Shown here: piece by piece, positions 1 to 64,000 of the stretch
How positions within the stretch are numbered: position 1 is the first letter of the stretch
Layout: each line of letters opens with the position of its first letter
Assembly: GCA_963710575.1 (NCBI GenBank)
Contig: CAVQAL010000006.1
Span: forward strand, 317,784 to 381,783
Direction of reading: 5' to 3'
DNA: 64,000 bases
Source of the DNA: an uncultured delta proteobacterium
GTDB taxonomy: Bacteria; Desulfobacterota; Syntrophia; Syntrophales; Smithellaceae
Translations under genes and position numbers: made by a program
Notes under the pieces: generated by a model
The model's input: the letters and a program-made list of their open reading frames with translations, nothing else
Told to the model about the DNA's origin: nothing
The model's database searches: none

Positions 1-702
1 GAAGAAAGCCTAATCACTAAAAAAATGGAGGGAGGACTTCCTTTAATTGATTTTACGGGAAAAGAGTATAATTTAACGCGTCCCAAAGAATATTTTAATT
101 CGCTAATTTCCATTGCTGAAAAACGAATGCCCGAAGTGGCGCAAAATATTATCGACATAGTTAAAAGCAAACAATTTGATTGGGAAAAAATGATTCGGTC
201 TTCTTTTGACTGCAAAGTTGAAGAAGCTGATGTTCAACGATTACTGGTGGGTAGAGAATCTGAAGAGAATATTGACTTGATTGACCTTTTTACGGAGGAA
301 AGCTTAAGACCGGAACTGGAAATTATTGCTGAAAAATACGGAGAGACGGTAGAAAAATCGAACTGGTCGGAAGGATACTGCCCCATTTGCGGCAAAGAAC
401 CGAAAATTGGTGAAATCAGGGACGAAGAAGAGGGAAGGCGGTATCTGTTTTGTCATCAGTGCGGTTTTAAATGGCATTTTCACCGGATCAAATGTCCGTT
501 TTGCGGCAACGAGGAACAGCATTCTTTGGCTTATTTTGAAGTGGAAGGCGAAGAGCGTTATCGGGTCGATGTTTGTAACAAGTGCCGACGCTATATCAAA
601 ACCGTTGAATTGCCTAAATCAAGCGAAGAGCCGAATCTCGACGTTGAAGATATTGCCACCTTGCATCTGGATATGATTGCTTATGACGAAGGATATAACT
701 AG
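1..702 (+). CDS. fdhE: Formate dehydrogenase accessory protein FdhE (5' end runs off the window)
   Basis: CPICG, CHQC, CPFC and CNKC Cys pairs and a C-terminal DIATLHLD motif; frame open from base 1. Confidence 0.9.
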   Translation, partial: EESLITKKMEGGLPLIDFTGKEYNLTRPKEYFNSLISIAEKRMPEVAQNIIDIVKSKQFDWEKMIRSSFDCKVEEADVQRLLVGRESEENIDLIDLFTEESLRPELEIIAEKYGETVEKSNWSEGYCPICGKEPKIGEIRDEEEGRRYLFCHQCGFKWHFHRIKCPFCGNEEQHSLAYFEVEGEERYRVDVCNKCRRYIKTVELPKSSEEPNLDVEDIATLHLDMIAYDEGYN

Positions 703-912
703 GATTAAACCTGTATCGTATATAACTTAAGCACTGAAAGTTCTTCCGGATAACTAAAAAAACAAAAACAGTTGAAATATCTTTAATATAAGTATTGTAA
801 CTGGTAGTTAATTAAAATATTCTGAATTACACTACCACCCGTCTTTATAGTATTAACTCGCTAATAATTAAACATCATCCTTAAAAAGATAAGAAAATTC
901 AGCCTCCTGCCC

Positions 913-941
913 TTGACAGGCGATATACCCGTAAATATATT
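913..941 (+). promoter_or_regulatory. Sigma70-type promoter for gmhA-grpE-dnaK
   Basis: TTGACA(913-918)-17 nt-TATATT(936-941). Confidence 0.6.
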
Positions 942-990
942 AAACCCGCTTTGCTGGACATAATTTTTAAAGGATTCCGGACAGGTAAGT

Positions 991-1575
991 ATGGAAGATC
1001 ACATAATAAAAATATTCAAGGAAAGCAGTCGCGTTAAAGATACTTTTATTAATGAAAATCTTAGTAAACTTGCTAGTGTTATTGAGGCGCTGACTGCCGC
1101 ACTAAAAGCAGGCAATAAAATTCTGCTTTTTGGCAATGGTGGTTCGGCTGCCGATGCGCAGCATATTGCGGCGGAATTCGTGAACCGTTTCGTAATCGAA
1201 CGGCCGCCTCTTCCCGCTATAGCCCTGACCACCGATACTTCCATTATTACCAGCATCGGCAACGATTATGATTTCTCCGAAATATTCAGCAAGCAAATTC
1301 GGGCAATAGGTCAGCCGGGTGATGTTGCTTGGGGCATCAGCACCAGCGGCAATTCCGCCAACGTTTTGAAAGGCCTCGAAATGGCCAAAAAGATGGGATT
1401 GATAACGGTTGCTTTCACCGGCAAGGACGGGGGAGACATCTCAAAAATTGTTGATTTTTCCATTCATGTGTCTTCCTCCAGTACCGCTCGTATTCAGGAA
1501 ACCCATATTACGGCCGGTCATGCTATCTGTGAATTAGTGGATATAAAATTATTTCAAAAACCTGATTTAAAATAA
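991..1575 (+). CDS. gmhA: D-sedoheptulose 7-phosphate isomerase
   Basis: SIS motifs FGNGGSAADAQH, NDY, STSGNS, RIQE.H. Confidence 0.95.
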   Translation: MEDHIIKIFKESSRVKDTFINENLSKLASVIEALTAALKAGNKILLFGNGGSAADAQHIAAEFVNRFVIERPPLPAIALTTDTSIITSIGNDYDFSEIFSKQIRAIGQPGDVAWGISTSGNSANVLKGLEMAKKMGLITVAFTGKDGGDISKIVDFSIHVSSSSTARIQETHITAGHAICELVDIKLFQKPDLK

Positions 1576-1599
1576 TAAGAACTTTTTTCAGAGGTAAGG

Positions 1600-2196
1600 G
1601 TGAAATTTAAAAAAGAACATGCTGATAAACACGGTCAACTCGGCGAAAATCATGAAGACAAAGTTGCCGCGGAAAACCCTGTTCAAGAAAAAATAGATTT
1701 AAATAAAAAGTTGGAAGAAAAGGAAAAGGAGGCTGCTGCCAATTACGATAAGTATCTGCGTGCAGTTGCCGAACTGGATAATTACAGAAAACGGGCAGCA
1801 AGAGAGAAAGCCGATATAATCAAGTACGGCAAGGAAGATATCATCCGCGATATTCTACCTTTTGTAGACAGTCTGGACCGGGCTTTGGAGCACGACACCG
1901 GCGATGTCCGGGCCTTTAAAGACGGCGTTGCTTTAATTCAGGGACAGCTTTTAAGTTGTTTGAAAAAGCACGGTGTGGAAAGGATTGAAACCTCAGGCCT
2001 GAATTTTGATCCGAACTTCCACGAAGCTTTAATGCAGATGGAAAGCGACGAACATGAAGATAACAAAATCGTCAGCGAAATGGAAAGAGGATATTTACTA
2101 AATGGGCGGCTTTTAAGACCATCAAAGGTCTGCGTCTGTAAAAGGACAAATAAAGAAAATGATGTATGTGAAAAAAATGAGGATATAGGAGAATAA
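1600..2196 (+). CDS. grpE: Nucleotide exchange factor GrpE
   Basis: RAVAELDNYRKR, FDPNFHEA, GYLLNGRLLRP; upstream of dnaK. Confidence 0.95.
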   Translation: MKFKKEHADKHGQLGENHEDKVAAENPVQEKIDLNKKLEEKEKEAAANYDKYLRAVAELDNYRKRAAREKADIIKYGKEDIIRDILPFVDSLDRALEHDTGDVRAFKDGVALIQGQLLSCLKKHGVERIETSGLNFDPNFHEALMQMESDEHEDNKIVSEMERGYLLNGRLLRPSKVCVCKRTNKENDVCEKNEDIGE

Positions 2197-2208
2197 GGAG
2201 GAAGAGAT

Positions 2209-4134
2209 ATGGGAAAGATTATCGGAATTGATTTAGGAACAACCAATTCTTGCGTAGCCATAATGGAAGGGGGAGACCCTGTCGTTATTGCCAATCAGGA
2301 AGGCAACCGCACAACGCCGTCTATTGTGGCCATATCGGAGAATGGTGAACGGCTGGTGGGCCAGGTGGCCAAAAGACAGGCGATTACGAACTCGGAAAAT
2401 ACCGTTTATGCAGTCAAAAGACTGATCGGTAGAAAATATACATCGAAAGAAGTTCAGTATGATATAAAAATTATTCCTTATAAAATAACCGAAGCAACCA
2501 ACGGTGACGCACAGGTTACCGTACGCGGGAAGAATTATTCACCCGCCGAAATATCGGCCATGATTCTGACAAAAATGAAACAGACTGCCGAAGATTATCT
2601 GGGAGAGAAAGTAACCGATGCGGTTATTACCGTTCCTGCCTATTTTAACGATTCACAGCGGCAGGCGACCAAAGACGCCGGCAAAGTTGCCGGCCTGAAT
2701 GTTTTGCGTATTATCAACGAACCCACCGCGGCGGCTCTAGCCTACGGTCTGGATAAGAAAAAAGATGAGAAAATTGCCGTCTTCGACCTGGGCGGCGGAA
2801 CATTTGATATTTCGATTCTGGAACTTGGTGACGGCGTTTTTGAAGTTAAATCCACCAATGGCGATACCCATCTGGGCGGTGAAGACTTCGATCAACGTGT
2901 CATGGATTATCTGGTCGCCGAATTCAAGAAGGATCAGGGCATTGATCTGCGCAGTGACAAGATGGCCCTGCAGCGCCTGAAAGAAGCGGCGGAAAAAGCG
3001 AAGATGGAGCTTTCCACGACTATGGAAACCGACATCAATCTGCCGTTTGTCACGGCGGACGCCTCCGGTCCGAAACATATGAATATGAAACTTTCACGGG
3101 CAAAACTGGAATCACTCGTGGAAGAGTTAATTAATAGAGTGGTCGGGCCCTGTCAGACAGCAATCAAAGATGCCAACTTATCAACGAAGGATATTGACGA
3201 AGTCATCCTTGTCGGCGGTATGACTCGTATGCCGCGTGTGCAGCAGAAGGTCAAAGAACTTTTCGGCAGGGAGCCGCATAAGGGCGTCAATCCGGATGAA
3301 GTCGTGGCCGTTGGCGCGGCTATTCAGGGCGGTGTTCTGGCAGGCGATGTCAAAGACGTCTTATTGCTGGATGTAACACCTCTGTCTTTAGGTATTGAAA
3401 CTTTAGGCGGAGTTATGACCAGACTCATCGAGAAAAACACTACTATCCCCTGCAAGAAAAGTCAGGTTTTCTCCACGGCGGCCGACAATCAACCGGCCGT
3501 GAGCATTCATGTTCTGCAGGGCGAACGCCAGATGGCTCCCGATAACAGAACACTGGGACGCTTTGAGTTGGTCGGTATTCCACCCGCGCCGCGCGGCGTG
3601 CCGCAAATTGAAGTTTCCTTTGATATTGATGCCAACGGAATTGTGCATGTAAATGCGAAAGATCTGGGCACAGGCAAGGAACAGAGCATTAAGATTACTG
3701 CTTCCAGCGGTTTATCCGAAGCTGAAATTCAGAAACTGGTCCGCGAAGCAGAGGCGCACGCGGAAGAAGACAAGCGCCGCAAAGAATTGATCGAAACAAG
3801 AAATCACGCCGATTCTCTGGTTTACAGCGTGGAGAAAAATGTCAAAGAGTTTGGCGATAAAGTTGATGCTGCGGAAAAGGCCAAAATTGAAGAAGCGATA
3901 ACCAAAACGAAAAAAGCTCTGGAAGGCGATGATATTGAAGCCATCAAGAAAGCTCAGGATGATTTGATGAATGTTTCGCATAAATTGGCGGAAGCCATGT
4001 ATGCAAAAACAGCCGGTGGCCAGGGTGGGCCGGAAGCCGGCGGTGGAGCGCAGCAACATTCAGGCGATCAGCAACAAGCGTCAGGTAAGAAAAATGACGA
4101 TGTGGTCGATGCCGACTTTGAAGAAGTAAAGTAA
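2209..4134 (+). CDS. dnaK: Molecular chaperone DnaK
   Basis: [18 protein letters not shown]-terminal DADFEEVK. Confidence 0.99.
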
Positions 4135-4149
4135 CAACTATTTAACCCC

Positions 4150-4187
4150 AAAAGCCCGAAATGGCGCACGCCATTTCGGGCTTTTTT
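4150..4187 (+). terminator. Rho-independent terminator after dnaK
   Basis: AAAAGCCCGAAATGGCG-CA-CGCCATTTCGGGCTTTTTT perfect stem plus U-tract. Confidence 0.9.
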
Positions 4188-4344
4188 ATGTCGACCAAAG
4201 CTGAAAAATATTATACAATACTTACGCCAAATCGCATGTAAGTTACCATCTTGCAGATTGTAACTATAAGTAAGGTAAAAATTTTTATTTGTTATGCGCT
4301 TCCTTACGGGACGCGCCTCCGGTCTTTGGCTAACAGGGATGAAC

Positions 4345-4938
4345 ATGAAAAGATTTTCTTTCGTAAGGAAAATGACTATTGCATTGTTGGGAAGCATCGT
4401 TTTGATTACAGCAGCGTATTCTCCGGTATCTGTAGCGGAAAAACGCGGTCAAAATTTAGATGCCGGATGTCCGGCGATTCTTTTGACCAATGAAGATTAT
4501 TTCCCGGCGTTATTGAAGGCCATTGATGAAGCACAAAGCGAAATCTTCATGTCGATCTTTTCTTTTAAAGCCGGTGAGCATAAGAATAGTTACCCGGATA
4601 TAATTTTAGCACATCTGGCACGGGCAGTGAAAAGAGGAATAAAAGTCATCGTGATTCTGGAAAACACCGGCGGATATGATGATAAGCTTGATGCCGAAAA
4701 CCAGCAGACAAAGCACCTTCTTGAAGAGGATGGTGTCAAGGCCTATTTCGATTCACCGCGCAAAACAACACATACAAAGCTTATTGTCATTGACGAGCGG
4801 TTGGTTCTTCTGGGCAGCCACAATCTTACGCAAGCGGCCTTGAAATATAATAATGAAATCTCTATTTTATTGGACAGGCCTGATTTGGCTAAACACGCCC
4901 GTAACTATATGTTGAAAATTATCAAGGAGGCAAAATGA
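4345..4938 (+). CDS. Secreted phospholipase D-like (single HKD, Nuc-type) protein
   Basis: HTKLIVID and GSHN motifs; signal peptide; start codon uncertain (4294/4339/4345). Confidence 0.85.
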   Translation: MKRFSFVRKMTIALLGSIVLITAAYSPVSVAEKRGQNLDAGCPAILLTNEDYFPALLKAIDEAQSEIFMSIFSFKAGEHKNSYPDIILAHLARAVKRGIKVIVILENTGGYDDKLDAENQQTKHLLEEDGVKAYFDSPRKTTHTKLIVIDERLVLLGSHNLTQAALKYNNEISILLDRPDLAKHARNYMLKIIKEAK

Positions 4939-6215
4939 ACTTTTACCGTATTTTCGACAAAATATTTATTTTGTTGCTGGTTATTTCTCTCCTCTCCTGT
5001 TCAACAATGGCAATTGATACCAAAAAACCTGTTCCGATTCCATCTCCGGAAGTAAAATTAATGCCGGAAGAGCCGCCGGTGGTCGCGCTTCCGGAAATTA
5101 TACCTCCGCTTGTCAAGCTCAACCGCAATACTATAGGATGCGTGCTTCCTCTGTCCGGTCAATATGCTGACTTGGGAAATAAAGCGCAGGATGCAATTTT
5201 TATGGCTACAGGGATGCTTGATGAAAAAAAGAAACCTTTATGGAAAGTTATTGTTGAAGATTCCCGCGGGTTGCCGGAAGGAACAAAAGCGGCCATAGAA
5301 CATTTGGCCAATGCTGAAAATGTTATGGCGATTATCGCCGTTACCGGCACAGCGGAAGCCATGGATGCGGCTCGCGAAGCAGACAAGTGGAAAGTGCCGT
5401 TAATTTTAATAACGCCCAAAGAAGGCGTGACTTCCATAAGCGAATATGTCTTCCAGAATTTCCTGACCCCTACACAACAAATCAGGGCCGTGGTAAAATA
5501 TTCCTTTGATGATTTGAATTACGCAATATTTTCCGTCTTATATCCCCAGGATGATTATGGCGAGGAAATGGTAAAAATTTTTCGTGAGGAAGTAATGCGT
5601 ATAGGCGGCAAGGTGGAGAAGGCAATTCCCTACAGCAGAAATCAAACGGATTTTAAGGAAGAGATCAGCAAATTAACCGGCATTATTGTTAATGCTTCGC
5701 AAAAAAAACGTGTCGATCAAGCAGAAAATAAACCCGCAATGTCCGTTGATTTCGAAGTTTTGTTTATTCCTGATTCCGCTTCGCGGGTAAAACTGATTAC
5801 TTCGCAACTTGATTTTTATGATGTTAAAGGCTTTCAACTTTTGGGTACAAGTTTATGGCACTCGCCTGACTTGCTGAAAAATGGCACGAAATATCTGGAG
5901 GAAGCAATTTTTACTGATAGTTTTTTTACAAATAGTTTGTATCCGGAAACAAACAACTTTGTAGATGCTTATTATGCAAAATATAGCCGTGAGCCGGAAA
6001 ATATTGAAGCGCTGGCTTATGATACAGCAGGAATAATCATTGACGTTTTGGATGACATGGAAATTAAAACACGCGCGCAATTTGTCGCAGCCCTGAAAAA
6101 AGTGAGAATTTACGATGGTGTGACAGGACAGACATATTTTGATTCAGATAGAGTTGCTCAAAAGACTCCTTTTATATTGAAAGTTAATAAAGGAAATTTG
6201 AAGCAGGTAAAATAG
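4935..6215 (+). CDS. Periplasmic binding-fold lipoprotein, LppC/penicillin-binding protein activator-like
   Basis: Lipobox LLSC; IGCVLPLSG, LFIPDS, ALAYD, GVTG motifs. Confidence 0.75.
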   Translation: MNFYRIFDKIFILLLVISLLSCSTMAIDTKKPVPIPSPEVKLMPEEPPVVALPEIIPPLVKLNRNTIGCVLPLSGQYADLGNKAQDAIFMATGMLDEKKKPLWKVIVEDSRGLPEGTKAAIEHLANAENVMAIIAVTGTAEAMDAAREADKWKVPLILITPKEGVTSISEYVFQNFLTPTQQIRAVVKYSFDDLNYAIFSVLYPQDDYGEEMVKIFREEVMRIGGKVEKAIPYSRNQTDFKEEISKLTGIIVNASQKKRVDQAENKPAMSVDFEVLFIPDSASRVKLITSQLDFYDVKGFQLLGTSLWHSPDLLKNGTKYLEEAIFTDSFFTNSLYPETNNFVDAYYAKYSREPENIEALAYDTAGIIIDVLDDMEIKTRAQFVAALKKVRIYDGVTGQTYFDSDRVAQKTPFILKVNKGNLKQVK

Positions 6216-6249
6216 GTTCAGCAAGATAAGGCGAAAAGGAAAAAGTTTT

Positions 6250-7017
6250 ATGCGATTTTTACTCACCAACGATGATGGCATTTACGCCAAAGGATTAAGC
6301 GCGCTCTATCGGGAGCTTTCCAAAGAAGCGGATTGCCTGATTGTCGCGCCGGAAATTGAACAAAGCGCTGTAGGACACGCTATTACGATTTTTCGTCCCC
6401 TGATGGTGCGCCGCGCCACTAAAAACGCCAATTTCCTGGGATACGCCGTTTGCGGAACACCGGCGGACTGCGTTAAAATAGGAATCAAGGAATTATCGGA
6501 TAAACCGGTGGATATGGTTGTTTCGGGAATCAACAGGGGAGGAAACGCCGGTGTCAATGTTCTTTATTCGGGGACTGTGTCCGCCGCAACCGAAGCAGCC
6601 ATTCTGGGTGTTCCCGCTTTAGCTGTTTCTCTAGACACTCATAAAGAAGCGGATTTCACCTATGCCGCCAGATTCGCCCGCAAGATGACCCGGTTAATCC
6701 TAAGCAATTCAGTACAGCTTCAAGGAAGCGCGATCAATGTTAATATCCCATGCATTCCCCGTGAAAAAATCAAAGGAGTTGTGGTTGTCCGGCAGGGAAA
6801 GAGCAATATTGTCGAAACTTTTGAGAAGCGCGTAGACCCCAGAGAAAATATTTATTACTGGTTTGCCGGTGAATCTCAATCCGCCCGCAAACAGAAAGAT
6901 ACCGATGTCGGCGCGCTGGCTGCGGGCTATATAACGATTACACCGATTCACTCCGATTTGACCAGACACGATTTACTCGACACGCTCAAGGATGCTGTGA
7001 GGCAAAGCAATTTTTAG
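6250..7017 (+). CDS. surE: 5'/3'-nucleotidase SurE
   Basis: LLTNDDG, GTPADCV, SGIN.G.N, YSGTV. Confidence 0.96.
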   Translation: MRFLLTNDDGIYAKGLSALYRELSKEADCLIVAPEIEQSAVGHAITIFRPLMVRRATKNANFLGYAVCGTPADCVKIGIKELSDKPVDMVVSGINRGGNAGVNVLYSGTVSAATEAAILGVPALAVSLDTHKEADFTYAARFARKMTRLILSNSVQLQGSAINVNIPCIPREKIKGVVVVRQGKSNIVETFEKRVDPRENIYYWFAGESQSARKQKDTDVGALAAGYITITPIHSDLTRHDLLDTLKDAVRQSNF

Positions 7018-7165
7018 AAAAAAATACAGTTCGTTGCAGAAATATTTATGAATAGCCCTCGTTCAAACAGTGTTGGCATCAGTCTGGATGGCAAGAATCG
7101 CTGGATGGACAACTTAATTGTTCAATTTTCGTTAACGCTATTTTTAATTCAGCAGTATAAAAAAT

Positions 7166-8068
7166 CTAAACAATGCTAGATTCCACATGGTCGCCAGTAA
7201 TTGGCGGCGGTGCATGGTGATATCTGTGGTGAAAAAGGGCCAGAAAAACTCCGCCAAAGCCAATTGTAATGGCAACAGTCTTGATAATCGCGCCAATGTA
7301 AAAAGGTATCCAGCCACTGAACCACAATAAGATCAATCCCAGCAGGGTTTCTTGAGTTAAAGATTTATTATGCCGGTTAAAAATTTTTGTCAAAACGAAA
7401 TTGCCCAGAAGCGCACTTACGCCGATGAATCCAAACATAAACGCCAGTAATAGGGCAGCAAAAGCCAACGGCATTAAGGGAATACCGATAAACGAAAACA
7501 TCAGCAGCATAAAAAAAGGCGCTATCATCAGGGTTGCCAGAAACCCCCAAAAGAAGGATTTTGCTTTATTGCTTTGAATGGAATCAGCAATAGCATTTAA
7601 TGGGCGGGGAAATAAAACAGCCATTAATAATGCCAACATTAAGATCATGACGAAAAAACAAAAATAAATAATATCGACAAGCCATGACCATGCGTCCATA
7701 TCTCCGTAAAAAGCGGAAGCAACGGCAGTGGAAATGTTCGAAGAGTTCACTTCCGTGATGTTGCCGTAAACCTGGGCGCCATTTCCCTGAGCTACAACAC
7801 CGCCGAGACAGATAACGTTGCCACGGACGACGGCTTCGCTGGTCAGCACAACCGAACCGCCAACAGTCACAACATCATTTTCGACCAGCCCGCTGACCGT
7901 TATTTGACCGGCAATGGCAATTGCATTGTTTATCCGCTGATCGTTGCCGATGTTGATATCTTTACCGACTTTGATAATATTTCTGGCATCAACTGAAGGC
8001 GTCATCATAAAAATCAGCGCCAGAACAGCGACAGCGGCGATTAATTTTCTTCTTATATTTTCCCTCAT
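7166..8068 (-). CDS. Membrane protein with N-terminal beta-helix-like (bactofilin-like) domain and several TM helices
   Basis: Signal peptide, V/G-rich repeats (GQITVSG, GGSVVL, GGVV), then hydrophobic segments. Confidence 0.6.
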   Translation of the reverse strand: MRENIRRKLIAAVAVLALIFMMTPSVDARNIIKVGKDINIGNDQRINNAIAIAGQITVSGLVENDVVTVGGSVVLTSEAVVRGNVICLGGVVAQGNGAQVYGNITEVNSSNISTAVASAFYGDMDAWSWLVDIIYFCFFVMILMLALLMAVLFPRPLNAIADSIQSNKAKSFFWGFLATLMIAPFFMLLMFSFIGIPLMPLAFAALLLAFMFGFIGVSALLGNFVLTKIFNRHNKSLTQETLLGLILLWFSGWIPFYIGAIIKTVAITIGFGGVFLALFHHRYHHAPPPITGDHVESSIV

Positions 8069-8070
8069 TT

Positions 8071-8724
8071 TTAACTCTTCTCTTTCGAAGCATTCCTTCG
8101 CTGCCGCCAGTATTCAAAAATGCCCGGCATTATTGAAATAATAACGATAGCGATAATTACAATAGTAAAGTTACTTTTCACGGAAGGTATATTGCCGAAA
8201 AAATAACCGCCCAGAAGAAAAAGGCAGACCCACGTGATGCAACCTGTGACATTAAACAAAATAAATTTAGAATAAGTCATAGCGCCAACACCGGCCACGA
8301 AAGGGGCAAAGGTGCGGATTATCGGCATGAATTGGGCGATGATGATCGTTTTCCCTCCATGTTTTTCATAAAACTGATGCGTCCGCATAAGATATTCCTT
8401 TTTGAAAAAGCGGCTGTCTTCATAATGAAAAACTTTGGGTCCGATAAAATGTCCTATCGAATAATTGACGGTATCTCCGGTAATAGCGGCAATACTAAGC
8501 GAAATCAATAAAATATCAATATTTAAAGCCCCCTGTGCGGCGAAAGCTCCTAAAGCGAATAAAAGAGAATCGCCAGGCAAAACGGGTGTAACCACGAGGC
8601 CGGTTTCACAGAAAATAACTAAAAAGATAATAACATACGCCCAAATACCAAAACTTTGGATGATTACCGGCAGATATTTGTCCAAGTGAATAAAAAAATC
8701 TATAAAATTAATGATTATATCCAT
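8071..8724 (-). CDS. dedA: DedA family membrane protein
   Basis: FCETGL...LPGDSLLF, GDTVNY, IIRTFAPFVAG. Confidence 0.9.
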   Translation of the reverse strand: MDIIINFIDFFIHLDKYLPVIIQSFGIWAYVIIFLVIFCETGLVVTPVLPGDSLLFALGAFAAQGALNIDILLISLSIAAITGDTVNYSIGHFIGPKVFHYEDSRFFKKEYLMRTHQFYEKHGGKTIIIAQFMPIIRTFAPFVAGVGAMTYSKFILFNVTGCITWVCLFLLGGYFFGNIPSVKSNFTIVIIAIVIISIMPGIFEYWRQRRNASKEKS

Positions 8725-8840
8725 AAATAATTATGTTATACTGATTAATAAGTTAAGAACTCTAAATTTTCATGAAGTCAGCAAAAAATCTGCATTTTGT
8801 ATAGAGAAGAACTGGATGGATGTCAATGTGAAAAAGATTT

Positions 8841-8964
8841 TATACCAATTCGCTTTCTTTGGCTAACTTTGTTGGCAGCGTCGTCGGTTTCCTCGACGTA
8901 TTATTAATACGCCTGCGGAGCCTCCTCCTTGCCGCCGCGTTATCCTTTGAAATCGAATGGTATA
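8841..8964 (+). repeat. Palindromic MITE-like repeat family A, copy 1
   Basis: Ends TATACCAATTCG...CGAATGGTATA; nearly identical to 35157-35280 and related to 16163 and 28087. Confidence 0.85.
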
Positions 8965-9003
8965 AGTTATTAACATTGATCATAGCCGCAAAGGCGGATT
9001 TAA

Positions 9004-11125
9004 ATGATTAAAGATCAAAATATAAAATATTTATTTGAACCGCGGTCAGTTGCCGTTATCGGAGCTTCCAGCGATAAGGGCAAAATCGGCAATGCGGTAA
9101 TCAGCAACATTATTAAAAGCGGTTACAAGAATAAGGTTTTTCCGATTAATCCCAAAGGCGGAGAAATTGAAAGCATCAAAACATACAAAAGTGTTTTAGA
9201 TGTCCCGGATGAAATTGATATCGCCTGCATTACAGTTCCCGCAAAATTTGTTCTGGAAGCAATAAAAGAATGCGCTACCAAAGGTGTTAAATACGCTATC
9301 GTGATAACTTCCGGTTTCTCCGAGATAGGCAAGATAGAAGAAGAGAGGAAACTGGTTGAAGCCGCCCGGGAGAAAGGGATGCGCATTCTGGGGCCGAATG
9401 TTTTCGGCATCTTCACAGCGGAAGTATCGTTAAACGCGACTTTTGCCGGCAGTGTTATTCCTTCAGGCAATCTGGGCATTATTACACAGAGCGGCGCTCT
9501 GGGTCTGGCCATGATTGGACAAGCCACCGTCGGCAATGTCGGTCTTTCGGCAATTGTTTCCGTGGGAAATAAAGCCGATGTTGATGAAGGTGACCTTATA
9601 GAATACATGATCACTCAAGACCGGACGAAAGTTATCCTCATTTATATGGAAGGAGTGCACGAAGGAGAGCGGCTGGTTGAAACACTTAAGCGCGCCACTA
9701 AAATAAAACCGGTCGTCATAATCAAGTCCGGACGGTCAACGCGGGGAGCGATGGCGGCGGCATCGCACACAGGATCGCTGGCTGGTTCCGATACCGTGTT
9801 TGATGATGTAATCAAGCAATGCGGGGCGCTACGGGCGGAAAGCATGACGGAAGCGTTTGAGTGGAGCAAATTTCTCGCCAACAATCCCCTGCCGGCGGGT
9901 GAAAACACGGTCATCATTACCAATGGCGGCGGTGCCGGTGTTATGGCCACTGACGCCTGCGAAAAGTATGATATAAAACTGTATGATGATTTCAATCATC
10001 TGAAAACAATTTTCTCGCCGGCCACGCCGGAGTTCGGCTCGACAAAAAATCCGATAGATATAACCGGTCAGGCTAAAGCCGAAGATTACATAAAAGCTTT
10101 TAATGCGGCGCTGCATGATCCTGAAATTCATTCCGTAATCGGCGTTTTTTGTGAAAGTTCCCTTTTTAGCAATAAAGATCTGGACATGGCTGTGGAACAA
10201 AACTACCGGCAATTTAAAGCTGCCGGCAAGCCCATTATCTTTGGTTTGTTGGGAGGTGAAACAGTTGCTGAATATTCCAGAGAAGCGCGCCGGAAACAAT
10301 ATTCCGGTTTTTGATGATGTTTATGAGGGCGTGGCGGCTCTGGGCGCAATGTATTCATACAAAAGATATGCTGAGGAAAAGGAAGACGAGGTTGCCGATT
10401 TTAAATTTGATACAGCGGCCGTTGACAATATCGTTGACAATGCCCGCAAAGAAGGCCGGTCTTTTTTACTGTCACACGAAGGGCAGGATGTGATGAAGGT
10501 TACCGGCATTGCTGTTCCTAAAAGCATTATTGCCGTGAATATCGAAAGCGCTGTCAAAAGTGCTGCGGCCATTGGTTACCCTGTAGTCATGAAAGTTGTT
10601 TCCAAAGATATTTTGCATAAAAGTGATGCCGGCGGCATCGCTCTTGATCTGGTAAATGACGAGGAAATAATTTCCGCCTACGAAGCAATTATGCGCAATT
10701 GCCGCGCTCATGTACCCCACGCGGTCATTGAAGGCGTGGAAATATCGGAAATGGTTCAGCCGGGAACGGAAATGATTGTCGGAGCAAGAATCGACGGGTC
10801 TTTCGGCCCGACTGTAATGGTTGGTTTAGGCGGCATTTACGTGGAGGTAATGAAGGATGTTTCTTTCCGTGCCACTCCTCTGGGAAGGCGCGAGATAATG
10901 GCGATGATCAAAGAGATTCGCTCTTATCCTTTGCTTTTGGGAGTACGCGGTGAAAAAACGCGTGATATAAACGCTCTTGTGGATACGATAATCAAGATCG
11001 GGGCGGTAATCCGCAACTGTGAAGGAATTTCCGATATTGAAATTAATCCCCTTGTCCTTTATGAACAAGGTATGGGCGCAAGGGCCGTGGACGTAAGAAT
11101 AATACTTTCAAGAGAAGAGAGGTGA
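9004..11125 (+). CDS. ADP-forming acetate/acyl-CoA ligase (alpha-beta fusion), split by a +1 frameshift near 10294
   Basis: EPRSVAVIGAS, GPN.FG, SHTGSLAGS, HKSDAGG, EINPL; removing one A from cggAAAcaat restores ...RRNNIPVFDDVY. Confidence 0.88.
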
Positions 11126-11130
11126 AATAA

Positions 11131-12174
11131 ATGGATAAGCTAGTTGTCACATCAATGCGGCAAGGTGCTGGTAAAACCAGCGTTATTATCGGCCTGGCTA
11201 AAGCATTGAATAAGAAAGCCGGATATATGAAACCCTTCGGTGAAAGATTGATTTACCGTAAAAAGAAGTTGTGGGATTATGATGCGGCTTTGATAGCCAA
11301 TATCTTTGGAATGGAAGCAAGCGGCGAAAATTTGAGCATCGGCTTTCATCCTGCCAAGCTTATGTCCATGCTGGATGAAGAAATGACCAGGCAAAAGTTA
11401 TTTGAGCTTTTGTCCCATGCCGGCAATGAAAAAGACATCGTTTTTATCGAAGCGGGAAAAGATATCACCTACGGCTCATCCGTTTATCTGGATGCCCTTT
11501 CCTTGGCGCAATATTTAGATGCCGGTTTACTGGTAGTGGTCAGCGGCAATGAGGATACAATTTTCGACGACATTATCTTTTTGAAGAAGCGTGTCCAAAT
11601 GGAGAAAGTAACGCTGCGGGGCATCATCATCAATAAAGTCGCCAATATAAATGAATTCAATGATATTTACCTGCCCAGAATAAAGCAATTAGGCGTAAAC
11701 GTGCTGGGCGTAATCCCCTATTATAAAGAATTACCTTTCTTTTCCGTGAACTATCTGGCTGAACGATTATTTGCCAAAATTATCGCGGGAGAAAATAACT
11801 TAAACGGCATAGTAGAAAATGTTTTTATCGGTTCGGTTTCAGTCAGTGCTGTTTGCAAAGAACCTCTGTTTCACATGAAGAATAAAATTGTTATCACCAG
11901 CGGCGACCGCAGCGATATGATCCTTGCGGCGTTGGACAGCCATTCGACAGCGGTTGTGTTGACAAATGATATTTTGCCGCCATCTAATATTATTGCCAAA
12001 GCCGAAAAGATGTCCATTCCCTTGCTTTTAGTTTCCTTTGATTCCCATCAGACGGCCAAACAAATAGATGCGCTGGAAGCGTTGCCGACAAAAGATGACA
12101 AAGAAAAAATTGCTCTGATTGAAAAGATGATCAGCGATCATGTGGATATTGAGAAACTTCAGACGGAGAAATAA
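11131..12174 (+). CDS. Phosphotransacetylase N-terminal-like (BioD-like P-loop plus DRTGG) protein
   Basis: GAGKTS, GYMKPFG, ITSGDRSD. Confidence 0.85.
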   Translation: MDKLVVTSMRQGAGKTSVIIGLAKALNKKAGYMKPFGERLIYRKKKLWDYDAALIANIFGMEASGENLSIGFHPAKLMSMLDEEMTRQKLFELLSHAGNEKDIVFIEAGKDITYGSSVYLDALSLAQYLDAGLLVVVSGNEDTIFDDIIFLKKRVQMEKVTLRGIIINKVANINEFNDIYLPRIKQLGVNVLGVIPYYKELPFFSVNYLAERLFAKIIAGENNLNGIVENVFIGSVSVSAVCKEPLFHMKNKIVITSGDRSDMILAALDSHSTAVVLTNDILPPSNIIAKAEKMSIPLLLVSFDSHQTAKQIDALEALPTKDDKEKIALIEKMISDHVDIEKLQTEK

Positions 12175-12193
12175 TTAATCTCATACGCTATTA

Positions 12194-13018
12194 TTAAAAT
12201 TCTGCGCTGCGTATGAAATTTATCGCGTTGCGGAAAATCGCCAGGCCCTGCCCTTCTTCCGGCAGGGTTTCTCTTGTCCAGCGGGGATGATTAGTGCGGT
12301 GCAGAAACGCTTCTGGATGAGGCATCAAACCAAAGAGTCTGCCTGTTTCATCACACAGACCGGCAATGGCATGAATTGAACCGTTGGGATTGGCCGGATA
12401 GTCCACTGTAGGCGCGCCTTCAGCGGTGCTGTATTGAAACGCGCACAAATTTTTATTTTCGATTTCTTCCAAAGCGGCATTGCTTTCCGGAACAAACTTG
12501 CCTTCTCCATGCCTTACGGGATAATAGACAACGTCAATGCCTCTGGTGAAAACACAGGGGCTTTTTGCGTTGGCTTTAAGATACACCCAGCGGTCTTCAA
12601 AACGTCCTGAATCGTTAAAGGTAAGTGTAGCGCATTGCTTAGTGAAGTTGCCATTCAGCGCGGGGAGCAATCCCAGCTTAACCATTAATTGAAAACCGTT
12701 GCAGACGCCCAGAATGAGTTTTCCATCGGCAATAAATTTTAACAGTTCCTCGATGAGCATTTCATTGGCGCCGGAAATGGGCGCGTGCAAAAAGCGGTTG
12801 GCCCCGGCTTTAGCCGAACCCAGATCATCGCCATCCAAAAAGCCGCCAGGCAGATTCAAAAAAGTATAGTCAGACAGGCGCCGCTCTCCGTAAAGCAATT
12901 CACTGATATGGACGATATCGACCATATCGGCCCCGGCCAGTTTGCAGGCGTGCGCCATTTCCATTTCACAGTTGGTGCCGTTGCCGGTCATTACTATCGC
13001 TTTTACCTTACTGGTCAT
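12194..13018 (-). CDS. purQ: FGAM synthase glutaminase subunit
   Basis: GGFLDGD, GVCNGFQ, HGEG, MPHPE. Confidence 0.93.
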   Translation of the reverse strand: MTSKVKAIVMTGNGTNCEMEMAHACKLAGADMVDIVHISELLYGERRLSDYTFLNLPGGFLDGDDLGSAKAGANRFLHAPISGANEMLIEELLKFIADGKLILGVCNGFQLMVKLGLLPALNGNFTKQCATLTFNDSGRFEDRWVYLKANAKSPCVFTRGIDVVYYPVRHGEGKFVPESNAALEEIENKNLCAFQYSTAEGAPTVDYPANPNGSIHAIAGLCDETGRLFGLMPHPEAFLHRTNHPRWTRETLPEEGQGLAIFRNAINFIRSAEF

Positions 13019-13032
13019 AAATAAAATCCTGT

Positions 13033-16014
13033 CTAAAAATTAAGCGGCTTTTGCCACGCATCTTTGAGTTTGCTGATTTTTTCTTTAATAATCAGTTTGC
13101 CGGAAAGCCCCATTATCTGGAAGAGTCCATCACTCGCGACAAAACCGATTTCACTAATGACGTTTCCAGCCATGATCTTTTCAAACTTGCTTTGGTCTTT
13201 AGGATGGATGGTCACCACAAAGCGGCTGGCCGTCTCCGAAAATAATATATAATCGTTGCGCTTCTTACCGTGGTAAGGAACATCCTTCAAATCAACATTC
13301 ATGCCGAAGCCCCCGGCAAACGCCGTTTCGATCAGCGCCACACCCAAACCGCCGTCGGAGCAGTCATGGCAAGAGGCCACAAGGCCTGTCTGGATCGCCT
13401 TGTGCAGGGCACGGTATTTTTTGATAGCTTTTTTGACATCCACCTGCGGCACTTTGTTGCCGATTGCGCCATGCTCAGCAAACCATTCAGAGCCGCCCAG
13501 TTCATCAAGAGTTTCACCGATAACGTAAATCAGATCCTGCGGACGTTTGGCATCCATCGTCACTGCTTTGCGCACATCTTTGATTTTGCCGATGACCGAA
13601 TAAAGCAATGTCGGCGGTACGGAAATTTTAGTTTTGCCGATGGAATAATCGTTTTTCATGCTGTCTTTGCCGGAGATGCAGGGCACACCGTACGCAGTGG
13701 TATAATCGTAAATCGCCATGTTCGAACGTACAAGTTGCGCGAGCTTATATTCACCATCGGGCGTCTTTGCGGACTTAACCGGGTCGCACCAGCAGAAATT
13801 ATCCAGCCCCGCCAGATGATCCAGATCAGCGCCGACGGCCACCGCGTTGCGAACAGCTTCGTCGATAGCGCAGGCGGTCATATGGTAGGTGTCGATATCG
13901 CTATAGCGCGGGCAGATACCGTGCGCCACCACGACGCCTTCCATGGATTCCAGAATCGGACGCACAATGCCCGCGTCCGAAGGGCCATCGTTTTGCGCGC
14001 CCACCAAGGGTTTAATCACAGAGCCGCCCTGAACTTCATGATCGTACTGACGCACAACCGCTTCCTTGGAGCAGATATTGAGACGTGAAAGCATCCGGAT
14101 AAATGCATTTCCTAAGTTGGAGGGTTCGGCAAATGTCGGTTCCGTGTTTTTCGGTGCCTTCCATTTGGCCGCCAATTTCATTTGCGGCACGCCTTCGTGC
14201 AGAAATTCCATATCCAGATAGGCCACGGTCTTTTGGCCGTAGCGTACATGAAATTTCCCCGACTTGGTAAACTTGCCCATAGCCGTGGCTTCCACGCCCA
14301 TCTTGCGGGCCAGTTCCATAAATGCATTTACTTTTTTCGGATCGACAGCGAGCGACATGCGCTCCTGCGCCTCCGAAACAAGAATTTCCCAGGGCTGAAG
14401 GCCTGCGTATTTCAAGGGTGCCAGCGATAAATCAATTTCGCAGCCACCGGAATAGGTTGCCATCTCGCCAACTGATGAAGAAAGACCGCCCGCGCCGTTA
14501 TCTGTAAGCGCTCGATACAAGCCGCGGTTGCGGGCGACCAGCAGAAAGTCTGTCATTTTCTTTTGGGTGATCGGGTCGCCGATCTGCACTGCGGTGACGG
14601 GCGAGCCTTCATGCAGCTCTTCGGATGAAAAAGTCGCGCCGTGTATGCCGTCTTTGCCGATTCTACCGCCGGTCATGATGATGACATCGCCGGGTTTTAT
14701 TTCCTTGCCGTGGGTCGGTTTGCCATTAAGCTTTGCGGGCATAATGCCGGCTGTGCCGCAGTAAACAAGAGGTTTGCCTAAATACCGTTCATCAAAAACA
14801 ATGCTGCCGTTGACCGTGGGAATGCCGCTTTTGTTGCCGCCGTGTTCCACGCCTTCGCGCACGCCTTCGTAAATCCGGCGCGGATGCAAAATGCGGGGCG
14901 GCAGTTTCTTTTTATAAAAGGGCGAAGCAAAGCAAAACACGTCGGTATTGAAGATCAGTTTCGCGCCGATACCTGTGCCGAAGGGATCGCGGTTGACGCC
15001 GACAATGCCAGTGAGCGCTCCGCCGTAGGGGTCGAGAGCGGAAGGAGAATTATGCGTCTCGACTTTGAACACTAAATTGTGGTCGTTGTTGAATTTGATC
15101 ACACCCGCGTTATCCACAAAAACGGAGAGACAGAAATCCTTTTTGCCTTTGGCCTTGCGGATTTTGGCCGTCGAGCCTTTGATATATTTTTTAAAAAGCG
15201 AATCAATTTTTAATTTGTTGCGGCCATCGCAATAATCAATCCTGCTGTTGAAAATTTTGTGTTTGCAGTGTTCCGACCATGTCTGCGCAAGACATTCCAG
15301 TTCCACGTCGGTTGTGTTTTCATCAAGGCCGAATTTTTTGCGGGCTTTGATCACGGCCGGATTCTGATAATAAGCCTGAATCTTCTGCATTTCTTCGAGA
15401 TTCAGGGCCAGAAGTTTTTCCTGGCTGATTTTTAAAAGCCCCGGCGCATCAACTTTTGCCAGATTGATTTGAGCTACCTGCGGCTCGTCTTTGCCCAGTA
15501 CCTGTGGGATATAAGCGGGAAGGCCAGAGTTAAAATTAAAATCACTTGCGCTTACGACCTGATGGCGTTCGATGAGATCGTTGGCTAAAAGGCCGGAGGC
15601 TATTTTTTCCGCATCAGCCTGTGATATTTTGCCACTGATTAAATACTGGCGGGACGTATAAACGCTGACTTTGCGCGAACCAATATTTTCACCCAGTAAA
15701 AGCGTAATGGCTTCACGGGCGGTTTTGCCGACGTTATCGGTCACACCCGGCCGAAAGCCCACTTCAATGAGCCAATAGAAATTTTTTGCGAGCGGCTTAT
15801 TGATGGAAAATTCTTGAATAACCGGATCAGAGAGCGGCCCCGCTGCAGCCTGTTCTAATTCGGCGGCGCTTAGCTCACCTGCGATAGTATATATTTCGAT
15901 GGTGGCAACTCTTTCGACCGGCAGCGCCAGATTATCGATAATACGCTTTTTGGTCTTTTCACCCAGCGCGTCACGAATGCCGTTTTTAAATCCAACTTCA
16001 ATTCTATCCGCCAT
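13033..16014 (-). CDS. purL: Phosphoribosylformylglycinamidine synthase (PurS-like N-terminus plus PurL)
   Basis: QTWSEHCKHKIF, KVETHNSPS, DNGAGGL, SEAQER, HDCSDGG; start taken at MADRIEV. Confidence 0.95.
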   Translation of the reverse strand: MADRIEVGFKNGIRDALGEKTKKRIIDNLALPVERVATIEIYTIAGELSAAELEQAAAGPLSDPVIQEFSINKPLAKNFYWLIEVGFRPGVTDNVGKTAREAITLLLGENIGSRKVSVYTSRQYLISGKISQADAEKIASGLLANDLIERHQVVSASDFNFNSGLPAYIPQVLGKDEPQVAQINLAKVDAPGLLKISQEKLLALNLEEMQKIQAYYQNPAVIKARKKFGLDENTTDVELECLAQTWSEHCKHKIFNSRIDYCDGRNKLKIDSLFKKYIKGSTAKIRKAKGKKDFCLSVFVDNAGVIKFNNDHNLVFKVETHNSPSALDPYGGALTGIVGVNRDPFGTGIGAKLIFNTDVFCFASPFYKKKLPPRILHPRRIYEGVREGVEHGGNKSGIPTVNGSIVFDERYLGKPLVYCGTAGIMPAKLNGKPTHGKEIKPGDVIIMTGGRIGKDGIHGATFSSEELHEGSPVTAVQIGDPITQKKMTDFLLVARNRGLYRALTDNGAGGLSSSVGEMATYSGGCEIDLSLAPLKYAGLQPWEILVSEAQERMSLAVDPKKVNAFMELARKMGVEATAMGKFTKSGKFHVRYGQKTVAYLDMEFLHEGVPQMKLAAKWKAPKNTEPTFAEPSNLGNAFIRMLSRLNICSKEAVVRQYDHEVQGGSVIKPLVGAQNDGPSDAGIVRPILESMEGVVVAHGICPRYSDIDTYHMTACAIDEAVRNAVAVGADLDHLAGLDNFCWCDPVKSAKTPDGEYKLAQLVRSNMAIYDYTTAYGVPCISGKDSMKNDYSIGKTKISVPPTLLYSVIGKIKDVRKAVTMDAKRPQDLIYVIGETLDELGGSEWFAEHGAIGNKVPQVDVKKAIKKYRALHKAIQTGLVASCHDCSDGGLGVALIETAFAGGFGMNVDLKDVPYHGKKRNDYILFSETASRFVVTIHPKDQSKFEKIMAGNVISEIGFVASDGLFQIMGLSGKLIIKEKISKLKDAWQKPLNF

Positions 16015-16162
16015 GTTGAACCTTGACTTATCCGATCTGTTGATTTGTCTTATAAAGCAGACGTTGCGTTTATACCCAAAAGAACGCAATAAAGCAACTT
16101 ACAAATATGTGCCGAACAGAACGTATAAATAATAATATCCTTTTGCCTTAGATTTACCACAT

Positions 16163-16289
16163 TATACCAGTTCTAAATCAAAGATGATATTGAGGCGGCT
16201 AGGCGGAGGCGACGAGGCGTATTATAGATACGTTGAGGAAGCCGACAACGACGCCAACAAAAATAGCGCTTTGATTTAGAATTGGTATT
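16163..16289 (-). repeat. MITE-like repeat family A, copy 2 (inverted)
   Basis: ATACCAGTTCTAAATCAAAG...CTTTGATTTAGAATTGGTAT terminal inverted repeats; reverse complement resembles the 28087 copy. Confidence 0.85.
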
Positions 16290-16413
16290 AATAATTACTT
16301 GATTTTAAATAAATATTTGTGTAAAAAATGCCATTCAAAGAACAGATTTTTATTCAAACTGTAATTCAGCAGGATATATTAATTGTTGGGCAGAAAGAAA
16401 AGGATAATTTGAT

Positions 16414-17646
16414 ATGTTCACTGCCATACCTAAATCCCTTGTAGTATATAGCAATCCTGATACGCTTGATCGACTCCGTCTTGACAAAGAGCACAAAGCT
16501 ATAGAACAGGTACTTGTTAAGCATCAACTCCCAGAGAGAGTGATTCGCAGAATACACGCTGCATCACTCATTGATGTAGGAATGGCACTTCGAGAACAGG
16601 ACTATGAACTTATCCTATTCTCCTGCCATGGAGATGACAATGGATTGTATCTTGAGGACATATCCACCCATGAAGCGTTACCTTGGGAACTCCTGTCTAA
16701 GACACTTTCTGAAGCTGCTCCAAGAATGTCCGTAGTAATTCTTAACGCCTGCTTTTCTGTCAACGCCAAAGATGTACTGCTTTAAGCAACTCCATTTCTG
16801 ATTGTCATGGACGGCGAGACAAATGATGCAGCCGCAATAAGCTTCAGTCAGTACTTCCTGGATGAGTTTTATAGATCGACTTCTGTTGAACAAGCTTTTC
16901 GCATAGCTTCATCTGCAATTGATCAGATGGGTATGGGGGAAGTGATCAAGCCGGTGTTCTGCAGACGCCAGCCTTCCGGTCGTTCTGTATTTCAGGCATG
17001 TTTTAGCCGCCGCCAGGATTCAATATTCATTGATCTGACTGATGCGGAAGAGAGTATCTCACATCTTCCAATATCACGACACGAGTTCCTCTCTTTGCTA
17101 ACACGTAAAATTCGAATTCACAGTTGGATATTCCATATCGAACGAGAGAGAGCAGTGCTGCCAATAGGTCAATTCTTTGGTGTGTTTTCTTGGCAAAATG
17201 CAAAAGACGTAGTGATTTGTCACGAAGTCCTTAAACTGAAACAGGATATTGAAGTTTCTGAATGTATGGGATGGACAAGACTTATGGTGATTTACAATGA
17301 CCTTCGCTCAGAGCGATATCGCGTTATAGCGAATCCCGCTGCAATAGAAAATAAAGCACTTCTCGAAACTGCACTTAATGGGATTGAGACGTGCTATGTA
17401 TCTACACTTAAAGGTTCTGACGTAGAACCTGCTGCAAAGAAGCTTGCTCCAGATCAATATATCATCACCCTCTCAACCGTCCGTGTGCAGTGCGATTTAG
17501 CGAAAAGGAGTCTCAGCGACTTAAATTTGCCCAGTACAGTAGTTGCATTGGAAACCGCAATCAGTTCGATTCATGACCTTGTAGATGAGCTTACAGCAGC
17601 TGTAACAACTAAAGGGCAGAAAACTGACTTTACCCAACAAGGCTAA
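16414..17646 (+). pseudogene. CHAT (caspase/HetF) domain protein interrupted by in-frame TAA at 16783-16785
   Basis: FSCHG and VILNACFS His/Cys motifs; ORFs 16414 and 16807 are in the same frame. Confidence 0.75.
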
Positions 17647-17691
17647 TGTAGCCTACGCAAAAAACCGCACGGCTAATCAACGATGTTGGGC
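17632..17691 (+). repeat. attC site 1
   Basis: R'' ACCCAAC ... internal TAGCC/GGCTA stem ... R' GTTGGGC, 60 bp. Confidence 0.75.
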
Positions 17692-17708
17692 ATCGCAAGG
17701 AAGGGCAT

Positions 17709-18357
17709 ATGGAAGAAGATAATCTGGCGAAAGAAAAAAACACTGAAGCAGCTGACAGCACCCCCCCAAAAAAGTACTAAACCATCCGATGAGAAATCCA
17801 AGTATAGCGACTTTAGAATTGCCGCGATTTCGGGAAGCTGTGCTATTCTTGGTATTTTGGTGGGATCACTTATAACCGGCTACTTCTCAATCAAATCTCA
17901 AAATATAATTGCACAACAGCAAACAGCTGCCTTTTCAAGGCAGTTTGTTCAGGGCGAAAGACAGGAACTAAAGAAGGCTCTTTCCGATTATATTGAAGTC
18001 ATTTTCGATTACTATCAACTTGTAACCAACGAAAAACTGTCATCAAAAGAGGTCAATAAATTTGCAAAAAAAGCTAACGTAGCTGCTTTCTATATTACAA
18101 TTATTGTAAGCATAGATTTGGGAAAGAAAACTCTTGAGGTGAATCAAGTTTTTTTTGAGAACCTTAAGGCAAAAAATGCAAACAAGTATTCTGATAATCT
18201 TGAGACCAAGGTTATTACAAAGATTATGGAATGGAGTATGATAGCCAAGGGTGAGTTGAAGCTTCTGGAGTACAAGGTTTCTCCAGAGAATATGTCAACG
18301 GATTTGTTGAGGTTGCTTTTACAGGACGGTCTATCTGATAAAGATGGCAGAAAGTAG
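17709..18357 (+). CDS. Cassette hypothetical membrane-anchored protein; likely start 17709 with frameshift in the C7/A6 run near 17761
   Basis: SD-like AAGG before ATG 17709; the ORF-track start 17683 lies inside attC1; one TM helix. Confidence 0.55.
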
Positions 18358-18417
18358 TTTTTTACCAGTACTGGTTTTACCAGTGGCTGCAAAGAACGTT
18401 AAAGGTCACACGGCATT

Positions 18418-18470
18418 GCCCAACATCGTTTGAGCTAATCGCTACGCTCCGATTGAGATTTATATTAAGC
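18418..18470 (+). repeat. attC site 2 (degenerate R')
   Basis: R'' GCCCAAC is complementary to the cassette start TTGGGC; AATCG-CTACGCT-CCGATT stem; ends ATTAAGC. Confidence 0.65.
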
Positions 18471-18500
18471 GAATAAAAAAAGAATAAGGGGAAATTAGAT

Positions 18501-18995
18501 ATGGATGTCTCATCAGTTAAAGATTGGTTAATCCCAGTTTCTGTATTCATCTCACTTATTGCTGTCACCGTCAAGTTTTGGCAAGCTTCTAATGATTTCA
18601 GACTGAAAGTGCAAGCAGAAGCCCGACGTGATAAAAGTGCTGAGGCAGAAAGTGATGTTAAATTGGTCAAATTATTTGCTGAAATCATGAATATCGCTCA
18701 TGGAAGAAGTGGGTATATAGTTTCTGAAAAGGCCGTAGAATTATTATTTCAAAAAGGAATCATTTCCATAGAGGATTTTAAGAACCCTGCAGTTGCTAAC
18801 AGTAAGATTGCAGACAGCTCTATTATTACGCTCCCCGTTGGCGCGGCTGCCCAAGATGCGGCAATTACAGCGATTGCTATCTTAGGGAAAAAACACACTG
18901 TGTTAAAGGATATGGCTATTCAGGGTCTTGAATCATTAAAGCATGTTAAAAACGATCTTGCGACAAAGTATTTAAATGAATTAAATGCCGCTTAG
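18501..18995 (+). CDS. Cassette hypothetical protein with N-terminal TM anchor
   Basis: 164 aa ORF, SD AAGGGG, hydrophobic WLIPVSVFISLIAVTV. Confidence 0.65.
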   Translation: MDVSSVKDWLIPVSVFISLIAVTVKFWQASNDFRLKVQAEARRDKSAEAESDVKLVKLFAEIMNIAHGRSGYIVSEKAVELLFQKGIISIEDFKNPAVANSKIADSSIITLPVGAAAQDAAITAIAILGKKHTVLKDMAIQGLESLKHVKNDLATKYLNELNAA

Positions 18996-19041
18996 GTTAA
19001 TCCAACCTATCGCTATGCTCCTGCAAAATTTTTTGTTAAGT
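18990..19041 (+). repeat. attC site 3 (degenerate R'')
   Basis: GCTTAGG overlapping the stop ... ATCGCTATGCTCC (cf. ATCGCTACGCTCC in attC2) ... GTTAAGT. Confidence 0.55.
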
Positions 19042-19324
19042 CCTTACCGCAAATATTTCTTATCCTTTTATTGTTCCGCACTGGCGGCATTTTCTGGCGC
19101 CATGGAAAAGTTTGACACCGCTAGGAAGCTATTTTCAAATTTACCATTCAAAGACATTTTTCTTATATTTCCAAGCATTATACTCTGATTTGCCGGTTAT
19201 GCATGCTTTTTGTTCGCCCTCATTTTACTTGACACTTCCATCTTTTTAACCGATATATTCATCACTCATTTTCAAAATATTGGCAAGGCGCGATAAATTT
19301 TATCCAACTGATTGCGGAGAAAAC

Positions 19325-20573
19325 ATGGAATTAATTCTGATGATAATAATTCTCATCCTGCTGGTGATCGGTTTTGTTGTGCTGTATCTGCGGGCGGGGA
19401 GAGATTCTGTTGATCTTGCGCCGCTTATCAACAAACTGGATATGTTACAAAATTTTCAAGAAAGAACAGATCGCTCTGTGCGCGATGAGATTGCCAAGTT
19501 TCGCGAGGAAATAAAAACCGGCGCCCATCAGGAAAGAGCGGAATTAACCGTCTCACTTAAATCATTCAGTGATTCAGTGGAGCAGAAAATGACGGCAGTG
19601 GGTCAGTTGGTTGATGAAAAACTAAAGCAAATTCAGGAAGACAATACGCGTCAACTTGACCGCATGCGCGAAACAGTTGATGAAAAGCTGCACAGCACAC
19701 TGGAAAAAAGATTGGGTGAAGCTTTTAAGCAAGTCTCCGAACGGCTGGAACAGGTGCATCAAGGGCTGGGTGATATGCGCAATCTGGCTGCGGATGTTGG
19801 TGATTTGAGGAAAGTGCTCACCAATGTCAAGACTCGCGGCACCTGGGGTGAAGTGCAATTAGGCGCGCTTCTGGAAGAAATCCTCTCGCCGGAACAATAC
19901 GCCAGGAATGTGAAGATTAAAGAAAACAGCAGTGAGCTTGTCGAATTTGCCATCAAACTTCCCGGAAGGGATGATTCGCCGGCAGATCATGTCCTGATTC
20001 CGGTGGACGCGAAATTTCCGGTGGAAGATTATCAGCGGCTGCTGGACGCGCAGGAAAAGGCGGATACAACTGCCGCCGATGATGCAGTCAGACAACTGGA
20101 AGCAAGCATTAAAAAAGCAGCCAAAGATATATCTCAAAAATATATTGCTCCACCCAAGACGACGGATTTCGGGATTATGTTTTTGCCTGCCGAAGGCCTT
20201 TATGCCGAAGTTATTCGCAGGACTGCTTTGGTCCAGATGCTCCAGCGCGAATACCATATTGTCATTACAGGGCCTACCACATTTGCCGCTATTTTAAACA
20301 GCCTGCAAATGGGCTTCCGCTCCCTGGCGATTCAGAAGCGTTCCAGTGAAGTCTGGAAAGTGCTGGGTGAAGTAAAATCGGCCTTTGGCAGATTTGGCGA
20401 TACTCTTGGATGCTGTGCATAAGCGGCTGGAACAGGCCACCAATTCCATGGATGATGCCCGGAAAAAATCAAAAACCATTCAGAATAAGTTGCGCGCCGT
20501 GGAAATATTGCCCGGCGCCTCTGCCGAAGTTCTGCTCGAGGATAAAACACCTGCGGAACTGGAAGAGCCTTAG
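19325..20573 (+). CDS. rmuC: DNA recombination protein RmuC, +1 frameshift near 20407
   Basis: TM anchor, coiled coil, TRGTWGE, DAKFP, FLPAEG; C-terminus continues in ORF 20385..20573. Confidence 0.9.
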
Positions 20574-20576
20574 CCG

Positions 20577-20723
20577 TATACCAATTATGTTTTAATTCTG
20601 TAGCGAGTGCACTCTCCGACTGCGGGATATTGAATTCTGCGCTTCGCAGGAGATCCCTATGTGCTTTGCACAAGGGATAATTCGACTAACGCTTCCTATA
20701 GTCAGCGAGTCTCATTAAATTGG
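20577..20723. repeat. Palindromic repeat family C, copy 1
   Basis: TATACCAATT...AATTGG ends; GATAATTC...GCTTC...TCAGCGAGT.TCATTA shared with the 41250 and 45720 copies. Confidence 0.55.
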
Positions 20724-20737
20724 AGTTTCAATAATAA

Positions 20738-21409
20738 ATGAGAGAATTTGATCCTTTCGGTTGGATGGAAAAACTTTTCCCCGCACATTTTTTGCACCGG
20801 CTAATCCGGATTGGCATTATTGTTATTCTCATTATTTTCCTGGTTCACCGCATCAGTTTATACAGTTACTATCTTGTAAAGCCTTTATGGGTGATGGAAA
20901 CACTTATTTACGTAGTTTTTCTCGTCAGCTATACTATTCGGATTGATCCTGTAGAGAGATCACAAGGATTAAAAGAAATTATCATCCCGTTGATCGGAGG
21001 GATTCTACCGTTTGCTCTTCTTTCATCGCCGCCGAGCCCTTTAATAGGCGGTAATTGGTTGATTATTTATATCATTTTTTACTGGATGACTGCTTCCACG
21101 GCGCTTACAATCTGGGGTTTGTGGACGTTACGTTATTCTTTCAGTATTACCGTCGAGGCTCGTGCCTTAATAACTAACGGCCCCTACCGCTGGATCAGAC
21201 ATCCTGTATATCTGGGAGAAATTCTTACTGCTCTCGCTGTTACTATTTGGCGGTTTTCCCCTCTCAATGTATTCATTTTTACATTATTTGTCATCATTCA
21301 GCTGCTTCGTGCGAAATGGGAGGAAGTCAAACTCAGCGGAGTTTTTGCCGCTTACAGCATTTATGCGTCTCATGTCAAATGGATATGGCCATACGAAAAG
21401 CCATCATGA
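20738..21409 (+). CDS. Isoprenylcysteine carboxyl methyltransferase-family membrane protein
   Basis: LITNGPYRWIRHPVY and EE motif; multiple TM helices. Confidence 0.85.
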   Translation: MREFDPFGWMEKLFPAHFLHRLIRIGIIVILIIFLVHRISLYSYYLVKPLWVMETLIYVVFLVSYTIRIDPVERSQGLKEIIIPLIGGILPFALLSSPPSPLIGGNWLIIYIIFYWMTASTALTIWGLWTLRYSFSITVEARALITNGPYRWIRHPVYLGEILTALAVTIWRFSPLNVFIFTLFVIIQLLRAKWEEVKLSGVFAAYSIYASHVKWIWPYEKPS

Positions 21410-21535
21410 TACCGTTTTTCAAGCCTTTCATTTTTCGTTTGACATGAAGTTTTATCTATGATTTACAAGTTAGCAGAAATATTATGGAGTCTGCGGCAAT
21501 TCATTGGCAGAAGCATCCACAAGGTAAGCTTCATA

Positions 21536-21653
21536 GTGAACACCATCTGTTATTATTAAATTGCCCTGTCTCGATCTGCTCATCGCTGAGACGACTCGAA
21601 AATAGATCGTATTAAAAGCCACGGGCAGAAATTAAGAAGTCCGTGGCTTTTTT
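21536..21653 (+). promoter_or_regulatory. Putative ribosome-dependent attenuator: leader peptide ending C-Y-Y plus terminator
   Basis: GTG AAC ACC ATC TGT TAT TAT TAA (21536-21559); terminator AAAAGCCACGGGC...GTCCGTGGCTTTTTT (21614-21653) upstream of livK. Confidence 0.55.
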
Positions 21654-21700
21654 ATTTTTCTGGATATACAAGTTACTAAATTTTGAAAATGGAGGTGTGT

Positions 21701-22843
21701 ATGTCAAAAAATGTTTTTAAAATAGTTTTTGTTTTATTATTTAGTGTTTTAATGGCCGGAGCAGTCTTTGCCGCTCCTCCCCTGAAGATTGGCGCGTTAT
21801 TTTCCGTGTCCGGGCCTGCTTCGTTTCTCGGTGAGCCGGAACGCAATACGGCGGAAATGATGGTGGCAGATATAAACAAAGCCGGAGGAATAAAAGGGCA
21901 TAAACTGGAGCTTATCGTCTATGATACTCAGGGTGATGCTACTAAGGCTGTGCAGGCTGTCAACAAACTCATCAAAGATGATAAAGTTGTCGCTATTATC
22001 GGCCCCAGTACGACAGGCGACAGCATGGCTGTAATTCCCGTGGTCGAAAAGGCTGAAATACCGATGATTTCATGCGCGGCGGGAATTAAAATAACCGATC
22101 CGGTAAAAAAATGGGTATTTAAAACAGCGCAAAACGACGTGCTGGCCGTAATGAAAATTTACAAGTATTTGCAGAAGCAAAAAATTTCTAAAATAGCCAT
22201 ACTTACTGTTTCGGATGGGTTCGGTTCTTCAGGCAGAGAACAGCTTAAATTACAGTCCAAAGAATTCGGCATGCAGATAATTTCGGACGAAACTTATGGT
22301 CCGAAAGATGACGATATGACGGCTCAGTTAACAAAAATACGCGACAGCGAAGCTCAAGCAATTATCTGCTGGGGAACAAATCCCGGCCCGGCCAAAGTCG
22401 CCAGAAACGTCAAACAACTGGGCATCAAACTGCCTTTATTTATGAGTCATGGCGTTTCCTCTAAGAAATTTATTGAACTCGCCGGTGAGGGAGCAGAAGG
22501 AATTATTCTTCCTTCAGGAAAAGTCATCGTTGCCGATCAGTTGCCGAAGTCCGATCCGCAAAAGAAAGCGCTGATAAACTATGTAAACAAATATCGTGAA
22601 AAATATAAGGTGGAAGGCGATCATTTTGGCGGCCATGCCTGTGACGCGATTATGCTGTTAAAGACAGCTATAGAACAGGGAGCTTTTTCGTCCGCGGCAA
22701 TTCGTGATCAGCTGGAAAAAACGAAAAAGTTCGCAGGCATTGGCGGGACATTTACTTATTCTCCGCAGGATCATGCCGGTTTGACCAGTGATGCGTTTGT
22801 TCTGGTAAAGATTGAAAAAGGCGACTGGAAATTGATTAAATAA
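21701..22843 (+). CDS. livK: Liv-type ABC transporter substrate-binding protein
   Basis: Signal peptide, KIGALFSVSG, INKAGGI; SD GGAGG. Confidence 0.88.
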   Translation: MSKNVFKIVFVLLFSVLMAGAVFAAPPLKIGALFSVSGPASFLGEPERNTAEMMVADINKAGGIKGHKLELIVYDTQGDATKAVQAVNKLIKDDKVVAIIGPSTTGDSMAVIPVVEKAEIPMISCAAGIKITDPVKKWVFKTAQNDVLAVMKIYKYLQKQKISKIAILTVSDGFGSSGREQLKLQSKEFGMQIISDETYGPKDDDMTAQLTKIRDSEAQAIICWGTNPGPAKVARNVKQLGIKLPLFMSHGVSSKKFIELAGEGAEGIILPSGKVIVADQLPKSDPQKKALINYVNKYREKYKVEGDHFGGHACDAIMLLKTAIEQGAFSSAAIRDQLEKTKKFAGIGGTFTYSPQDHAGLTSDAFVLVKIEKGDWKLIK

Positions 22844-22882
22844 TGAAGTAATCTGGTGATATAAATTAGTCAAACTGTATAA

Positions 22883-22913
22883 GCGGCGCGGGCGGTGGTA
22901 ATGCCTGCGCCGC
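22883..22913 (+). other. GC-rich intercistronic hairpin (mRNA stabiliser candidate)
   Basis: GCGGCGCGGGC-9 nt-GCCTGCGCCGC between livK and livH. Confidence 0.5.
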
Positions 22914-22951
22914 ATTAATGTTTATTGAAGAATCGCAACTTAAACTTATAA

Positions 22952-23836
22952 ATGGACAGTTCCCGGCAATTATTTCAATACATCTTATCCGGCCTTTCTA
23001 ACGGCGCTATTTACGCCTTGATTGGTTTCGGCTTTGCCATTATTTACAACTCCACCGGCATCATCAATTTTGCGCAAGGCGAGTTTGTGATGCTCGGCGG
23101 AATGTTAACAGTTTTTTTTCTTACCGTTTTAAGCCTGCCGCTCGTGCCGGCAATAGTGCTGGCCATTCTTATTTCGACAATTGTCGGCATTGCTTTTGAA
23201 CGTCTCGCCATCAGACCTCTTAAGAATGCGAAGCCGATTAGCCTGATTATTATTACTATCGGCGCCAGTATTTTTATCCGCGGCGCGGCCATGCTTATCT
23301 GGGGAAAAGATACCCATGCTCTGCCCGCTTTTTCAGGCAACGACCCGATTTATCTTGCCGGCGCAACTATTCTTCCTCAACACCTTTGGATTTTTGTCGT
23401 AACTATTTTAATCATTATTGCCAGCAGGATTTTTTTTAATTACAGCATTGCCGGCAAAGCCATGCGCGCCTGTGCTTACAATCCTCAGGCGGCAGGTCTG
23501 GTCGGTATTAACGTTAAGAATATGGTTTTACTTTCCTTTGTTATCAGTTCAGCTATCGGTTCAATGGCCGGAATAATCATCGCTCCGCTGACCATGACTT
23601 CCTATGATGTGGGTGTCATGCTGGGACTGAAAGGATTTTGCGCGGTAATTATCGGAGGGATGAGCAGCGGTTTGAGCACCGTGCTGGGAGGACTTTTGCT
23701 TGGTTTACTGGAATCTCTGGGAGCCGGTTTTATCTCTGCCAGTTATAAAGATGCCATTGCTTTTATAATTTTATTGCTGATACTTTTTATTCGGCCGGAA
23801 GGATTGTTTAAGAAAAAGGAGACGGAAAGATTTTAA
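22952..23836 (+). CDS. livH: Liv-type ABC permease LivH
   Basis: GAIYAL, INFAQGE, GKAMRA, RPEGL. Confidence 0.92.
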   Translation: MDSSRQLFQYILSGLSNGAIYALIGFGFAIIYNSTGIINFAQGEFVMLGGMLTVFFLTVLSLPLVPAIVLAILISTIVGIAFERLAIRPLKNAKPISLIIITIGASIFIRGAAMLIWGKDTHALPAFSGNDPIYLAGATILPQHLWIFVVTILIIIASRIFFNYSIAGKAMRACAYNPQAAGLVGINVKNMVLLSFVISSAIGSMAGIIIAPLTMTSYDVGVMLGLKGFCAVIIGGMSSGLSTVLGGLLLGLLESLGAGFISASYKDAIAFIILLLILFIRPEGLFKKKETERF

Positions 23837-23900
23837 CTCCACAAGCCTTGGTATTTTCAAGCAGGAAATGGTTCCGGTCTGAGAATTGAGAATAAATTTC

Positions 23901-24881
23901 ATGACGGATAAAAAACAACAAATACTGATTTTTTTAATTTTTGCGGCATCCGTGCTGTTGGCGCCTCTTTTTTTAAAAGGAAATTATCTTTTAAATGTGT
24001 TTGTTTTCGTCGGCATCAACACCATGCTGGCCATAGCGCTTAATTTACTGCTGGGATATGCCGGGCAGATTTCACTCGGGCATGCCGCCTTCTTCGGCTT
24101 GGGGGCATATATTTCCGGTATCATCACGACGAGATTTCCCGTTGACCCTTTTTTGATTATTATTCTGTCGGCTGTTTTTGCCGGAGTGCTGGCTCTTGTC
24201 ATCGGCTTTCCTATTTTAAAGCTGAAGGGACATTATCTGGCAATGGCCACGCTCGGGTTCGGTATTATCATGTACATTGTTTTTAACGAGACGGTCGGCT
24301 TAACCGGAGGTCCATCGGGGTTATCCGGCATACCTAATTTTCATATCGGCTCATTGATTTTTGACAATGATCTGAATAATTATTATCTGGTGTGGTTGTT
24401 TACTCTGGCCGTTATGTTATTGTCAATCAATCTATCCCAATCGCGAATCGGCCGGGCCCTCAGAGCCATTAATGATTCGGAAGTGGCCGCCCGCGTCATG
24501 GGCGTTAATGCCCGAATTTTAAAAGTGCAGATTTTTACTGTTTCCGCCGTTATTTCCGCTGTTGCCGGAAGCCTCTACGCTCATATAATGACTTTTATTT
24601 CTCCGGCATCTTTCGGGTTCAATTTTTCCGTGGAATTGCTGACAATGGTGGTTATCGGCGGACTGGGCAGTATTTACGGCTCATTTCTGGGCGCGGCAAT
24701 TTTAACAATGCTGCCTGAATTTCTGCGCGTTTTTCAGGATTTTGATATTGTTATTTACGGATTGATGCTGATTTTAATGACGATGTTCATGCCCGGCGGC
24801 CTGATCAGCGGTCTTCAAAAAACAGCGGAATTTACCGCCGCTAAAATAAAAGGATTGAACAGCGACGATGCTCAAACTTAA
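23901..24881 (+). CDS. livM: Liv-type ABC permease LivM
   Basis: GYAGQISLGHAAF, YLAMATL, GRALRA. Confidence 0.92.
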   Translation: MTDKKQQILIFLIFAASVLLAPLFLKGNYLLNVFVFVGINTMLAIALNLLLGYAGQISLGHAAFFGLGAYISGIITTRFPVDPFLIIILSAVFAGVLALVIGFPILKLKGHYLAMATLGFGIIMYIVFNETVGLTGGPSGLSGIPNFHIGSLIFDNDLNNYYLVWLFTLAVMLLSINLSQSRIGRALRAINDSEVAARVMGVNARILKVQIFTVSAVISAVAGSLYAHIMTFISPASFGFNFSVELLTMVVIGGLGSIYGSFLGAAILTMLPEFLRVFQDFDIVIYGLMLILMTMFMPGGLISGLQKTAEFTAAKIKGLNSDDAQT

Positions 24882-25620
24882 CGGCATAACCAAGATATTC
24901 GGCGGCCTGACCGCACTGGAGGATGTTTCCTTCTCCGTGGCCGATGGGTCAATAACCGGTGTTATCGGTCCTAACGGCGCGGGTAAGACCACGTTGTTCA
25001 ATATCATAACAGGCCTTTACGCTCAGACAGCGGGAGAAGTTTATTTGGGTGAAAAAAATATTTCGCTTTTCCCGCCGGAGACGCTTGCCGGACTTGGCTT
25101 GGTGCGCACATTTCAGAATGTCGAACTGTTCGGGCAAATGACAGTTCTGGAAAATGTTATGGTCGGTCTCCACACCAGGAGTAAGAGCGGTATTTTTTCC
25201 AGTGCTTTTAAACTGCCCGGTCAAATAAAGGAAGAAAGATATATTAAAGCAAAGAGCTTGCAGTGGCTCGAATTTACCGGCCTGACGGATTTGGCGGATG
25301 TTAAAGCCGGTAATTTACCTTTCGGCAAAGGAAGGTTGCTGGAAATTTCCCGGGCTTTGGCCGTAGAACCAAGGGCTATTTTAATGGACGAGCCTGCGGC
25401 TGGTTTGAATAGCAGGGAAACGGCCGAACTTGCACTGCTCATTCGCAGGATCAGAGAATCAGGGATAACAGTAACCCTTGTGGAACATGATATGGAACTG
25501 GTGATGGATATTTGTGATTCCATCATTGTTTTGAATCTGGGGAAAAAACTGGCGGAAGGAACTCCGCGGGAGATTCAGGAAAATCCTGCTGTGATCTCTG
25601 CGTATTTAGGATCGGATTGA
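24868..25620 (+). CDS. livG: Liv-type ABC ATPase LivG
   Basis: GPNGAGKTT, RTFQN, DEPAAG, VEHDM. Confidence 0.93.
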   Translation: MLKLNGITKIFGGLTALEDVSFSVADGSITGVIGPNGAGKTTLFNIITGLYAQTAGEVYLGEKNISLFPPETLAGLGLVRTFQNVELFGQMTVLENVMVGLHTRSKSGIFSSAFKLPGQIKEERYIKAKSLQWLEFTGLTDLADVKAGNLPFGKGRLLEISRALAVEPRAILMDEPAAGLNSRETAELALLIRRIRESGITVTLVEHDMELVMDICDSIIVLNLGKKLAEGTPREIQENPAVISAYLGSD

Positions 25621-25684
25621 TGCCTTTGTCCGGGGAACATTCATTTAAAATTGTTCCCGCAGAATGGAATTAAAAGTTGCAAAT

Positions 25685-25814
25685 TAGCGACTTTGTAAAA
25701 AGTTCCAGAGGCAAGGCGTGCAAATATTGAGGAACGAGGCGTACTTTTTAGCGTACGCCGCAGTGACGAAAGATGCAGCACAACGCTGTATATGGACTTT
25801 TTACAAGATCGCTA
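25685..25814 (+). repeat. MITE-like repeat family B, copy 1
   Basis: TAGCGACTTTGTAAAAAGT...ACTTTTTACAAGATCGCTA inverted ends; GCAAGGCG...GAGGCGTA...TACG...GCACAAC core. Confidence 0.8.
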
Positions 25815-26560
25815 TGTTGAAAATAAAAAACATCAATACCTATTACGGCCAGGCGCAGGCGTTGAAAAACGTTTCTCTGCATCTAACGGAAGGAGAGATA
25901 GTTACTCTTATTGGCGCTAATGGCGCCGGGAAGACAACGCTTCTTAATTCCTTGTCCGGAATCGTGCCTCCCCGCAGTGGTCAAATTATTTTTAATAATG
26001 TTCCTATAAATAATCTTGCTGCGCATAGAATTGTCCAGATGGGTATTTCCCAGGTTCCGGAGGGAAGACAGGTTTTCAAGCCTCTTTCTGTGGAGGATAA
26101 TCTGGAATTAGGCGCTTATCTGCACCATAAGATAATGGGCGGCGGCAAAGCTGAAGTGAAAAAAACCAGCGAGATGGTTTATGCTTTGTTTCCTATTCTG
26201 AAAGAGCGGCGCAAGCAGCTTGCCGGAACATTGTCGGGCGGTGAACAGCAAATGCTCGCTATAGGACGGGCGTTCATGGCCAGACCGAAATTGATGCTGC
26301 TCGACGAGCCTTCCATGGGGCTTGCGCCCATGGTGGCTCAGGAAATTTTCCGGGTTATTGAAAGTTTATCCCGGGAGAAAAAAACGACAATTCTTCTGGT
26401 CGAACAAAATGCGCGGGCAGCCTTGAAGATGGCCAATCGCGGCTATGTGCTGGAAAACGGCCGGTTGATTTTAGAAGGTACCGCCGCCGAATTGCTGGAA
26501 AATAAAGATGTTCAACGGGCGTATTTGGGCAAAGATAAGAAAGAGATATGGGAGAGATAA
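25814..26560 (+). CDS. livF: Liv-type ABC ATPase LivF
   Basis: GANGAGKTT, VPEGR, LSGGEQQM; the ORF-track N-terminal extension is repeat-derived. Confidence 0.93.
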   Translation: MLKIKNINTYYGQAQALKNVSLHLTEGEIVTLIGANGAGKTTLLNSLSGIVPPRSGQIIFNNVPINNLAAHRIVQMGISQVPEGRQVFKPLSVEDNLELGAYLHHKIMGGGKAEVKKTSEMVYALFPILKERRKQLAGTLSGGEQQMLAIGRAFMARPKLMLLDEPSMGLAPMVAQEIFRVIESLSREKKTTILLVEQNARAALKMANRGYVLENGRLILEGTAAELLENKDVQRAYLGKDKKEIWER

Positions 26561-26617
26561 GTTTTGTGGGGTGGAACAAGCAAAGAGGTTCCACAAGATA
26601 AAGAGTAAAAATTTATT

Positions 26618-26762
26618 AAGCTGTTCAAAAATAGCCAGATGCAAGGCGTGCAAGGCCTGAGGAGTGAAGCGTACTTTTAACGTACGTTGCAACAAGCTTG
26701 CCCCGGCGAAGGCCGGGGAAGGGCGTAGCACAACGAAGCAGACGGGTGTTTTTCAACAGCTT
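26618..26762 (+). repeat. MITE-like repeat family B, copy 2, with nested CCCCGGCGAAGGCCGGGG hairpin
   Basis: AAGCTGTTCAAAAA...TTTTTCAACAGCTT ends; same core as the 25685 and 35414 copies. Confidence 0.8.
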
Positions 26763-26776
26763 TCCAGGAGGTTTTT

Positions 26777-28078
26777 ATGAATATCTGGGATAAAGATCAT
26801 GAATGCATGTTACGGGATGAACTCGAGCAGCTGCAACTGGAAAGGCTTCAGGCAACAATCAATAGAGTTCACAAAAATGTTACCCATTACCGAAAAATAT
26901 TTAATGAACTTGGTATTATCCCGGAAGATATTTGTTCTTTGTCGGATTTGACAAAACTTCCGCTTACCACTAAAGATGACTTAAATCACAACTATCCCTA
27001 TGGTATGTTTGCCGTGCCTCTGCGGGAAGTTGTCCGTATTCATTCTTCATCGGGAACCACCAGCAAACCGATCGTAATGGGTTACACGAAAAATGATATA
27101 AAAATCTGGTCTAATCTGGTGGCGCGTTTTATGACTGCTGCCGGTGTAACTCATGACGATGTAGTGCAAATAGCTTTCCGTTACGGTCTTTTCACCGGAG
27201 CTTTCGGCGTTCACTATGGCGCGGAAACCATTGGTGCGTCGGTGATTCCAATGGGCACCGGAAACACTGAAAAGCAAATTATGATTATGCAGGATTATAA
27301 AACGACGGTATTGGTCAGTACGCCCAGCTATGCGATTGCTCTGGCGGATCGCATAGAACAATTGGGCGTGAATCCTAAATCGCTTTCGTTGAAAGTGGGG
27401 CTTTTCGGCGGAGAGTCATGGTCGGAGAAGATGCGCAACGAAATTGAAACCAGGCTGTTGTTGAGCGCGACCGACAATTACGGTCTTTCCGAGGTAATCG
27501 GCCCCGGTGTTGCAGGCGAATGTTCATGCAAGAATGGATTGCATATCTATGAAGACGCGTTCATTCCGGAGATTATTGATCCTGAAACAGGCGCGGCATT
27601 ACCGCCCGGCAGCACGGGTGAACTGGTGCTTACTACGCTTACCAAAGAAGCGTTTCCCATGATTCGCTACCGGACAGGGGATCTCACCAGCCTCGACTAT
27701 TCTCAGTGTGAGTGCGGCAGAACTTTGGTGCGCATGAAAAAAATAATGCAGCGTTCCGACGATATGCTCATCATCAGAGGTGTCAATGTGTTTCCTTCGC
27801 AAATCGAGGATGCGCTTTTCAGCATCGCGCAGGGTGAAACACCTTATCAGCTTGTCGTGGAAAGAACCGGAGCGATGGACTCTCTGGAAGTTGTCATTGA
27901 AGTTACGGATAAAATATTTTCTCTGGAGTTGCAAAAGCAGAGGTCTTTTCTGGAATCGCTTAAAAAGCGTATCGGATCGATAACCGGCATCAATGTCGGG
28001 GTTAAATTGGTTGAGTCTAAAAGTATTTTGCGTCAAAAAGGGAAAATTGCGCGGGTAGTGGATAAAAGACAAATATAA
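26777..28078 (+). CDS. paaK: Phenylacetate-CoA ligase
   Basis: YPYGMFAVP, HSSSGTT, YGLSEVIGPG, RYRTGD, RGVNVFPSQIE. Confidence 0.92.
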   Translation: MNIWDKDHECMLRDELEQLQLERLQATINRVHKNVTHYRKIFNELGIIPEDICSLSDLTKLPLTTKDDLNHNYPYGMFAVPLREVVRIHSSSGTTSKPIVMGYTKNDIKIWSNLVARFMTAAGVTHDDVVQIAFRYGLFTGAFGVHYGAETIGASVIPMGTGNTEKQIMIMQDYKTTVLVSTPSYAIALADRIEQLGVNPKSLSLKVGLFGGESWSEKMRNEIETRLLLSATDNYGLSEVIGPGVAGECSCKNGLHIYEDAFIPEIIDPETGAALPPGSTGELVLTTLTKEAFPMIRYRTGDLTSLDYSQCECGRTLVRMKKIMQRSDDMLIIRGVNVFPSQIEDALFSIAQGETPYQLVVERTGAMDSLEVVIEVTDKIFSLELQKQRSFLESLKKRIGSITGINVGVKLVESKSILRQKGKIARVVDKRQI

Positions 28079-28086
28079 AAACTATT

Positions 28087-28213
28087 AATACCACTTCTAA
28101 ATCAAAGCGCTATCTTTGTTGGCAGCGTCGTCGGTTTCCTCAACGTATATATAATACGCCTCGTCGCCTCCTCCTTGCCGCCTCGATATCCTCTTTGATT
28201 TAAAAGTGGTGTA
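28087..28213 (+). repeat. MITE-like repeat family A, copy 3
   Basis: ATACCACTTCTAAATCAAAG...CTTTGATTTAAAAGTGGT; between convergent genes. Confidence 0.85.
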
Positions 28214-28286
28214 AGTAAATTAATGAGAGCAAAATTTTAGTGATAAATTTTAATTTGTCGAATAATGGAATAATTTATTCTGCCTG

Positions 28287-28958
28287 TTATTTTTTTCTGC
28301 TTTTTAACAGTTCGAGTATTTTATCGTGATAGTAATAGACGACGATAAGAATAATTATACCTGCTGCCGCAAGGCAGGTTAAAAAGAAATATTGTCCATT
28401 GCCGGCATAGTACCCGGTGAAAGAAAGCATTATGGTGCCCAACAGGCGGCCGGTTGTGGAAACTATGATGAATGTCCATGTGGGAATGAGACTGACACCC
28501 ATGATGTAACATAAATAATCCTTGGGGAATCCCGGAACAAGAAAGAGAATTAAAGATACCCCAATGCCCTGATGTTCCATGAAGTGATCAAATTTTTCAA
28601 AGACCTCTTTTTTAACTACGTTTTCCAGAAGCGGTTCGCCGAAAAAGCGTGCCAGCATGAAAGCAATCCACGAACCGAGCGTAAGTCCGATTGTCGAATA
28701 AACAGTTCCCCAAAAAGGGCCGTAAAGATAACCGCCGATAAGACCTGTCAGTTCTCCAGGAATTGGTGCGGCCACAACTTGTACAATCTGAAGAAAAATG
28801 AAGATGAGTTCGTCGTAAGGGTGGTATGAATTAATAAAACTCAGTAATTTGTGTTTGTCTTGAAACAACAGATACAGATCAAAGTGGATGAAGATATAAA
28901 CTGATAATATGATTAACAGGAGTAAGAAAAGAACTCTGAGAGTTAAACGTTTATTCAT
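28287..28958 (-). CDS. TVP38/TMEM64 (VTT domain) membrane protein
   Basis: QVVAAPIPGE, GGYLYG, LVPGFPKD. Confidence 0.85.
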   Translation of the reverse strand: MNKRLTLRVLFLLLLIILSVYIFIHFDLYLLFQDKHKLLSFINSYHPYDELIFIFLQIVQVVAAPIPGELTGLIGGYLYGPFWGTVYSTIGLTLGSWIAFMLARFFGEPLLENVVKKEVFEKFDHFMEHQGIGVSLILFLVPGFPKDYLCYIMGVSLIPTWTFIIVSTTGRLLGTIMLSFTGYYAGNGQYFFLTCLAAAGIIILIVVYYYHDKILELLKSRKK

Positions 28959-28992
28959 TGCGGAAGAATCTTAGGTCGTGTCGTCCTTTACT

Positions 28993-29178
28993 TTATTTTT
29001 CGATTTTCTTCGTTTCCTCTTCAGATTTTTTCTCCGGTTCATTCATTGCTTGTTTAAACCCTTTGATTGCTTTGCCTATTGATGCTCCTAATTCCGGCAG
29101 TTTTCCTGGACCAAAGATAATCAAAACTATAATCAGGATCAATATGAGGTGCATAGGTTGAAAAAGTCCTTCAAACAT
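28993..29178 (-). CDS. tatA: Twin-arginine translocase TatA/E
   Basis: [23 protein letters not shown]; SD GGAGG. Confidence 0.93.
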
Positions 29179-29474
29179 GGTGTTGCCTCCCTTAACTTTA
29201 ACTGATACCAAACCTTTTGATAGTTTTCGTCACAATGGCGAAAACTATCAGTTTGGAACTTATTATAAATGGTATAATATAATTTTACCTGCGTCAACCT
29301 TATTGTTTTCTGTAGCTATCATTGGACTTTGGAGGTTTTATTGTAAATTTCCTCAATCAAAACAGTTGACTTTAAAAATACTCTATGTAAAAAAACAAAC
29401 GGGAATTTTTTCAGTTGTTTAATTTTACCACTAAATTATCATCAGAAGTAAAGTAAAAGGGGGATGGAATTTTT

Positions 29475-30838
29475 ATGGCTAAAGTGCCGCAGAAGTTGGA
29501 AAAAACAAGAGCGGAGATTTACAAGAACGCGCCCATCGCAAAATTCGGTGAGAGAAAGCCTGATTTCAGCACAATGGGGCGAAAAATAAAAAATCCTCAT
29601 AAAAAATTCCGGGAGGTTGTTTGTGTGGAAGCCTGCCGGACGCCTTACGGCCGTTCCGGCGGAGCGCTCAAAGATTTTTCGGCAATGGAGTTGGGCGCTC
29701 TGGCGATAAAAGAAGTACTGCGCCGCACCGAAGGCAGGGTAAAGCCTGCGGATGTGGACTATATATTTATGGGGCAGGTTGTTCCCGCCGGCTGCGGCCA
29801 GATACCGGGGCGTCAGGCAACAATTCTGGCAGGAGTGCCGGAATCCGTTCCTTCCATTACCATCAATAAAGTCTGCTCTTCCGGCATCAAGACGATTGAT
29901 CTGGCTTTTCAAATGATCCTTCTGGGACGCGCTGATATCTGCATTGCCGGCGGTCAGGAGAGTATGAGCAATTGTCCCTTTGTTCTGCCGGATATGCGCT
30001 GGGGAGCGAGGATGGCCCTGCCCAACGGCCGAGTCGTTGATTCGATGGTTTATGACGGCTTGTGGGACGCCTTCTACAACCGGCATATGGCCATTCACGG
30101 CTCGGAAGTGGCCGATGAGTTCGGCTTTACCCGGCAGGAACAAGATGAATGGGCGCTTAATTCGCAGATGAACGCTGTGCGCGCGATGAATGAAGGAAAA
30201 CTTGATGATGAAATTTTTCCGGTGGAAGTAAAGCAGGGCAAAAAAGTGATCGTTTTTGATAAAGACGAGGGGCCGCGGCCTGAGACTACACTCGAAGGTC
30301 TGGCAAAACTTCCGCCTGTGTTCGGCCATTTAAGCACCGTTACCGGCCAGCCGGGAAGTGTTACAGCCGGCAATGCCCCCGGAGTAAATGACGGCGGCGA
30401 CGTCTGCCTTTTGATGAGCAGGGAGAAAGCTGATGAACTGGGTCTTAAGCCTATCTTTACCATTGTTGATTATGCCGAGGTATCGCAGCCGACCAAAGAC
30501 ATCGCGACCGTGCCGGGTTTGGCCATTAAAAAATTCTGGAGCAAAACGATATGACACTTGATCAGATGGATGTCATCGAAATCAACGAAGCTTTTGCCGC
30601 AGTGGCGCTGGTGAGCTGCCGTTCGATTCTAGGTATGACTAAGGAAGAGATGTTTAAAAAGGTGAATATCAACGGCGGGGCGGTTGCTTTCGGCCATCCC
30701 ATCGGAGCAACCGGAGCCAGAATTGCCATGACGCTTGGTTACGAGTTGCGGAGGCGCGGCGGCGGCTGGGGCGTCTGCGGCATTTGCTCGGGGCATGCGC
30801 AGGGCGATGCGATGCTGATTCGCGTGGATAAAAAATAA
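29475..30838 (+). CDS. Acetyl-CoA C-acyltransferase (thiolase), one base missing in the A6 run at 30528-30533
   Basis: [34 protein letters not shown]; adding one A joins the two ORFs. Confidence 0.92.
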
Positions 30839-31023
30839 AGGATTTTTGGGCAACGAGCCTTCACTGTGTTTATGAACTCGCCTGTTTCTTTTCAGGTTAA
30901 CATTTTCTTTACAGCATTCGCAGCGGCCTGGCTCTTTTTTTCATGGCGGCCAACGCTTGCAGGGTGGTGATCAAACCATAAATAGTGGCATGATGCTGTA
31001 AAAAAATTAAATGGCAGGAATCT

Positions 31024-31920
31024 TCACCGCCGCTGATCGTGTCGCTGATACGACGACATAAGCTCCGCGCAAAACAAAAAAATCAAGGCGACATAAAATG
31101 CCCAAATAACCAGGATAACAATAGTTCCCAAAGAGCCAAAGATTATATTGTAACGGGTATAGTTGGCTATATACCAGGTGAATAATTGTTTGGCGATTTC
31201 CATAAGCAGTGCAAAGAGCGCGCTGCCGGCCAAGGCAACAGCAGAACGAATTTTGTCTGCGGGGATAATCCGATAGACGAAATAAAAGAAAATTACCGTG
31301 ATTAAATAAGGAACAGCATACCGCAGCAGCGCTCCCGACATGGCGCCAAGAGAGATATTGAGTCCCTCGGCTATTTCCACGGATTGCTTTACCAGCATAG
31401 AGGCCACATAGCTGATTACCAAACTGATACTGCCTATAATCCATCCCGCCGGAATCATCGAGAACGCCAACAATTTGGAAACAAAATAATTCCGTTTTTT
31501 CCGGGAACGAAAAATAATATTCAGCGCCGTTTCCATGGAATTAAAAATCATTGACGAAAGACCTACCAGTCCCAACAGACCCGCCCAGCCCAGCAAATGT
31601 TTTTTCCTATAAACTTGCCCTAACTGAGCGAGAAGCTTTTCGGAAAAGTAAGGGTTAAATTCCCTGATGGCGTCTATTATAGATTCTGAAACATTCGGAT
31701 ATGAACTGAAGAAATATCCCGCGACAATAATCGTCAGAATAAAAAGAGGAATCGTCGAAAGGATTGAATAGAAGGCCATTGCCGCCGCTTGATTGACATC
31801 GCCATTTTTTTTGTAATTTTTTACCGCATCGGCTAAAATAGACCAAATACCGGTGACTGTCATTATAAATGATTTGAAAGTCCAACCGTGTAATGATTTA
31901 TTACCCTTTTTTCTAACCAT
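31024..31920 (-). CDS. YihY/BrkB family membrane protein
   Basis: AAAMAFYSILSTIP, FGSLG, GSALF. Confidence 0.85.
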   Translation of the reverse strand: MVRKKGNKSLHGWTFKSFIMTVTGIWSILADAVKNYKKNGDVNQAAAMAFYSILSTIPLFILTIIVAGYFFSSYPNVSESIIDAIREFNPYFSEKLLAQLGQVYRKKHLLGWAGLLGLVGLSSMIFNSMETALNIIFRSRKKRNYFVSKLLAFSMIPAGWIIGSISLVISYVASMLVKQSVEIAEGLNISLGAMSGALLRYAVPYLITVIFFYFVYRIIPADKIRSAVALAGSALFALLMEIAKQLFTWYIANYTRYNIIFGSLGTIVILVIWAFYVALIFLFCAELMSSYQRHDQRR

Positions 31921-31961
31921 AAAAATAGTCCGATAATTTTTAGTGAAACTTAATTTTTATA

Positions 31962-32032
31962 ATCCCGCAGTATTGCGGGAGAAGTAAAATTTTAGTCCCG
32001 ATGCGGCATCGGGATATCAAAACGCATCGGGA
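31962..32032. repeat. Cluster of short REP-like palindromes
   Basis: TCCCGCAGTATTGCGGGA, TCCCGATGCGGCATCGGGA and a half site GCATCGGGA. Confidence 0.55.
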
Positions 32033-32184
32033 TGAAATCAAAACTCTGCGCACTTAGCGTAAGATTAAATTCCCAATAGGGTTTTGGGGCTTGCCAAGGG
32101 TAAAATCTTTTTACACTAATCTTATATTTTTACAATTAATAAAATTTTATTGCAATGGTTTGATTACTGCGCTAATTTACTTTC

Positions 32185-33819
32185 ATGCGCACATTTCATC
32201 GATTATTATTTTTATCTCTGATCATCATATCCTTAACTGCCTGCGATAAAAAGCCCGCGACGGACAAGGCTCAGCCTTTATCAGCCAAACAGCCAGCTTA
32301 CGGTGATATTCTGGTCAGAGGTGAAATCGGCGATGCCAGCAACCTGATACCGCTTCTGGCTTCCGATTCGGCTTCTCACGAAATTGCCGGCATGGTTTAC
32401 AATGGCTTGGTCAAATACGACAAGGATATGAACATTGTCGGCAATTTGGCGGAATCGTGGGATATAACTGCAAAAGGTTTGGTCATTACTTTTCATCTGC
32501 GCAAAGGCGTGAAATGGCACGACGGCCAGCCGTTTACCGCCGCCGATGTTCTCTATACCTATCAGGTTACCGTTGACCCGAAAACGCCCACGGCTTACGC
32601 GGAAGATTTTAGAGCGGTAAAAAAGGCGGAAGTGCTTGACAACTACACTTTCCGGGTGACTTACGATAAACCCTTTGCTCCGGCCCTGATCAGTTGGAGC
32701 AGTTCGATTTTACCCCGGCATCTGCTTTCCGGCAAAGACATCACCCAAAGCCCGCTCAAGCGCCATCCTATCGGCACCGGGCCTTACAAATTTAAGGAAT
32801 GGGTGGCCGGGCAGAAAATCGTTCTTGTTTCCAATCCCGATTATTTTGAAGGACGTCCCTATATCGATGGACAGATCACGCGAATTATTCCCGACACCGC
32901 CACGATGTTTCTGGAGTTGCGCGCCCAGAACCTCGGCATGATGGGACTGACGCCTCTGCAATACACACGGCAGACGGAAAATAACTTGTTTAAAAATAAT
33001 TTTAATAAATATCGCTACCTCAGTTTTGCGTACACCTACCTTGGTTACAATCTGAAAAATCCGCTTTTTACCGACAAGCGGGTGCGGCAGGCCATTTCGT
33101 ATGCCATTAATAAAGATGAAATTATTAGCGGCGTACTGCTGGGACTGGGCAAACCGGCAACTGGCCCTTACAAGCCTGGCAGCTGGGCTTACAACGACAA
33201 CGTTAAAAAATACAATTACGATCCGCAAAAAGCGCGGGAACTGTTGCGTGAGGCGGGCTGGACAAAGCTAAACAGCGACGGCGTTCTGGAAAAAGATGGC
33301 AAGCCCTTCGTTTTTGAAATAGTCACCAATCAGGGCAATGAGACGCGGCAGAAATGCGCGGAAATTATTCAGCGGCAGCTTGCGGACATTGGCATCACGG
33401 TGAAAATCCGAATTCTGGAATGGTCGGCATTTGTGACAAACTTTATCAACAAACGCCGTTTCGATTCTGTGATTCTCGGCTGGACTATTCCGCTTGATCC
33501 CGATGCGTATGATGTCTGGCATTCCAGTAAAACAAAGCCGGAAGAGCTGAACTTTATTTCCTACAATAATCCGGAAGCGGACGAAATGCTGGTAAAAGGA
33601 CGCAGCACCTTCGACCAAAAGGAAAGAAAAAAATATTACGACCGCTTTCAGGAAATCCTCGCGGAAGATCAACCCTATACTTTTCTCTACGTTCCCGATG
33701 CTCTGGTCATCACCCACAATCGTTTCCGGGGCATTGAGCCCGCGCCCATCGGCCTGGAATACAATTTCATCAAATGGTACGTCCCGAAAGACGAACAAAA
33801 ATACACCATGACGAGATAA
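32185..33819 (+). CDS. Family 5 peptide ABC substrate-binding lipoprotein (AppA/OppA-like)
   Basis: Lipobox LTAC; LRKGVKWHDGQPFTA, PIGTGPY, RVRQAI. Confidence 0.92.
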   Translation: MRTFHRLLFLSLIIISLTACDKKPATDKAQPLSAKQPAYGDILVRGEIGDASNLIPLLASDSASHEIAGMVYNGLVKYDKDMNIVGNLAESWDITAKGLVITFHLRKGVKWHDGQPFTAADVLYTYQVTVDPKTPTAYAEDFRAVKKAEVLDNYTFRVTYDKPFAPALISWSSSILPRHLLSGKDITQSPLKRHPIGTGPYKFKEWVAGQKIVLVSNPDYFEGRPYIDGQITRIIPDTATMFLELRAQNLGMMGLTPLQYTRQTENNLFKNNFNKYRYLSFAYTYLGYNLKNPLFTDKRVRQAISYAINKDEIISGVLLGLGKPATGPYKPGSWAYNDNVKKYNYDPQKARELLREAGWTKLNSDGVLEKDGKPFVFEIVTNQGNETRQKCAEIIQRQLADIGITVKIRILEWSAFVTNFINKRRFDSVILGWTIPLDPDAYDVWHSSKTKPEELNFISYNNPEADEMLVKGRSTFDQKERKKYYDRFQEILAEDQPYTFLYVPDALVITHNRFRGIEPAPIGLEYNFIKWYVPKDEQKYTMTR

Positions 33820-33934
33820 GAGTTTTCAACTGTTTTTGTATAATTATAAAAATGACAGGATATACTGAAACTTTAGAATAACTTGTTAGGTACAAAGGAG
33901 ATAATTATAAGACCACTGGTTTTCTGTTTTACAT

Positions 33935-34438
33935 TTGTCATCATTCTATGTATGGCACACCTTTTCATATTCTGGCATACTCGGAAATAGCAATACCATG
34001 GATATGGTCTATAAGGACGAGAGCCATTGTCTTCTAGCACCCGAGATCCGCGGAAAGCAAGACAAGCAAATCTCGTGCTATTGTCGAGATGCCATCATGG
34101 ATGCCCGATATGTGTATGAAAATTATTTGCTCACCGGAAAAGACCAAAACCTTAATGGAACCTACCTTACGCTTGAGGATAAAGCTCAGGAAATGTGCGA
34201 TGAACGATACAGTGCTGTCGTCAAGGCGATTCAAACCAAGGACTGGCAATGGAATGGTCCGCAAGTCATACGGGAATATCCCCCCGAGAGAGAAATTAAT
34301 CAAATTCAGCCTGACAGTAAGGGCTTCCGAACCGTAAAATATAAAGGACACCTGACCTATCGTGATTTAAGGGGCAACATAACAAAAGTTGAAAATTTTA
34401 CAGCACTGGATAAATTACCCCCGAACATTAAAAAGTAA
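33935..34438 (+). CDS. Hypothetical Cys-containing protein, probably exported; 5' end appears damaged
   Basis: 167 aa ORF; SD AAAGGAG near 33894 precedes an out-of-frame signal-peptide-like stretch lacking ATG. Confidence 0.5.
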   Translation: MSSFYVWHTFSYSGILGNSNTMDMVYKDESHCLLAPEIRGKQDKQISCYCRDAIMDARYVYENYLLTGKDQNLNGTYLTLEDKAQEMCDERYSAVVKAIQTKDWQWNGPQVIREYPPEREINQIQPDSKGFRTVKYKGHLTYRDLRGNITKVENFTALDKLPPNIKK

Positions 34439-34508
34439 GACGGAGAAAGAAAATAGTTGGGTTGCCTTTGACTGTTGAGAAATAATGGTTACAGGAGGAA
34501 ATTAATAT

Positions 34509-35157
34509 ATGAAAAATGGTGTCATCATAGCCGTAAGTGGGATTAATCGGACTCATTATTATTACCATAGCAATTCTTCAATTCTGGGAAAAGTGGCGAA
34601 AGCGAGCCATCATCGAAGCAGGGAAATCGCTTGGATTTCACCACCTGGCGCAGGGAGAAATATTGCCGGTCGTCTTGGTTCCGCTGATCAACCCTACAAA
34701 AAACAAATATTTTGTAATCCTGCGGGGAGAGATTAACGGATATGAGGCGGGATTTTTCGATCTTTATATCGGGGCTGGAAAAAACTGGTTTTATCAGTCC
34801 ACGGTAATCACAAAGAATCCGCAGGTAACAATGCCGAAGTTCCAATTGAAGCCGTCCGACTGGTCGCATGTGATCAGTCAGCGCACCTGCGGAGATGAGT
34901 TGAAAATTCCGGGACGCGAGAAAGATATGGGCTCGCTTCGCTTATCTTCCGACAATCAGCAATGGGCATTGCAAACATTTTCCAAAGCTAATCCTCAATT
35001 TTTCCAGAAACTGCAAAAAGAAAAATGGACTATCGAGGGCTTTCAGCATTCACTGGTTATCTATCGCTGGGGCCAGACAATTTCACCGCGGAAACTGCAG
35101 GAATATGTAAAACAGGCGGCAGATATAGCAACTGAAATGTACTCGATCTGCTTCTGA
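34509..35157 (+). CDS. Hypothetical single-TM protein; likely start 34509 with +1 frameshift near 34535
   Basis: SD AGGAGG before ATG 34509; main ORF 34537..35157. Confidence 0.55.
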
Positions 35158-35280
35158 TACCATCTCGCTTTCTTTGGCTAACTTTGTTGGCAGCGTCGTC
35201 GGCTTCCTCAACGTATTAGTAATACGCCTGCGGAGCCTCCTCCTTGCCGCCGCGTTATCCTTTGAAATCAAAATGGTATA
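35157..35280 (+). repeat. MITE-like repeat family A, copy 4
   Basis: Nearly identical to 8841-8964. Confidence 0.85.
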
Positions 35281-35413
35281 AATAATTACCCACAACCTTT
35301 TTCGGGGCATTGAATCCGCCTCCATCTAATAGCAAAGAGGTAGAGCATGTCTGTCTTTAACTGTTGAGAAATAATGGTTACAGATATCAGAAGGTCGTTG
35401 AAAAATATTATTG

Positions 35414-35540
35414 GAGGGCTGTTCAAAAATGCTCAAATGCAAGGCGCGCAAGAACCACTTCGCGAGGCGTATATTTTCATACGTTGAGTGATGGGGTTTG
35501 CAGCGCAACACGGCAGGTGAGCGTTTTTCAACAGTCCCTC
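35414..35540 (+). repeat. MITE-like repeat family B, copy 3
   Basis: GAGGGCTGTTCAAAAA...TTTTTCAACAGTCCCTC ends and shared core. Confidence 0.8.
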
Positions 35541-36108
35541 AAGCGAAACTATTTTCTAATTCGCCAAAAACCACTGAGCCCTTATCCTCAACATTACTCT
35601 TGAATTGTTGAATGCCCAGCGATACCTCTTGAAGATGAGCGGGAGAAGCAACGATACAGGCGGACATGTTGGCGATCTTTTCTATATCCGCGGATAGAAA
35701 ATCAAAAATGCCGGTGACCATTGCCTCAACGATATTAGAGGTAACAAGACTTGAGCGGCCTTCTCCACAAAGGTCGAAAGCAAAACTATGCAGAGCCATT
35801 CTATCTATGGCTTCCGCGATAAGGTAGGCGGCATTATAAATCTTATCGTAATTTATATCGTAACTATTTCCCAGGCCGAAAAGAAGCAGCCTTTCCGAGC
35901 CAATGCGCTGGGGAAAGGGAATAATAATCTTTTCCTTATATTCTCCGTTGATTCTTCCCTGTTTAATTTCACTGGAAATCATGCCGTTGAGACGCCAGTC
36001 AATAAAACCGCAAATCCCGCGCGGCGGCTTTTCGTCTGCGAAAATACCCAATGCCAAACATTTATGTTTTGGAAGGTCGGGGTTTTCTGTCGAGAAGGTT
36101 AGTTGCAT
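35539..36108 (-). CDS. Peptidase M17 N-terminal-domain-like protein
   Basis: FADEKPPRG..G.IDWRLNG.IS, LLLFGLG; no catalytic domain. Confidence 0.7.
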   Translation of the reverse strand: MQLTFSTENPDLPKHKCLALGIFADEKPPRGICGFIDWRLNGMISSEIKQGRINGEYKEKIIIPFPQRIGSERLLLFGLGNSYDINYDKIYNAAYLIAEAIDRMALHSFAFDLCGEGRSSLVTSNIVEAMVTGIFDFLSADIEKIANMSACIVASPAHLQEVSLGIQQFKSNVEDKGSVVFGELENSFA

Positions 36109-36517
36109 TTTTTTTGTTTAATTTCAGATTAAGCGCGTCCAGTATACCGTTAATAAAAGAACCGGAATTTTCCGAACCAAAAGTTTTTCCCAGATCAACG
36201 GCTTCATTCAAAGTAACTTTCGGCGGAATATCCTCACAGTAGAGAAACTCAAAGACAGCCAGACGCAAAATATTTATATCTACCTTGGACATCCGCCCCA
36301 GCGACCAGTTATCCGAACAACCGGCAATAAGCTTATCCAGTTCATCCTTGTGTTCGCATGTGCCCTGCACCAGAAATGCCGCAAATTCTTTAGCCGCTTT
36401 GGGAGCAACAAAATTACTCCAGAAAAGATCTAAAGCCTTTTGCACATCAATATTTTCAAAATGAAGACCGTAAAGAACTTGTAAGGCAATTTCCCGTGCC
36501 TTTCTACGCCCACGCAT
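36062..36517 (-). CDS. nusB: Transcription antitermination factor NusB
   Basis: RRKAREIALQ, WSLGRM, NEAVDL, FINGILD. Confidence 0.95.
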   Translation of the reverse strand: MRGRRKAREIALQVLYGLHFENIDVQKALDLFWSNFVAPKAAKEFAAFLVQGTCEHKDELDKLIAGCSDNWSLGRMSKVDINILRLAVFEFLYCEDIPPKVTLNEAVDLGKTFGSENSGSFINGILDALNLKLNKKNATNLLDRKPRPSKT

Positions 36518-36600
36518 CGAATTAGTAAACCTCAAAGAGCATCTTCAGACTGCTACATTCTCTCTTTATATTCTTGCCATAACATGATGGCAGCTTAACC

Positions 36601-37065
36601 TTAAATCTTCTTGAATAAATCAACCATTTCTATTGCCGTCATAGCCGCATCGGCGCCTTTATTTCCCGATTTGGTTCCCGCGCGTTCAATCGCCTGCTCG
36701 ATTGTATCCGTCGTCAACACACCGAAAATCACAGGAACTTCTGTTTCAAGACCGACCATGGCAATGCCTTTGGATACTTCGGCGCTTATATATTCGAAAT
36801 GCGGAGTCGCGCCGCGAATTATGGCGCCCAGACAAATTATGGCGTCAAAGCGAGCGCTTGTTGCCAATTTTTTCGCCGTGAGCGGCAATTCAAAAGAGCC
36901 GGGAACTTTATAGATAGCGATATCCTTTTCTTCCGCGCCTGCTCTCATCAGCGCGTCAATGGCGCCATCAATTAGCCTGCCGCAAATAAAATCGTTAAAA
37001 CGGCTGGCCACGATGCCAAACTTCATTCCCTTGGCGACAATTTTTCCTTCAATTATTTTCGGCAT
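36601..37065 (-). CDS. ribH: 6,7-dimethyl-8-ribityllumazine synthase
   Basis: [19 protein letters not shown]. Confidence 0.97.
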
Positions 37066-37102
37066 AGTTTATTACCATCCTTATGTTTGAATTTTGCTCT
37101 AA

Positions 37103-38305
37103 CTATATCTTCAAAAGATGTCCCATCTTCTTTTGTTTTGTTTTCATATACTTTATGTTGTCTTCATTCGGGTCTATTTCAATAGGAACTCGTTGAGTGA
37201 TCTCGATTCCGTAACCTTCAAGTCCGACAATTTTTTTGGGGTTATTGGTCAATAATCGCATTTTACGCACGCCCAGATCAACAAGGATTTGCGCTCCGAT
37301 GCCGTAATCTCTTAAATCCGCCTTGAATCCAAGGGCGATATTGGCCTCGACTGTATCCTTGCCTTTTTCCTGCAAGGCGTAAGCTTTGATTTTGTTGACC
37401 AAGCCGATTCCCCGGCCTTCCTGCCGCATATAAACGATCACGCCTTTTCCTTCTTTTTCCACCATTCTCATTGCGCGATGGAGTTGATCGCCGCAGTCGC
37501 ATCTTTTGGAGCCAAAAAGATCGCCGGTAAGACATTCCGAATGAACGCGCACCAGCACTTCATCTTCTTCTTTAATTTCACCTTTAACCAAAGCAATGTG
37601 CTGCCAGTCATCAGCATCATTTTCGTAAACGATAATTTTATAATCCCCGCCGAAACTGGTAGGAATCGTCGCTTCCGCCATTCTTCTGATAAGAGATTCG
37701 TTTTGCATCCGGTAATCAATAAGATCGGCAATGGTGACAATTTTTATATTATGTTCATGGGCAAATATTTCCAAATCCGGCATCCGCGCCATTGTGCCAT
37801 CATCTTTCATGATTTCACAGATTACACCGGCCGGCGTCAAACCGGCTATGCGGCATAAATCCACCGATCCTTCAGTCTGTCCGGTGCGAACTAGAACACC
37901 GCCCCGCTTGGCACGGATCGGAAATACATGTCCCGGGCTGACTAAATCTTCCGGCTTGGACAGGGGATTAACGGCGGCATGAATTGTTGCCGCCCTGTCG
38001 GCGGCGGAGATGCCTGTGGTAACGCCGTGCCGCGCTTCGATGGAAACGGTAAACGCTGTTCCGAAACGCGCCTGATTGTCTTGAACCATTTGTTTTAGAC
38101 GAAGTTTGTCCGCTATTTCTTCGTTGAGCGTCAAACATATCAACCCGCGGCCATAGCGGGCCATGAAGTTGATTGTTTCCGGCGAAATAAATTCCGCCGC
38201 CATGCAAAGATCACCTTCATTTTCCCGGTCTTCGTCATCAACGAGAATTACCATTTTTCCGTTTTGAATATCTTCTATCGCTTCTTGAATTGTACTGATT
38301 GCCAT
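37103..38305 (-). CDS. ribBA: Bifunctional DHBP synthase/GTP cyclohydrolase II
   Basis: [32 protein letters not shown]. Confidence 0.97.
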
Positions 38306-38312
38306 TGCTTAT

Positions 38313-38957
38313 TTATCCTTCTTTATTTAAAAAACCGTGCTGCGCCAGGAAGTCCTTATCTATTCCCGTGGGAGTTTGCAATAATTTTTCCACATATTTT
38401 CCCAGAACATCAGTTTCGATATTGACCAGATCACCTTCTTTTTTCGTAAGCAAAGTAGTATTTGCCGCCGTATGCGGAATTATATTAACATAAAACCTGT
38501 TTTTTTCAAGTTTGTTCACGGTAAGACTGATGCCGTCTAGGGCTACCGATCCTTTTTCCACAATATAGCGCGATAGATTATCATTAATTTCCACAGCCAG
38601 AATCAGTGAACCGGATTTTTGCGCCTGCGATAAAATTCGACAGGCAGCATCAATATGGCCTAAAACAAAATGTCCGCCGATGAAACCTCCGACCCGTAAT
38701 GATTTTTCCAGATTGACTTTGTGCCCGGCCTGTAAAAACTTGAGGGTTGTTCTGGACAGCGTTTCGGCGGAAACATCAGCGTTGAAACTCTGTTGATTTT
38801 TGGAGGTGACGGTAAGACAAGCTCCGTTTATCGCAATACTATCGCCAATGGACACATCTGTTAAGTCGATTGCGGTTTCAATTTCCAAGACGGCATCGGC
38901 GCCCTTCAGTGTCAGGCGTTTTACCTTTCCTAATCCCTCTACGATTCCGGTAAACAT
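38313..38957 (-). CDS. ribE: Riboflavin synthase
   Basis: [24 protein letters not shown]. Confidence 0.96.
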   Translation of the reverse strand: MFTGIVEGLGKVKRLTLKGADAVLEIETAIDLTDVSIGDSIAINGACLTVTSKNQQSFNADVSAETLSRTTLKFLQAGHKVNLEKSLRVGGFIGGHFVLGHIDAACRILSQAQKSGSLILAVEINDNLSRYIVEKGSVALDGISLTVNKLEKNRFYVNIIPHTAANTTLLTKKEGDLVNIETDVLGKYVEKLLQTPTGIDKDFLAQHGFLNKEG

Positions 38958-39418
38958 TATTTTTTACCCTTACTCAATAAATCTTTTAGTTCGGACATGA
39001 ATTCCCCGACATCGCGGAATTGCCGGTAAACCGAGGCAAACCGGACGTAGGCAACGCCGTCGAAAGCCTTTAGCTCGTTCATTATCTTTTCTCCGATAAG
39101 TGTCGAAGAAATTTCTTCGGCTTGAACTTCCTGGCAGGCCTGCTCCACATTTTCAACAAGTTTATCTATAGCCTCCATGCTGATCGGACGCTTCTCGCAA
39201 GCCTTTTTTATGCCGGTCATAATTTTCTGCCGGTCAAACTGTTCGCGGCGGCCGTCTTTTTTTACGACCATCGGCAATATATCTTCGACATATTCATAAG
39301 TGGTAAAGCGCTTCGCACAACCCAAACATTCCCGGCGGCGGCGGACGGCTTTGCCGTCTTTGCTTATTCGCGAATCAATAACTTTATTTTCCGCATGACC
39401 GCAAAACGGGCACTTCAT
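38957..39418 (-). CDS. nrdR: Transcriptional repressor NrdR
   Basis: MKCPFC, RRRREC, ATP cone, AYVRFASVY. Confidence 0.97.
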
Positions 39419-39451
39419 GATTTTGATTACCTTATTAATTTTTTCTATATT

Positions 39452-39937
39452 TTAGAGTTGTTTTACGCTGATTCCCGCTTCCTTGAGCATCTGCGCGGCT
39501 AATTTGTCGTGATAACCGTCACGAATAACGATACGGACAATTCCGGCATTGATAATCATTTTAGCACAGATGACACAGGGATGATTAGTGCAATAAAGTG
39601 TTGATCCTTTGGTAATAACTCCGTGCATGGCGGCCTGAATAATCACATTTTGTTCCGCGTGCAGTCCGCGGCATAATTCATGACGTTCACCCGAAGGAAC
39701 TTTGAGTTGCTCGCGCAGACAGCCAATATCCAGACAGTGCTGAAGCTTGGAGGGAGCGCCATTATAGCCGGTGGCCAGAATCCGGCGATCACGCACCAAT
39801 CCGGATCCTACAGAACGCCGGAGGCAAGTACTGCGCTTGGATACTAGTTCGGCAATGTCCATAAAATAAGTATCCCAGTCGGGCCTTTTGTTAATTTTCT
39901 CCGGCAGACTAGCTGAAGATACTTTTTTTATGGCCAT
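39452..39937 (-). CDS. dCMP deaminase (ComEB-like)
   Basis: RPDWD.YF, TGYNG, HAEQN, PCVIC. Confidence 0.9.
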
Positions 39938-39961
39938 AGTTTCACGCTTTCACGAATTTGT

Positions 39962-41215
39962 TTACAGGCTTTTAATCCTTCGTTGATAAAGAGGGAACTG
40001 AGCACAAAGAGTTTTTATCTTTTCAGCAACAGCCTGAATGTTTTTCTCATTGTTGATGTTTTTAATTACATCGGCGATATAAGAAGCAATCAATCGCATT
40101 TCGCCTTCCTTCATGCCTCTGGTTGTTACTGCGGGAGTGCCGATTCTGATTCCGCTCGTTACCTGTGGTCCCTGGGTATCAAAGGGAATACCGTTTTTAT
40201 TGACAGTTATGGCAGCGCGGTCGAGGGCTTCCTGCGCGTCTTTTCCTGTAACGCCTTTGGCCGTTAAATCAACCAGCATCAAATGATTGTCGGTGCCTCC
40301 CGAAACAATCCTGAATCCCTGATTCTTTAGTTCATCAGCCATGGCCTGCGCGTTTTTAATTATCTGTTTCTGATATTCCTTGAATTCCGGCTGAAGCGCT
40401 TCCTGAAAAGCAACAGCCTTGGCGGCGATAACATGCATTAAAGGCCCGCCCTGCATGCCGGGGAAAACTCTGCTGTTCAGTGTTTTAGCGTAAGCTTCTT
40501 TGCACATGACCAAACCGCCGCGGGGCCCGCGCAGAGTTTTATGCGTTGTGGACGTGACGTATTCACAAACAGGGACAGGAGAAGGATGCAATCCCGTACA
40601 GACAAGCCCTGCGATATGGGCGATATCCGCCATGATTACAGCGCCGACTTCATCGGCAATTTTCCGGAACTTTTGAAAATCAAGAACTCTGGGATAAGCG
40701 CTGGCGCCGACAATAATCATTTTAGGTTTATGTTCCCTGGCTAATTTTTCCAATTCATCAAAATCAATGGTTTCCGTATCCTTGCTGACGCCGTAAGGAA
40801 CAATCTTATAAAGTTTACCCGAAAAATTGGCCGGGCTTCCATGAGACAGATGTCCGCCGTGAGATAAATTCATTCCCAAAATCGTATCGCCCGGCTGTAC
40901 AGCGGCAAAATAAACGGCCATATTCGCCTGCGTGCCGGAGTGCGGCTGGACATTGATATGATCGGCTCCAAAAAGCTGCTTGCAGCGTTCAATCGCCAGA
41001 CTTTCCACGATGTCGACAAATTCACAGCCGCCATAGTAACGTTTTCCCGGATATCCTTCGGCATATTTATTGGTCATGACAGAACCCTGTGCTTCCAAAA
41101 CTGCTTCACTGACAAAATTCTCGGAAGCAATAAGCTCAATTTTTCCCGCCTGCCGGCGTGTTTCCAAATCAATGGCCTGACTGACTTTCGGATCAACTTT
41201 TTCTAAAAAAGACAT
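39962..41215 (-). CDS. glyA: Serine hydroxymethyltransferase
   Basis: [26 protein letters not shown]. Confidence 0.98.
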
Positions 41216-41249
41216 GGGAATTGTTCTCTCCTTCGCTATGAATTTCTAT

Positions 41250-41368
41250 ATATCTGTGGTCTTCAACCCTTTCAACTGTATTTCACAATCCCCATTCGCT
41301 TCACTCAGGGGATAATTCCACTTGCGCTTCGAACTTCGCTATGCTCGTTTTCAGCGAGTGTCATTATA
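41250..41368. repeat. Palindromic repeat family C, copy 2 (overlaps the fabF stop)
   Basis: GATAATTCCACTTGCGCTTCGAACTTCGCTATGCTCGTTTTCAGCGAGTGTCATTA matches 45781-45837; boundaries approximate. Confidence 0.6.
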
Positions 41369-42598
41369 TTTTTTAAACAACAAAACCGCATTAACGCCGC
41401 CAAAGCCAAAAGTATTGGACATGGCTGTATTTATTTCTTTATGCCGGGCAACTTTAGGCACGTAATCAAGATCACATCCCTCGCCGGGATTATCCAGATT
41501 GATCGTGGGCGGAATGATGCCTTCCTGCAAAGCTTTAATCGCAAAAATGGCTTCCACTCCTCCCGTTGCTCCCAGCATGTGGCCGGTCATGGATTTTGTA
41601 GAACTGATCATTAATTTTTGGGCGTGTTCCCCAAAAAGAAATTTGATGGCCTGAGTTTCATATAAATCATTCAGCGGCGTCGATGTGCCGTGGGCGTTGA
41701 TGTAATCAACATCTTCGGGATTCAAACAGGCGTCTTTTATCGCGACTCTCATACTGCGGGCGGCGCCTTCATGCCCGGGCGGCGGAGCGGCCATGTGAAA
41801 AGCGTCAGATGTGCATCCATAGCCGGCAAGTTCCGCGTATATACGCGCGCCTCTTTCTAATGCAAACGATAATTCTTCCAGAATAATTATACCGCATCCT
41901 TCTCCGATAACAAAACCATCACGATCTTTATCAAACGGACGGCTGGCCCTCTGCGGCTCATCGTTTTTCACTGAAAGTGCCCGCATTGCGCCAAAACCGC
42001 CTACGGCCAATTGTGTTACCGCAGCTTCGACACCGCCAGTGATCATTACATCGGCATCCCCGTAGGCAATGGTTTTATAAGCGTCGCCGATGGCTGATGT
42101 TCCCGCAGCGCAGGCGGTAACAGCGCAATTTATAGGACCCTTGGCTCCAAATCGTATGGAGACATGACCGGAAGCTAGATTAGCAAGAATTGCCGGAACG
42201 GCAAATGGAGAAATTTTACGTGGATTCGCACTAAACAGGTTTTTTAATTCTTCCTCCAGTGTAGCGATACCGCCGATGGCCGAGCCGATTATCACGCCGG
42301 TTCGCTCGGAAAATTCAGGGCTGATCGTCAAATTAGCATCGGCCATGGCCATTTCTGAAGCCGCAATAGAATAAAGGATGAAATCATCATAGCGGCGGAG
42401 TTCTTGCTTACTTACAAATTGCTGGGGATCGAAATTCTTTATTTCGCCGGCAATTCTGGATTTATAGGAACTGCAATCAAACTTGGTAATAGGGCCGATG
42501 CCTGACTTACCCGTAATTGCGCCTTCCCATGATTGACTAACTGAATTTCCCAAGGGGGTCAACGCCCCAAGACCTGTTACAACAACACGCCTTTTCAT
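41351..42598 (-). CDS. fabF: 3-oxoacyl-ACP synthase II
   Basis: [24 protein letters not shown]. Confidence 0.97.
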
Positions 42599-42621
42599 TG
42601 GCTAAAATCCTGAACATTAAA

Positions 42622-42858
42622 CTAATTGACGCCTTTTTGCTTAAGAAAATCAATTACGTCTTTAATTGTACTAATTTTTTCCAGCTCTTCATCAGCTATT
42701 TCTACACCGAAAGCTTCTTCCATCTCCATGAGGAGCTCAACAATATCCAAAGAGTCTGCGCCTAAATCGTCAATAAAAGAAGCTTCCAAAACGCACTGTT
42801 CCTTGGTTACATCCAGTTGTTCCATAACAAGTTTAATGACTTTTTCTTCTAGCGTCAT
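42622..42858 (-). CDS. acpP: Acyl carrier protein
   Basis: DLGADSLD. Confidence 0.97.
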   Translation of the reverse strand: MTLEEKVIKLVMEQLDVTKEQCVLEASFIDDLGADSLDIVELLMEMEEAFGVEIADEELEKISTIKDVIDFLKQKGVN

Positions 42859-43230
42859 GCAAAATCCTCCTCTGTCAATATATTACATAAAAATTGGATC
42901 AAATCGTACTTCTTTTACCTGTTTTTTTAAAATAATTCCTTATTTTTTTCTATGAGAAAAGCATCTGCTCTTTTATACGAAAAAAATATTTCCTCCGCGT
43001 TTATTAAGAAAATATTTCTATTTATATAAGGTCTAAAGCGTTCTTTCCCTGTAAAATTCGACAATTACTTATAAGCCGGCGAAATCCTGTTTTCCATTGT
43101 CTCCCATCCCTTGTCGCAGATAAAATTGTTTAATTTAGAGACAAGATCGGATATTTTCCTTAGTAAAAAATATCCGGATTACAACTGGAAAGAACTGGCG
43201 CAGCCTAAAATATTTCTCAGAATTATGACA

Positions 43231-43416
43231 CTAGGCATTCTTCTCTGCTTTTTTGTATTCTCTGCCCTTATAGGTTTCACATGTAGGGCAGACGCGATGA
43301 GGCAATTTCGGCTCATTGCATTGCGGGCATAAAGACAATGAAGGCGACTTCAAAAAATCATTCGCCCTTCTCTGATTACGCCTGGTTTTGGAATGTCTCT
43401 TTACCGGATTTGGCAT
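43231..43416 (-). CDS. rpmF: 50S ribosomal protein L32
   Basis: P.P.KRHSKTRR, CPQC...PHRVCPTC. Confidence 0.95.
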   Translation of the reverse strand: MPNPVKRHSKTRRNQRRANDFLKSPSLSLCPQCNEPKLPHRVCPTCETYKGREYKKAEKNA

Positions 43417-43435
43417 AAATTATCCTTCTTTATAA

Positions 43436-43978
43436 TTAATTTTTTACTCTAAAATTTTTTAATACAGCCATACGATCATTAACAAAATTTAAATGGCAAT
43501 TGCAGGAAGAAGTATTCAAATTAACGCCGCATTGCGGGCATAAACCTTTACATTCTTCATTGCAAAGCACCTTCATCGGTATTTGCAAAATTATCTGCTC
43601 GCAGATAATAGGCGCAAGATCGATAAAATCGCCCTGATAATAGCTTATTTCCAGTTCTTCCGGCGTCAGTTCTAAATCTTCTCTGGTCTCAGCTTTCGCG
43701 GGAATTAACGTATAAGCGAAATCGCCGCCAATAGGCAGGCTTGTGTGCTCCAGGCAACGGCTGCAGTCAATATCAATAACCGCGGAAAAGTTACCTTTAA
43801 TAAAAACAGTGCCGGAAGTTTTTGTTATCAAACAGTTTACATCAACCTGGCGCAGAGTGAAATCAGGACTATTGCTATCTTTAAAGCATCCCTTAAACCA
43901 AGCACCATCTTCGGAAAAAACGAAATTTTGTCCTTCCTCGGGGATAAGAACTACGTTAATTTTCAAAGAATTAGACAT
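43436..43978 (-). CDS. YceD/DUF177 family protein
   Basis: CSRCL, LC...CKGLCPQCG.NLN; upstream of rpmF. Confidence 0.9.
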   Translation of the reverse strand: MSNSLKINVVLIPEEGQNFVFSEDGAWFKGCFKDSNSPDFTLRQVDVNCLITKTSGTVFIKGNFSAVIDIDCSRCLEHTSLPIGGDFAYTLIPAKAETREDLELTPEELEISYYQGDFIDLAPIICEQIILQIPMKVLCNEECKGLCPQCGVNLNTSSCNCHLNFVNDRMAVLKNFRVKN

Positions 43979-44301
43979 CGAAAGCGTACTGCCTTATAAA
44001 AATTTGCAAAACTAATTAATCTTAAGAGTAAATTATAAATTCCTTTCCTTGTCAAGCATAATTTGTTTGTTTTACTGAAGGATTCAACAGGAGAACCTCA
44101 ATTTATTTTCATTATCTACATTAGTTTTTGCAGCCATAGCAAGACAGGTACTTAGTATAAGCGTCCCATTTTATGTTTATTTTGTATTATAAAAATTATC
44201 TCTGATTTGCAGTATTTTAAAACATTGGCAAAATATTAAGGTGCTTGACAAAAAGCCAATCTCAACCCTATAAAGCTACAAAAAATAAGGGAAAGAAAAT
44301 A

Positions 44302-45705
44302 ATGGAAAAAATCAGAACCCGCTTTGCACCTTCACCAACAGGCTATTTACACATTGGTGGGGCGCGAACAGCTCTTTTTAACTGGCTTTATACCCGCCAC
44401 TACGGCGGTGAATTTGTTCTGAGGATTGAAGATACCGACCAAGAACGTTCGACCGATGAATCCACCAAGGCCATCCTCGATGCCATGACTTGGATGGGCC
44501 TGGATTGGGATGAAGGGCCCCATTTTCAAGCTCAGCGTGTTGATCTTCACCGGGAAATGGTGCAAAAACTGATTAATGAAGGAAAAGCCTACTATTGTAC
44601 TTGCACATCTGAAGAACTCGAAACCAAAAGAAAAGCAGCTTTGGCCGCCGGAAAAAAGCCCAAATATGACGGCACCTGCCGCGACAAAAAATTAAAGAAA
44701 TCTCCCGGTAGCGTTGTCCGCTTTCGTGGCGCACAAACCGGAATTACGATTGTGGAAGACCTCATCAAGGGTAATATAAGTTTCAATAATGATGAGTTGG
44801 ACGATTTGATTATAGAACGCGGCGATGGGTATCCCACGTACAACTTTGCCGTTGTCATTGACGATGCACTCATGAACATCACGCACGTCATTCGCGGCGA
44901 CGACCATGTCAACAATACACCGCGCCAGATTTTGATGTATGAGGCGCTCGGTTTTGATGTGCCCAAATTCGCCCACGTCCCAATGATTCTGGGATCAGAC
45001 AAGGCGCGCCTGAGCAAGCGTCACGGAGCGACTTCTGTTATGGCCTACAAAGAGATGGGTTACCTGCCGGAAGCGCTCGTCAATTATCTGGTGCGCCTCG
45101 GGTGGTCGCATGGAGACCAGGAGATTTTTTCGCCAAAGGAACTAATTGAGCACTTCGATTTATCCGCCGTCGGCAAATCGCCCGCTGTTTTAAATCCCGA
45201 AAAATTAATCTGGCTCAACGCGCACTATATAAAGGAAGCAAATCCTGAGCGATTGATGGAAGAGATGAACCTCTTTTGGCCTGTCGGCGCCAATACGGTC
45301 GATGCCGCTTTCACGCAAAAAGTGATCGCCGATTTGCAGCCGCGCGTCAAAACACTGATCGAACTGGCAAACGCGGCGAGTTTCTACTTTGCCGATGAGA
45401 TTCAGTATGAAGAACCAGCCGCCAAGAAGTTTCTAGTGCCTGATGTTTCCGCTCATTTAAAAGCGATGGCCGCAGCAATTCCATTGGTGCAAAACTTCAG
45501 CAGAGAAGGTCTTGAAGAATTCCTCAAGGCTTTTGTGCAGGAACGAGACATCAAGTTCAAAGTTCTAGCCCAGCCGCTGCGGGTAGCGTTGACGGGAAAA
45601 ACCGTCAGTCCCGGCATTGATGAAGTCATGGCAACTCTGGGCAAGGAACGGGTCATACAAAGGATCAATGCCGCACTTGCCTATATTGAAATTCAGAATA
45701 AATAG
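44302..45705 (+). CDS. gltX: Glutamate-tRNA ligase
   Basis: RFAPSPTG, HIGG, RLSKR; TTGACA(44245)-18 nt-TATAAA promoter upstream. Confidence 0.97.
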   Translation: MEKIRTRFAPSPTGYLHIGGARTALFNWLYTRHYGGEFVLRIEDTDQERSTDESTKAILDAMTWMGLDWDEGPHFQAQRVDLHREMVQKLINEGKAYYCTCTSEELETKRKAALAAGKKPKYDGTCRDKKLKKSPGSVVRFRGAQTGITIVEDLIKGNISFNNDELDDLIIERGDGYPTYNFAVVIDDALMNITHVIRGDDHVNNTPRQILMYEALGFDVPKFAHVPMILGSDKARLSKRHGATSVMAYKEMGYLPEALVNYLVRLGWSHGDQEIFSPKELIEHFDLSAVGKSPAVLNPEKLIWLNAHYIKEANPERLMEEMNLFWPVGANTVDAAFTQKVIADLQPRVKTLIELANAASFYFADEIQYEEPAAKKFLVPDVSAHLKAMAAAIPLVQNFSREGLEEFLKAFVQERDIKFKVLAQPLRVALTGKTVSPGIDEVMATLGKERVIQRINAALAYIEIQNK

Positions 45706-45719
45706 GTCAGTTCATGGCG

Positions 45720-45840
45720 GCCACGGTATTTTCAACCAGCGGCAATCCCGCGGGAGGTTGCGTTATCCTCTGCTTCGCGGGATCAATTCCATTTGCGCTT
45801 CAAATTTCGTTTCACTCATTTTCAGCGAATGTCATTAATT
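45720..45840. repeat. Palindromic repeat family C, copy 3
   Basis: Similar to 41250-41368; boundaries approximate. Confidence 0.55.
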
Positions 45841-46028
45841 CGACCTGCAAGCCTCAGTCGCAGATGACCCGGCGTGACCCTTAGGTTATTCAGGTTATGC
45901 ACTTTGTTACTGAAACTTGGATCTCATTATTGCAGGGAGCTTCCGGCTCTCGCCAGAGGGGCCTTCACTTTCATCTTGACTTTTAAAGTCGAATTGAATA
46001 GATACTCACCCTCAACTTTCCACACTAT

Positions 46029-46102
46029 TGGGGGATCGTCTGGCGGCGGGACTCAGGGCTCTGAATCCTGCTACATAGGTTTGAATTCTGATTCCCCAGC
46101 CA
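46029..46102 (+). tRNA. tRNA-Gln(CTG), degenerate/possible pseudogene
   Basis: Acceptor TGGGGGA/TTCCCCA-G-CCA; anticodon loop CTCTGAA; T-loop TTTGAAT and weak T-stem. Confidence 0.7.
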
Positions 46103-46106
46103 ATAT

Positions 46107-46181
46107 GGTCCCATCGTCTAGTGGTTAGGACGCTGGCCTCTCACGCCGGAAACCGGGGTTCAACTCCCCGTGGGACTACCA
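46107..46181 (+). tRNA. tRNA-Glu(CTC)
   Basis: GGTCCCA/TGGGACT acceptor, CTGGC-CTCTCAC-GCCGG anticodon arm, TTCAACT T-loop, CCA end. Confidence 0.95.
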
Positions 46182-46187
46182 AAATAA

Positions 46188-46294
46188 TATCAAGTAGTTG
46201 CAAAAAATGTTGTAGCTCATTTTTTATTTCAATATTTAAATTCCCAACACTATTCCCAACAACAAAATCAATTCTAATCAATTCTAATCAATTC
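46188..46294 (+). promoter_or_regulatory. att-arm region: IHF site, direct repeats and 10-bp tandem repeat
   Basis: TATCAAGTAGTTG fits WATCAAN4TTR; TTCCCAACA x2 (46241, 46253); AATCAATTCT x3 (46266-46294). Confidence 0.6.
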
Positions 46295-46694
46295 CGTTAT
46301 CACCTCCCATAAAATCCGACTTACAGAATTCCATTATCCATTTATAAACTACATCGCGAGGATACTATAAACCATCAGTGAATTACCCCCGCCACAGGGC
46401 GCGGCATATTAATAAACTGGATGAGGGGAGATTACATCCCCATCCACTGAACGTGGTATTCTGATGTAAGTTTTAGTAAACGGTAAACCGTATATGAAAT
46501 ACGGAATACCGTTTTTTTATTGCGATTACATAAAATAATGTCTCATTTTCTATAACAATAAAACAACTTATATTTAATAATATTATAATAATTATAAACA
46601 TATACATAAGTTGTTGCATTGTTTTTTATTCAAATTTTAAAAATGGCATACATATTTCATCAGATAAAGACAAATAAGTTTGGAGGCAATTTTT

Positions 46695-46925
46695 ATGGAT
46701 GAGGTCATATACATTACAGAGCGCGATGTCAGCCGGATAACTTCGCGGGCACTGTCAACGTTGAGAAACGATCGCTTTAATGGACGAGGAATTCCATATT
46801 ACAAAATCGGCTCGTCCATCAGATATTCCCGCACTGACGTTATTAATTTCATGGAAACACGAAAAATCATGACCTCACCAGAACATGCAAACAAGCCTGA
46901 ACAGGAGGCAACTATGAAGAGATGA
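46695..46925 (+). CDS. Excisionase/AlpA-like helix-turn-helix protein
   Basis: YITERDVS....LSTLRNDR..G.GIPYYKIG.SIRY; SD GGAGG. Confidence 0.85.
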   Translation: MDEVIYITERDVSRITSRALSTLRNDRFNGRGIPYYKIGSSIRYSRTDVINFMETRKIMTSPEHANKPEQEATMKR

Positions 46926-46994
46926 TTTTGAAAATAACAAATGAGCTACTAGGCGAGTTCCGAAAGCCATCACATATCAAACAAGGAGGATTTT

Positions 46995-47210
46995 ATGAAT
47001 ATCATCAGTATAAATTTATCAAAAGCCGCGCGGAAAAAACTTAAGCGTTATGTAAAGATTCCAGTGGAGATTCGATCAGCAGCACGAAAAAGTTTTAAAT
47101 TAACGCATGAGGACATTATAAATCTTGGGTTACATATTCAGTCTGTAAACCAGCAACGTTTTTGGGAAAAACTTGAGCTGTACGGCAACTATAAAAATAA
47201 TAACTCGTAA
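46995..47210 (+). CDS. Small basic hypothetical protein
   Basis: 71 aa; SD AAGGAGG. Confidence 0.6.
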   Translation: MNIISINLSKAARKKLKRYVKIPVEIRSAARKSFKLTHEDIINLGLHIQSVNQQRFWEKLELYGNYKNNNS

Positions 47211-47375
47211 TAACACAAAAAAAGAAAGGACGGTGATGCTTTTGATTGCATAAAAAATGAAGATAAGCGGAATGCGTCGGAAATTAATTGGCCATTCTTG
47301 GAAACGAGAATGGTTTTTTTATTTCCGAAAACCTTTAACCCTTAACCTTAAATTCTAATAAGGAGGAATTTAAAG

Positions 47376-48430
47376 ATGTCTAAAAATTTAGATGTAACAA
47401 AAGAGGAAGTTAATGATCTTCCCAAACCAACGAGTGAAGCGGAGGCTACAACCAGCTCCGACCATAATTCAACCCTCAGAGCCCGAACCTGAATATTGGT
47501 CATATATGGGTATTGACAGTACGTCGTTCTAGGAAATCGACATAGTTAGCGTTGATGATGACGACCAGGAATCAGTGAATGAATGGATGGGCAAGATTAA
47601 AAAGCCCAAGAAAGGTCAGAATGTAAATATTGATCAGGTTATTCAGGAAGGCATCGAATTAGCTAAAGGTATTGCTTCCGAAGCCAATCAATTGATCAAT
47701 GCAGCTTTCAAGAATTTTGCTGATAGAGCAATATTCATCGGTTTAATCTGCCATCAAGTTAAAGGTATTAATTCGTGGCGACAAGAAACCTTGGGCTGTT
47801 TGGGCGGAAGAAAATTTTTCGTTCATTCTAAAGAGGAATCGTGAGAAATATATGCTCCTGGCAAGCAGGCCTGATTGCTGGCCTTTCAGCTTTCTTGGCG
47901 TCGACAGACTGGAAATGCTGTGTTCCGTCACCAAAGCAATGAAGGGTACTAATTGTATCAGTGATCTTCTCAAGAAGTACAAAATTCCTTTTAATGAAAA
48001 GATGGAAATTAACATGAGTGAGTTCAAAGCCATGATCGATGCGGCAATTAGTAATGAGCGGCTAGAAAACAATGGCTTAACGATTGATTACGACACAGTA
48101 AAAGGTGTCACTGATCTTGGTGTTGATATTGACAAATCAATGATCAAAAGGCTCAAAGACGTAAGGGATTGCGGCGGAAATCCGAAAACCCTGCTGGCCA
48201 GAAATCAATGTTGACCGGCGGTAAGGAGGACATGGATGTTACTCCCGAAAAGACGGCTGCAAGATTTCAATCATCTTTCTAATCGTCTTATCAAGACGTT
48301 GATTTCATAATGGATGACCAAGACCAACTCGTCAAAATCGACCGTGATACATTTCGCGATGTTAATGGCAAAGCTCACCAGCATTCAGGAATTGGGAATC
48401 TTGAATGAAGATGAGGAAAAGGCTGCGTAA
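47376..48430 (+). pseudogene. Multiply frameshifted gene, DUF3102-like central region
   Basis: SD AGGAGG plus ATG 47376; fragments 47575..47844 and 47852..48214 join across frames (AIFIGLIC...WAEENF...REKYMLLA). Confidence 0.5.
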
Positions 48431-48496
48431 CTTTTAACCTAGGCCTTCTGTTGTCTTAGATGGCGGGGGGCTTTTTTATTTAGAGGAGGAAATAAG

Positions 48497-49377
48497 ATGA
48501 AAGTTTGTCAGGCATCAATGAGCTCTAGGGTTTTAAAGCGTTACTGGGACCTTTTCAGGGAATTATTAAATATCTTGTTGTCATTCGCCTATGCGGGACC
48601 GGATTTCGAGGAGATTCTTATCAAGTGCCGTCACATGGTCGGCAGCATCATTCTGGATTCCGGTACATGGACCGCTTCAAAAGGTAATTCCAATATAACT
48701 CTGGCCGGCCTTATTTCATATATTCAGACAATAGGCCACCTTTTCGACGGGTTTTCAATTTTGACAGCGACTTTTCTGACCGGGGATTTGTCAACAATAT
48801 CGTCAACCAGATAATAATGGAAAGAGCCGGTCTGCATCCCATACCCGTGGTTCACAATTTGTTCGATTCGGAAATCGACTATTACATTGACTCGGGAAAG
48901 TACAATTGTCTGGCTCTTGGTTCCCGCCAAATCACGAACTTCGACGATCTGGCATATGCCGTTTATCGAATTAAAAAAGGTAATCCGAATATAAAAATCC
49001 ACTGGTTTGGCGGCAGCCGGTATGAATGGCTCTGCAATCTGCCCATAGCAAGTTGCGATACTTCTTCCTGGGGAACGGTAGGTAAATTCGGTTTTATCAG
49101 ATACTGGAACCCGCACTTATCAGGAATAAACAAGGGGCATTCAATTTATACCAGCGGAGTGGTCAAGGATATTGAGGAAGGCAAATACGAGTATGTAACC
49201 TATCCATGGCGGAACGATCTCGATGCATATCTTCAGGAAACCTTTGGTCTGACGTTCCACGACCTATGCGGATATGACGCTGCCTATAATATGCAGCTTG
49301 TCAATACCCGATTCTATGCGGAATTGGAACGGCGGATTAATGAGGAACGAGTCCGGCGCGGGATAGCGTTGGAATAA
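48497..49377 (+). CDS. TGT/DpdA-like TIM-barrel transglycosylase, 1-nt deletion near 48750
   Basis: ILDSGTWT, FNFD, PIPVVH, LALG, KIHWFG, SCDTSSW motifs in the expected order. Confidence 0.7.
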
Positions 49378-49380
49378 TAG

Positions 49381-49396
49381 GCGCAGGAGTCTGCGT
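49381..49396. promoter_or_regulatory. Palindromic operator-like site GCGCAG-N4-CTGCGT (also 49859, 51317, 51447 degenerate, 58051, 62411)
   Basis: Six intergenic copies, all inside the island. Confidence 0.65.
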
Positions 49397-49416
49397 ATTT
49401 TAGAAAGGAGAAAAAA

Positions 49417-49785
49417 ATGGGAACTTTTTTTGGAGTAACCGCTAGCAGCGGTGCAAAGATTAAAAAAGATAAGGAAGAAGAAGTCCAGAAGTTGCTGGAC
49501 AAATATGACTTTTCACGTGGCCTCGAGTGCCAGATTAATAACGGCAGTATAGAAATATGGGGATATGAATGGCCATATTTATATCTAAAACCTAAAAATG
49601 ATGAAGATGATCCGGATGATGATGTATTTGTAAAATTCTTGGAAGAGCTGGCTCCGTTACTGGCTGAAACTCTGGTGATACAGGCTGTTGGAAATGAAAA
49701 GTGTGTCTTTCCGCTCTCGGCCGCAGAAATAATAGTTACACAAACAGGTGTGGAAGGCAGAAACGTATTTAAGTGGTCATGGTGA
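49417..49785 (+). CDS. Acidic hypothetical protein
   Basis: 122 aa; SD GAAAGGAG. Confidence 0.7.
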   Translation: MGTFFGVTASSGAKIKKDKEEEVQKLLDKYDFSRGLECQINNGSIEIWGYEWPYLYLKPKNDEDDPDDDVFVKFLEELAPLLAETLVIQAVGNEKCVFPLSAAEIIVTQTGVEGRNVFKWSW

Positions 49786-49807
49786 TCAATAATTGATTGA
49801 TGTGTGA

Positions 49808-50000
49808 AAGGGACTCATTTTCTTAACTGGGGTGGGTCCCTTCCCTGTCATCAATATGGCGCAGAAGTCTGCGTATTTTGGAAAGGAGAGTGATGCAAGA
49901 TGGGCTGATTCAAAGAGTAATATAAAAATAAATTTAAATAACCCGGAAATAAAAGGGGCCTCTCAATAAAGAGATGGTCCCTTTTTATTTTTCAAAACTA
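49808..50000 (+). repeat. Island intergenic module copy (hairpin A, operator, SD plus minigene, hairpin B)
   Basis: Hairpin B AAAAGGGRCCTCTCAATAAAGAGATGGTCCCTTTT is repeated at 53564. Confidence 0.75.
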
Positions 50001-50027
50001 AAAATAATATCAAAGGAGAATTTGTAT

Positions 50028-51227
50028 ATGTCAAAACGAAATAAAAATAAGAAGGATTTACGTGACGAAAATTCTAAATCGTCAAAGGAAATAATTTTGC
50101 CGAGAGGCTTCTTAAAAAAAATGGGCATTGTGCCTTTTGCCGATGAGGAGCATAATTTAAATAAACAATTTATTGCAAAAGAAATACGGAAGCATTTCGG
50201 GCAACCTGAATTCGAAAAGTTTTGTAGCATGAAGGATGTCAACGATATTTATGACTATTTATGCTCTCAAATATTCCTAACCAAATTAAGTTACAGATGC
50301 GAATATTATAGAATTTGTAGGATAGCTGATGCACTGAGAGATCTTCCAATGTCACCCGACTTGAAAATTTTGGACGTAGGTGGTGGGACAGGATTGCTGG
50401 CCTTTTATATGGCTCAAATATGGGGAAATAGTGAAATTACAATTGCAGACAAGTATTCGAATGTAGGTTCACAGTGGGCAAAGGAAATCGGTGCTGATAG
50501 GGTTAGCTTTATTGACTCGATCCTTCCTGATCTCCCCAATATTTCCGATCAGCATTACGACGTTGTTGTCTTATCGAGAGTTCTCAATGTTTTAGACAAA
50601 TTGAATCTCCCCAGTTTTATCAGTACAAGCTGGGATAATTATTCCAAAAGTAAAGAGGGTATTCAGCGGAATGAGGAATTGAAGAAAATAGCTGCGAGCT
50701 TGAAACGAGTAATGAAGCAAGATGGATCACTCATAATTGTTGAATCATGGTCTGGTGACCGTGTACTCATGGTAGGAAAAGCTTTTGAACAAAGTGGCCT
50801 GTTTATCAATTTGGACGGTTTCAGTTCGGATCATGTAAGCAACGAATATTCTATTATCACTTTTTCAAATGCATTTAATACCAAATTGCTTCGCGATATC
50901 CCTTTGGCTCTATCCACAAAAGTCGATGAGAAATATAATGACAATACAGTTCATCAGATGGCCGCCGAATCTCTCAGAAATCTTTTTGAAAGTAAACCGC
51001 CTATAATGGAATTTGAATTCATTGAGAATAGTAAGGTGATGAGATGTGAGCTATTTGAAAAAAATGGACTGGCATTGTTTTCTGTTAGGACATCTAAAGG
51101 TCAAAAAATGGCCACGCTTTCTTCGGCTGTTGACATCCCCAAGATAATAGAGATGTACAAAAAAAGTGAAAAAGAAATGGTTTCTAACAGCAAGTATAAG
51201 ATCACCCAAAGTGTGACAGTAAGATAA
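50028..51227 (+). CDS. Class I SAM-dependent methyltransferase domain protein
   Basis: ILDVGGGTG motif I, YDVVVLSRVL; SD AAAGGAG. Confidence 0.8.
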   Translation: MSKRNKNKKDLRDENSKSSKEIILPRGFLKKMGIVPFADEEHNLNKQFIAKEIRKHFGQPEFEKFCSMKDVNDIYDYLCSQIFLTKLSYRCEYYRICRIADALRDLPMSPDLKILDVGGGTGLLAFYMAQIWGNSEITIADKYSNVGSQWAKEIGADRVSFIDSILPDLPNISDQHYDVVVLSRVLNVLDKLNLPSFISTSWDNYSKSKEGIQRNEELKKIAASLKRVMKQDGSLIIVESWSGDRVLMVGKAFEQSGLFINLDGFSSDHVSNEYSIITFSNAFNTKLLRDIPLALSTKVDEKYNDNTVHQMAAESLRNLFESKPPIMEFEFIENSKVMRCELFEKNGLALFSVRTSKGQKMATLSSAVDIPKIIEMYKKSEKEMVSNSKYKITQSVTVR

Positions 51228-51260
51228 ACATCAAAACTATATGTAAAATTAATTTTTCAA

Positions 51261-51573
51261 AAAAAGGGGCTCTCACGGGAATTTGAGCCTTTTTTTATTT
51301 TTAATAGTGATAAAAAGCGCAGGTTCCTGCGTTTCTTGAGAAAGGGGGTATTAAGAATATGAGATGATAATGATATAAAGAGTAATTCAAAATTATAATT
51401 GCGGAAGTGGGGTCAGGTTATTTACTGGCCCCTTATCATCAATATGGCACAGGGGTCTACGTTTTAAAAGGAAGGTGATGAAATATGAGCTGATTTAATT
51501 ATAATTTAATAAAAATACAATTTGAGCAAGTTTGGGTAAAAGGGGCTTTTTCCGGATGGAGAGTCCCTTTTTT
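51261..51573 (+). repeat. Two tandem island intergenic modules
   Basis: Hairpin A, operator 51317, minigene 51359; hairpin, TCATCAATATGG, degenerate operator, minigene 51478/51485, hairpin B'. Confidence 0.7.
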
Positions 51574-51665
51574 ATTTCCCGTTAACAACTAACAAAACAG
51601 CGACTCATACCCGGTGGCCGCTTTAAAATTGAGAACAAGATATTCTCATAAATGGAGGTTTAACA

Positions 51666-53418
51666 ATGTCAGATTTTAGTTCCAAAGATAAAAAAATATT
51701 CGATGATATGATAAAATGTGTCAAAGATACCGGCTTGAACATTTTGAACGAGCGGATGGAATCAATCAATACGACAACCCAAGTGAACATCCTTTGTATA
51801 AGTATGGCTATCACAGGGAAAGATGCCCTGAAAGACAAACTCACGTCCGTAGCAATATGCGTATCCAATCATCCCGCTATCTTGTTTGACATGATCAAGT
51901 CCAAACCGGAAGATATAATCACGCTCAAGCAATTGCTGGAAGATCACACAGCAAAGGTCTTTTTCGATGCCAAGAAGGCGCTGAATTTCTTTCATGCAGC
52001 TGGCTTCGAAATTAACGGTCCAATTTATGATGTCATGTTGATGGACAAAATCCTGCGAGCCGGTGATAGAGAGAAAAATTTGACTATTAATAGCATTATC
52101 ACACAATACCTCGGAACATCCATGACCATAGACTCTGTCTTAATTCCCGTCGATAAAGAAGTAGAGATACTTCTGAAACTATATGAAGTCATCCTTTGCC
52201 AGCTAATGGAAAATGATTTGCTGGACACAGCAACCTTGGAATTTGAATGTATCCGGGCTGTTGCTGGAATGGAGAGGAACGGGATCAGGGTCGATGGGGA
52301 AAAATTAAAGGATATGCTGCAGAAGTTTACTGAACAGCAAGATTTTTTTGCAAAAATACCGCGTCAGTATTTGGGAGATGTCAATCTAAACAGTCATAAA
52401 AAAGTAAAGGAAGAGCTCATCAAAAAAGGGGTCAAGGTAAAAGATACAAGGCGGGGAACACTTCAGCCCCACATCTTTCCATATCTTTACTTATGGGATT
52501 ATCAAATTTATAAAAAGTTTAAATACTACAGGTCGCTCGCCGCAGCCCTTCTGGACAAGAATCGACCCCAATACAGGCAGACTATATCCCAAGTATTCAC
52601 AAATAGGTGCACCTAATGGTCGTCTTTCCTGTTCTGACCCGAACCTTCATGCAATACCAAGAACAGAGGAATTTAGATCATGTTTTATTCCGGATGACGG
52701 TTATAAGCTTATTATTGCCGATTACTCTCAAATTGAATTGAGAATTGTAGCGGAAATCAGTCATGATAAACTCATGGTTGATGCATATCAAAAGGGAGAC
52801 GATCTTCATAAACTGACTGCGTCGCTGATAACGTATAAGACAATGGATTATGTTAACAAGGATGAATGTTTAACTGCGAAAGCTGTAAACTATGGGCTCA
52901 TTTACAATATGGGAGAAAAAAAATTAATTAAATTTTTTCTTGATAACTACGGTCTTACTATTCTTCCGCAACGGGCAGAGAAGTATAGAAGTGTATTCTT
53001 TTCAGCTTATCAAGGAATTGCCCAGTGGCATGAGGATTTCGATTCTCAATCATATGGTGAAACGAGAACATTGGGCAATCGCAGAAGGGTCTGGGACAGC
53101 TATTACATGAATACCACAGACCTTCTGAAAACAACGATACAGGGAACAACTGCGGATATACTGAAGAGAGCATTATGCATTCTTCACGAGAGGATTAAAA
53201 ATACTGGGATAAAAATCATTGGTTGTATCCACAGAGAGATCATTATGGAAGCACCTATTATGAAAACAGACGCAGCAATTCAACTCATGCGCAAGTCCAT
53301 GACTGACGCAGGCCAGCATTACCTGAAAGAGGTTCCGGTTGTGGTCAATATTTCTGCTGTTGATAATTGGTATGAGAAACAGGGATCACATATGGGTGGT
53401 AGTAATAACCTTCCGTAA
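51666..53418 (+). pseudogene. Family A DNA polymerase-like protein (exo plus pol), +1 frameshift near 52560, catalytic residues substituted
   Basis: MERNGI, GRLSCSDPNL, ADYSQIELR, AKAVNYGLIY, IQGTTADILK; motif C reads IHRE. Confidence 0.8.
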
Positions 53419-53443
53419 TCTGTTAACCTCTTAACTGTCTGAA

Positions 53444-53612
53444 AAAGAGGCTCATTTCTCTCACGGGATTTGAGCCTCTTTGTTTATTTAGAAAGGAGTG
53501 TGATGAACTATGGGTTGATTTGATAATTGTACGGTAATTCAATAATTAAAAGAATCAAAAAATAAAAGGGACCTCTCAATAAAGAGATGGTCCCTTTTCT
53601 ATTTTCAAAACA
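53444..53612 (+). repeat. Island intergenic module copy
   Basis: Hairpin A GAGGCTCA...TGAGCCTC, SD plus minigene 53503/53510, hairpin B. Confidence 0.75.
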
Positions 53613-53637
53613 AAAAAATATTAGGAGGGAAAATATC

Positions 53638-54741
53638 ATGAAAAATGAAGATAAAGAAAATCAAATTATTAAAAGCGATGCAAGTAAAAGCTCTGAATCT
53701 AACAAAAAGCTTTCTGTTACAGAATATCTCGGGCCTGATTGGAAAGAGTATTTCAAAAAACCTAAGGTACTTATGAGAATTATGAAAGCTGTTACCTGGA
53801 CTAGAAATTTTAAAAACTCTCATCGATTCAATGCAAGGCGGGAAGCAATAACCAAAAAAATGTTTAAAAACAAAAAGACGCATGATTTTGTTTCTGTAGA
53901 CGCAGTAACTGATTTGGGAACCAATCGACAAAGACTGATTGTTATACTTCGGGAAATAAAGACTGGATTGAATGAAAAATGGGTTCTAGACATTACATTA
54001 ACTGCCCCCAAAGCGGTGGATCTTCTTGATGCCTTGTACTGTTCGGAAGAAGACTGTGAAGGAATAGTAATCTTGTATTGTGATGATATTCCAAATATAC
54101 ATGAACCTGAATTTAATATCGAAAAAGAAGCACTATCAGATCTCCTTTCGGAGATGTCCCACATCACAAACAATATATATTCGGTTCTTGTGGATATTGA
54201 TTGCGAATGCGACGAGGTAAACAATATGAACCTCCGCTTCGGTTTAAGATCACCTCAGGGATTAATGTCATATAAAGAACGAAGAAAAATCAATCCTCGC
54301 ATAGAATTAGAGAGCAGTATATGGGACAATTATTACGCGGCATTTATGGCGGAGACAAAAATAAAATGTTATGAAAGTCAATTGATTAGTGATCAGTATC
54401 ATGGATCAATCCCTTTATTAGCAGTGCCAATATGGACGGAGAAAGGACTCTTCATGAGAATAGAAATAATGGAAGTCCAAATAGAAGAGGTCACTCGACT
54501 TGTAATCAAGCATAAAGAAGAACTCGTAAGAGGTTACTCTGGATACAAAATGGAAGTAAAATGGAAATCAGGAATACCTTATCACATTGACATTCAGCTT
54601 CATAATACACCTGTTGCAGATTTTGTTGAAGGCTCAACAAAGGCAAAAATTAATTATGCCTCGGAAATACGCGAACAGCAGTTAAAACTGATGCATCACA
54701 TAGAGGAGATTTTTCAAGACTACACTCCAGAGTCAAAATAG
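53638..54741 (+). CDS. Hypothetical protein
   Basis: 367 aa; SD AGGAGG; no family recognised. Confidence 0.7.
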   Translation: MKNEDKENQIIKSDASKSSESNKKLSVTEYLGPDWKEYFKKPKVLMRIMKAVTWTRNFKNSHRFNARREAITKKMFKNKKTHDFVSVDAVTDLGTNRQRLIVILREIKTGLNEKWVLDITLTAPKAVDLLDALYCSEEDCEGIVILYCDDIPNIHEPEFNIEKEALSDLLSEMSHITNNIYSVLVDIDCECDEVNNMNLRFGLRSPQGLMSYKERRKINPRIELESSIWDNYYAAFMAETKIKCYESQLISDQYHGSIPLLAVPIWTEKGLFMRIEIMEVQIEEVTRLVIKHKEELVRGYSGYKMEVKWKSGIPYHIDIQLHNTPVADFVEGSTKAKINYASEIREQQLKLMHHIEEIFQDYTPESK

Positions 54742-54776
54742 AATTCGGATGTGTTTATAACGGCAGATATATGAAT

Positions 54777-54820
54777 AAAAGAGGCTCATTTTTCTCACCG
54801 GGATTTGAGCCTCTTTTTTT
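54777..54820 (+). terminator. Hairpin A terminator copy
   Basis: AAAAGAGGCTCA...TGAGCCTCTTTTTTT. Confidence 0.8.
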
Positions 54821-54934
54821 ATTCAGTTCAACCGCAAGAAACAATCCCGCACTGATCTGTCCTTCAACCCAGAACAATAATAATGAAGGATAATTTTCCT
54901 TTAAATTCCATATTCCTTAGAAGGAGAGAAAAAG

Positions 54935-55114
54935 ATGAAGACAGCATGTTTTACCAAAGCGTTAACCGTAGCCTTTTCCGAAGAGATTTATTTCAAGATC
55001 AAAGAAATCACCGACGCGAAAAATATTTCCATGGGTGAGTGGGTCAGATTGGCATCAGAAAGGGCATTAGACAACAACGAATATAACAAGTGTATTGAAG
55101 GAGGAAACAAATAA
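54935..55114 (+). CDS. Ribbon-helix-helix (CopG-like) protein, not in the ORF track
   Basis: MKTACFTKALTVAFSEEIYFKIKEITDAKNISMGEWVRLA...; SD AAGGAG; TAATG overlap with the primase start. Confidence 0.7.
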   Translation: MKTACFTKALTVAFSEEIYFKIKEITDAKNISMGEWVRLASERALDNNEYNKCIEGGNK

Positions 55115-57456
55115 TGACATATTATCAATCTAATTTTTCAGAAGAAGAACCAATAAACGTGGCAGCTGCATTTATTCATACTATGTTTAATAGCTCATTA
55201 AATCAAGGGGCGGGTGAAATTGAAATCAGAACTTTTAAACCTATGGCAAAAGGTTATTTTTTCAACTCTTCACATGCCGCGGCCAAATTAGCTATCAATC
55301 TTTGCGCTCAGGGGATTGATGTTTATTTCGGCGTGAATCCCAGAACCGGCCAACAAGGGAAAAAAGAAAATGTTCATTATCTATCTTCCTTTCACGCAGA
55401 GATTGATTACGGCAGTCTTGGCCATAAAAAAGAAACGGAATTTAAAAATTTTAAAGAGGCATTTGATGTAGTTGATGGTTTTTATCTCCACCCATCCATT
55501 ATTATTCATTCCGGTGGTGGCTTCCATTGCTACTGGGTTTTAAAAACTCCATTATGTGTATCAGATTACGGAATAGTCGCATTGGAAAATGTTAACAAAG
55601 CACTGACAAAGGCTCTCAACGGCGATTCTGGCACTCATGATTTATCGCGAGTATTACGTGTTCCAGGAACTTTTAATTTTAAACAACCGGAGAATCCCAG
55701 ACCAGTTGATATCTTTTTGCTGAGTGACCTGACTTACTCACTCGATGATTTCAGTGAATTGGTGGCAACCTTGAAAGAAGAACCAGTGAAAACTAAGGCC
55801 AAAGCTGAGAGACAGCCTGCTTCATTAACTGATGTTAAAGAACCTGCTCAAAACCCAATAAATAATACCATTGATATTGACGCTCTGCCTGTTTCAGAAA
55901 AGATAAAGAATCTTATCAAACACGGTAATGATGGTTCTTATTCAACACGTAGCGAAGCGGATATGGCGGTAATACTATTATTGGTTAGTAAAGGCCTTGG
56001 TGAAAATGAAATCAGGCAGATATTCCAGTCGTATCCCATTGGCGTTAAGTATCGGGAACATTCGTCGCCAGATGATTATTTGAATCATAACATCCAGAAG
56101 GCAAAAGAGATGTCCAATCTGACGGAAGAGGAAATGCAAAACCCGCTGTTTATATCAGGCTCCATTTCCAAGACAGATAAAGGCTATCATTTAAAGAGCC
56201 TGAATTTTGAAGAATACATGGTGAAAAAATATATGATAAAGATTCTCGACCAGGAGGTTGCTTTCTTCAAATACAACGGGAAATGCTATGAACAGTGCAC
56301 GGAAAAAACCCTGAACAATCTTTGTCAAAACGAATTGGCTGCATACAGGCATCTTTTCAGCAAGTCGAATTTGAATGAACTGATTCATTATGCAATCGGA
56401 GATGCTTTGGTCGATAGTGATAATGCAAGAATCAACCAGGTCAAATATCTTACCCTGCAAAACGGTTTATATGATCTTGATGCCGGAGAACTGATTGAAC
56501 ATTCCCGCGATATCTTTACGACTAATCTGCTGCCTTATAATTATGATCCAGCCGCAACATGTCCCCGATTCATTCGGTTTCTCAAGGAAATATTCGAGGA
56601 TAATCAGGAAAAGATAGATTTCGTCCAGGAGGCTGTCGGCTATGCATTTCATAAATCGTTGCCTACTCCAGCAGCATTCTTTCTTGTCGGTGGCGGCAGT
56701 AATGGAAAATCGGTTTTCATCAACACCATTGCCAATCTCATCGGCAGGGAAAACACATCCAATGTCAGCTTCAATGCTTTGTCCAATGAATATTATGTCC
56801 TGGAGCTCTTCCAGAAAATGATCAATATCTCCGGCGAGACTCCTCAAGGGAAATGCATCAATACTGACGCGGTAAAGGCTGCAACTGCCGGAGACTGGAT
56901 TACGGGAAGAGGATTGTATAAGGAGCCCATGAAATTCAGGCCATTTGCCAAGCACTTTCTGGCCATGAATAAACCGCCTGTGATCTCTGACCAATCTCAT
57001 GGGATGTGGAGAAGGATATGGGTATTGAAGTTCAACAGACGCTTTACTGAAGAGGACATGGACCGCCAACTGGAAGAGAAGCTAGTCAGTGAACTCTCCG
57101 GTATTTTCAACTGGGCATTGGAAGGTTACAATAAGCTGAAAGATAAGAAATTTGCCCTAAGCGAATCCGCAACCATGAAGATGTCGAAGCAAGAATATCG
57201 GGATGAAATTAATAGTGACAGCATCAGTTCTTTTGAAAAGAAATATTTTGTGAAATCAAAAGATCCTAAAGATGTTATTGTCTTCAACGAAACGTATGAA
57301 TTTTATAAAGCATACTGCCAACGTGAAGAAAAGACAGACTTACAGGATAAAAACTATTTCAAGAAAATGCTTATTGATATGGGCTATAAAATAAAAAGTT
57401 CCACCAGACATGGCAATAAGGTTTGTATCTTTAATGTAAAGATAAATTTAAAGTAA
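55114..57456 (+). CDS. Phage/plasmid primase-helicase (RepB'-type AEP, helical bundle, D5_N, SF3 helicase; P4 family)
   Basis: DVYFGVNPR, HSGGGFHCYW, RVLRVPGT, RSEAD, LQNG, CPRF, GGGSNGKS, GMWRR. Confidence 0.9.
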   Translation: MTYYQSNFSEEEPINVAAAFIHTMFNSSLNQGAGEIEIRTFKPMAKGYFFNSSHAAAKLAINLCAQGIDVYFGVNPRTGQQGKKENVHYLSSFHAEIDYGSLGHKKETEFKNFKEAFDVVDGFYLHPSIIIHSGGGFHCYWVLKTPLCVSDYGIVALENVNKALTKALNGDSGTHDLSRVLRVPGTFNFKQPENPRPVDIFLLSDLTYSLDDFSELVATLKEEPVKTKAKAERQPASLTDVKEPAQNPINNTIDIDALPVSEKIKNLIKHGNDGSYSTRSEADMAVILLLVSKGLGENEIRQIFQSYPIGVKYREHSSPDDYLNHNIQKAKEMSNLTEEEMQNPLFISGSISKTDKGYHLKSLNFEEYMVKKYMIKILDQEVAFFKYNGKCYEQCTEKTLNNLCQNELAAYRHLFSKSNLNELIHYAIGDALVDSDNARINQVKYLTLQNGLYDLDAGELIEHSRDIFTTNLLPYNYDPAATCPRFIRFLKEIFEDNQEKIDFVQEAVGYAFHKSLPTPAAFFLVGGGSNGKSVFINTIANLIGRENTSNVSFNALSNEYYVLELFQKMINISGETPQGKCINTDAVKAATAGDWITGRGLYKEPMKFRPFAKHFLAMNKPPVISDQSHGMWRRIWVLKFNRRFTEEDMDRQLEEKLVSELSGIFNWALEGYNKLKDKKFALSESATMKMSKQEYRDEINSDSISSFEKKYFVKSKDPKDVIVFNETYEFYKAYCQREEKTDLQDKNYFKKMLIDMGYKIKSSTRHGNKVCIFNVKINLK

Positions 57457-57618
57457 CAATTGTTTATTGGGGATGGGGAATTGATTTCTTTCCCCTCCCC
57501 AAAAGAAGAAGAAATCACTATCAATATTTTATATTGAATAACATATGATTAAGAAAACATTAACAAGTTCGATGCAAGTAAAAATGAAAAACTAAACAGA
57601 TTAAATGGTTCCAGTAAA

Positions 57619-57735
57619 GATTAACAAGATTAACTAGAATATACAACTATTCCCAAAAATAATGAAATAATAATAAATATAATATTTATAAATATACTCT
57701 TATAAAGTTACAGAATTTAGTTAATCTGGTTAATC
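57619..57735. promoter_or_regulatory. Putative replication origin
   Basis: GATTAACAAGATTAACTA / TAGTTAATCTGGTTAATC inverted repeat (17/18) flanking about 80 bp of AT-rich DNA after the primase gene. Confidence 0.55.
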
Positions 57736-58675
57736 CATCCCGAAGATATTCAGTTCATTGGGGAAATAAATTTCTAAATGTAAATTTGTTAATCAAAAGT
57801 TATTCAAGAGTTATTCTATAAATAGAAGTCTTCTCTTTCTTTTGGGAGAGGGAGGAAATAGCCTCTAATAATATATTAAGAAAGGGTATGGTCTGCTGCT
57901 ATTGCTGGTTATATCCATACAGCATCCTCTAATAACTGCCTAAGTCTTCTTAAACAAGAGAACTTCTGTTGCTTATAATAAGGGGAGGGACAATAAAAAA
58001 TGACTCTCGGAACGGTTTGGGGCGTTGATGTTTATGCTGAGTTATAAAAAACGCAGACTCCTGCGTATTTCTGTTCTGGATATATCCCAGCAACACCATC
58101 CCATAACTTCTCTGGCTAACGTGGGAGATAGATCTGTTCTGCCTTATATAAGGAGATGGAGGCAGAAATGACCTTGCCAATTTAACGATAACTGGTTGAA
58201 GCATGCAGGTTTTAAAATGATATTCCTTAGTAGAAGTGTTTATTTGTTGCTTCCTGAACTCCACACATTGCTGTCTCGAAAAAATATTCAACATTACAAA
58301 TGTTAATAAACACCATTCATAATGGCAATAATATAATAAATTTTTTACTTATTGACAAACCGGTTAAGAATCATGTAGGAAATCGTAGTCTTTTACTGTG
58401 GCTTTGATTGTTTTTGATTAGTTTTCCTGTAATTAAATTAAAAAAGGGAATTCGATTCATGTCGTCATCAATTCTATTTAAATTAAATCTCCCCCCATTC
58501 ATTCTTTGTGAATTAAATTTCTCTAAATGTATTAATGCACTTTTTAGATTATGTTCCAAGATTAAGTTCTAATTTCCACCGTACAAATTTATTTTTTGAG
58601 TTACCAGAAACGAATTTCAAGAAGCAATAAAACGAAGTTTCTGTGTGGACTAATAAACGTGAAAAGGAGAAATGG

Positions 58676-60436
58676 ATGAAAAGCATTAAATGTTTGCTGG
58701 GTATTGTATTAATATTTTTTGTGATAGTCTTTCTAACCTCGTGCAGTAGCGGTGGTAGTAGCAGCACTCTACCTACCAGCACCCTGGGCGGTGTTGCGGC
58801 GGTGGGTACTCCGATTGTCGGCGGAAACATCAGCGTTATTTGCACGGCAGGTAACCCTCTCTCCACGACCACAGACACGGGTGGTACTTGGCAAGTCACT
58901 TTCTCCGGAGAAACTTTCCCTTGTGCGGTGGAGGTGAGTGGTGGCACAATCAACGCGGTGGCGAACACGACGAACTACAACTCGATTGCCATCTCCGCAG
59001 GCACCGTGAATGTCACACCGCTCACCGATCTGCTTGTTGCCAATCTGGTGGGTACAACAACCCCCAGCACATGGTTTGCCGGATTAAGCTCAAATCCTGC
59101 ACAGTTGGCCTCTATCACCCAAACCCAAGTGAACACGGCGCTCACCAACTTGAACACCACCCTCCTGAGCGGACTAACCCAGCTTAGTGCCAACAACCCG
59201 ATCACCACGACCTTCACGCCTACTTCTGGGAATGTTAACGACGACATGCTGACTGCACTGTCAACGGCCATGACCAATGCCGGTGTCCCATACACAAATC
59301 TGCTGGGGGATGCATCTACTGCCACACCTATTACAGGCTTCAATACCGCCCTGACGATCGCGTACTCTCATACGCCGACTGGCACGATCACCCAAGCTGA
59401 TCTAACGGGAACATGGGTTATGCATTCCCTGTGGGCAGGCAGCACGAGCAAATGGAACTATGCCACCGGAACGATCGATTCTTCGGGCAATTTAATCGGT
59501 ACGAATTGTCTTGACAGCACAGGAAGCACTACTTGCCCAACAGCAGGACAGGTAGTTTGGACAGTTAATTCAAACGGCGTAATAACTGCAAGTGGCACCG
59601 GAGCAGCACCCAATTTGGCAATGACGATGACAGCGAATAAGAATTTCATCGCAGGAACGTCCAACCACACCGGCAGCAGCTATACAACCAATGCTGGGTT
59701 GCAGATTGTACAAAAAGTAGTGCCAGGAACTACATACAGCAGTGCCGACTTACAGAACAAATCGTTCGTTGTCCATCAGTTAATGACTAGTACCACTGGA
59801 GACCCAGAATGGGTCTATGGGGCGGGAACTACCGACGCGAGTGGTAATGTTACCCTTACCAGTGAGGCCGATTCAAAAGGAGGTGTTAATAATGGCACGG
59901 GACCCCAGGGAAAACTATCGGTGGATAGCAATGGGGTCGTCACTTTAACTGGAAGCGGAAACGGAAACGACGCGTCTTACAACGGATTTCTATCAGCCGA
60001 TAAGAAAACGATTGTGGGAACAGAAACAGAATTAGATGGAGTCACCTTTGACTTGATAATCACCCAAATTACCGGACAGACTTACACTGCAGGCTATTTG
60101 CCCGCCGGAACATGGACCCAGCATTTTATTGCAGACGTCGACTTCACAAACTCCCCCGACTACATGAACACCCCCGACGCTTTCTGGGTTGCTCAAACCC
60201 AAACAATGACCAGCAGCGGCGTCTATACCTATAGCAACGCGACGTCCAGTATGAGCGGTTATACTCCTGATAGCGGGGGCACCGCCTCCATCACTTCATC
60301 AGGCACTGTAACCACGACGGAAATTTCAAAATACAATGGGCAAATGTCGAACGATGGGACATTTTGTGTGGGTACAGCGACGAAGGTAGACAGCGATTCA
60401 AACAACTGGTATTTCCTCATTGTAAACACGCAGTAG
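58676..60436 (+). CDS. Thr/Ser/Gly-rich surface lipoprotein with three beta-rich repeats
   Basis: Lipobox LTSC; repeats begin TQADLTGTW, SSADLQNKS, TAGYLPAGTW. Confidence 0.75.
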   Translation: MKSIKCLLGIVLIFFVIVFLTSCSSGGSSSTLPTSTLGGVAAVGTPIVGGNISVICTAGNPLSTTTDTGGTWQVTFSGETFPCAVEVSGGTINAVANTTNYNSIAISAGTVNVTPLTDLLVANLVGTTTPSTWFAGLSSNPAQLASITQTQVNTALTNLNTTLLSGLTQLSANNPITTTFTPTSGNVNDDMLTALSTAMTNAGVPYTNLLGDASTATPITGFNTALTIAYSHTPTGTITQADLTGTWVMHSLWAGSTSKWNYATGTIDSSGNLIGTNCLDSTGSTTCPTAGQVVWTVNSNGVITASGTGAAPNLAMTMTANKNFIAGTSNHTGSSYTTNAGLQIVQKVVPGTTYSSADLQNKSFVVHQLMTSTTGDPEWVYGAGTTDASGNVTLTSEADSKGGVNNGTGPQGKLSVDSNGVVTLTGSGNGNDASYNGFLSADKKTIVGTETELDGVTFDLIITQITGQTYTAGYLPAGTWTQHFIADVDFTNSPDYMNTPDAFWVAQTQTMTSSGVYTYSNATSSMSGYTPDSGGTASITSSGTVTTTEISKYNGQMSNDGTFCVGTATKVDSDSNNWYFLIVNTQ

Positions 60437-61034
60437 AAAAACCATATAGGTGTTAAAACCCTGCCCCCTGCGGGGGCGGGGCATATAAATAAAAATTAAA
60501 GGATATTAGGTTTTAAAAATATCTTCAATTTGAAGCTTCCAGCCGTTTATTGGTTTCATTTAATTTTTCCGGGGGACTACACGGCCACCGCCGCTGACGC
60601 GGTGTCGTACACTCTTTGAATTCGTAATCTTCAGTTTTTCCGGTTTTATAAATCTATTTGTTTGTAGGTGTAACAAATTCCCGCCACACAAGCATTTTAA
60701 CAATTTAACCTCAACGAATATCAGTTGAAAGAGAGCATATCCGCATTAATTGGTTTCATTAGCCCCAATTACTAACTGCAAAGATTCTCAAACTATAAAA
60801 ATCACCACTGCAACCAATTAATCTCATTCCTTGATTCATGGCCAAAATCAGCCGTTCTTGGTTTTTATAACAAATTATCTTTATCACATCAGTTTGTTTC
60901 CAAAGCGCACCCCAATGCGTTTTATAGTTATCCATTCTCAGAAACAAACTGACTACTCATCTCAAAATTTTCTAGAACAAATAAATATAGGAATAAGAAA
61001 TTTATAAAATCATTTTAGGAAAGGAGGAAAGATT

Positions 61035-61220
61035 ATGAAACAAAAACTTTTTACCAGACCAATCTCTGTGGTGCTGTCCATTGAGATGTTCGATCAAATC
61101 AAAGCTGTAACAGACCAGGGGAATATTGGGTTCTCTGATTATATCAGGGATGCATTACAAGAAAAGTTAAACAGGAAAAAAACAATTATTAAAAAGGAGA
61201 AAAGATATGAAACAGAATGA
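61035..61220 (+). CDS. Ribbon-helix-helix protein, paralog of 54935
   Basis: FTRPISVVL....FDQIKAVTD..NI.FSDYIRDA; SD AAGGAGG. Confidence 0.7.
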   Translation: MKQKLFTRPISVVLSIEMFDQIKAVTDQGNIGFSDYIRDALQEKLNRKKTIIKKEKRYETE

Positions 61221-61368
61221 TATTTATGAAACCGCAGAATTATTCTCTGCTGCTGATGTTGAAGTATATCTCAAGTATGGCTGGATTTTGTTGGACGTAA
61301 AAACGGGCAATGATTCTTGTCCATCCATATTTGTAATGGGAAAGGTAAAAAAGGAGAAACAACCATGA
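61207..61368 (+). CDS. Small hypothetical protein (53 aa), not in the ORF track
   Basis: SD AAAGGAG; MKQNDIYETAEL...YLKYGWILLD; overlaps both neighbours. Confidence 0.5.
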   Translation: MKQNDIYETAELFSAADVEVYLKYGWILLDVKTGNDSCPSIFVMGKVKKEKQP

Positions 61369-61430
61369 GAAAAAGAACATTACATACATCGGTAAACCTA
61401 TTGATAGAGCCTAATAAGGAGGAATAGACT

Positions 61431-62339
61431 ATGCAGACAGATAATTTAAACCAGATGATTCAACCAGACTTAGAACAATACACACAATTCATTGACATTG
61501 ATCATTCATTACCCGATGAGACAATTAATCATGTTGATGGTAATTCAAAAACCCAGGTTATTCCCCAGGTCAGCACCACAGAAATACTTGCCGGCAATTA
61601 TGAACCTGAATCCGAGGAAGCACTTATAGCGTATGCAACAAATATACATACCCATGTGCAGACTTTTTCAATCAGCGGCTATTGGGAAATAGGCAGATCC
61701 ATCAATGCATTTTACAAAGGGAAATATGGGACAAATGAACTGGAAAGAATTGCCCAGGCAACAGGCATAGGTCGGGATACTCTGGTCAAATCCTGCAGGT
61801 TTGCAAGACAATATTCAAAAGAACACGTTGAAATACTTTTGAAGGGAAATTTTGTCATGTCATGGAGTCATATTGCAAGAAACCTGACGATAGAACCTCA
61901 AAAGGTTATAGAGGCGTATCAACAATCTCCTGGCTGCGAACAATTTAATTATGACATAATTAAATTGAAAAACCCATCAGAGGCAAGAGGCAAGAACAAG
62001 ATGAATTCTGCAAAGCCGGCAGCCGATGTTGACACTTCCTTATCATTTCAAGAACCAAGTGATCTCGCTGATGCTGCAAAAATGGTGTTGAATAATGAAA
62101 GGTCTGAGAAGGAAATAAAAGATCTGCGGGAAGAAAATGATACACTCCGCAAAGAACTGGATCATACAAAGTATCAGTTAAATGAAATGAACAGCCTCTT
62201 TCACGATGCAGCCATCGACATCACCAAAAAAAGTGATTTGATTGATAGGCTAAGAGCCACGCTGAATCAAGTTCATGATATGGTTCAAAATGGTTGCCAT
62301 CACGAAAACATATTGGAGCAAGTGGTATGGCGGATATGA
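61431..62339 (+). CDS. DUF1016 N-terminal-like domain plus coiled coil
   Basis: YWEIGRSI...YG...LERIA...FARQY...MSWSH; no nuclease domain recognised. Confidence 0.6.
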   Translation: MQTDNLNQMIQPDLEQYTQFIDIDHSLPDETINHVDGNSKTQVIPQVSTTEILAGNYEPESEEALIAYATNIHTHVQTFSISGYWEIGRSINAFYKGKYGTNELERIAQATGIGRDTLVKSCRFARQYSKEHVEILLKGNFVMSWSHIARNLTIEPQKVIEAYQQSPGCEQFNYDIIKLKNPSEARGKNKMNSAKPAADVDTSLSFQEPSDLADAAKMVLNNERSEKEIKDLREENDTLRKELDHTKYQLNEMNSLFHDAAIDITKKSDLIDRLRATLNQVHDMVQNGCHHENILEQVVWRI

Positions 62340-62690
62340 TAGGGCATGCTTGGAAAATATCACATTAAACCTTCCTGCTTCTTCTTAATCAATATGCTGG
62401 ATTTAAAAAAGCGCAGACTCCTGCGTATTTTTCAATTGAAAAGTTTCCGGGACTATCTGTTTTAGGTTTTTATCAGGTTAGAATCATTCCAATATTGAGG
62501 CCGATTTTCGCTTTGCTGAGTTTATACCATGAGTGATAAACTGGCTTGAAAAGGTTATGGAATGAGTGGGTTATTTAGTTCACTTATCAACGAGTTTCTA
62601 TTTGTGATTAAGGTGAAGATTACCATTTGATCTTATCAATGCAGAGCCACTCTCTAAATTCAACGACTGTGACACTTAGGCGTTAGACCT

Positions 62691-63002
62691 CTACGATGCC
62701 CGCAGGTTTTGCTGGAGTCGTTCAATAAGATCACGAATGGCTCTTGCGTCGTCTTTACGATGCCCATGGCTCACAATGGGGTTGCTTCCTCCCGCCGAAT
62801 CAATTCGGATGTTGGACCATATTAAACCCGTTTGGATATTGACCGAAGCCACTTTAGGGATTGCAATGCTTTCTTCATTGGAACCAAAGAGTCGCGGTTT
62901 AATCCGCGTAACCCGGTTTTGATTTACTTCAATACGCACGGGGAAAAGCCGGTTTCCCGAAGTCAACCGACTGGCGGTGAATACACGGTTGTCGTCAGGC
63001 AT
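62691..63002 (-). CDS. Bacterial PH-domain protein
   Basis: FTASRLTSGNRLFP..I, EESI.I.KVASV.I.TGL; SD AAGGAGG. Confidence 0.65.
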   Translation of the reverse strand: MPDDNRVFTASRLTSGNRLFPVRIEVNQNRVTRIKPRLFGSNEESIAIPKVASVNIQTGLIWSNIRIDSAGGSNPIVSHGHRKDDARAIRDLIERLQQNLRAS

Positions 63003-63017
63003 TGTTCCCTCCTTCAG

Positions 63018-63488
63018 TTAACATAGACGATTGAATCTATTTTTATCATATATTTCTATTCGACAATCAAAACATCTGATCCCGCCAAGAACATTTAAAA
63101 GTTCTTGGTCCATTTCTGTCAAAAACAATTTTCTTCCGTGGAGTTCATTATTACCCTTGTCTATAATATTATCATCTTGATCAACAAAAAACTGATAGGC
63201 TATTATTTTGCCCGCTCGTTGTTCTGCAAGAAGAAAGATGCCTTTAACATAACCAGCCTTAGGTCGAAACTGTACGAAGTACTTGATCATATCTTCATAA
63301 GTGAACCTGTCATACTTCATTTCATCCGGTAACAAAAAATCATTTAATTTTTTGTAAATTAAGTCTGCTGCTTTTTTTACATCTCCAACTATATCTGAAC
63401 TCTGCAGATCACTATGCAAAGACTTTACTTGGTCAACAGTATCAATACCTTTCCTCACTAAGCCTAACAAATTACTGATATTTAACAT
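63018..63488 (-). CDS. Hypothetical protein (probable frameshift near the C-terminus at ~63082)
   Basis: SD AGGAG; an alternate frame gives the tail GGSDVLIVE-stop. Confidence 0.6.
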   Translation of the reverse strand: MLNISNLLGLVRKGIDTVDQVKSLHSDLQSSDIVGDVKKAADLIYKKLNDFLLPDEMKYDRFTYEDMIKYFVQFRPKAGYVKGIFLLAEQRAGKIIAYQFFVDQDDNIIDKGNNELHGRKLFLTEMDQELLNVLGGIRCFDCRIEIYDKNRFNRLC

Positions 63489-63524
63489 ACCATTCTCCTA
63501 TAGTATCAGTTTCCATTATCTTAC

Positions 63525-63821
63525 TTATGACGTTAATACAATTTCCCTGCCAGCTAGCGTTTTTTCTACTTTGTCTTCAAGTTTTTTCGCATCATAGCCT
63601 TGACTACTGGTAACAGTATCGGCTGCCTTATTGAGTATTCCCTGTAATACCTTGACATTTCCCTCTACCATCTTTCTTTGATAAATGAAGCCAACCTCGC
63701 TCTTGGTTGCCTGAATATTCTTCTGTCGAAACCAATCTTTAAGTGTATCAAGAGTTAACATCGCAATAGCAATGAATGATGCAACAGCAAAAGCTATCAA
63801 AGCTAATGTTAATGGGTCCAT
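63525..63821 (-). CDS. Small TM-anchored hypothetical protein
   Basis: 98 aa; hydrophobic N-terminus; SD GAGG. Confidence 0.65.
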   Translation of the reverse strand: MDPLTLALIAFAVASFIAIAMLTLDTLKDWFRQKNIQATKSEVGFIYQRKMVEGNVKVLQGILNKAADTVTSSQGYDAKKLEDKVEKTLAGREIVLTS

Positions 63822-63850
63822 AGTATTATCCTCACATTATGATATTTATT

Positions 63851-64000
63851 CTATAAGTCATCTAACGATATGGTATCTATTGATTTAGTCTTTTTTCTTG
63901 CTTTTTCCAACGCAAAGATATCAGCTTTCCCTGTTATTTCACCTTCACCAGCATTAAACAATTTCCCGACCAGCGGTAATTTAGTTAGTATTTTATTTTC
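63851..64000 (-). CDS. 3' end of a CDS entering from beyond the window
   Basis: Open frame ...ENKILTKLPLVGKLF...ISLDDL-TAG. Confidence 0.5.
   Translation of the reverse strand, partial: ENKILTKLPLVGKLFNAGEGEITGKADIFALEKARKKTKSIDTISLDDL

What the first reader, a model, noticed from the sequence alone, without database searches (positions are those of the whole stretch)
47224..54820. Island genes are separated by a repeated multi-part non-coding module (hairpin A, palindrome, SD plus minigene, hairpin B)
Seen: unrelated cargo genes are preceded by versions of one ~150-200 bp module at 49808-50000, 51261-51400, 51409-51573 and 53444-53612, with partial copies at 47224-47325, 49380-49411 and 54777. 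Hairpin B plus tail is near-identical at 49947-49998 and 53560-53611. Hairpin A covaries (GAGGCTCA/TGAGCCTC versus GGGACTCA/TGGGTCCC), and TCATCAATATGG recurs at 49848 and 51436. Sense-strand terminators sit just upstream of each cargo gene. Inference: this is either a portable expression/recombination cassette that shuffles cargo (conceptually like the PeSL promoter-stem-loop cassettes of T4-type phages) or an array of small regulatory RNAs needing antitermination. I know of no description of this module.
Basis: partly seen in the sequence, partly recalled or inferred. Interest (0 to 1): 0.85.

Follow-up and report, generated by a model that had tools for sequence, protein, structure and literature searches.

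The report
Repeated mini-ORF cassettes between island genes
A mobile island in a syntrophic bacterium separates its accessory genes with copies of one conserved non-coding unit (small hairpin, strong ribosome-binding site, two-codon mini-gene, terminator), and related islands have exchanged genes at these units.

Summary
Downstream of tRNA-Gln/Glu lies a low-GC replicative island (TGT/DpdA-like gene, PolA, D5-type primase). Its accessory genes are separated by a ~130-nt unit: short palindromic hairpin (CGCAG-N4-CTGCG plus U-run), an SD complementary to the host 16S tail, a two-codon mini-ORF (ATG-NNN-TGA/TAA), an AU-rich spacer and a strong intrinsic terminator.

A covariance model finds 4 full units in the window and 31 in related islands, and none outside such islands in the host genome. 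29 of 31 units keep the two-codon ORF in the same column, with 13 different second codons. The terminator covaries (7 of 12 pairs). There is no Rfam match.

Three sister islands in the same genome and mosaic metagenome elements differ in cargo at unit edges. One example is a unit-gene-unit block 90% identical between elements whose flanks do not match.

Best reading: a conserved junction/leader cassette that insulates each cargo gene and supplies the homology for cassette shuffling, functionally like T4 PeSLs but without a conserved promoter and with a translated minigene. The RNA-level role (ribosome loading or stabilisation versus conditional attenuation) is inferred, not shown. No RNA data were available.

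The parts
47224..47325 (+). Diverged unit upstream of the ParB-like gene: SD GAAAGGACGG, 5-codon ORF 47236-47253, terminator hairpin 47290-47315 plus U-run
   Evidence: Homologous copies in C7 and L032. Not scored by model R1 at E <= 1.
49381..49412 (+). Palindromic hairpin (49381-49396), U-run and SD, used directly by orf122 (ATG at 49417). Left direct repeat of the orf122 cassette.
   Evidence: 30 of 32 identical to 49858-49889. R1 partial hit, 33 bits.
49417..49785 (+). Cargo orf122. No Pfam, PHROG or PADLOC family; homologues follow units in L086 and L079.
49810..49859 (+). Hairpin A' (GGGACTCA...TGGGTCCC, no U-run) followed by TCATCAATATGG (49848-49859)
   Evidence: The same arrangement follows orf122 in L086.
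49856..49991 (+). Unit M1: palindrome 49860-49873, SD 49880-49889, mini-ORF ATG GGC TGA 49900-49908, AU-rich spacer, terminator hairpin B about 49951-49992
   Evidence: R1 92 bits.
50028..51227 (+). Cargo: SAM-methyltransferase-domain protein (399 aa)
   Evidence: Found in 0 of 115 other family genomes. 33-35% identical homologues follow units in L061 and L086.
51261..51299 (+). Hairpin A (short form), terminator after the methyltransferase gene
51314..51439 (+). Unit M2a: palindrome 51317-51332, SD, mini-ORF ATG AGA TGA 51359-51367, terminal hairpin 51409-51432 with its U-run replaced by TCATCAATATGG
   Evidence: R1 61 bits.
51444..51578 (+). Unit M2b: degenerate palindrome, SD, mini-ORF ATG AGC TGA 51485-51493, terminator 51537-51578
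   Evidence: R1 116 bits.
51579..51665 (+). Long structured leader of the PolA gene, with a hairpin at 51631-51647 that changes compensatorily in C3 and L032
   Evidence: Alignment.
51666..53418 (+). PolA-type DNA polymerase, split into two frames (51666-52616 and 52738-53418). Its first ~32 residues match the N-terminus of the YbjN-domain cargo family.
53444..53605 (+). Hairpin A (53444-53482, left direct repeat) plus unit M3 without palindrome: SD 53490-53499, mini-ORF ATG GGT TGA 53510-53518, hairpin B about 53564-53606
   Evidence: R1 47 bits.
53638..54741 (+). Cargo orf367. No Pfam, PHROG or PADLOC family; absent from the C7 sister island.
54777..54826 (+). Hairpin A, right direct repeat of the orf367 cassette (92% identical to 53443-53491). 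Terminator in front of the conserved RHH-primase control region.
58051..58066 (.). Further copy of the palindrome with A-run and T-run flanks, inside a ~350-nt repeat
62411..62426 (.). Further copy of the palindrome after the gene at 61431-62339

Best explanation
The module is the standard gene junction, or leader cassette, of a family of tRNA-linked replicative islands. The family backbone is HTH, ParB-like gene, TGT/DpdA-like gene, a variable region, then RHH and a D5-type primase.

One unit runs 5' to 3' as follows:
1. A 6-bp palindromic hairpin with a U-run, which ends the upstream gene.
2. An SD complementary to 9-13 nt of the 16S tail.
3. A two-codon mini-ORF.
4. A 40-60 nt AU-rich stretch.
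5. A strong intrinsic terminator.
6. 25-200 nt later, the SD and start codon of an accessory gene.

Shown: the unit is conserved, island-specific and always in gene orientation. Its hairpins covary. Islands differ by gain, loss or replacement of accessory genes at unit edges.

Inferred, DNA level: the units recur in direct orientation within and between co-resident islands, so homologous recombination between them inserts, deletes and swaps unit-flanked genes. This is how PeSLs work in T4-type phages.

Inferred, RNA level: each unit insulates its cargo gene. Most upstream transcription stops at the terminators, so cargo is expressed only by read-through or processive antitermination. On read-through RNA the strong SD and mini-ORF load ribosomes onto the AU-rich leader and so help the downstream message, as shown for the two-codon minigenes of LEE1 and axe-txe and the strong-RBS minigene of LEE4.
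For: Conservation and specificity
- Model R1 gives 28 hits at E < 1e-4 in 76 sources, all in the orientation of the TGT-like gene, and 31 hits once three more loci are added.
- In the host genome the only hits are 4 in this island and 1 in the C3 sister island.
- 5 of 116 family genomes have a hit, among them all four with a close primase homologue.
- Unit nucleotide identity is median 0.63, against 0.56 for the 3' 300 nt of the adjacent gene and a shuffled baseline of 0.48. The unit exceeds the gene in 71 of 105 pairs.

Structure
- 92% of cells are paired; 10 of 18 pairs show double changes; 0 of 500 shuffles reach this; slid controls are lower. In the terminator helix 7 of 12 pairs covary.

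Mini-ORF
- ATG-NNN-T[GA]A sits in the same column in 29 of 31 units, with 13 different second codons, 22 TGA and 7 TAA.
- One exception keeps a 4-codon ORF ending at the same stop through an upstream in-frame ATG.
- The host 16S tail is ...GGATCACCTCCTTTCT.

Shuffling
- The C7 sister island is 84-95% identical in shared genes. It lacks 53491-54826 (minigene, hairpin B, orf367, hairpin A) and has a different gene in place of 49401-51759.
- Direct repeats flank orf122 (30 of 32) and orf367 (92%).
- L037 and L085 share a unit-gene-unit block at 89.7%, running from the palindrome to just past the second terminator, with no match in the flanks. L085's upstream gene is instead 93.5% identical to L073, up to the palindrome.
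- L086 and L081 homology ends right after the mini-ORF.
- 117 of 492 HSP ends lie in units +/-15 nt, which make up 2.6% of the sequence.

No room for a promoter
- Only about 20-30 nt separate hairpin B from the cargo SD in M1, M3 and L031.

Precedents
- PMC2839356 (abstract and section 14), PMC4122927 (abstract), PMC3262186 (abstract), PMC8708949 (abstract and introduction).
Against: - No expression data: no RNA run was listed. Termination, read-through and translation of the mini-ORF are all predictions.
- The enrichment of HSP ends in units is partly trivial. The first unit follows a conserved gene's stop codon, where similarity between diverged pairs ends anyway. The 31 units and the locus pairs are not independent. 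Only the high-identity mosaics (L037/L085/L073, L031/L117, C6/C7) are clean recombination evidence.
- At least one breakpoint lies inside a coding 5' end rather than in a unit: the PolA N-terminus matches the YbjN-family N-terminus.
- No conserved sigma-70 promoter is present, so the unit is not a self-contained expression cassette.
- No antiterminator protein or recruitment site was identified.
- The island copies in this genome carry several frame breaks, so the units here may no longer be in use.
- In LEE1 and axe-txe the minigene-to-gene distance matters. Here it varies from about 100 to 300 nt and a terminator lies in between.
Confidence: 0.55

Rival explanations
1. Ordinary terminators plus relics. 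The hairpins are plain intrinsic terminators. The 'SD plus minigene' is the decayed start of a former gene, copied along with its neighbours, and has no function of its own.
For: - At 49381-49419 the same palindrome and SD drive a real gene, orf122. In L040 and L050 the palindrome is followed directly by an SD and a gene.
- In elements without cargo, the palindrome is followed by one terminator and then the primase control region (L043, L062, L072, L077).
- The island copies in this genome are full of frame breaks.
Against: - 29 of 31 units keep exactly ATG, one sense codon and a stop in the same column while the sense codon varies among 13 codons. These units come from elements whose TGT-like proteins are only 36-72% identical to the query.
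- The unit is at least as conserved as the adjacent coding DNA.
- The SD keeps 9-13 nt of complementarity to the 16S tail.
Confidence: 0.2
2. Conditional attenuator. Ribosome occupancy of the SD and mini-ORF, or a protein bound to the UGA/UAA-rich spacer, decides whether the downstream terminator forms. Cargo genes are then switched on by the state of translation or by island induction.
For: - The layout (SD, very short ORF, spacer, terminator, then SD and gene) is that of ribosome-dependent attenuators.
- Terminator 5' arms of the commonest type carry CUCC, complementary to the unit's SD. Duplex energies are -6 to -13 kcal/mol, with z < -1 in 13 of 31 units.
Against: - With the 3' arm of the terminator removed, RNAalifold finds no conserved alternative helix.
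- SD-to-arm complementarity is weak overall (mean z -0.9) and absent from the second hairpin type.
- The mini-ORF stop lies about 40-60 nt upstream of the terminator, too far for a terminating ribosome to touch it.
- The variable second codon argues against sensing one aminoacyl-tRNA.
Confidence: 0.12
3. Independent small RNAs. Each unit is a ~130-nt transcript running from hairpin to terminator. It acts as an sRNA, or as a lambda-bar-like minigene RNA that ties up ribosomes or tRNA.
For: - The unit begins with a hairpin and ends with a terminator.
- 12 of 31 units carry a weak sigma-70-like site, against 4.5 +/- 2.0 in shuffles.
- The form, a strong SD plus a two-codon ORF, resembles the lambda bar minigenes (recalled, not from a call).
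Against: - Promoter-like sites sit at inconsistent positions, and most score only 9 of 12.
- Upstream of the unit there is a stop codon or another terminator within 3-40 nt.
- The second codons are not rare in the host; AGA is 8.8 per 1000.
- No Rfam family matches.
Confidence: 0.06
4. Site-specific recombination sites. The palindrome, with a conserved stem and variable 4-nt centre, or the hairpins, are recognised by a recombinase, as attC sites are in integrons or pdif sites in Acinetobacter plasmids.
For: - The palindrome stem sequence is far more conserved than its loop.
- Two clean mosaic junctions fall within 5 nt of its 5' edge.
- Cassettes are flanked by direct repeats.
Against: - No tyrosine recombinase is found on contig C6 (0 of the genome's 8 PF00589 matches).
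- Other junctions lie at +31, +52 and +141 in the unit, or in coding sequence.
- A 4-nt centre is shorter than the 6-8 bp usual for tyrosine recombinase cores (established knowledge, recalled).
- The palindrome always has an A-run before it and a U-run after it, like a bidirectional terminator.
- Compensatory variants keep the pairing: GTGCAG/CTGCAT and TCGCGG/CCGCGA.
Confidence: 0.05

Closest known systems
PeSL (promoter-early stem-loop) cassettes of T4-type phages (PMC2839356 abstract and section 14; PMC4122927 abstract)
   Same: - Short repeated intergenic regulatory cassettes containing a terminator stem-loop and ending at the SD and start of the next gene.
- Concentrated in a variable region of non-essential genes.
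- Indels and replacements between relatives are bounded by the cassettes.
   Different: - No conserved sigma-70 consensus promoter.
- Contains a strong SD and a conserved two-codon mini-ORF, and two to three terminators per junction.
- Sits in chromosomal tRNA-linked islands with a D5-type primase, not in a lytic myovirus.
- Mini-circles were not examined.
Two-codon leader minigenes: LEE1 (ler) of EHEC (PMC3262186 abstract) and axe-txe (PMC8708949 abstract and introduction). Also the strong-RBS six-codon minigene of LEE4, which shields an AU-rich leader from RNase E (as described in the introduction of PMC8708949).
   Same: An SD-preceded AUG, one sense codon and a stop in the 5' leader of a gene. 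The leader here is AU-rich. In those systems translation of the minigene acts in cis on the downstream gene.
   Different: - Here the minigene is part of a repeated, mobile, ~130-nt unit.
- It is followed by an intrinsic terminator and lies about 100-300 nt from the cargo start.
- It is conserved across many elements.
- Its translation and any effect are untested.
Lambda bar minigenes (AUG AUA UAA/UGA with a strong SD; recalled from memory, no call)
   Same: A two-codon ORF with a strong SD on a mobile element. M2a even contains ATGATATAA next to its ATG AGA TGA.
   Different: - bar toxicity depends on a rare tRNA and defective Pth. Here the second codon varies among 13 codons that are not rare in the host.
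- There is no evidence of toxicity.
Morons of lambdoid prophages (a gene with its own promoter and terminator inserted between conserved genes; recalled)
   Same: Accessory genes inserted between backbone genes, each with its own terminator.
   Different: No own promoter is detectable. The flanking sequences are one repeated conserved unit rather than unrelated signals.
Integron attC cassettes and pdif modules (recalled)
   Same: An array of same-orientation promoterless genes separated by imperfect hairpin-forming repeats.
   Different: - No integrase lies next to the array.
- The hairpins are terminators with U-runs.
- Junction positions vary.

Membership tests
PeSL cassettes (T4-type phages) | Sigma-70 consensus early promoter inside every cassette | tested here: inconclusive
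   12 of 31 units have a weak promoter-like site (9-10 of 12 matches), against 4.5 +/- 2.0 in shuffles, but at inconsistent positions. In the island as a whole there are 49 sites against 52.4 +/- 7.1 in shuffles.
PeSL cassettes (T4-type phages) | Stable stem-loop acting as terminator or attenuator | tested here: met
   Predicted only. Hairpins fold at -14 to -23 kcal/mol and are followed by U-runs. 92% of cells are paired and 7 of 12 terminator pairs covary. Terminator-like sites in the island number 32 against 13.6 +/- 4.1 in shuffles.
PeSL cassettes (T4-type phages) | Indels and replacements between close relatives bounded by the cassettes | tested here: met
   C6 versus C7 islands. Mosaics L037/L085/L073, L086/L081 and L031/L117.
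PeSL cassettes (T4-type phages) | Cassette-bounded mini-circles | not testable with these tools
   Needs outward PCR or deep long reads.
Two-codon leader minigene (LEE1 / axe-txe type) | SD-preceded AUG, one sense codon and a stop in the leader of a gene | tested here: met
   29 of 31 units. At least 22 of 28 units have an ORF of >= 60 codons starting within 24-202 nt downstream.
Two-codon leader minigene (LEE1 / axe-txe type) | Minigene is translated and acts in cis on the downstream gene | not testable with these tools
   No RNA or ribosome data were available.
Leader-peptide (ribosome-mediated) transcription attenuator | Conserved alternative antiterminator pairing that competes with the terminator and overlaps or abuts the leader ORF | tested here: not met
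   No consensus helix appears when the terminator 3' arm is removed. SD-to-5'-arm duplexes give a mean z of only -0.9.
Integron gene cassette array | Adjacent tyrosine recombinase (IntI) | tested here: not met
   None of the genome's 8 PF00589 matches lies on contig C6. The contig ends 1.4 kb past the window, so a gene beyond that end cannot be excluded.
Any Rfam family | Score at or above the gathering threshold | tested here: not met
   Only the two tRNAs pass. In E-value mode the single module hit is a chance-level 24 bits against a 53-bit threshold.

The most novel reading that the evidence does not exclude
The unit is a self-contained gene-capture and switch device of a new kind: an integron without an integrase. 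Directly repeated units let any unit-flanked gene loop out and re-enter by homologous recombination between co-resident islands. On the RNA, the super-strong SD and two-codon mini-ORF act as a sensor of free ribosomes, or as a loading site for an island antiterminator, that decides read-through of the terminator. The captured genes would then stay silent until the island is induced or host translation is disturbed.
Probability: 0.15. Interest if true: 0.8.

Novelty: new variant of a known kind. Interest (0 to 1): 0.58.

Why it matters
The result shows that regulatory-cassette-mediated gene shuffling, so far described for T4-type phages, also operates in chromosomal replicative islands of anaerobic syntrophs (Smithellaceae) and in many uncultured relatives.

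It also defines a compact, widely conserved non-coding unit with a two-codon mini-ORF that is absent from Rfam. The unit is a natural, repeated test case for what two-codon minigenes do, a question that currently rests on a handful of single-locus studies. In addition it is a practical marker for the variable, cargo-bearing region of this island family in metagenomes.

Tried and rejected
- Rfam. Gathering thresholds and E-value mode over 46000-58500 gave no family for any module part.
- RNA evidence. No RNA holder was listed.
- Conserved antiterminator. None was found. SD-to-terminator-arm complementarity was weak and not universal.
- Conserved promoter. None at a fixed position.
- bar-like rare-codon idea. 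The second codons are not rare in the host.
- Defence cargo. PADLOC gave only weak hits: mad2 at 1e-6 for the methyltransferase and PDC-S02 for 61431-62339. Pfam and PHROGs gave nothing for orf122 or orf367.
- Cargo in relatives. orf367 and the methyltransferase were not found with these queries in 115 other family genomes.
- Recombinase next to the array. None on contig C6.
- Literature. Searches found the PeSL and minigene papers but no description of this unit. One search failed on term syntax and was not repeated. Supplements were not consulted; those of the PeSL papers hold reporter data that I saw only as described in the main text.
- Rows dropped. 11 metagenome loci whose post-TGT region one search showed to be identical to another locus (L038, L045-L049, L052, L054, L057, L060, L063) were left out. 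The L041/L042/L044 variant (20-nt insert, 3-5-codon ORF) is not detected by model R1 and is not among the 31 units. L082 in alignment A8 was given wrong coordinates and should be ignored.

Full report
**Setting.** The window is contig C6:317784-381783 of a 3.05-Mb, 19-contig genome. Related records are labelled Smithellaceae/Syntrophaceae. After gltX (44245-45705) and tRNA-Gln/tRNA-Glu (46029-46181), GC falls from about 0.44-0.47 to 0.37-0.38. From there a same-strand array of genes begins:
- an HTH/excisionase-like gene
- orf71
- a ParB-like region
- a TGT/DpdA-like gene (phrog_887)
- orf122
- a SAM methyltransferase
- a PolA-type polymerase
- orf367
- a small gene
- a 780-aa D5_N/DUF5906 primase

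Several of these genes are split by frame breaks in this genome. The relatives have intact ORFs.

- Hairpin B plus tail is 48 of 52 identical between 49947 and 53560.
- The 12-mer TCATCAATATGG is exact at 49848 and 51436.
- The palindrome CGCAG-N4-CTGCG is exact at 49381, 49859, 51317 and 62411, has one mismatch at 58051, and is degenerate at 51447.
- Hairpins A and B fold at -20 to -23 kcal/mol (z -4.8 to -6.9) and are followed by U-runs. The palindrome folds at -9 to -10 kcal/mol and has an A-run before it and a U-run after it.
- Terminator-like sites are over-represented in the island: 32 against 13.6 +/- 4.1 in shuffles.

**Anatomy of the unit.** I aligned the window copies with copies from related islands. 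This shows one ~130-nt unit made of five parts:
1. The palindrome and its U-run.
2. An SD of the form GAAAGGAGG(TGAT). The host 16S ends ...GGATCACCTCCTTTCT, so the SD pairs with 9-13 nt of it.
3. An ATG 7-12 nt after the SD, followed by one sense codon and TGA or TAA.
4. 40-60 nt of AU-rich sequence rich in stop triplets.
5. A GC-rich terminator hairpin with a U-run.

25-200 nt further on come the SD and ATG of a gene. In the window the mini-ORFs are ATG GGC TGA (49900), ATG AGA TGA (51359), ATG AGC TGA (51485) and ATG GGT TGA (53510). The stretch 51261-51578 is a hairpin-A terminator followed by two tandem units. It is of the type also seen in L037, L085 and L086.

**Distribution.**
- Genome scan. 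A scan with the primase protein returned four loci, three with the upstream region.
- Metagenome scan. A scan with an alignment of the TGT-like protein returned 78 loci.
- Position. In most of these loci the palindrome follows the TGT-like gene's stop codon, and in many the full unit follows it.
- Model hits. Covariance model R1 (12 seeds) gives 28 hits at E < 1e-4 in 76 sources, all in gene orientation. I left out 11 loci that were identical to others in this region. Adding three more loci gives 31 hits.
- Multiple units. Several elements carry two units, each in front of a different gene: L037, L039, L073, L085 and L086.
- Host genome. R1 hits only this island (4) and the C3 sister island (1).
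- Family genomes. 5 of 116 have a hit, among them all four with a close primase homologue.
- Rfam. No matching family.

The unit therefore belongs to this island family and is not a general host signal.

**Evidence of selection.**
- On the 31 units, 92% of cells pair and 10 of 18 pairs show changes on both sides. No shuffle out of 500 reaches any of the five measures, and slid controls are lower. The terminator helix has 7 covarying pairs of 12 and the palindrome 3 of 6. The alignment was fitted to the model, which favours the structure.
- The two-codon ORF sits in the same column in 29 of 31 units, with 13 different second codons, 22 TGA and 7 TAA. One of the two exceptions has lost the ATG but keeps a 4-codon ORF ending at the same stop through an upstream in-frame ATG. 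The other has ATG AAT TAA a few bases downstream.
- The unit is at least as conserved as the neighbouring coding DNA. Median identity is 0.63, against 0.56 for the gene and 0.48 for a shuffled baseline.
- The units are related to each other, so none of these counts is a set of independent observations.

**Cargo and shuffling.**
- Cargo families. The genes after units fall into a few families that recur in different combinations: a YbjN-domain family (14), PolA, an orf367-related family (4), methyltransferases only 33-35% identical to each other (3), and orf122.
- Sister island C7:~10.5-20.6 kb. It is 84-95% identical to the window island in the shared genes. It has a different gene in place of 49401-51759. 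It lacks 53491-54826, which in the window is flanked by 92%-identical hairpin-A copies.
- Sister island C3. It has a single unit where the window has two.
- orf122. It is flanked by a 32-nt repeat of palindrome plus SD, 30 of 32 identical.
- Mosaic elements.
  - L037 and L085 share a unit-gene-unit block at 89.7%, from 1 nt before the first palindrome to 7-9 nt after the second terminator, with no match in the flanks.
  - L085's upstream gene is instead 93.5% identical to L073, up to the palindrome.
  - The two islands of genome G096 (L031 and L117) are 88.7% identical up to position +31 of the unit.
  - L086 and L081 similarity ends right after the mini-ORF.
- Breakpoint enrichment. Overall 117 of 492 HSP ends fall in units +/-15 nt, which make up 2.6% of the sequence. 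This enrichment is partly trivial, because the first unit abuts a conserved gene end. The high-identity mosaics are the clean evidence.
- Breakpoints outside units. The first ~32 residues of PolA match the N-terminus of the YbjN family.

**Mechanism.** The DNA-level role as recombination substrate and cassette boundary is the best-supported part, and it works as PeSLs do in T4-type phages (PMC2839356 abstract and section 14; PMC4122927 abstract). Membership in PeSL is not claimed. PeSLs are defined by a sigma-70 consensus promoter, and here only 12 of 31 units have a weak promoter-like site, at varying positions.

At the RNA level, a strong terminator lies 20-30 nt from the cargo SD with no room for a promoter. 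Cargo must therefore be expressed by read-through, through either leaky termination or processive antitermination. No antiterminator was identified.

The conserved strong SD and two-codon ORF in an AU-rich leader resemble the LEE1 and axe-txe two-codon minigenes, which act in cis on the next gene. They also resemble the LEE4 strong-RBS minigene, which protects an AU-rich leader from RNase E (PMC3262186 abstract; PMC8708949 abstract and introduction). I take ribosome loading and stabilisation of read-through RNA as the most likely role. This is an inference.

A ribosome-sensing attenuator is not supported. No conserved alternative helix was found, and SD-to-arm complementarity is weak and not universal. 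A bar-like tRNA trap has no support from codon rarity. Site-specific recombination lacks a recombinase on this contig, and the junction positions vary.

**Verdict.** The finding is real. The unit is conserved, island-specific and undescribed in the libraries I searched (Rfam; papers). It is best filed as a new variant of a known kind: mobile regulatory cassettes that mediate modular shuffling, here combined with a conserved two-codon minigene. Its RNA-level function remains to be tested.

Noticed in passing
G000 C7:~10500-20600 (L017) and C3:1-~13000 (L018); window 47377-53418: The genome holds three related copies of the island. In all three, several genes (ParB-like, TGT-like, PolA, primase in C7) are interrupted by frame breaks, while relatives L031-L033 have intact ORFs. 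This is either real decay or consensus errors caused by assembling near-identical copies.
   Followed up: partly
window 57470-57860: Origin-like region after the primase gene. GATTAAC occurs twice (57619, 57628) and GTTAATC three times (57720, 57729, 57788), in inverted orientation around an AT-rich core, bracketed by G-rich/C-rich hairpins at 57470-57502 and ~57828-57855. A similar layout follows the primase in L031, L032 and L033.
   Followed up: partly
window 57902-58256; G000 C7:56749-57104 and C7:10584-10890; L032:12808-12889: A ~350-nt repeat, 85-88% identical between copies, that contains an SD, a short ORF and then the same palindrome. It could be a small-protein gene or an RNA element shared by the islands.
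   Followed up: no
G000, 18 sites on 12 contigs (e.g. C6:233904, C3:61225, C11:8017): An unrelated dispersed REP/MITE-like repeat with nested palindromes around the core CGCAGCTTGCTGCG. It shares the stem of the island palindrome but nothing else.
   Followed up: no
window 51666-51760; L018:1620-1720 (minus strand): The first ~32 codons of the PolA gene match the N-terminus of the YbjN-domain cargo family (59% identity to L032:7525). In C3 the same start leads into a different, broken gene. This looks like a recombination joint inside a coding 5' end.
   Followed up: partly
window 51579-51665: The long leader between unit M2b and PolA carries a hairpin just before the SD (GAGAA...TTCTC, 51631-51647). 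It changes compensatorily in C3 (GGGAA/TTCCC) and L032 (GAGTAAC/GTTACTC).
   Followed up: no
window 54827-54934: The stretch between hairpin A and the small RHH-like gene (motifs ...CAAGAAACAATCCC...GATCTGTC...CAGAACAA...) is conserved in many related elements (G096, L032, L043, L067, L072, L077). It is probably the promoter/operator of the replication module.
   Followed up: no
L034: A primase 81% identical to the window's lies on a 3.2-kb contig labelled as an uncultured Lentimicrobiaceae (Bacteroidota) MAG. This is either a binning error or island transfer across phyla.
   Followed up: no
window 8842-8957, 28109-28218, 35157-35285: A 53-116-nt repeat family, 91-95% identical, in the non-island part of the window. 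It is unrelated to the module.
   Followed up: no
L032:755-4359: In a same-genus genome the related island sits at the same gltX-tRNA site and is preceded by a second D5_N primase gene, which suggests tandem islands at this site.
   Followed up: no

Follow-up and report, generated by a model that had tools for sequence, protein, structure and literature searches.

Conserved two-codon minigenes as candidate ribosome-holding sites in related bacterial islands

We identified a family of two-codon open reading frames (ATG, one sense codon, stop) behind exceptionally strong SD sequences in a genomic island of an uncultured delta proteobacterium (Smithellaceae) and in related islands. The units are kept in 14/14 modules while their stop switches between TGA and TAA and their sense codon is free, which supports a translated, selected minigene. 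Comparison between islands shows selection on the start and stop codons, on the minimal length and on the exceptional strength of the SD. The units most likely hold a ribosome on the RNA and do not make a product.

Results

Two-codon units in the window

We analysed a window of 64,000 nt (contig CAVQAL010000006.1, positions 317,784 to 381,783); coordinates below are those of the window, and the tRNAs, modules and terminators described are on the + strand. Direct reading confirmed the four ATG-NNN-TGA units proposed in the initial annotation: ATG GGC TGA (49900-49908), ATG AGA TGA (51359-51367), ATG AGC TGA (51485-51493) and ATG GGT TGA (53510-53518), each 10-11 nt 3' of GAAAGGAG, AAAAGGAA or GAAAGGGGG. 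The micro-ORFs described alongside them are likewise present, namely MQDGLIQRVI (from 49893), MKYELI (51478), MNYGLI (53503) and MLLIA (47236-47253). So too is the duplication of a palindrome plus SD, positions 49380-49411 and 49858-49889 being identical at 30/32 sites (94%), with the first copy immediately 5' of a 122-codon ORF at 49417. A 30-nt box, GAAAGGAGnGTGATGnAnnATGnGnTGATT, was matched three times in the window with at most 3 mismatches, had no match in 100 dinucleotide shuffles and is absent from the rest of the 3.05-Mb genome.

Genome-wide, a two-codon ORF lies 4-13 nt downstream of 48 of 7051 SD motifs (0.7%). Only four distinct examples have in addition a terminator within 90 nt; three belong to the window island and the fourth to a remnant of an island on contig C3. 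The combination of SD, two-codon ORF and terminator is confined to island DNA in this genome.

Organisation of the island modules

The island is integrated at a tRNA, encodes a primase, and starts just 3' of tRNA-Gln and tRNA-Glu (46029..46181, identified with ARAGORN and Rfam). A syntenic island, L122, occupies the same tRNA, window positions 46000-46270 being 87% identical to its positions 2231-2500. Hairpin A (GCGCAG GAGT CTGCGT) with the SD AGAAAGGAG (49381..49410) drives the real 122-codon ORF (49417-49785), and a second copy of the hairpin (49859..49874) forms, with its SD, the 30/32 duplicate. Module B follows (49881..49908), with the extended SD GAAAGGAG-A-GTGAT (SD duplex -19.8 kcal/mol) and ATG GGC TGA; its terminator B, of type a2 (49951..49992, mfe -20.0), precedes a methyltransferase gene (50028-51227, Pfam).

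Two modules lie between this gene and the next. Module C1 (51317..51367) consists of hairpin A (51317-51332), the SD GAAAGGGGG (51340-51348, SD duplex -16.9 kcal/mol) and ATG AGA TGA, and is homologous to L122 positions 7300-7366. It is closed by an a3-type hairpin without a T-run (51409..51432), which is to be compared with the terminator GGCCAGGTTTTCTTAACTGGCC of islands L124 and L146. Module C2 (51447..51493) has a degenerate hairpin A (51447-51462), the SD AAAAGGAAGGTGAT (51466-51479, SD duplex -15.8 kcal/mol) and ATG AGC TGA. Its terminator B, of type a1 (51538..51577), has a GGG/CCC clamp and 14 pairs, is recovered in the consensus structure, and is followed by a conserved leader of ~100 nt and by a broken family-A polymerase ORF (51666-53418, Pfam). 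The terminator after the polymerase gene (53447..53489) lies directly 5' of module D (53491..53518), in which the extended SD GAAAGGAG-T-GTGAT (SD duplex -19.8 kcal/mol) precedes ATG GGT TGA. Module D is followed by a type a2 terminator B (53564..53606, mfe -20.6), whose region is a 79% identical duplicate of 49931-50021, and then by a 367-codon ORF (53638-54741).

Conservation of start, stop and length

We compared related islands from eight genomes within the order. In all homologous spacers that possess the palindrome and SD but lack a real gene, the SD precedes a two-codon ORF (ATG, one sense codon, stop). Among 12 distinct spacers with hairpin A after the DpdA-like gene, ten have the SD and then ATG-NNN-stop, and the two exceptions, L130 and window position 49380, drive a real gene. 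Together with the window paralogues this gives 14/14 modules (class a) with start, one sense codon and stop behind an SD at a workable distance. Conservation of start and stop codons in homologous islands, on which the initial annotation had staked its proposal, is thus borne out for the two-codon units.

The stop is TGA in nine modules and TAA in five, and the sense codon takes ten different values, AGA being the commonest (5/14). An xGx rule for this codon, proposed from the four window copies, does not hold, as homologues have ATT, ACT, CTT, GAA, AAA and ATC. In composition-matched shuffles such an ORF is expected by chance at 0.03 per module, and the flanks have diverged almost to random, with identities of 0.39 over 10 nt upstream and 0.34 over 30 nt downstream. 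The spacing from SD core to ATG varies between 8 and 12 nt while ATG-NNN-stop is fixed, a pattern that fits translation signals and not a rigid binding site.

These observations bear on a distinctly improbable alternative, in which the modules would not be translation units at all, but a DNA or RNA motif recognised by a factor of the island, a linker for recombination, or an expression slot left empty by the turnover of cargo genes, with ATG and stop incidental. The modules do coincide with the points at which the islands differ in cargo (L122 has nothing corresponding to window segments 49417-51310 and 51752-54777), and hairpin A with its SD, two copies of which flank the 122-codon gene, drives real genes at three sites (the window, L130 and L121). 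Hairpin A, a 16-nt palindrome conserved in sequence, is also island-specific, 9 of its 10 genome copies being in island DNA. A sequence motif, however, would not swap TGA for TAA, leave the middle codon free, tolerate a spacing of 8-12 nt or lose exactly six bases, as one homologue has (see below); with flanks only 34-39% identical, some lineages should have lost the ATG or the stop if the unit were a neutral remnant; and the extreme SD strength would have no role. The suggestion of an empty cargo slot fits the location of the modules at junctions of differing cargo and the real genes driven by the same palindrome and SD, but not the exact retention of start, sense codon and stop.

SD strength

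The 16S tail of the host ends in ...GGATCACCTCCTTTCT. Duplex energies with this tail had a median of -17.5 kcal/mol for the 22 distinct mini-ORF SDs, compared with -9.5 kcal/mol for the real genes of the same islands (n = 47) and -9.1 kcal/mol for 429 long host frames, for which the best of up to six candidate starts per frame was taken and of which only 0.7% reached -17 or lower. The Mann-Whitney p of 1.6e-10 between mini-ORF SDs and genes overstates independence, as the islands are related and the mini-ORF pattern preselected an SD-like pentamer.

A second class of mini-ORFs

We additionally identified a second module class (class b), with ORFs of 1-5 sense codons, mostly ATG ATT GCA TAA. 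The window copy (47224..47253) has the SD GAAAGGAC(GGTGAT), with a duplex of -15.8 kcal/mol, and ATG CTT TTG ATT GCA TAA at 47236-47253. Its intrinsic terminator (47290..47335) is a long hairpin with a CGG/CCG clamp in which the A-tract pairs with the U-tract; the stem at 47290-47315 has 11 pairs and is followed by a T-run. Homologues read ATG ATT GCA TAA (L122, L146 and L149), ATG ACT GCA TAA (L144), ATG CAT ATG TAA (L152) and ATG TAA (L150), and ATG ATT GCA TGA also occurs. The class b ORFs differ by whole codons, and the ATG TAA of L150, found in one genome, is an exact 6-nt in-frame deletion that leaves a true start-stop.

The diversity of sense codons and the ATG TAA variant weaken the case for the units being trans-acting toxic minigenes of the lambda bar type, which on induction would shed dipeptidyl-tRNA, tie up tRNA and peptidyl-tRNA hydrolase and slow host translation. 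With ten sense codons among 14 modules no single tRNA would be targeted, and the class b ATG TAA of L150, also nested in L152, gives no dipeptidyl-tRNA. The constant position just 5' of a terminator suggests a role in cis, and the island's own genes would be hit too. We consider this reading improbable, even though the units have the features reported to maximise toxicity, namely two codons, a strong SD and AU-rich sequence downstream (PMC8708949, in excerpt), occur in several copies per island (five in the window), use AGA more often than any other sense codon, and end in the more toxic UAA in 5/14 modules (UGA in 9/14).

Terminators and attenuation

The order of leader ORF, intrinsic terminator and gene, found in all modules, is that of an attenuator, and mini-ORF occupancy could in principle select between terminator B and an antiterminator, so gating the next gene by ribosome availability. 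Only ~11-27 nt separate the stop of class b ORFs from the structured region, the terminator 5' arm (AAAAGGGG) is similar to the SD (GAAAGGAGG), and in 3/14 minimum-energy folds (L145, L149 and L147b) the SD pairs with the 3' arm and U-tract. In the remaining 11/14, however, terminator B forms alone, without a competing helix, and consensus folds of seven class b and seven class a1 sequences gave the terminator only. Neither the 14 minimum-energy folds nor the class b and a1 consensus folds contained a conserved antiterminator, and the mutually exclusive helices of an attenuator were not found. The class a stop, moreover, is 38-63 nt from the terminator stem, beyond the ribosome footprint, and the same SD and mini-ORF precede three unrelated terminator types. 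We therefore regard translation-sensing attenuation as unlikely, and the structural switch on hairpin B that had been suggested finds no conserved alternative pairing in either kind of fold.

Nested peptides

The nested M-x-[YD]-[GE]-L-I micropeptides lack conservation: only 5/14 modules have a plausible start for one, and the first ATG lies inside the extended SD. That the functional product is such an overlapping peptide, acting as a leader or stalling peptide, seems highly improbable to us: MQDGLIQRVI, MKYELI and MNYGLI in the window are joined by MLYDLI in L121 and by MEYEMI, read from a TTG start, in L122, but the peptide is missing from 9/14 modules (C1, L124, L144, L145, L146, L147a, L149, L150 and L151). 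Its ATG falls within GTGAT, an SD segment engaged in pairing with the 16S tail, and its residue pattern is automatic when nAT-Gnn-nTG-ATT is laid over ATG-NNN-TGA-TT. The nested peptides simply result from the overlap of reading frames.

Distribution and host context

An exact 29-nt box scan returned no match in 100 relatives, in genome contigs or in viral contigs, from which we infer that the box itself is local and that the conserved thing is the architecture. A metagenome scan with a 21-nt pattern proved too loose and was set aside; all inspected matches were single chance ones, many of them inside coding sequences reading VMKDGLI, which we take to be typical of ABC ATPases. A phylum-wide pattern of hairpin A plus SD was also rejected, with 13 matches outside the own genome against 8 in the control, all GC-rich and unlike the module. 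The phage collection gave no DNA match to module B. Identity between the primase and phage primases does not exceed 25%, and the viral contigs contain no relative of it.

Only the two tRNAs scored in a search of positions 44000-64000 against Rfam 15 with E up to 1. The island shows no excess of sigma-70-like promoters (37 against 38.1 expected). A conserved TGGAATA before hairpin A was considered by eye as an extended -10 element and as a sigma-54 site, and both readings were dropped, since the -7 T and the GG-N10-GC spacing, respectively, are not kept. Inverted copies of hairpin A occur at 58051 and 62410 and would be candidates for kissing or antisense interactions.

An RNase E/G homologue is present in the host (338 bits), whose genome is 92% complete, and RNase J falls below the cut-off (best 18.7 bits against 400). 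The copies of the island in this genome seem to have decayed: the DpdA-like, polymerase and 47375-48430 genes are split, and the two other copies contain in-frame stops. The units may consequently no longer be active here.

Discussion

The initial annotation is upheld in its central idea of a conserved minigene, and not in the xGx rule, the nested micropeptides or the hairpin B switch. We propose that the units are cis-acting sites that would hold an idling ribosome by its SD, a reading that we judge to have an even chance of being right. The mini-ORF stands behind an SD whose complementarity to the 16S rRNA tail extends to as many as ~13 nt, and because the ribosome would move only 0-6 nt before terminating, this very strong pairing need never break, so that the unit would be a parking site. 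The idling ribosome would sit on intercistronic RNA between hairpin A of the upstream gene and terminator B, where it could act in cis as a roadblock or occupancy mark, changing what becomes of the spacer RNA and, through this, how the next gene is expressed. Of the possible routes, protection of the AU-rich spacer against Rho or against decay of the RNase E type would be the likeliest, and altered use of terminator B less likely; the fMet-X product itself would be without function. Action in cis has been published for two-codon minigenes, and ribosomes at a strong SD can re-initiate without leaving (PMC8708949 and PMC3262186, both in excerpt). Genes 3' of the terminator would also need read-through or antitermination. 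The sequence conservation and island specificity of hairpin A are, in addition, a hint of a dedicated factor binding it, for which a held ribosome would not account.

The best reading of the units is as a variant of known minigene and start-stop leaders. The lambda bar minigene is AUG-AUA-stop, and such minigenes were reportedly worked on by Hernandez-Sanchez et al. in 1998, a study cited in PMC2490762. Like the units described here, bar belongs to a mobile element and comprises two codons preceded by an SD, in AU-rich surroundings; unlike them, it is known through its toxicity in hydrolase-deficient hosts, and we know of no demonstrated cross-lineage conservation for it. The present units differ further in having several copies per island, conservation in eight genomes, a free codon, much longer SD pairing and a terminator always downstream. 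A summary of the bar minigenes is given in PMC8708949 (in excerpt).

The leader minigene of EHEC LEE1 (AUG AAA UAG) is similarly a strongly initiated two-codon ORF in a long leader with a cis effect on the next gene, but its distance to the ler start is critical and, as far as the excerpted account goes, no terminator intervenes (PMC3262186). In the islands, the next start is 100-170 nt downstream and behind an intrinsic terminator. The axe-txe minigene mg2 and the six-codon LEE4 mini-ORF share with our units a mini-ORF or strong RBS in cis, an AU-rich leader and a proposed shield against RNase E (PMC8708949, in excerpt). They are single cases in one operon, unlike the repeated, portable, intercistronic module with extended SD found here.

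The STAB-SD of cry3A is an SD-like site, distant from the start of the gene, that binds the tail of 16S rRNA and makes the RNA downstream more stable (PMC4113751, in excerpt). The box core, GAAAGGAG, is of this type, and the islands likewise have long complementarity to the 16S 3' end where no protein starts. STAB-SD, however, needs no start codon and counters RNase J1 (PMC4113751, in excerpt), whereas here start and stop are conserved and RNase J is below the cut-off. The Start-Stop sites of Escherichia coli are, like our units and in particular the L150 variant, minimal ORFs to which ribosomes bind and whose role can be regulatory only; in the excerpted account they lie within genes, out of frame, with modest effects and without demonstrated conservation (bioRxiv 10.1101/520783), whereas our units are intergenic and conserved. 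The trp and pyrBI leader-peptide attenuators have the same order of leader ORF, intrinsic terminator and gene (PMC8708949, in excerpt). They differ in that no alternative antiterminator and no regulatory codons were found here. The ampC attenuator has an RBS with adjacent start and stop.

Most work on two-codon minigenes and start-stops has treated them as single cases or curiosities of the laboratory, and selection on them is debated. The islands provide a natural family in which minimal length, start, stop and an exceptionally long SD are kept in eight genomes while the surroundings change, and thereby comparative evidence that holding a ribosome on RNA can itself be a selected function. Their natural variants (TGA and TAA stops, ten sense codons, a true ATG-TAA and three terminator types) would allow the effect of a tethered ribosome on RNA decay, Rho action and intrinsic termination to be studied. 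The family also shows how mobile islands are assembled from portable units of hairpin, SD, ORF and terminator. A bolder and rather doubtful extension is that the SD-tethered idling ribosome defines a dedicated class of element, with an ORF of 0 to 3 codons and ~13 nt of anti-SD complementarity, that would act as a portable gate before terminators and as a sensor of ribosome availability timing the island replication genes. Were this true, the expression of each cargo gene would depend on the number of free ribosomes in the host.

Two-codon reading frames in an island adjoining tRNA genes

The island begins directly 3' of tRNA-Gln and tRNA-Glu (46029-46181), downstream of gltX, and all of its genes lie on the + strand. 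They comprise an HTH/excisionase-like protein (46680), a TGT/DpdA-like protein (split at 48814/48817; PHROG 887 match, E 2e-9), a 122-codon ORF (49417), a methyltransferase (50028-51227), a fragmented family-A DNA polymerase (three pieces, 51666-53418), a 367-codon ORF (53638), a small ORF that is ribbon-helix-helix-like by reading only (54935-55114), and a D5-type primase-helicase (55114-57456) with at most 25% identity to phage primases. Frameshifts split three island genes (47375-48430, 48497-49377 and 51666-53418), and the DpdA-like gene has in-frame stops in both other island copies of this genome, on contigs C3 and C7. Given these broken genes and in-frame stops, the island copies look decayed, that of the window partly so; the split genes reflect either decay or indel errors in the 19-contig assembly.

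Four two-codon frames were read from the + strand: ATG GGC TGA (module B, 49900-49908), ATG AGA TGA (C1, 51359-51367), ATG AGC TGA (C2, 51485-51493) and ATG GGT TGA (D, 53510-53518), each with a GAAAGGAG-like Shine-Dalgarno (SD) sequence 10-11 nt upstream, and with C1 and C2 in tandem. A direct check of the sequence located everything that the initial annotation had described, including the overlapping ORFs MQDGLIQRVI, MKYELI and MNYGLI, the ORF MLLIA (47236), and the duplicated palindrome plus SD (49380-49411 versus 49858-49889, 30/32 identical), of which the first copy lies directly 5' of the 122-codon ORF. A 30-nt box common to three of the units matched three times in the window and never in 100 shuffles, with no further occurrence in the rest of the 3.05-Mb genome.

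Conservation of the two-codon units in related islands

A primase search retrieved four related loci in MAGs of Smithellaceae, Syntrophaceae and Lentimicrobiaceae, one of which, L122, is syntenic with the window's island and lies at the same tRNA. The DpdA-like protein was found in 11 of 339 genomes searched from the same order. At each DpdA-like locus we inspected the 330 nt 3' of the stop codon, and larger pieces were taken from ten islands, all islands compared being from MAGs of one order.

In 12 of 16 distinct loci, the DpdA-like gene is followed by a small palindrome (hairpin A, consensus ACGCAG-GAGT-CTGCGT) with an SD 3' of it. In two of these loci, L130 and the window's own at 49380, this SD serves a real gene, and in the remaining ten it precedes a two-codon ORF (10/10). 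Column counts anchored on the ATG-NNN-stop pattern are circular, whereas this count is not, because gene homology and hairpin A were the sole criteria that defined the loci. When the 45 nt 3' of each SD were shuffled, a two-codon ORF arose in 3% of trials. The ten units read ATG ATT TGA (L121), ATG AGA TGA (L122, L124, and L141 on contig C3 of the window's own genome), ATG ACT TAA (L126), ATG AGC TAA (L127), ATG CTT TGA (L128), ATG GAA TAA (L129), ATG AAA TAA (L133) and ATG ATC TAA (L137).

With the window's four units, ATG-NNN-stop (class a) is thus kept in 14/14 modules from eight genomes, and the initial annotation, which had named conservation of start and stop in homologous islands as the check on its minigenes, is borne out on this point. 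The stops are TGA in nine modules and TAA in five, the sense codon is one of ten different ones, and the spacing from SD to ATG is 8 to 12 nt. Flanking identity (39% over 10 nt upstream, 34% over 30 nt downstream) is close to random at this base composition.

Two further proposals of that annotation did not hold. The xGx rule for the sense codon fails among homologous modules, and the nested M-x-[YD]-[GE]-L-I peptides are not conserved: a plausible start is present in five of 14 modules (three of the window's modules, L121, and, with TTG, L122) and the peptide is missing from the other nine, which contradicts the idea that it is the functional product. Its residue pattern arises because nAT-Gnn-nTG-ATT overlies ATG-NNN-TGA-TT, and its first ATG falls within GTGAT, which the 16S tail (...GGATCACCTCCTTTCT) shows to be a 3' extension of the SD (AGAAAGGAGGTGATC).

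A second class of mini-ORFs

In related islands, the spacer 5' of a ~350-codon gene is homologous to the window's unit at 47224, and contains an SD and a tiny ORF, together with a long terminator that is conserved (class b). The tiny ORF reads ATG CTT TTG ATT GCA TAA in the window, ATG ATT GCA TAA in L122, L146 and L149, ATG ACT GCA TAA in L144, ATG ATT GCA TGA behind a hairpin A in L147, ATG CAT ATG TAA in L152, and ATG TAA in L150, where an exact 6-nt deletion leaves a bare start-stop. Close to island starts, three more units have the sequences ATG AAA ATT TAA, ATG AAG GTT TAA and ATG AAG ATA TAA. These whole-codon differences and switched stops indicate, on comparative grounds, that selection acts on a reading frame that opens and closes rather than on a nucleotide motif; the same substitution pattern contradicts two other readings of the unit, as a motif without translation and as an empty slot.

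Strength of the Shine-Dalgarno sequences

The three boxes of the window are predicted to pair with the 16S tail over ~13 nt with one bulged base. Across 22 distinct mini-ORFs, for which the collecting pattern itself demanded an SD-like pentamer, the predicted SD:anti-SD duplex energy has a median of -17.5 kcal/mol, compared with -9.5 kcal/mol for 47 real genes from the same islands, a comparison whose p value overstates independence since the islands are related. A conservative host control (429 long open frames, each represented by the best among up to six candidate starts) gave a median of -9.1, with only 0.7% of frames at -17 or lower. Despite the sampling caveats, the gap of ~8 kcal/mol between mini-ORFs and genes is nevertheless large.

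Terminators, folding and leaders

A strong intrinsic terminator (hairpin B) lies 3' of the class a mini-ORFs after 38-63 nt of AU-rich sequence, a stretch that is shorter in class b. The island is enriched in terminator-like sites (22 versus 9.2 expected), and the same SD and mini-ORF precede three unrelated terminator types. Of the 15 modules taken into the folding analysis, 14 yielded a located terminator and a fold, C1 having none. The terminator forms alone in 11 of the 14 minimum-energy folds, and in three the SD pairs with its 3' arm and U-tract. Consensus folds of seven class b and seven class a1 sequences contained the terminator only, as a long hairpin with its A-tract paired to the U-tract, closed beyond the latter by a clamp of CGG/CCG or GGG/CCC. 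Because the terminator stands alone in most single folds and in the consensus folds, we find no conserved antiterminator in either set; these folding results, and the distances, weaken the explanation of the units as translation-sensing attenuators.

The a1-type terminator is followed by a ~100-nt leader that is also conserved (window 51578-51665, L122 7425-7524, and equivalents in L149, L150 and L151), with, in order, a TTAACA..(T)TTAACAA stretch, a covarying AGCGAC/GTCGCT hairpin, and a second hairpin abutting the SD. The first stretch resembles the boxA of rRNA antitermination sites. CTTTAACAA-like repeats were also seen in class b leaders.

Hairpin A and the modules as portable units

Hairpin A is island-specific, with nine of ten genome copies inside three island regions, and carries a compensatory change in L122 (GTGCAG/CTGCAT). 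By comparison with L122, modules border the window-specific segments 49417-51310 and 51752-54777, and hairpin A plus SD is duplicated either side of the 122-codon gene. The start of the polymerase ORF (window 51666-51760, ~30 codons, MSDFSSKDKKIFDDM...) is homologous to that of a YbjN-like gene in L122 (7525-7611), and marks a recombination joint inside the 5' end of the polymerase gene. Hairpin A is preceded, at 2-6 nt, by a conserved TGGAATA(A/G) motif (window 49378-49396, L121 8440-8465, and equivalents in L149, L150, L147 and L151); as this motif is retained both where it encodes the DpdA-like C-terminus and where it is non-coding, it forms part of the module.

At 57975-58066, a 15-codon ORF (MTLGTVWGVDVYAEL) lies behind AAGGGGAGGG, with an inverted hairpin A (ACGCAG ACTC CTGCGT) directly 3'; a similar stretch precedes the hairpin A copy at 62410, and another occurs on contig C7. 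As RNA, the inverted copies are fully complementary to the GAGT-loop copies of the modules. Two pairs of apparent paralogues were noted by eye, the small ribbon-helix-helix-like ORFs 54935-55114 and 61035-61220 (the latter without a Pfam match), and 47375-48430 and 61431-62339 (the latter with a DUF1016_N match below threshold, 25.4 bits versus a 32.8-bit cut-off); both suggest that a second island-like segment, partial and ending in a hairpin A copy, lies at 61-62.4 kb. Far outside the island, a repeat of 53-116 nt occurs in three copies that are 91-95% identical (8842-8957, 28109-28192 and 35157-35272).

Possible function of the units

The units may work in a manner analogous to the two-codon minigenes of lambda bar, LEE1 (PMC3262186) and axe-txe (PMC8708949), and to Start-Stops (10.1101/520783) and STAB-SD (PMC4113751). 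They differ from all of these in being repeated, portable modules between cistrons that are conserved across diverged islands, in SD pairing that greatly exceeds the length seen in neighbouring genes, and in the intrinsic terminator 3' of each unit other than C1. A literature search found no description of such a minigene family, which does not prove its absence. Toxicity in trans of the bar kind is weakened as an explanation by the ten sense codons in use and by the existence of an ATG-TAA form.

A ribosome on such a unit would advance 0-6 nt and terminate, and would never have to break an SD duplex of -17 to -20 kcal/mol. In work summarised in PMC8708949, a ribosome at a strong SD is reported to re-initiate on the minigene without leaving, and such RNAs to be stabilised. 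On these two grounds, the best reading of the units is that each is a site where an idling ribosome is parked. The most economical consequence would be an effect in cis, in which the AU-rich spacer is shielded, or RNase E or Rho is blocked from moving along it, similar to proposals made for the leaders of LEE4, LEE1 and axe-txe. RNase E/G is present in the host, and no RNase J was detected above cut-off. The parking model is weakest in that a terminator separates the unit from the next gene, whose expression would further require read-through or antitermination. Comparison of the islands shows that the start, stop, minimal length and extreme SD strength of these units have been selected; beyond a selected, strongly initiated mini-ORF, we infer the mechanism.
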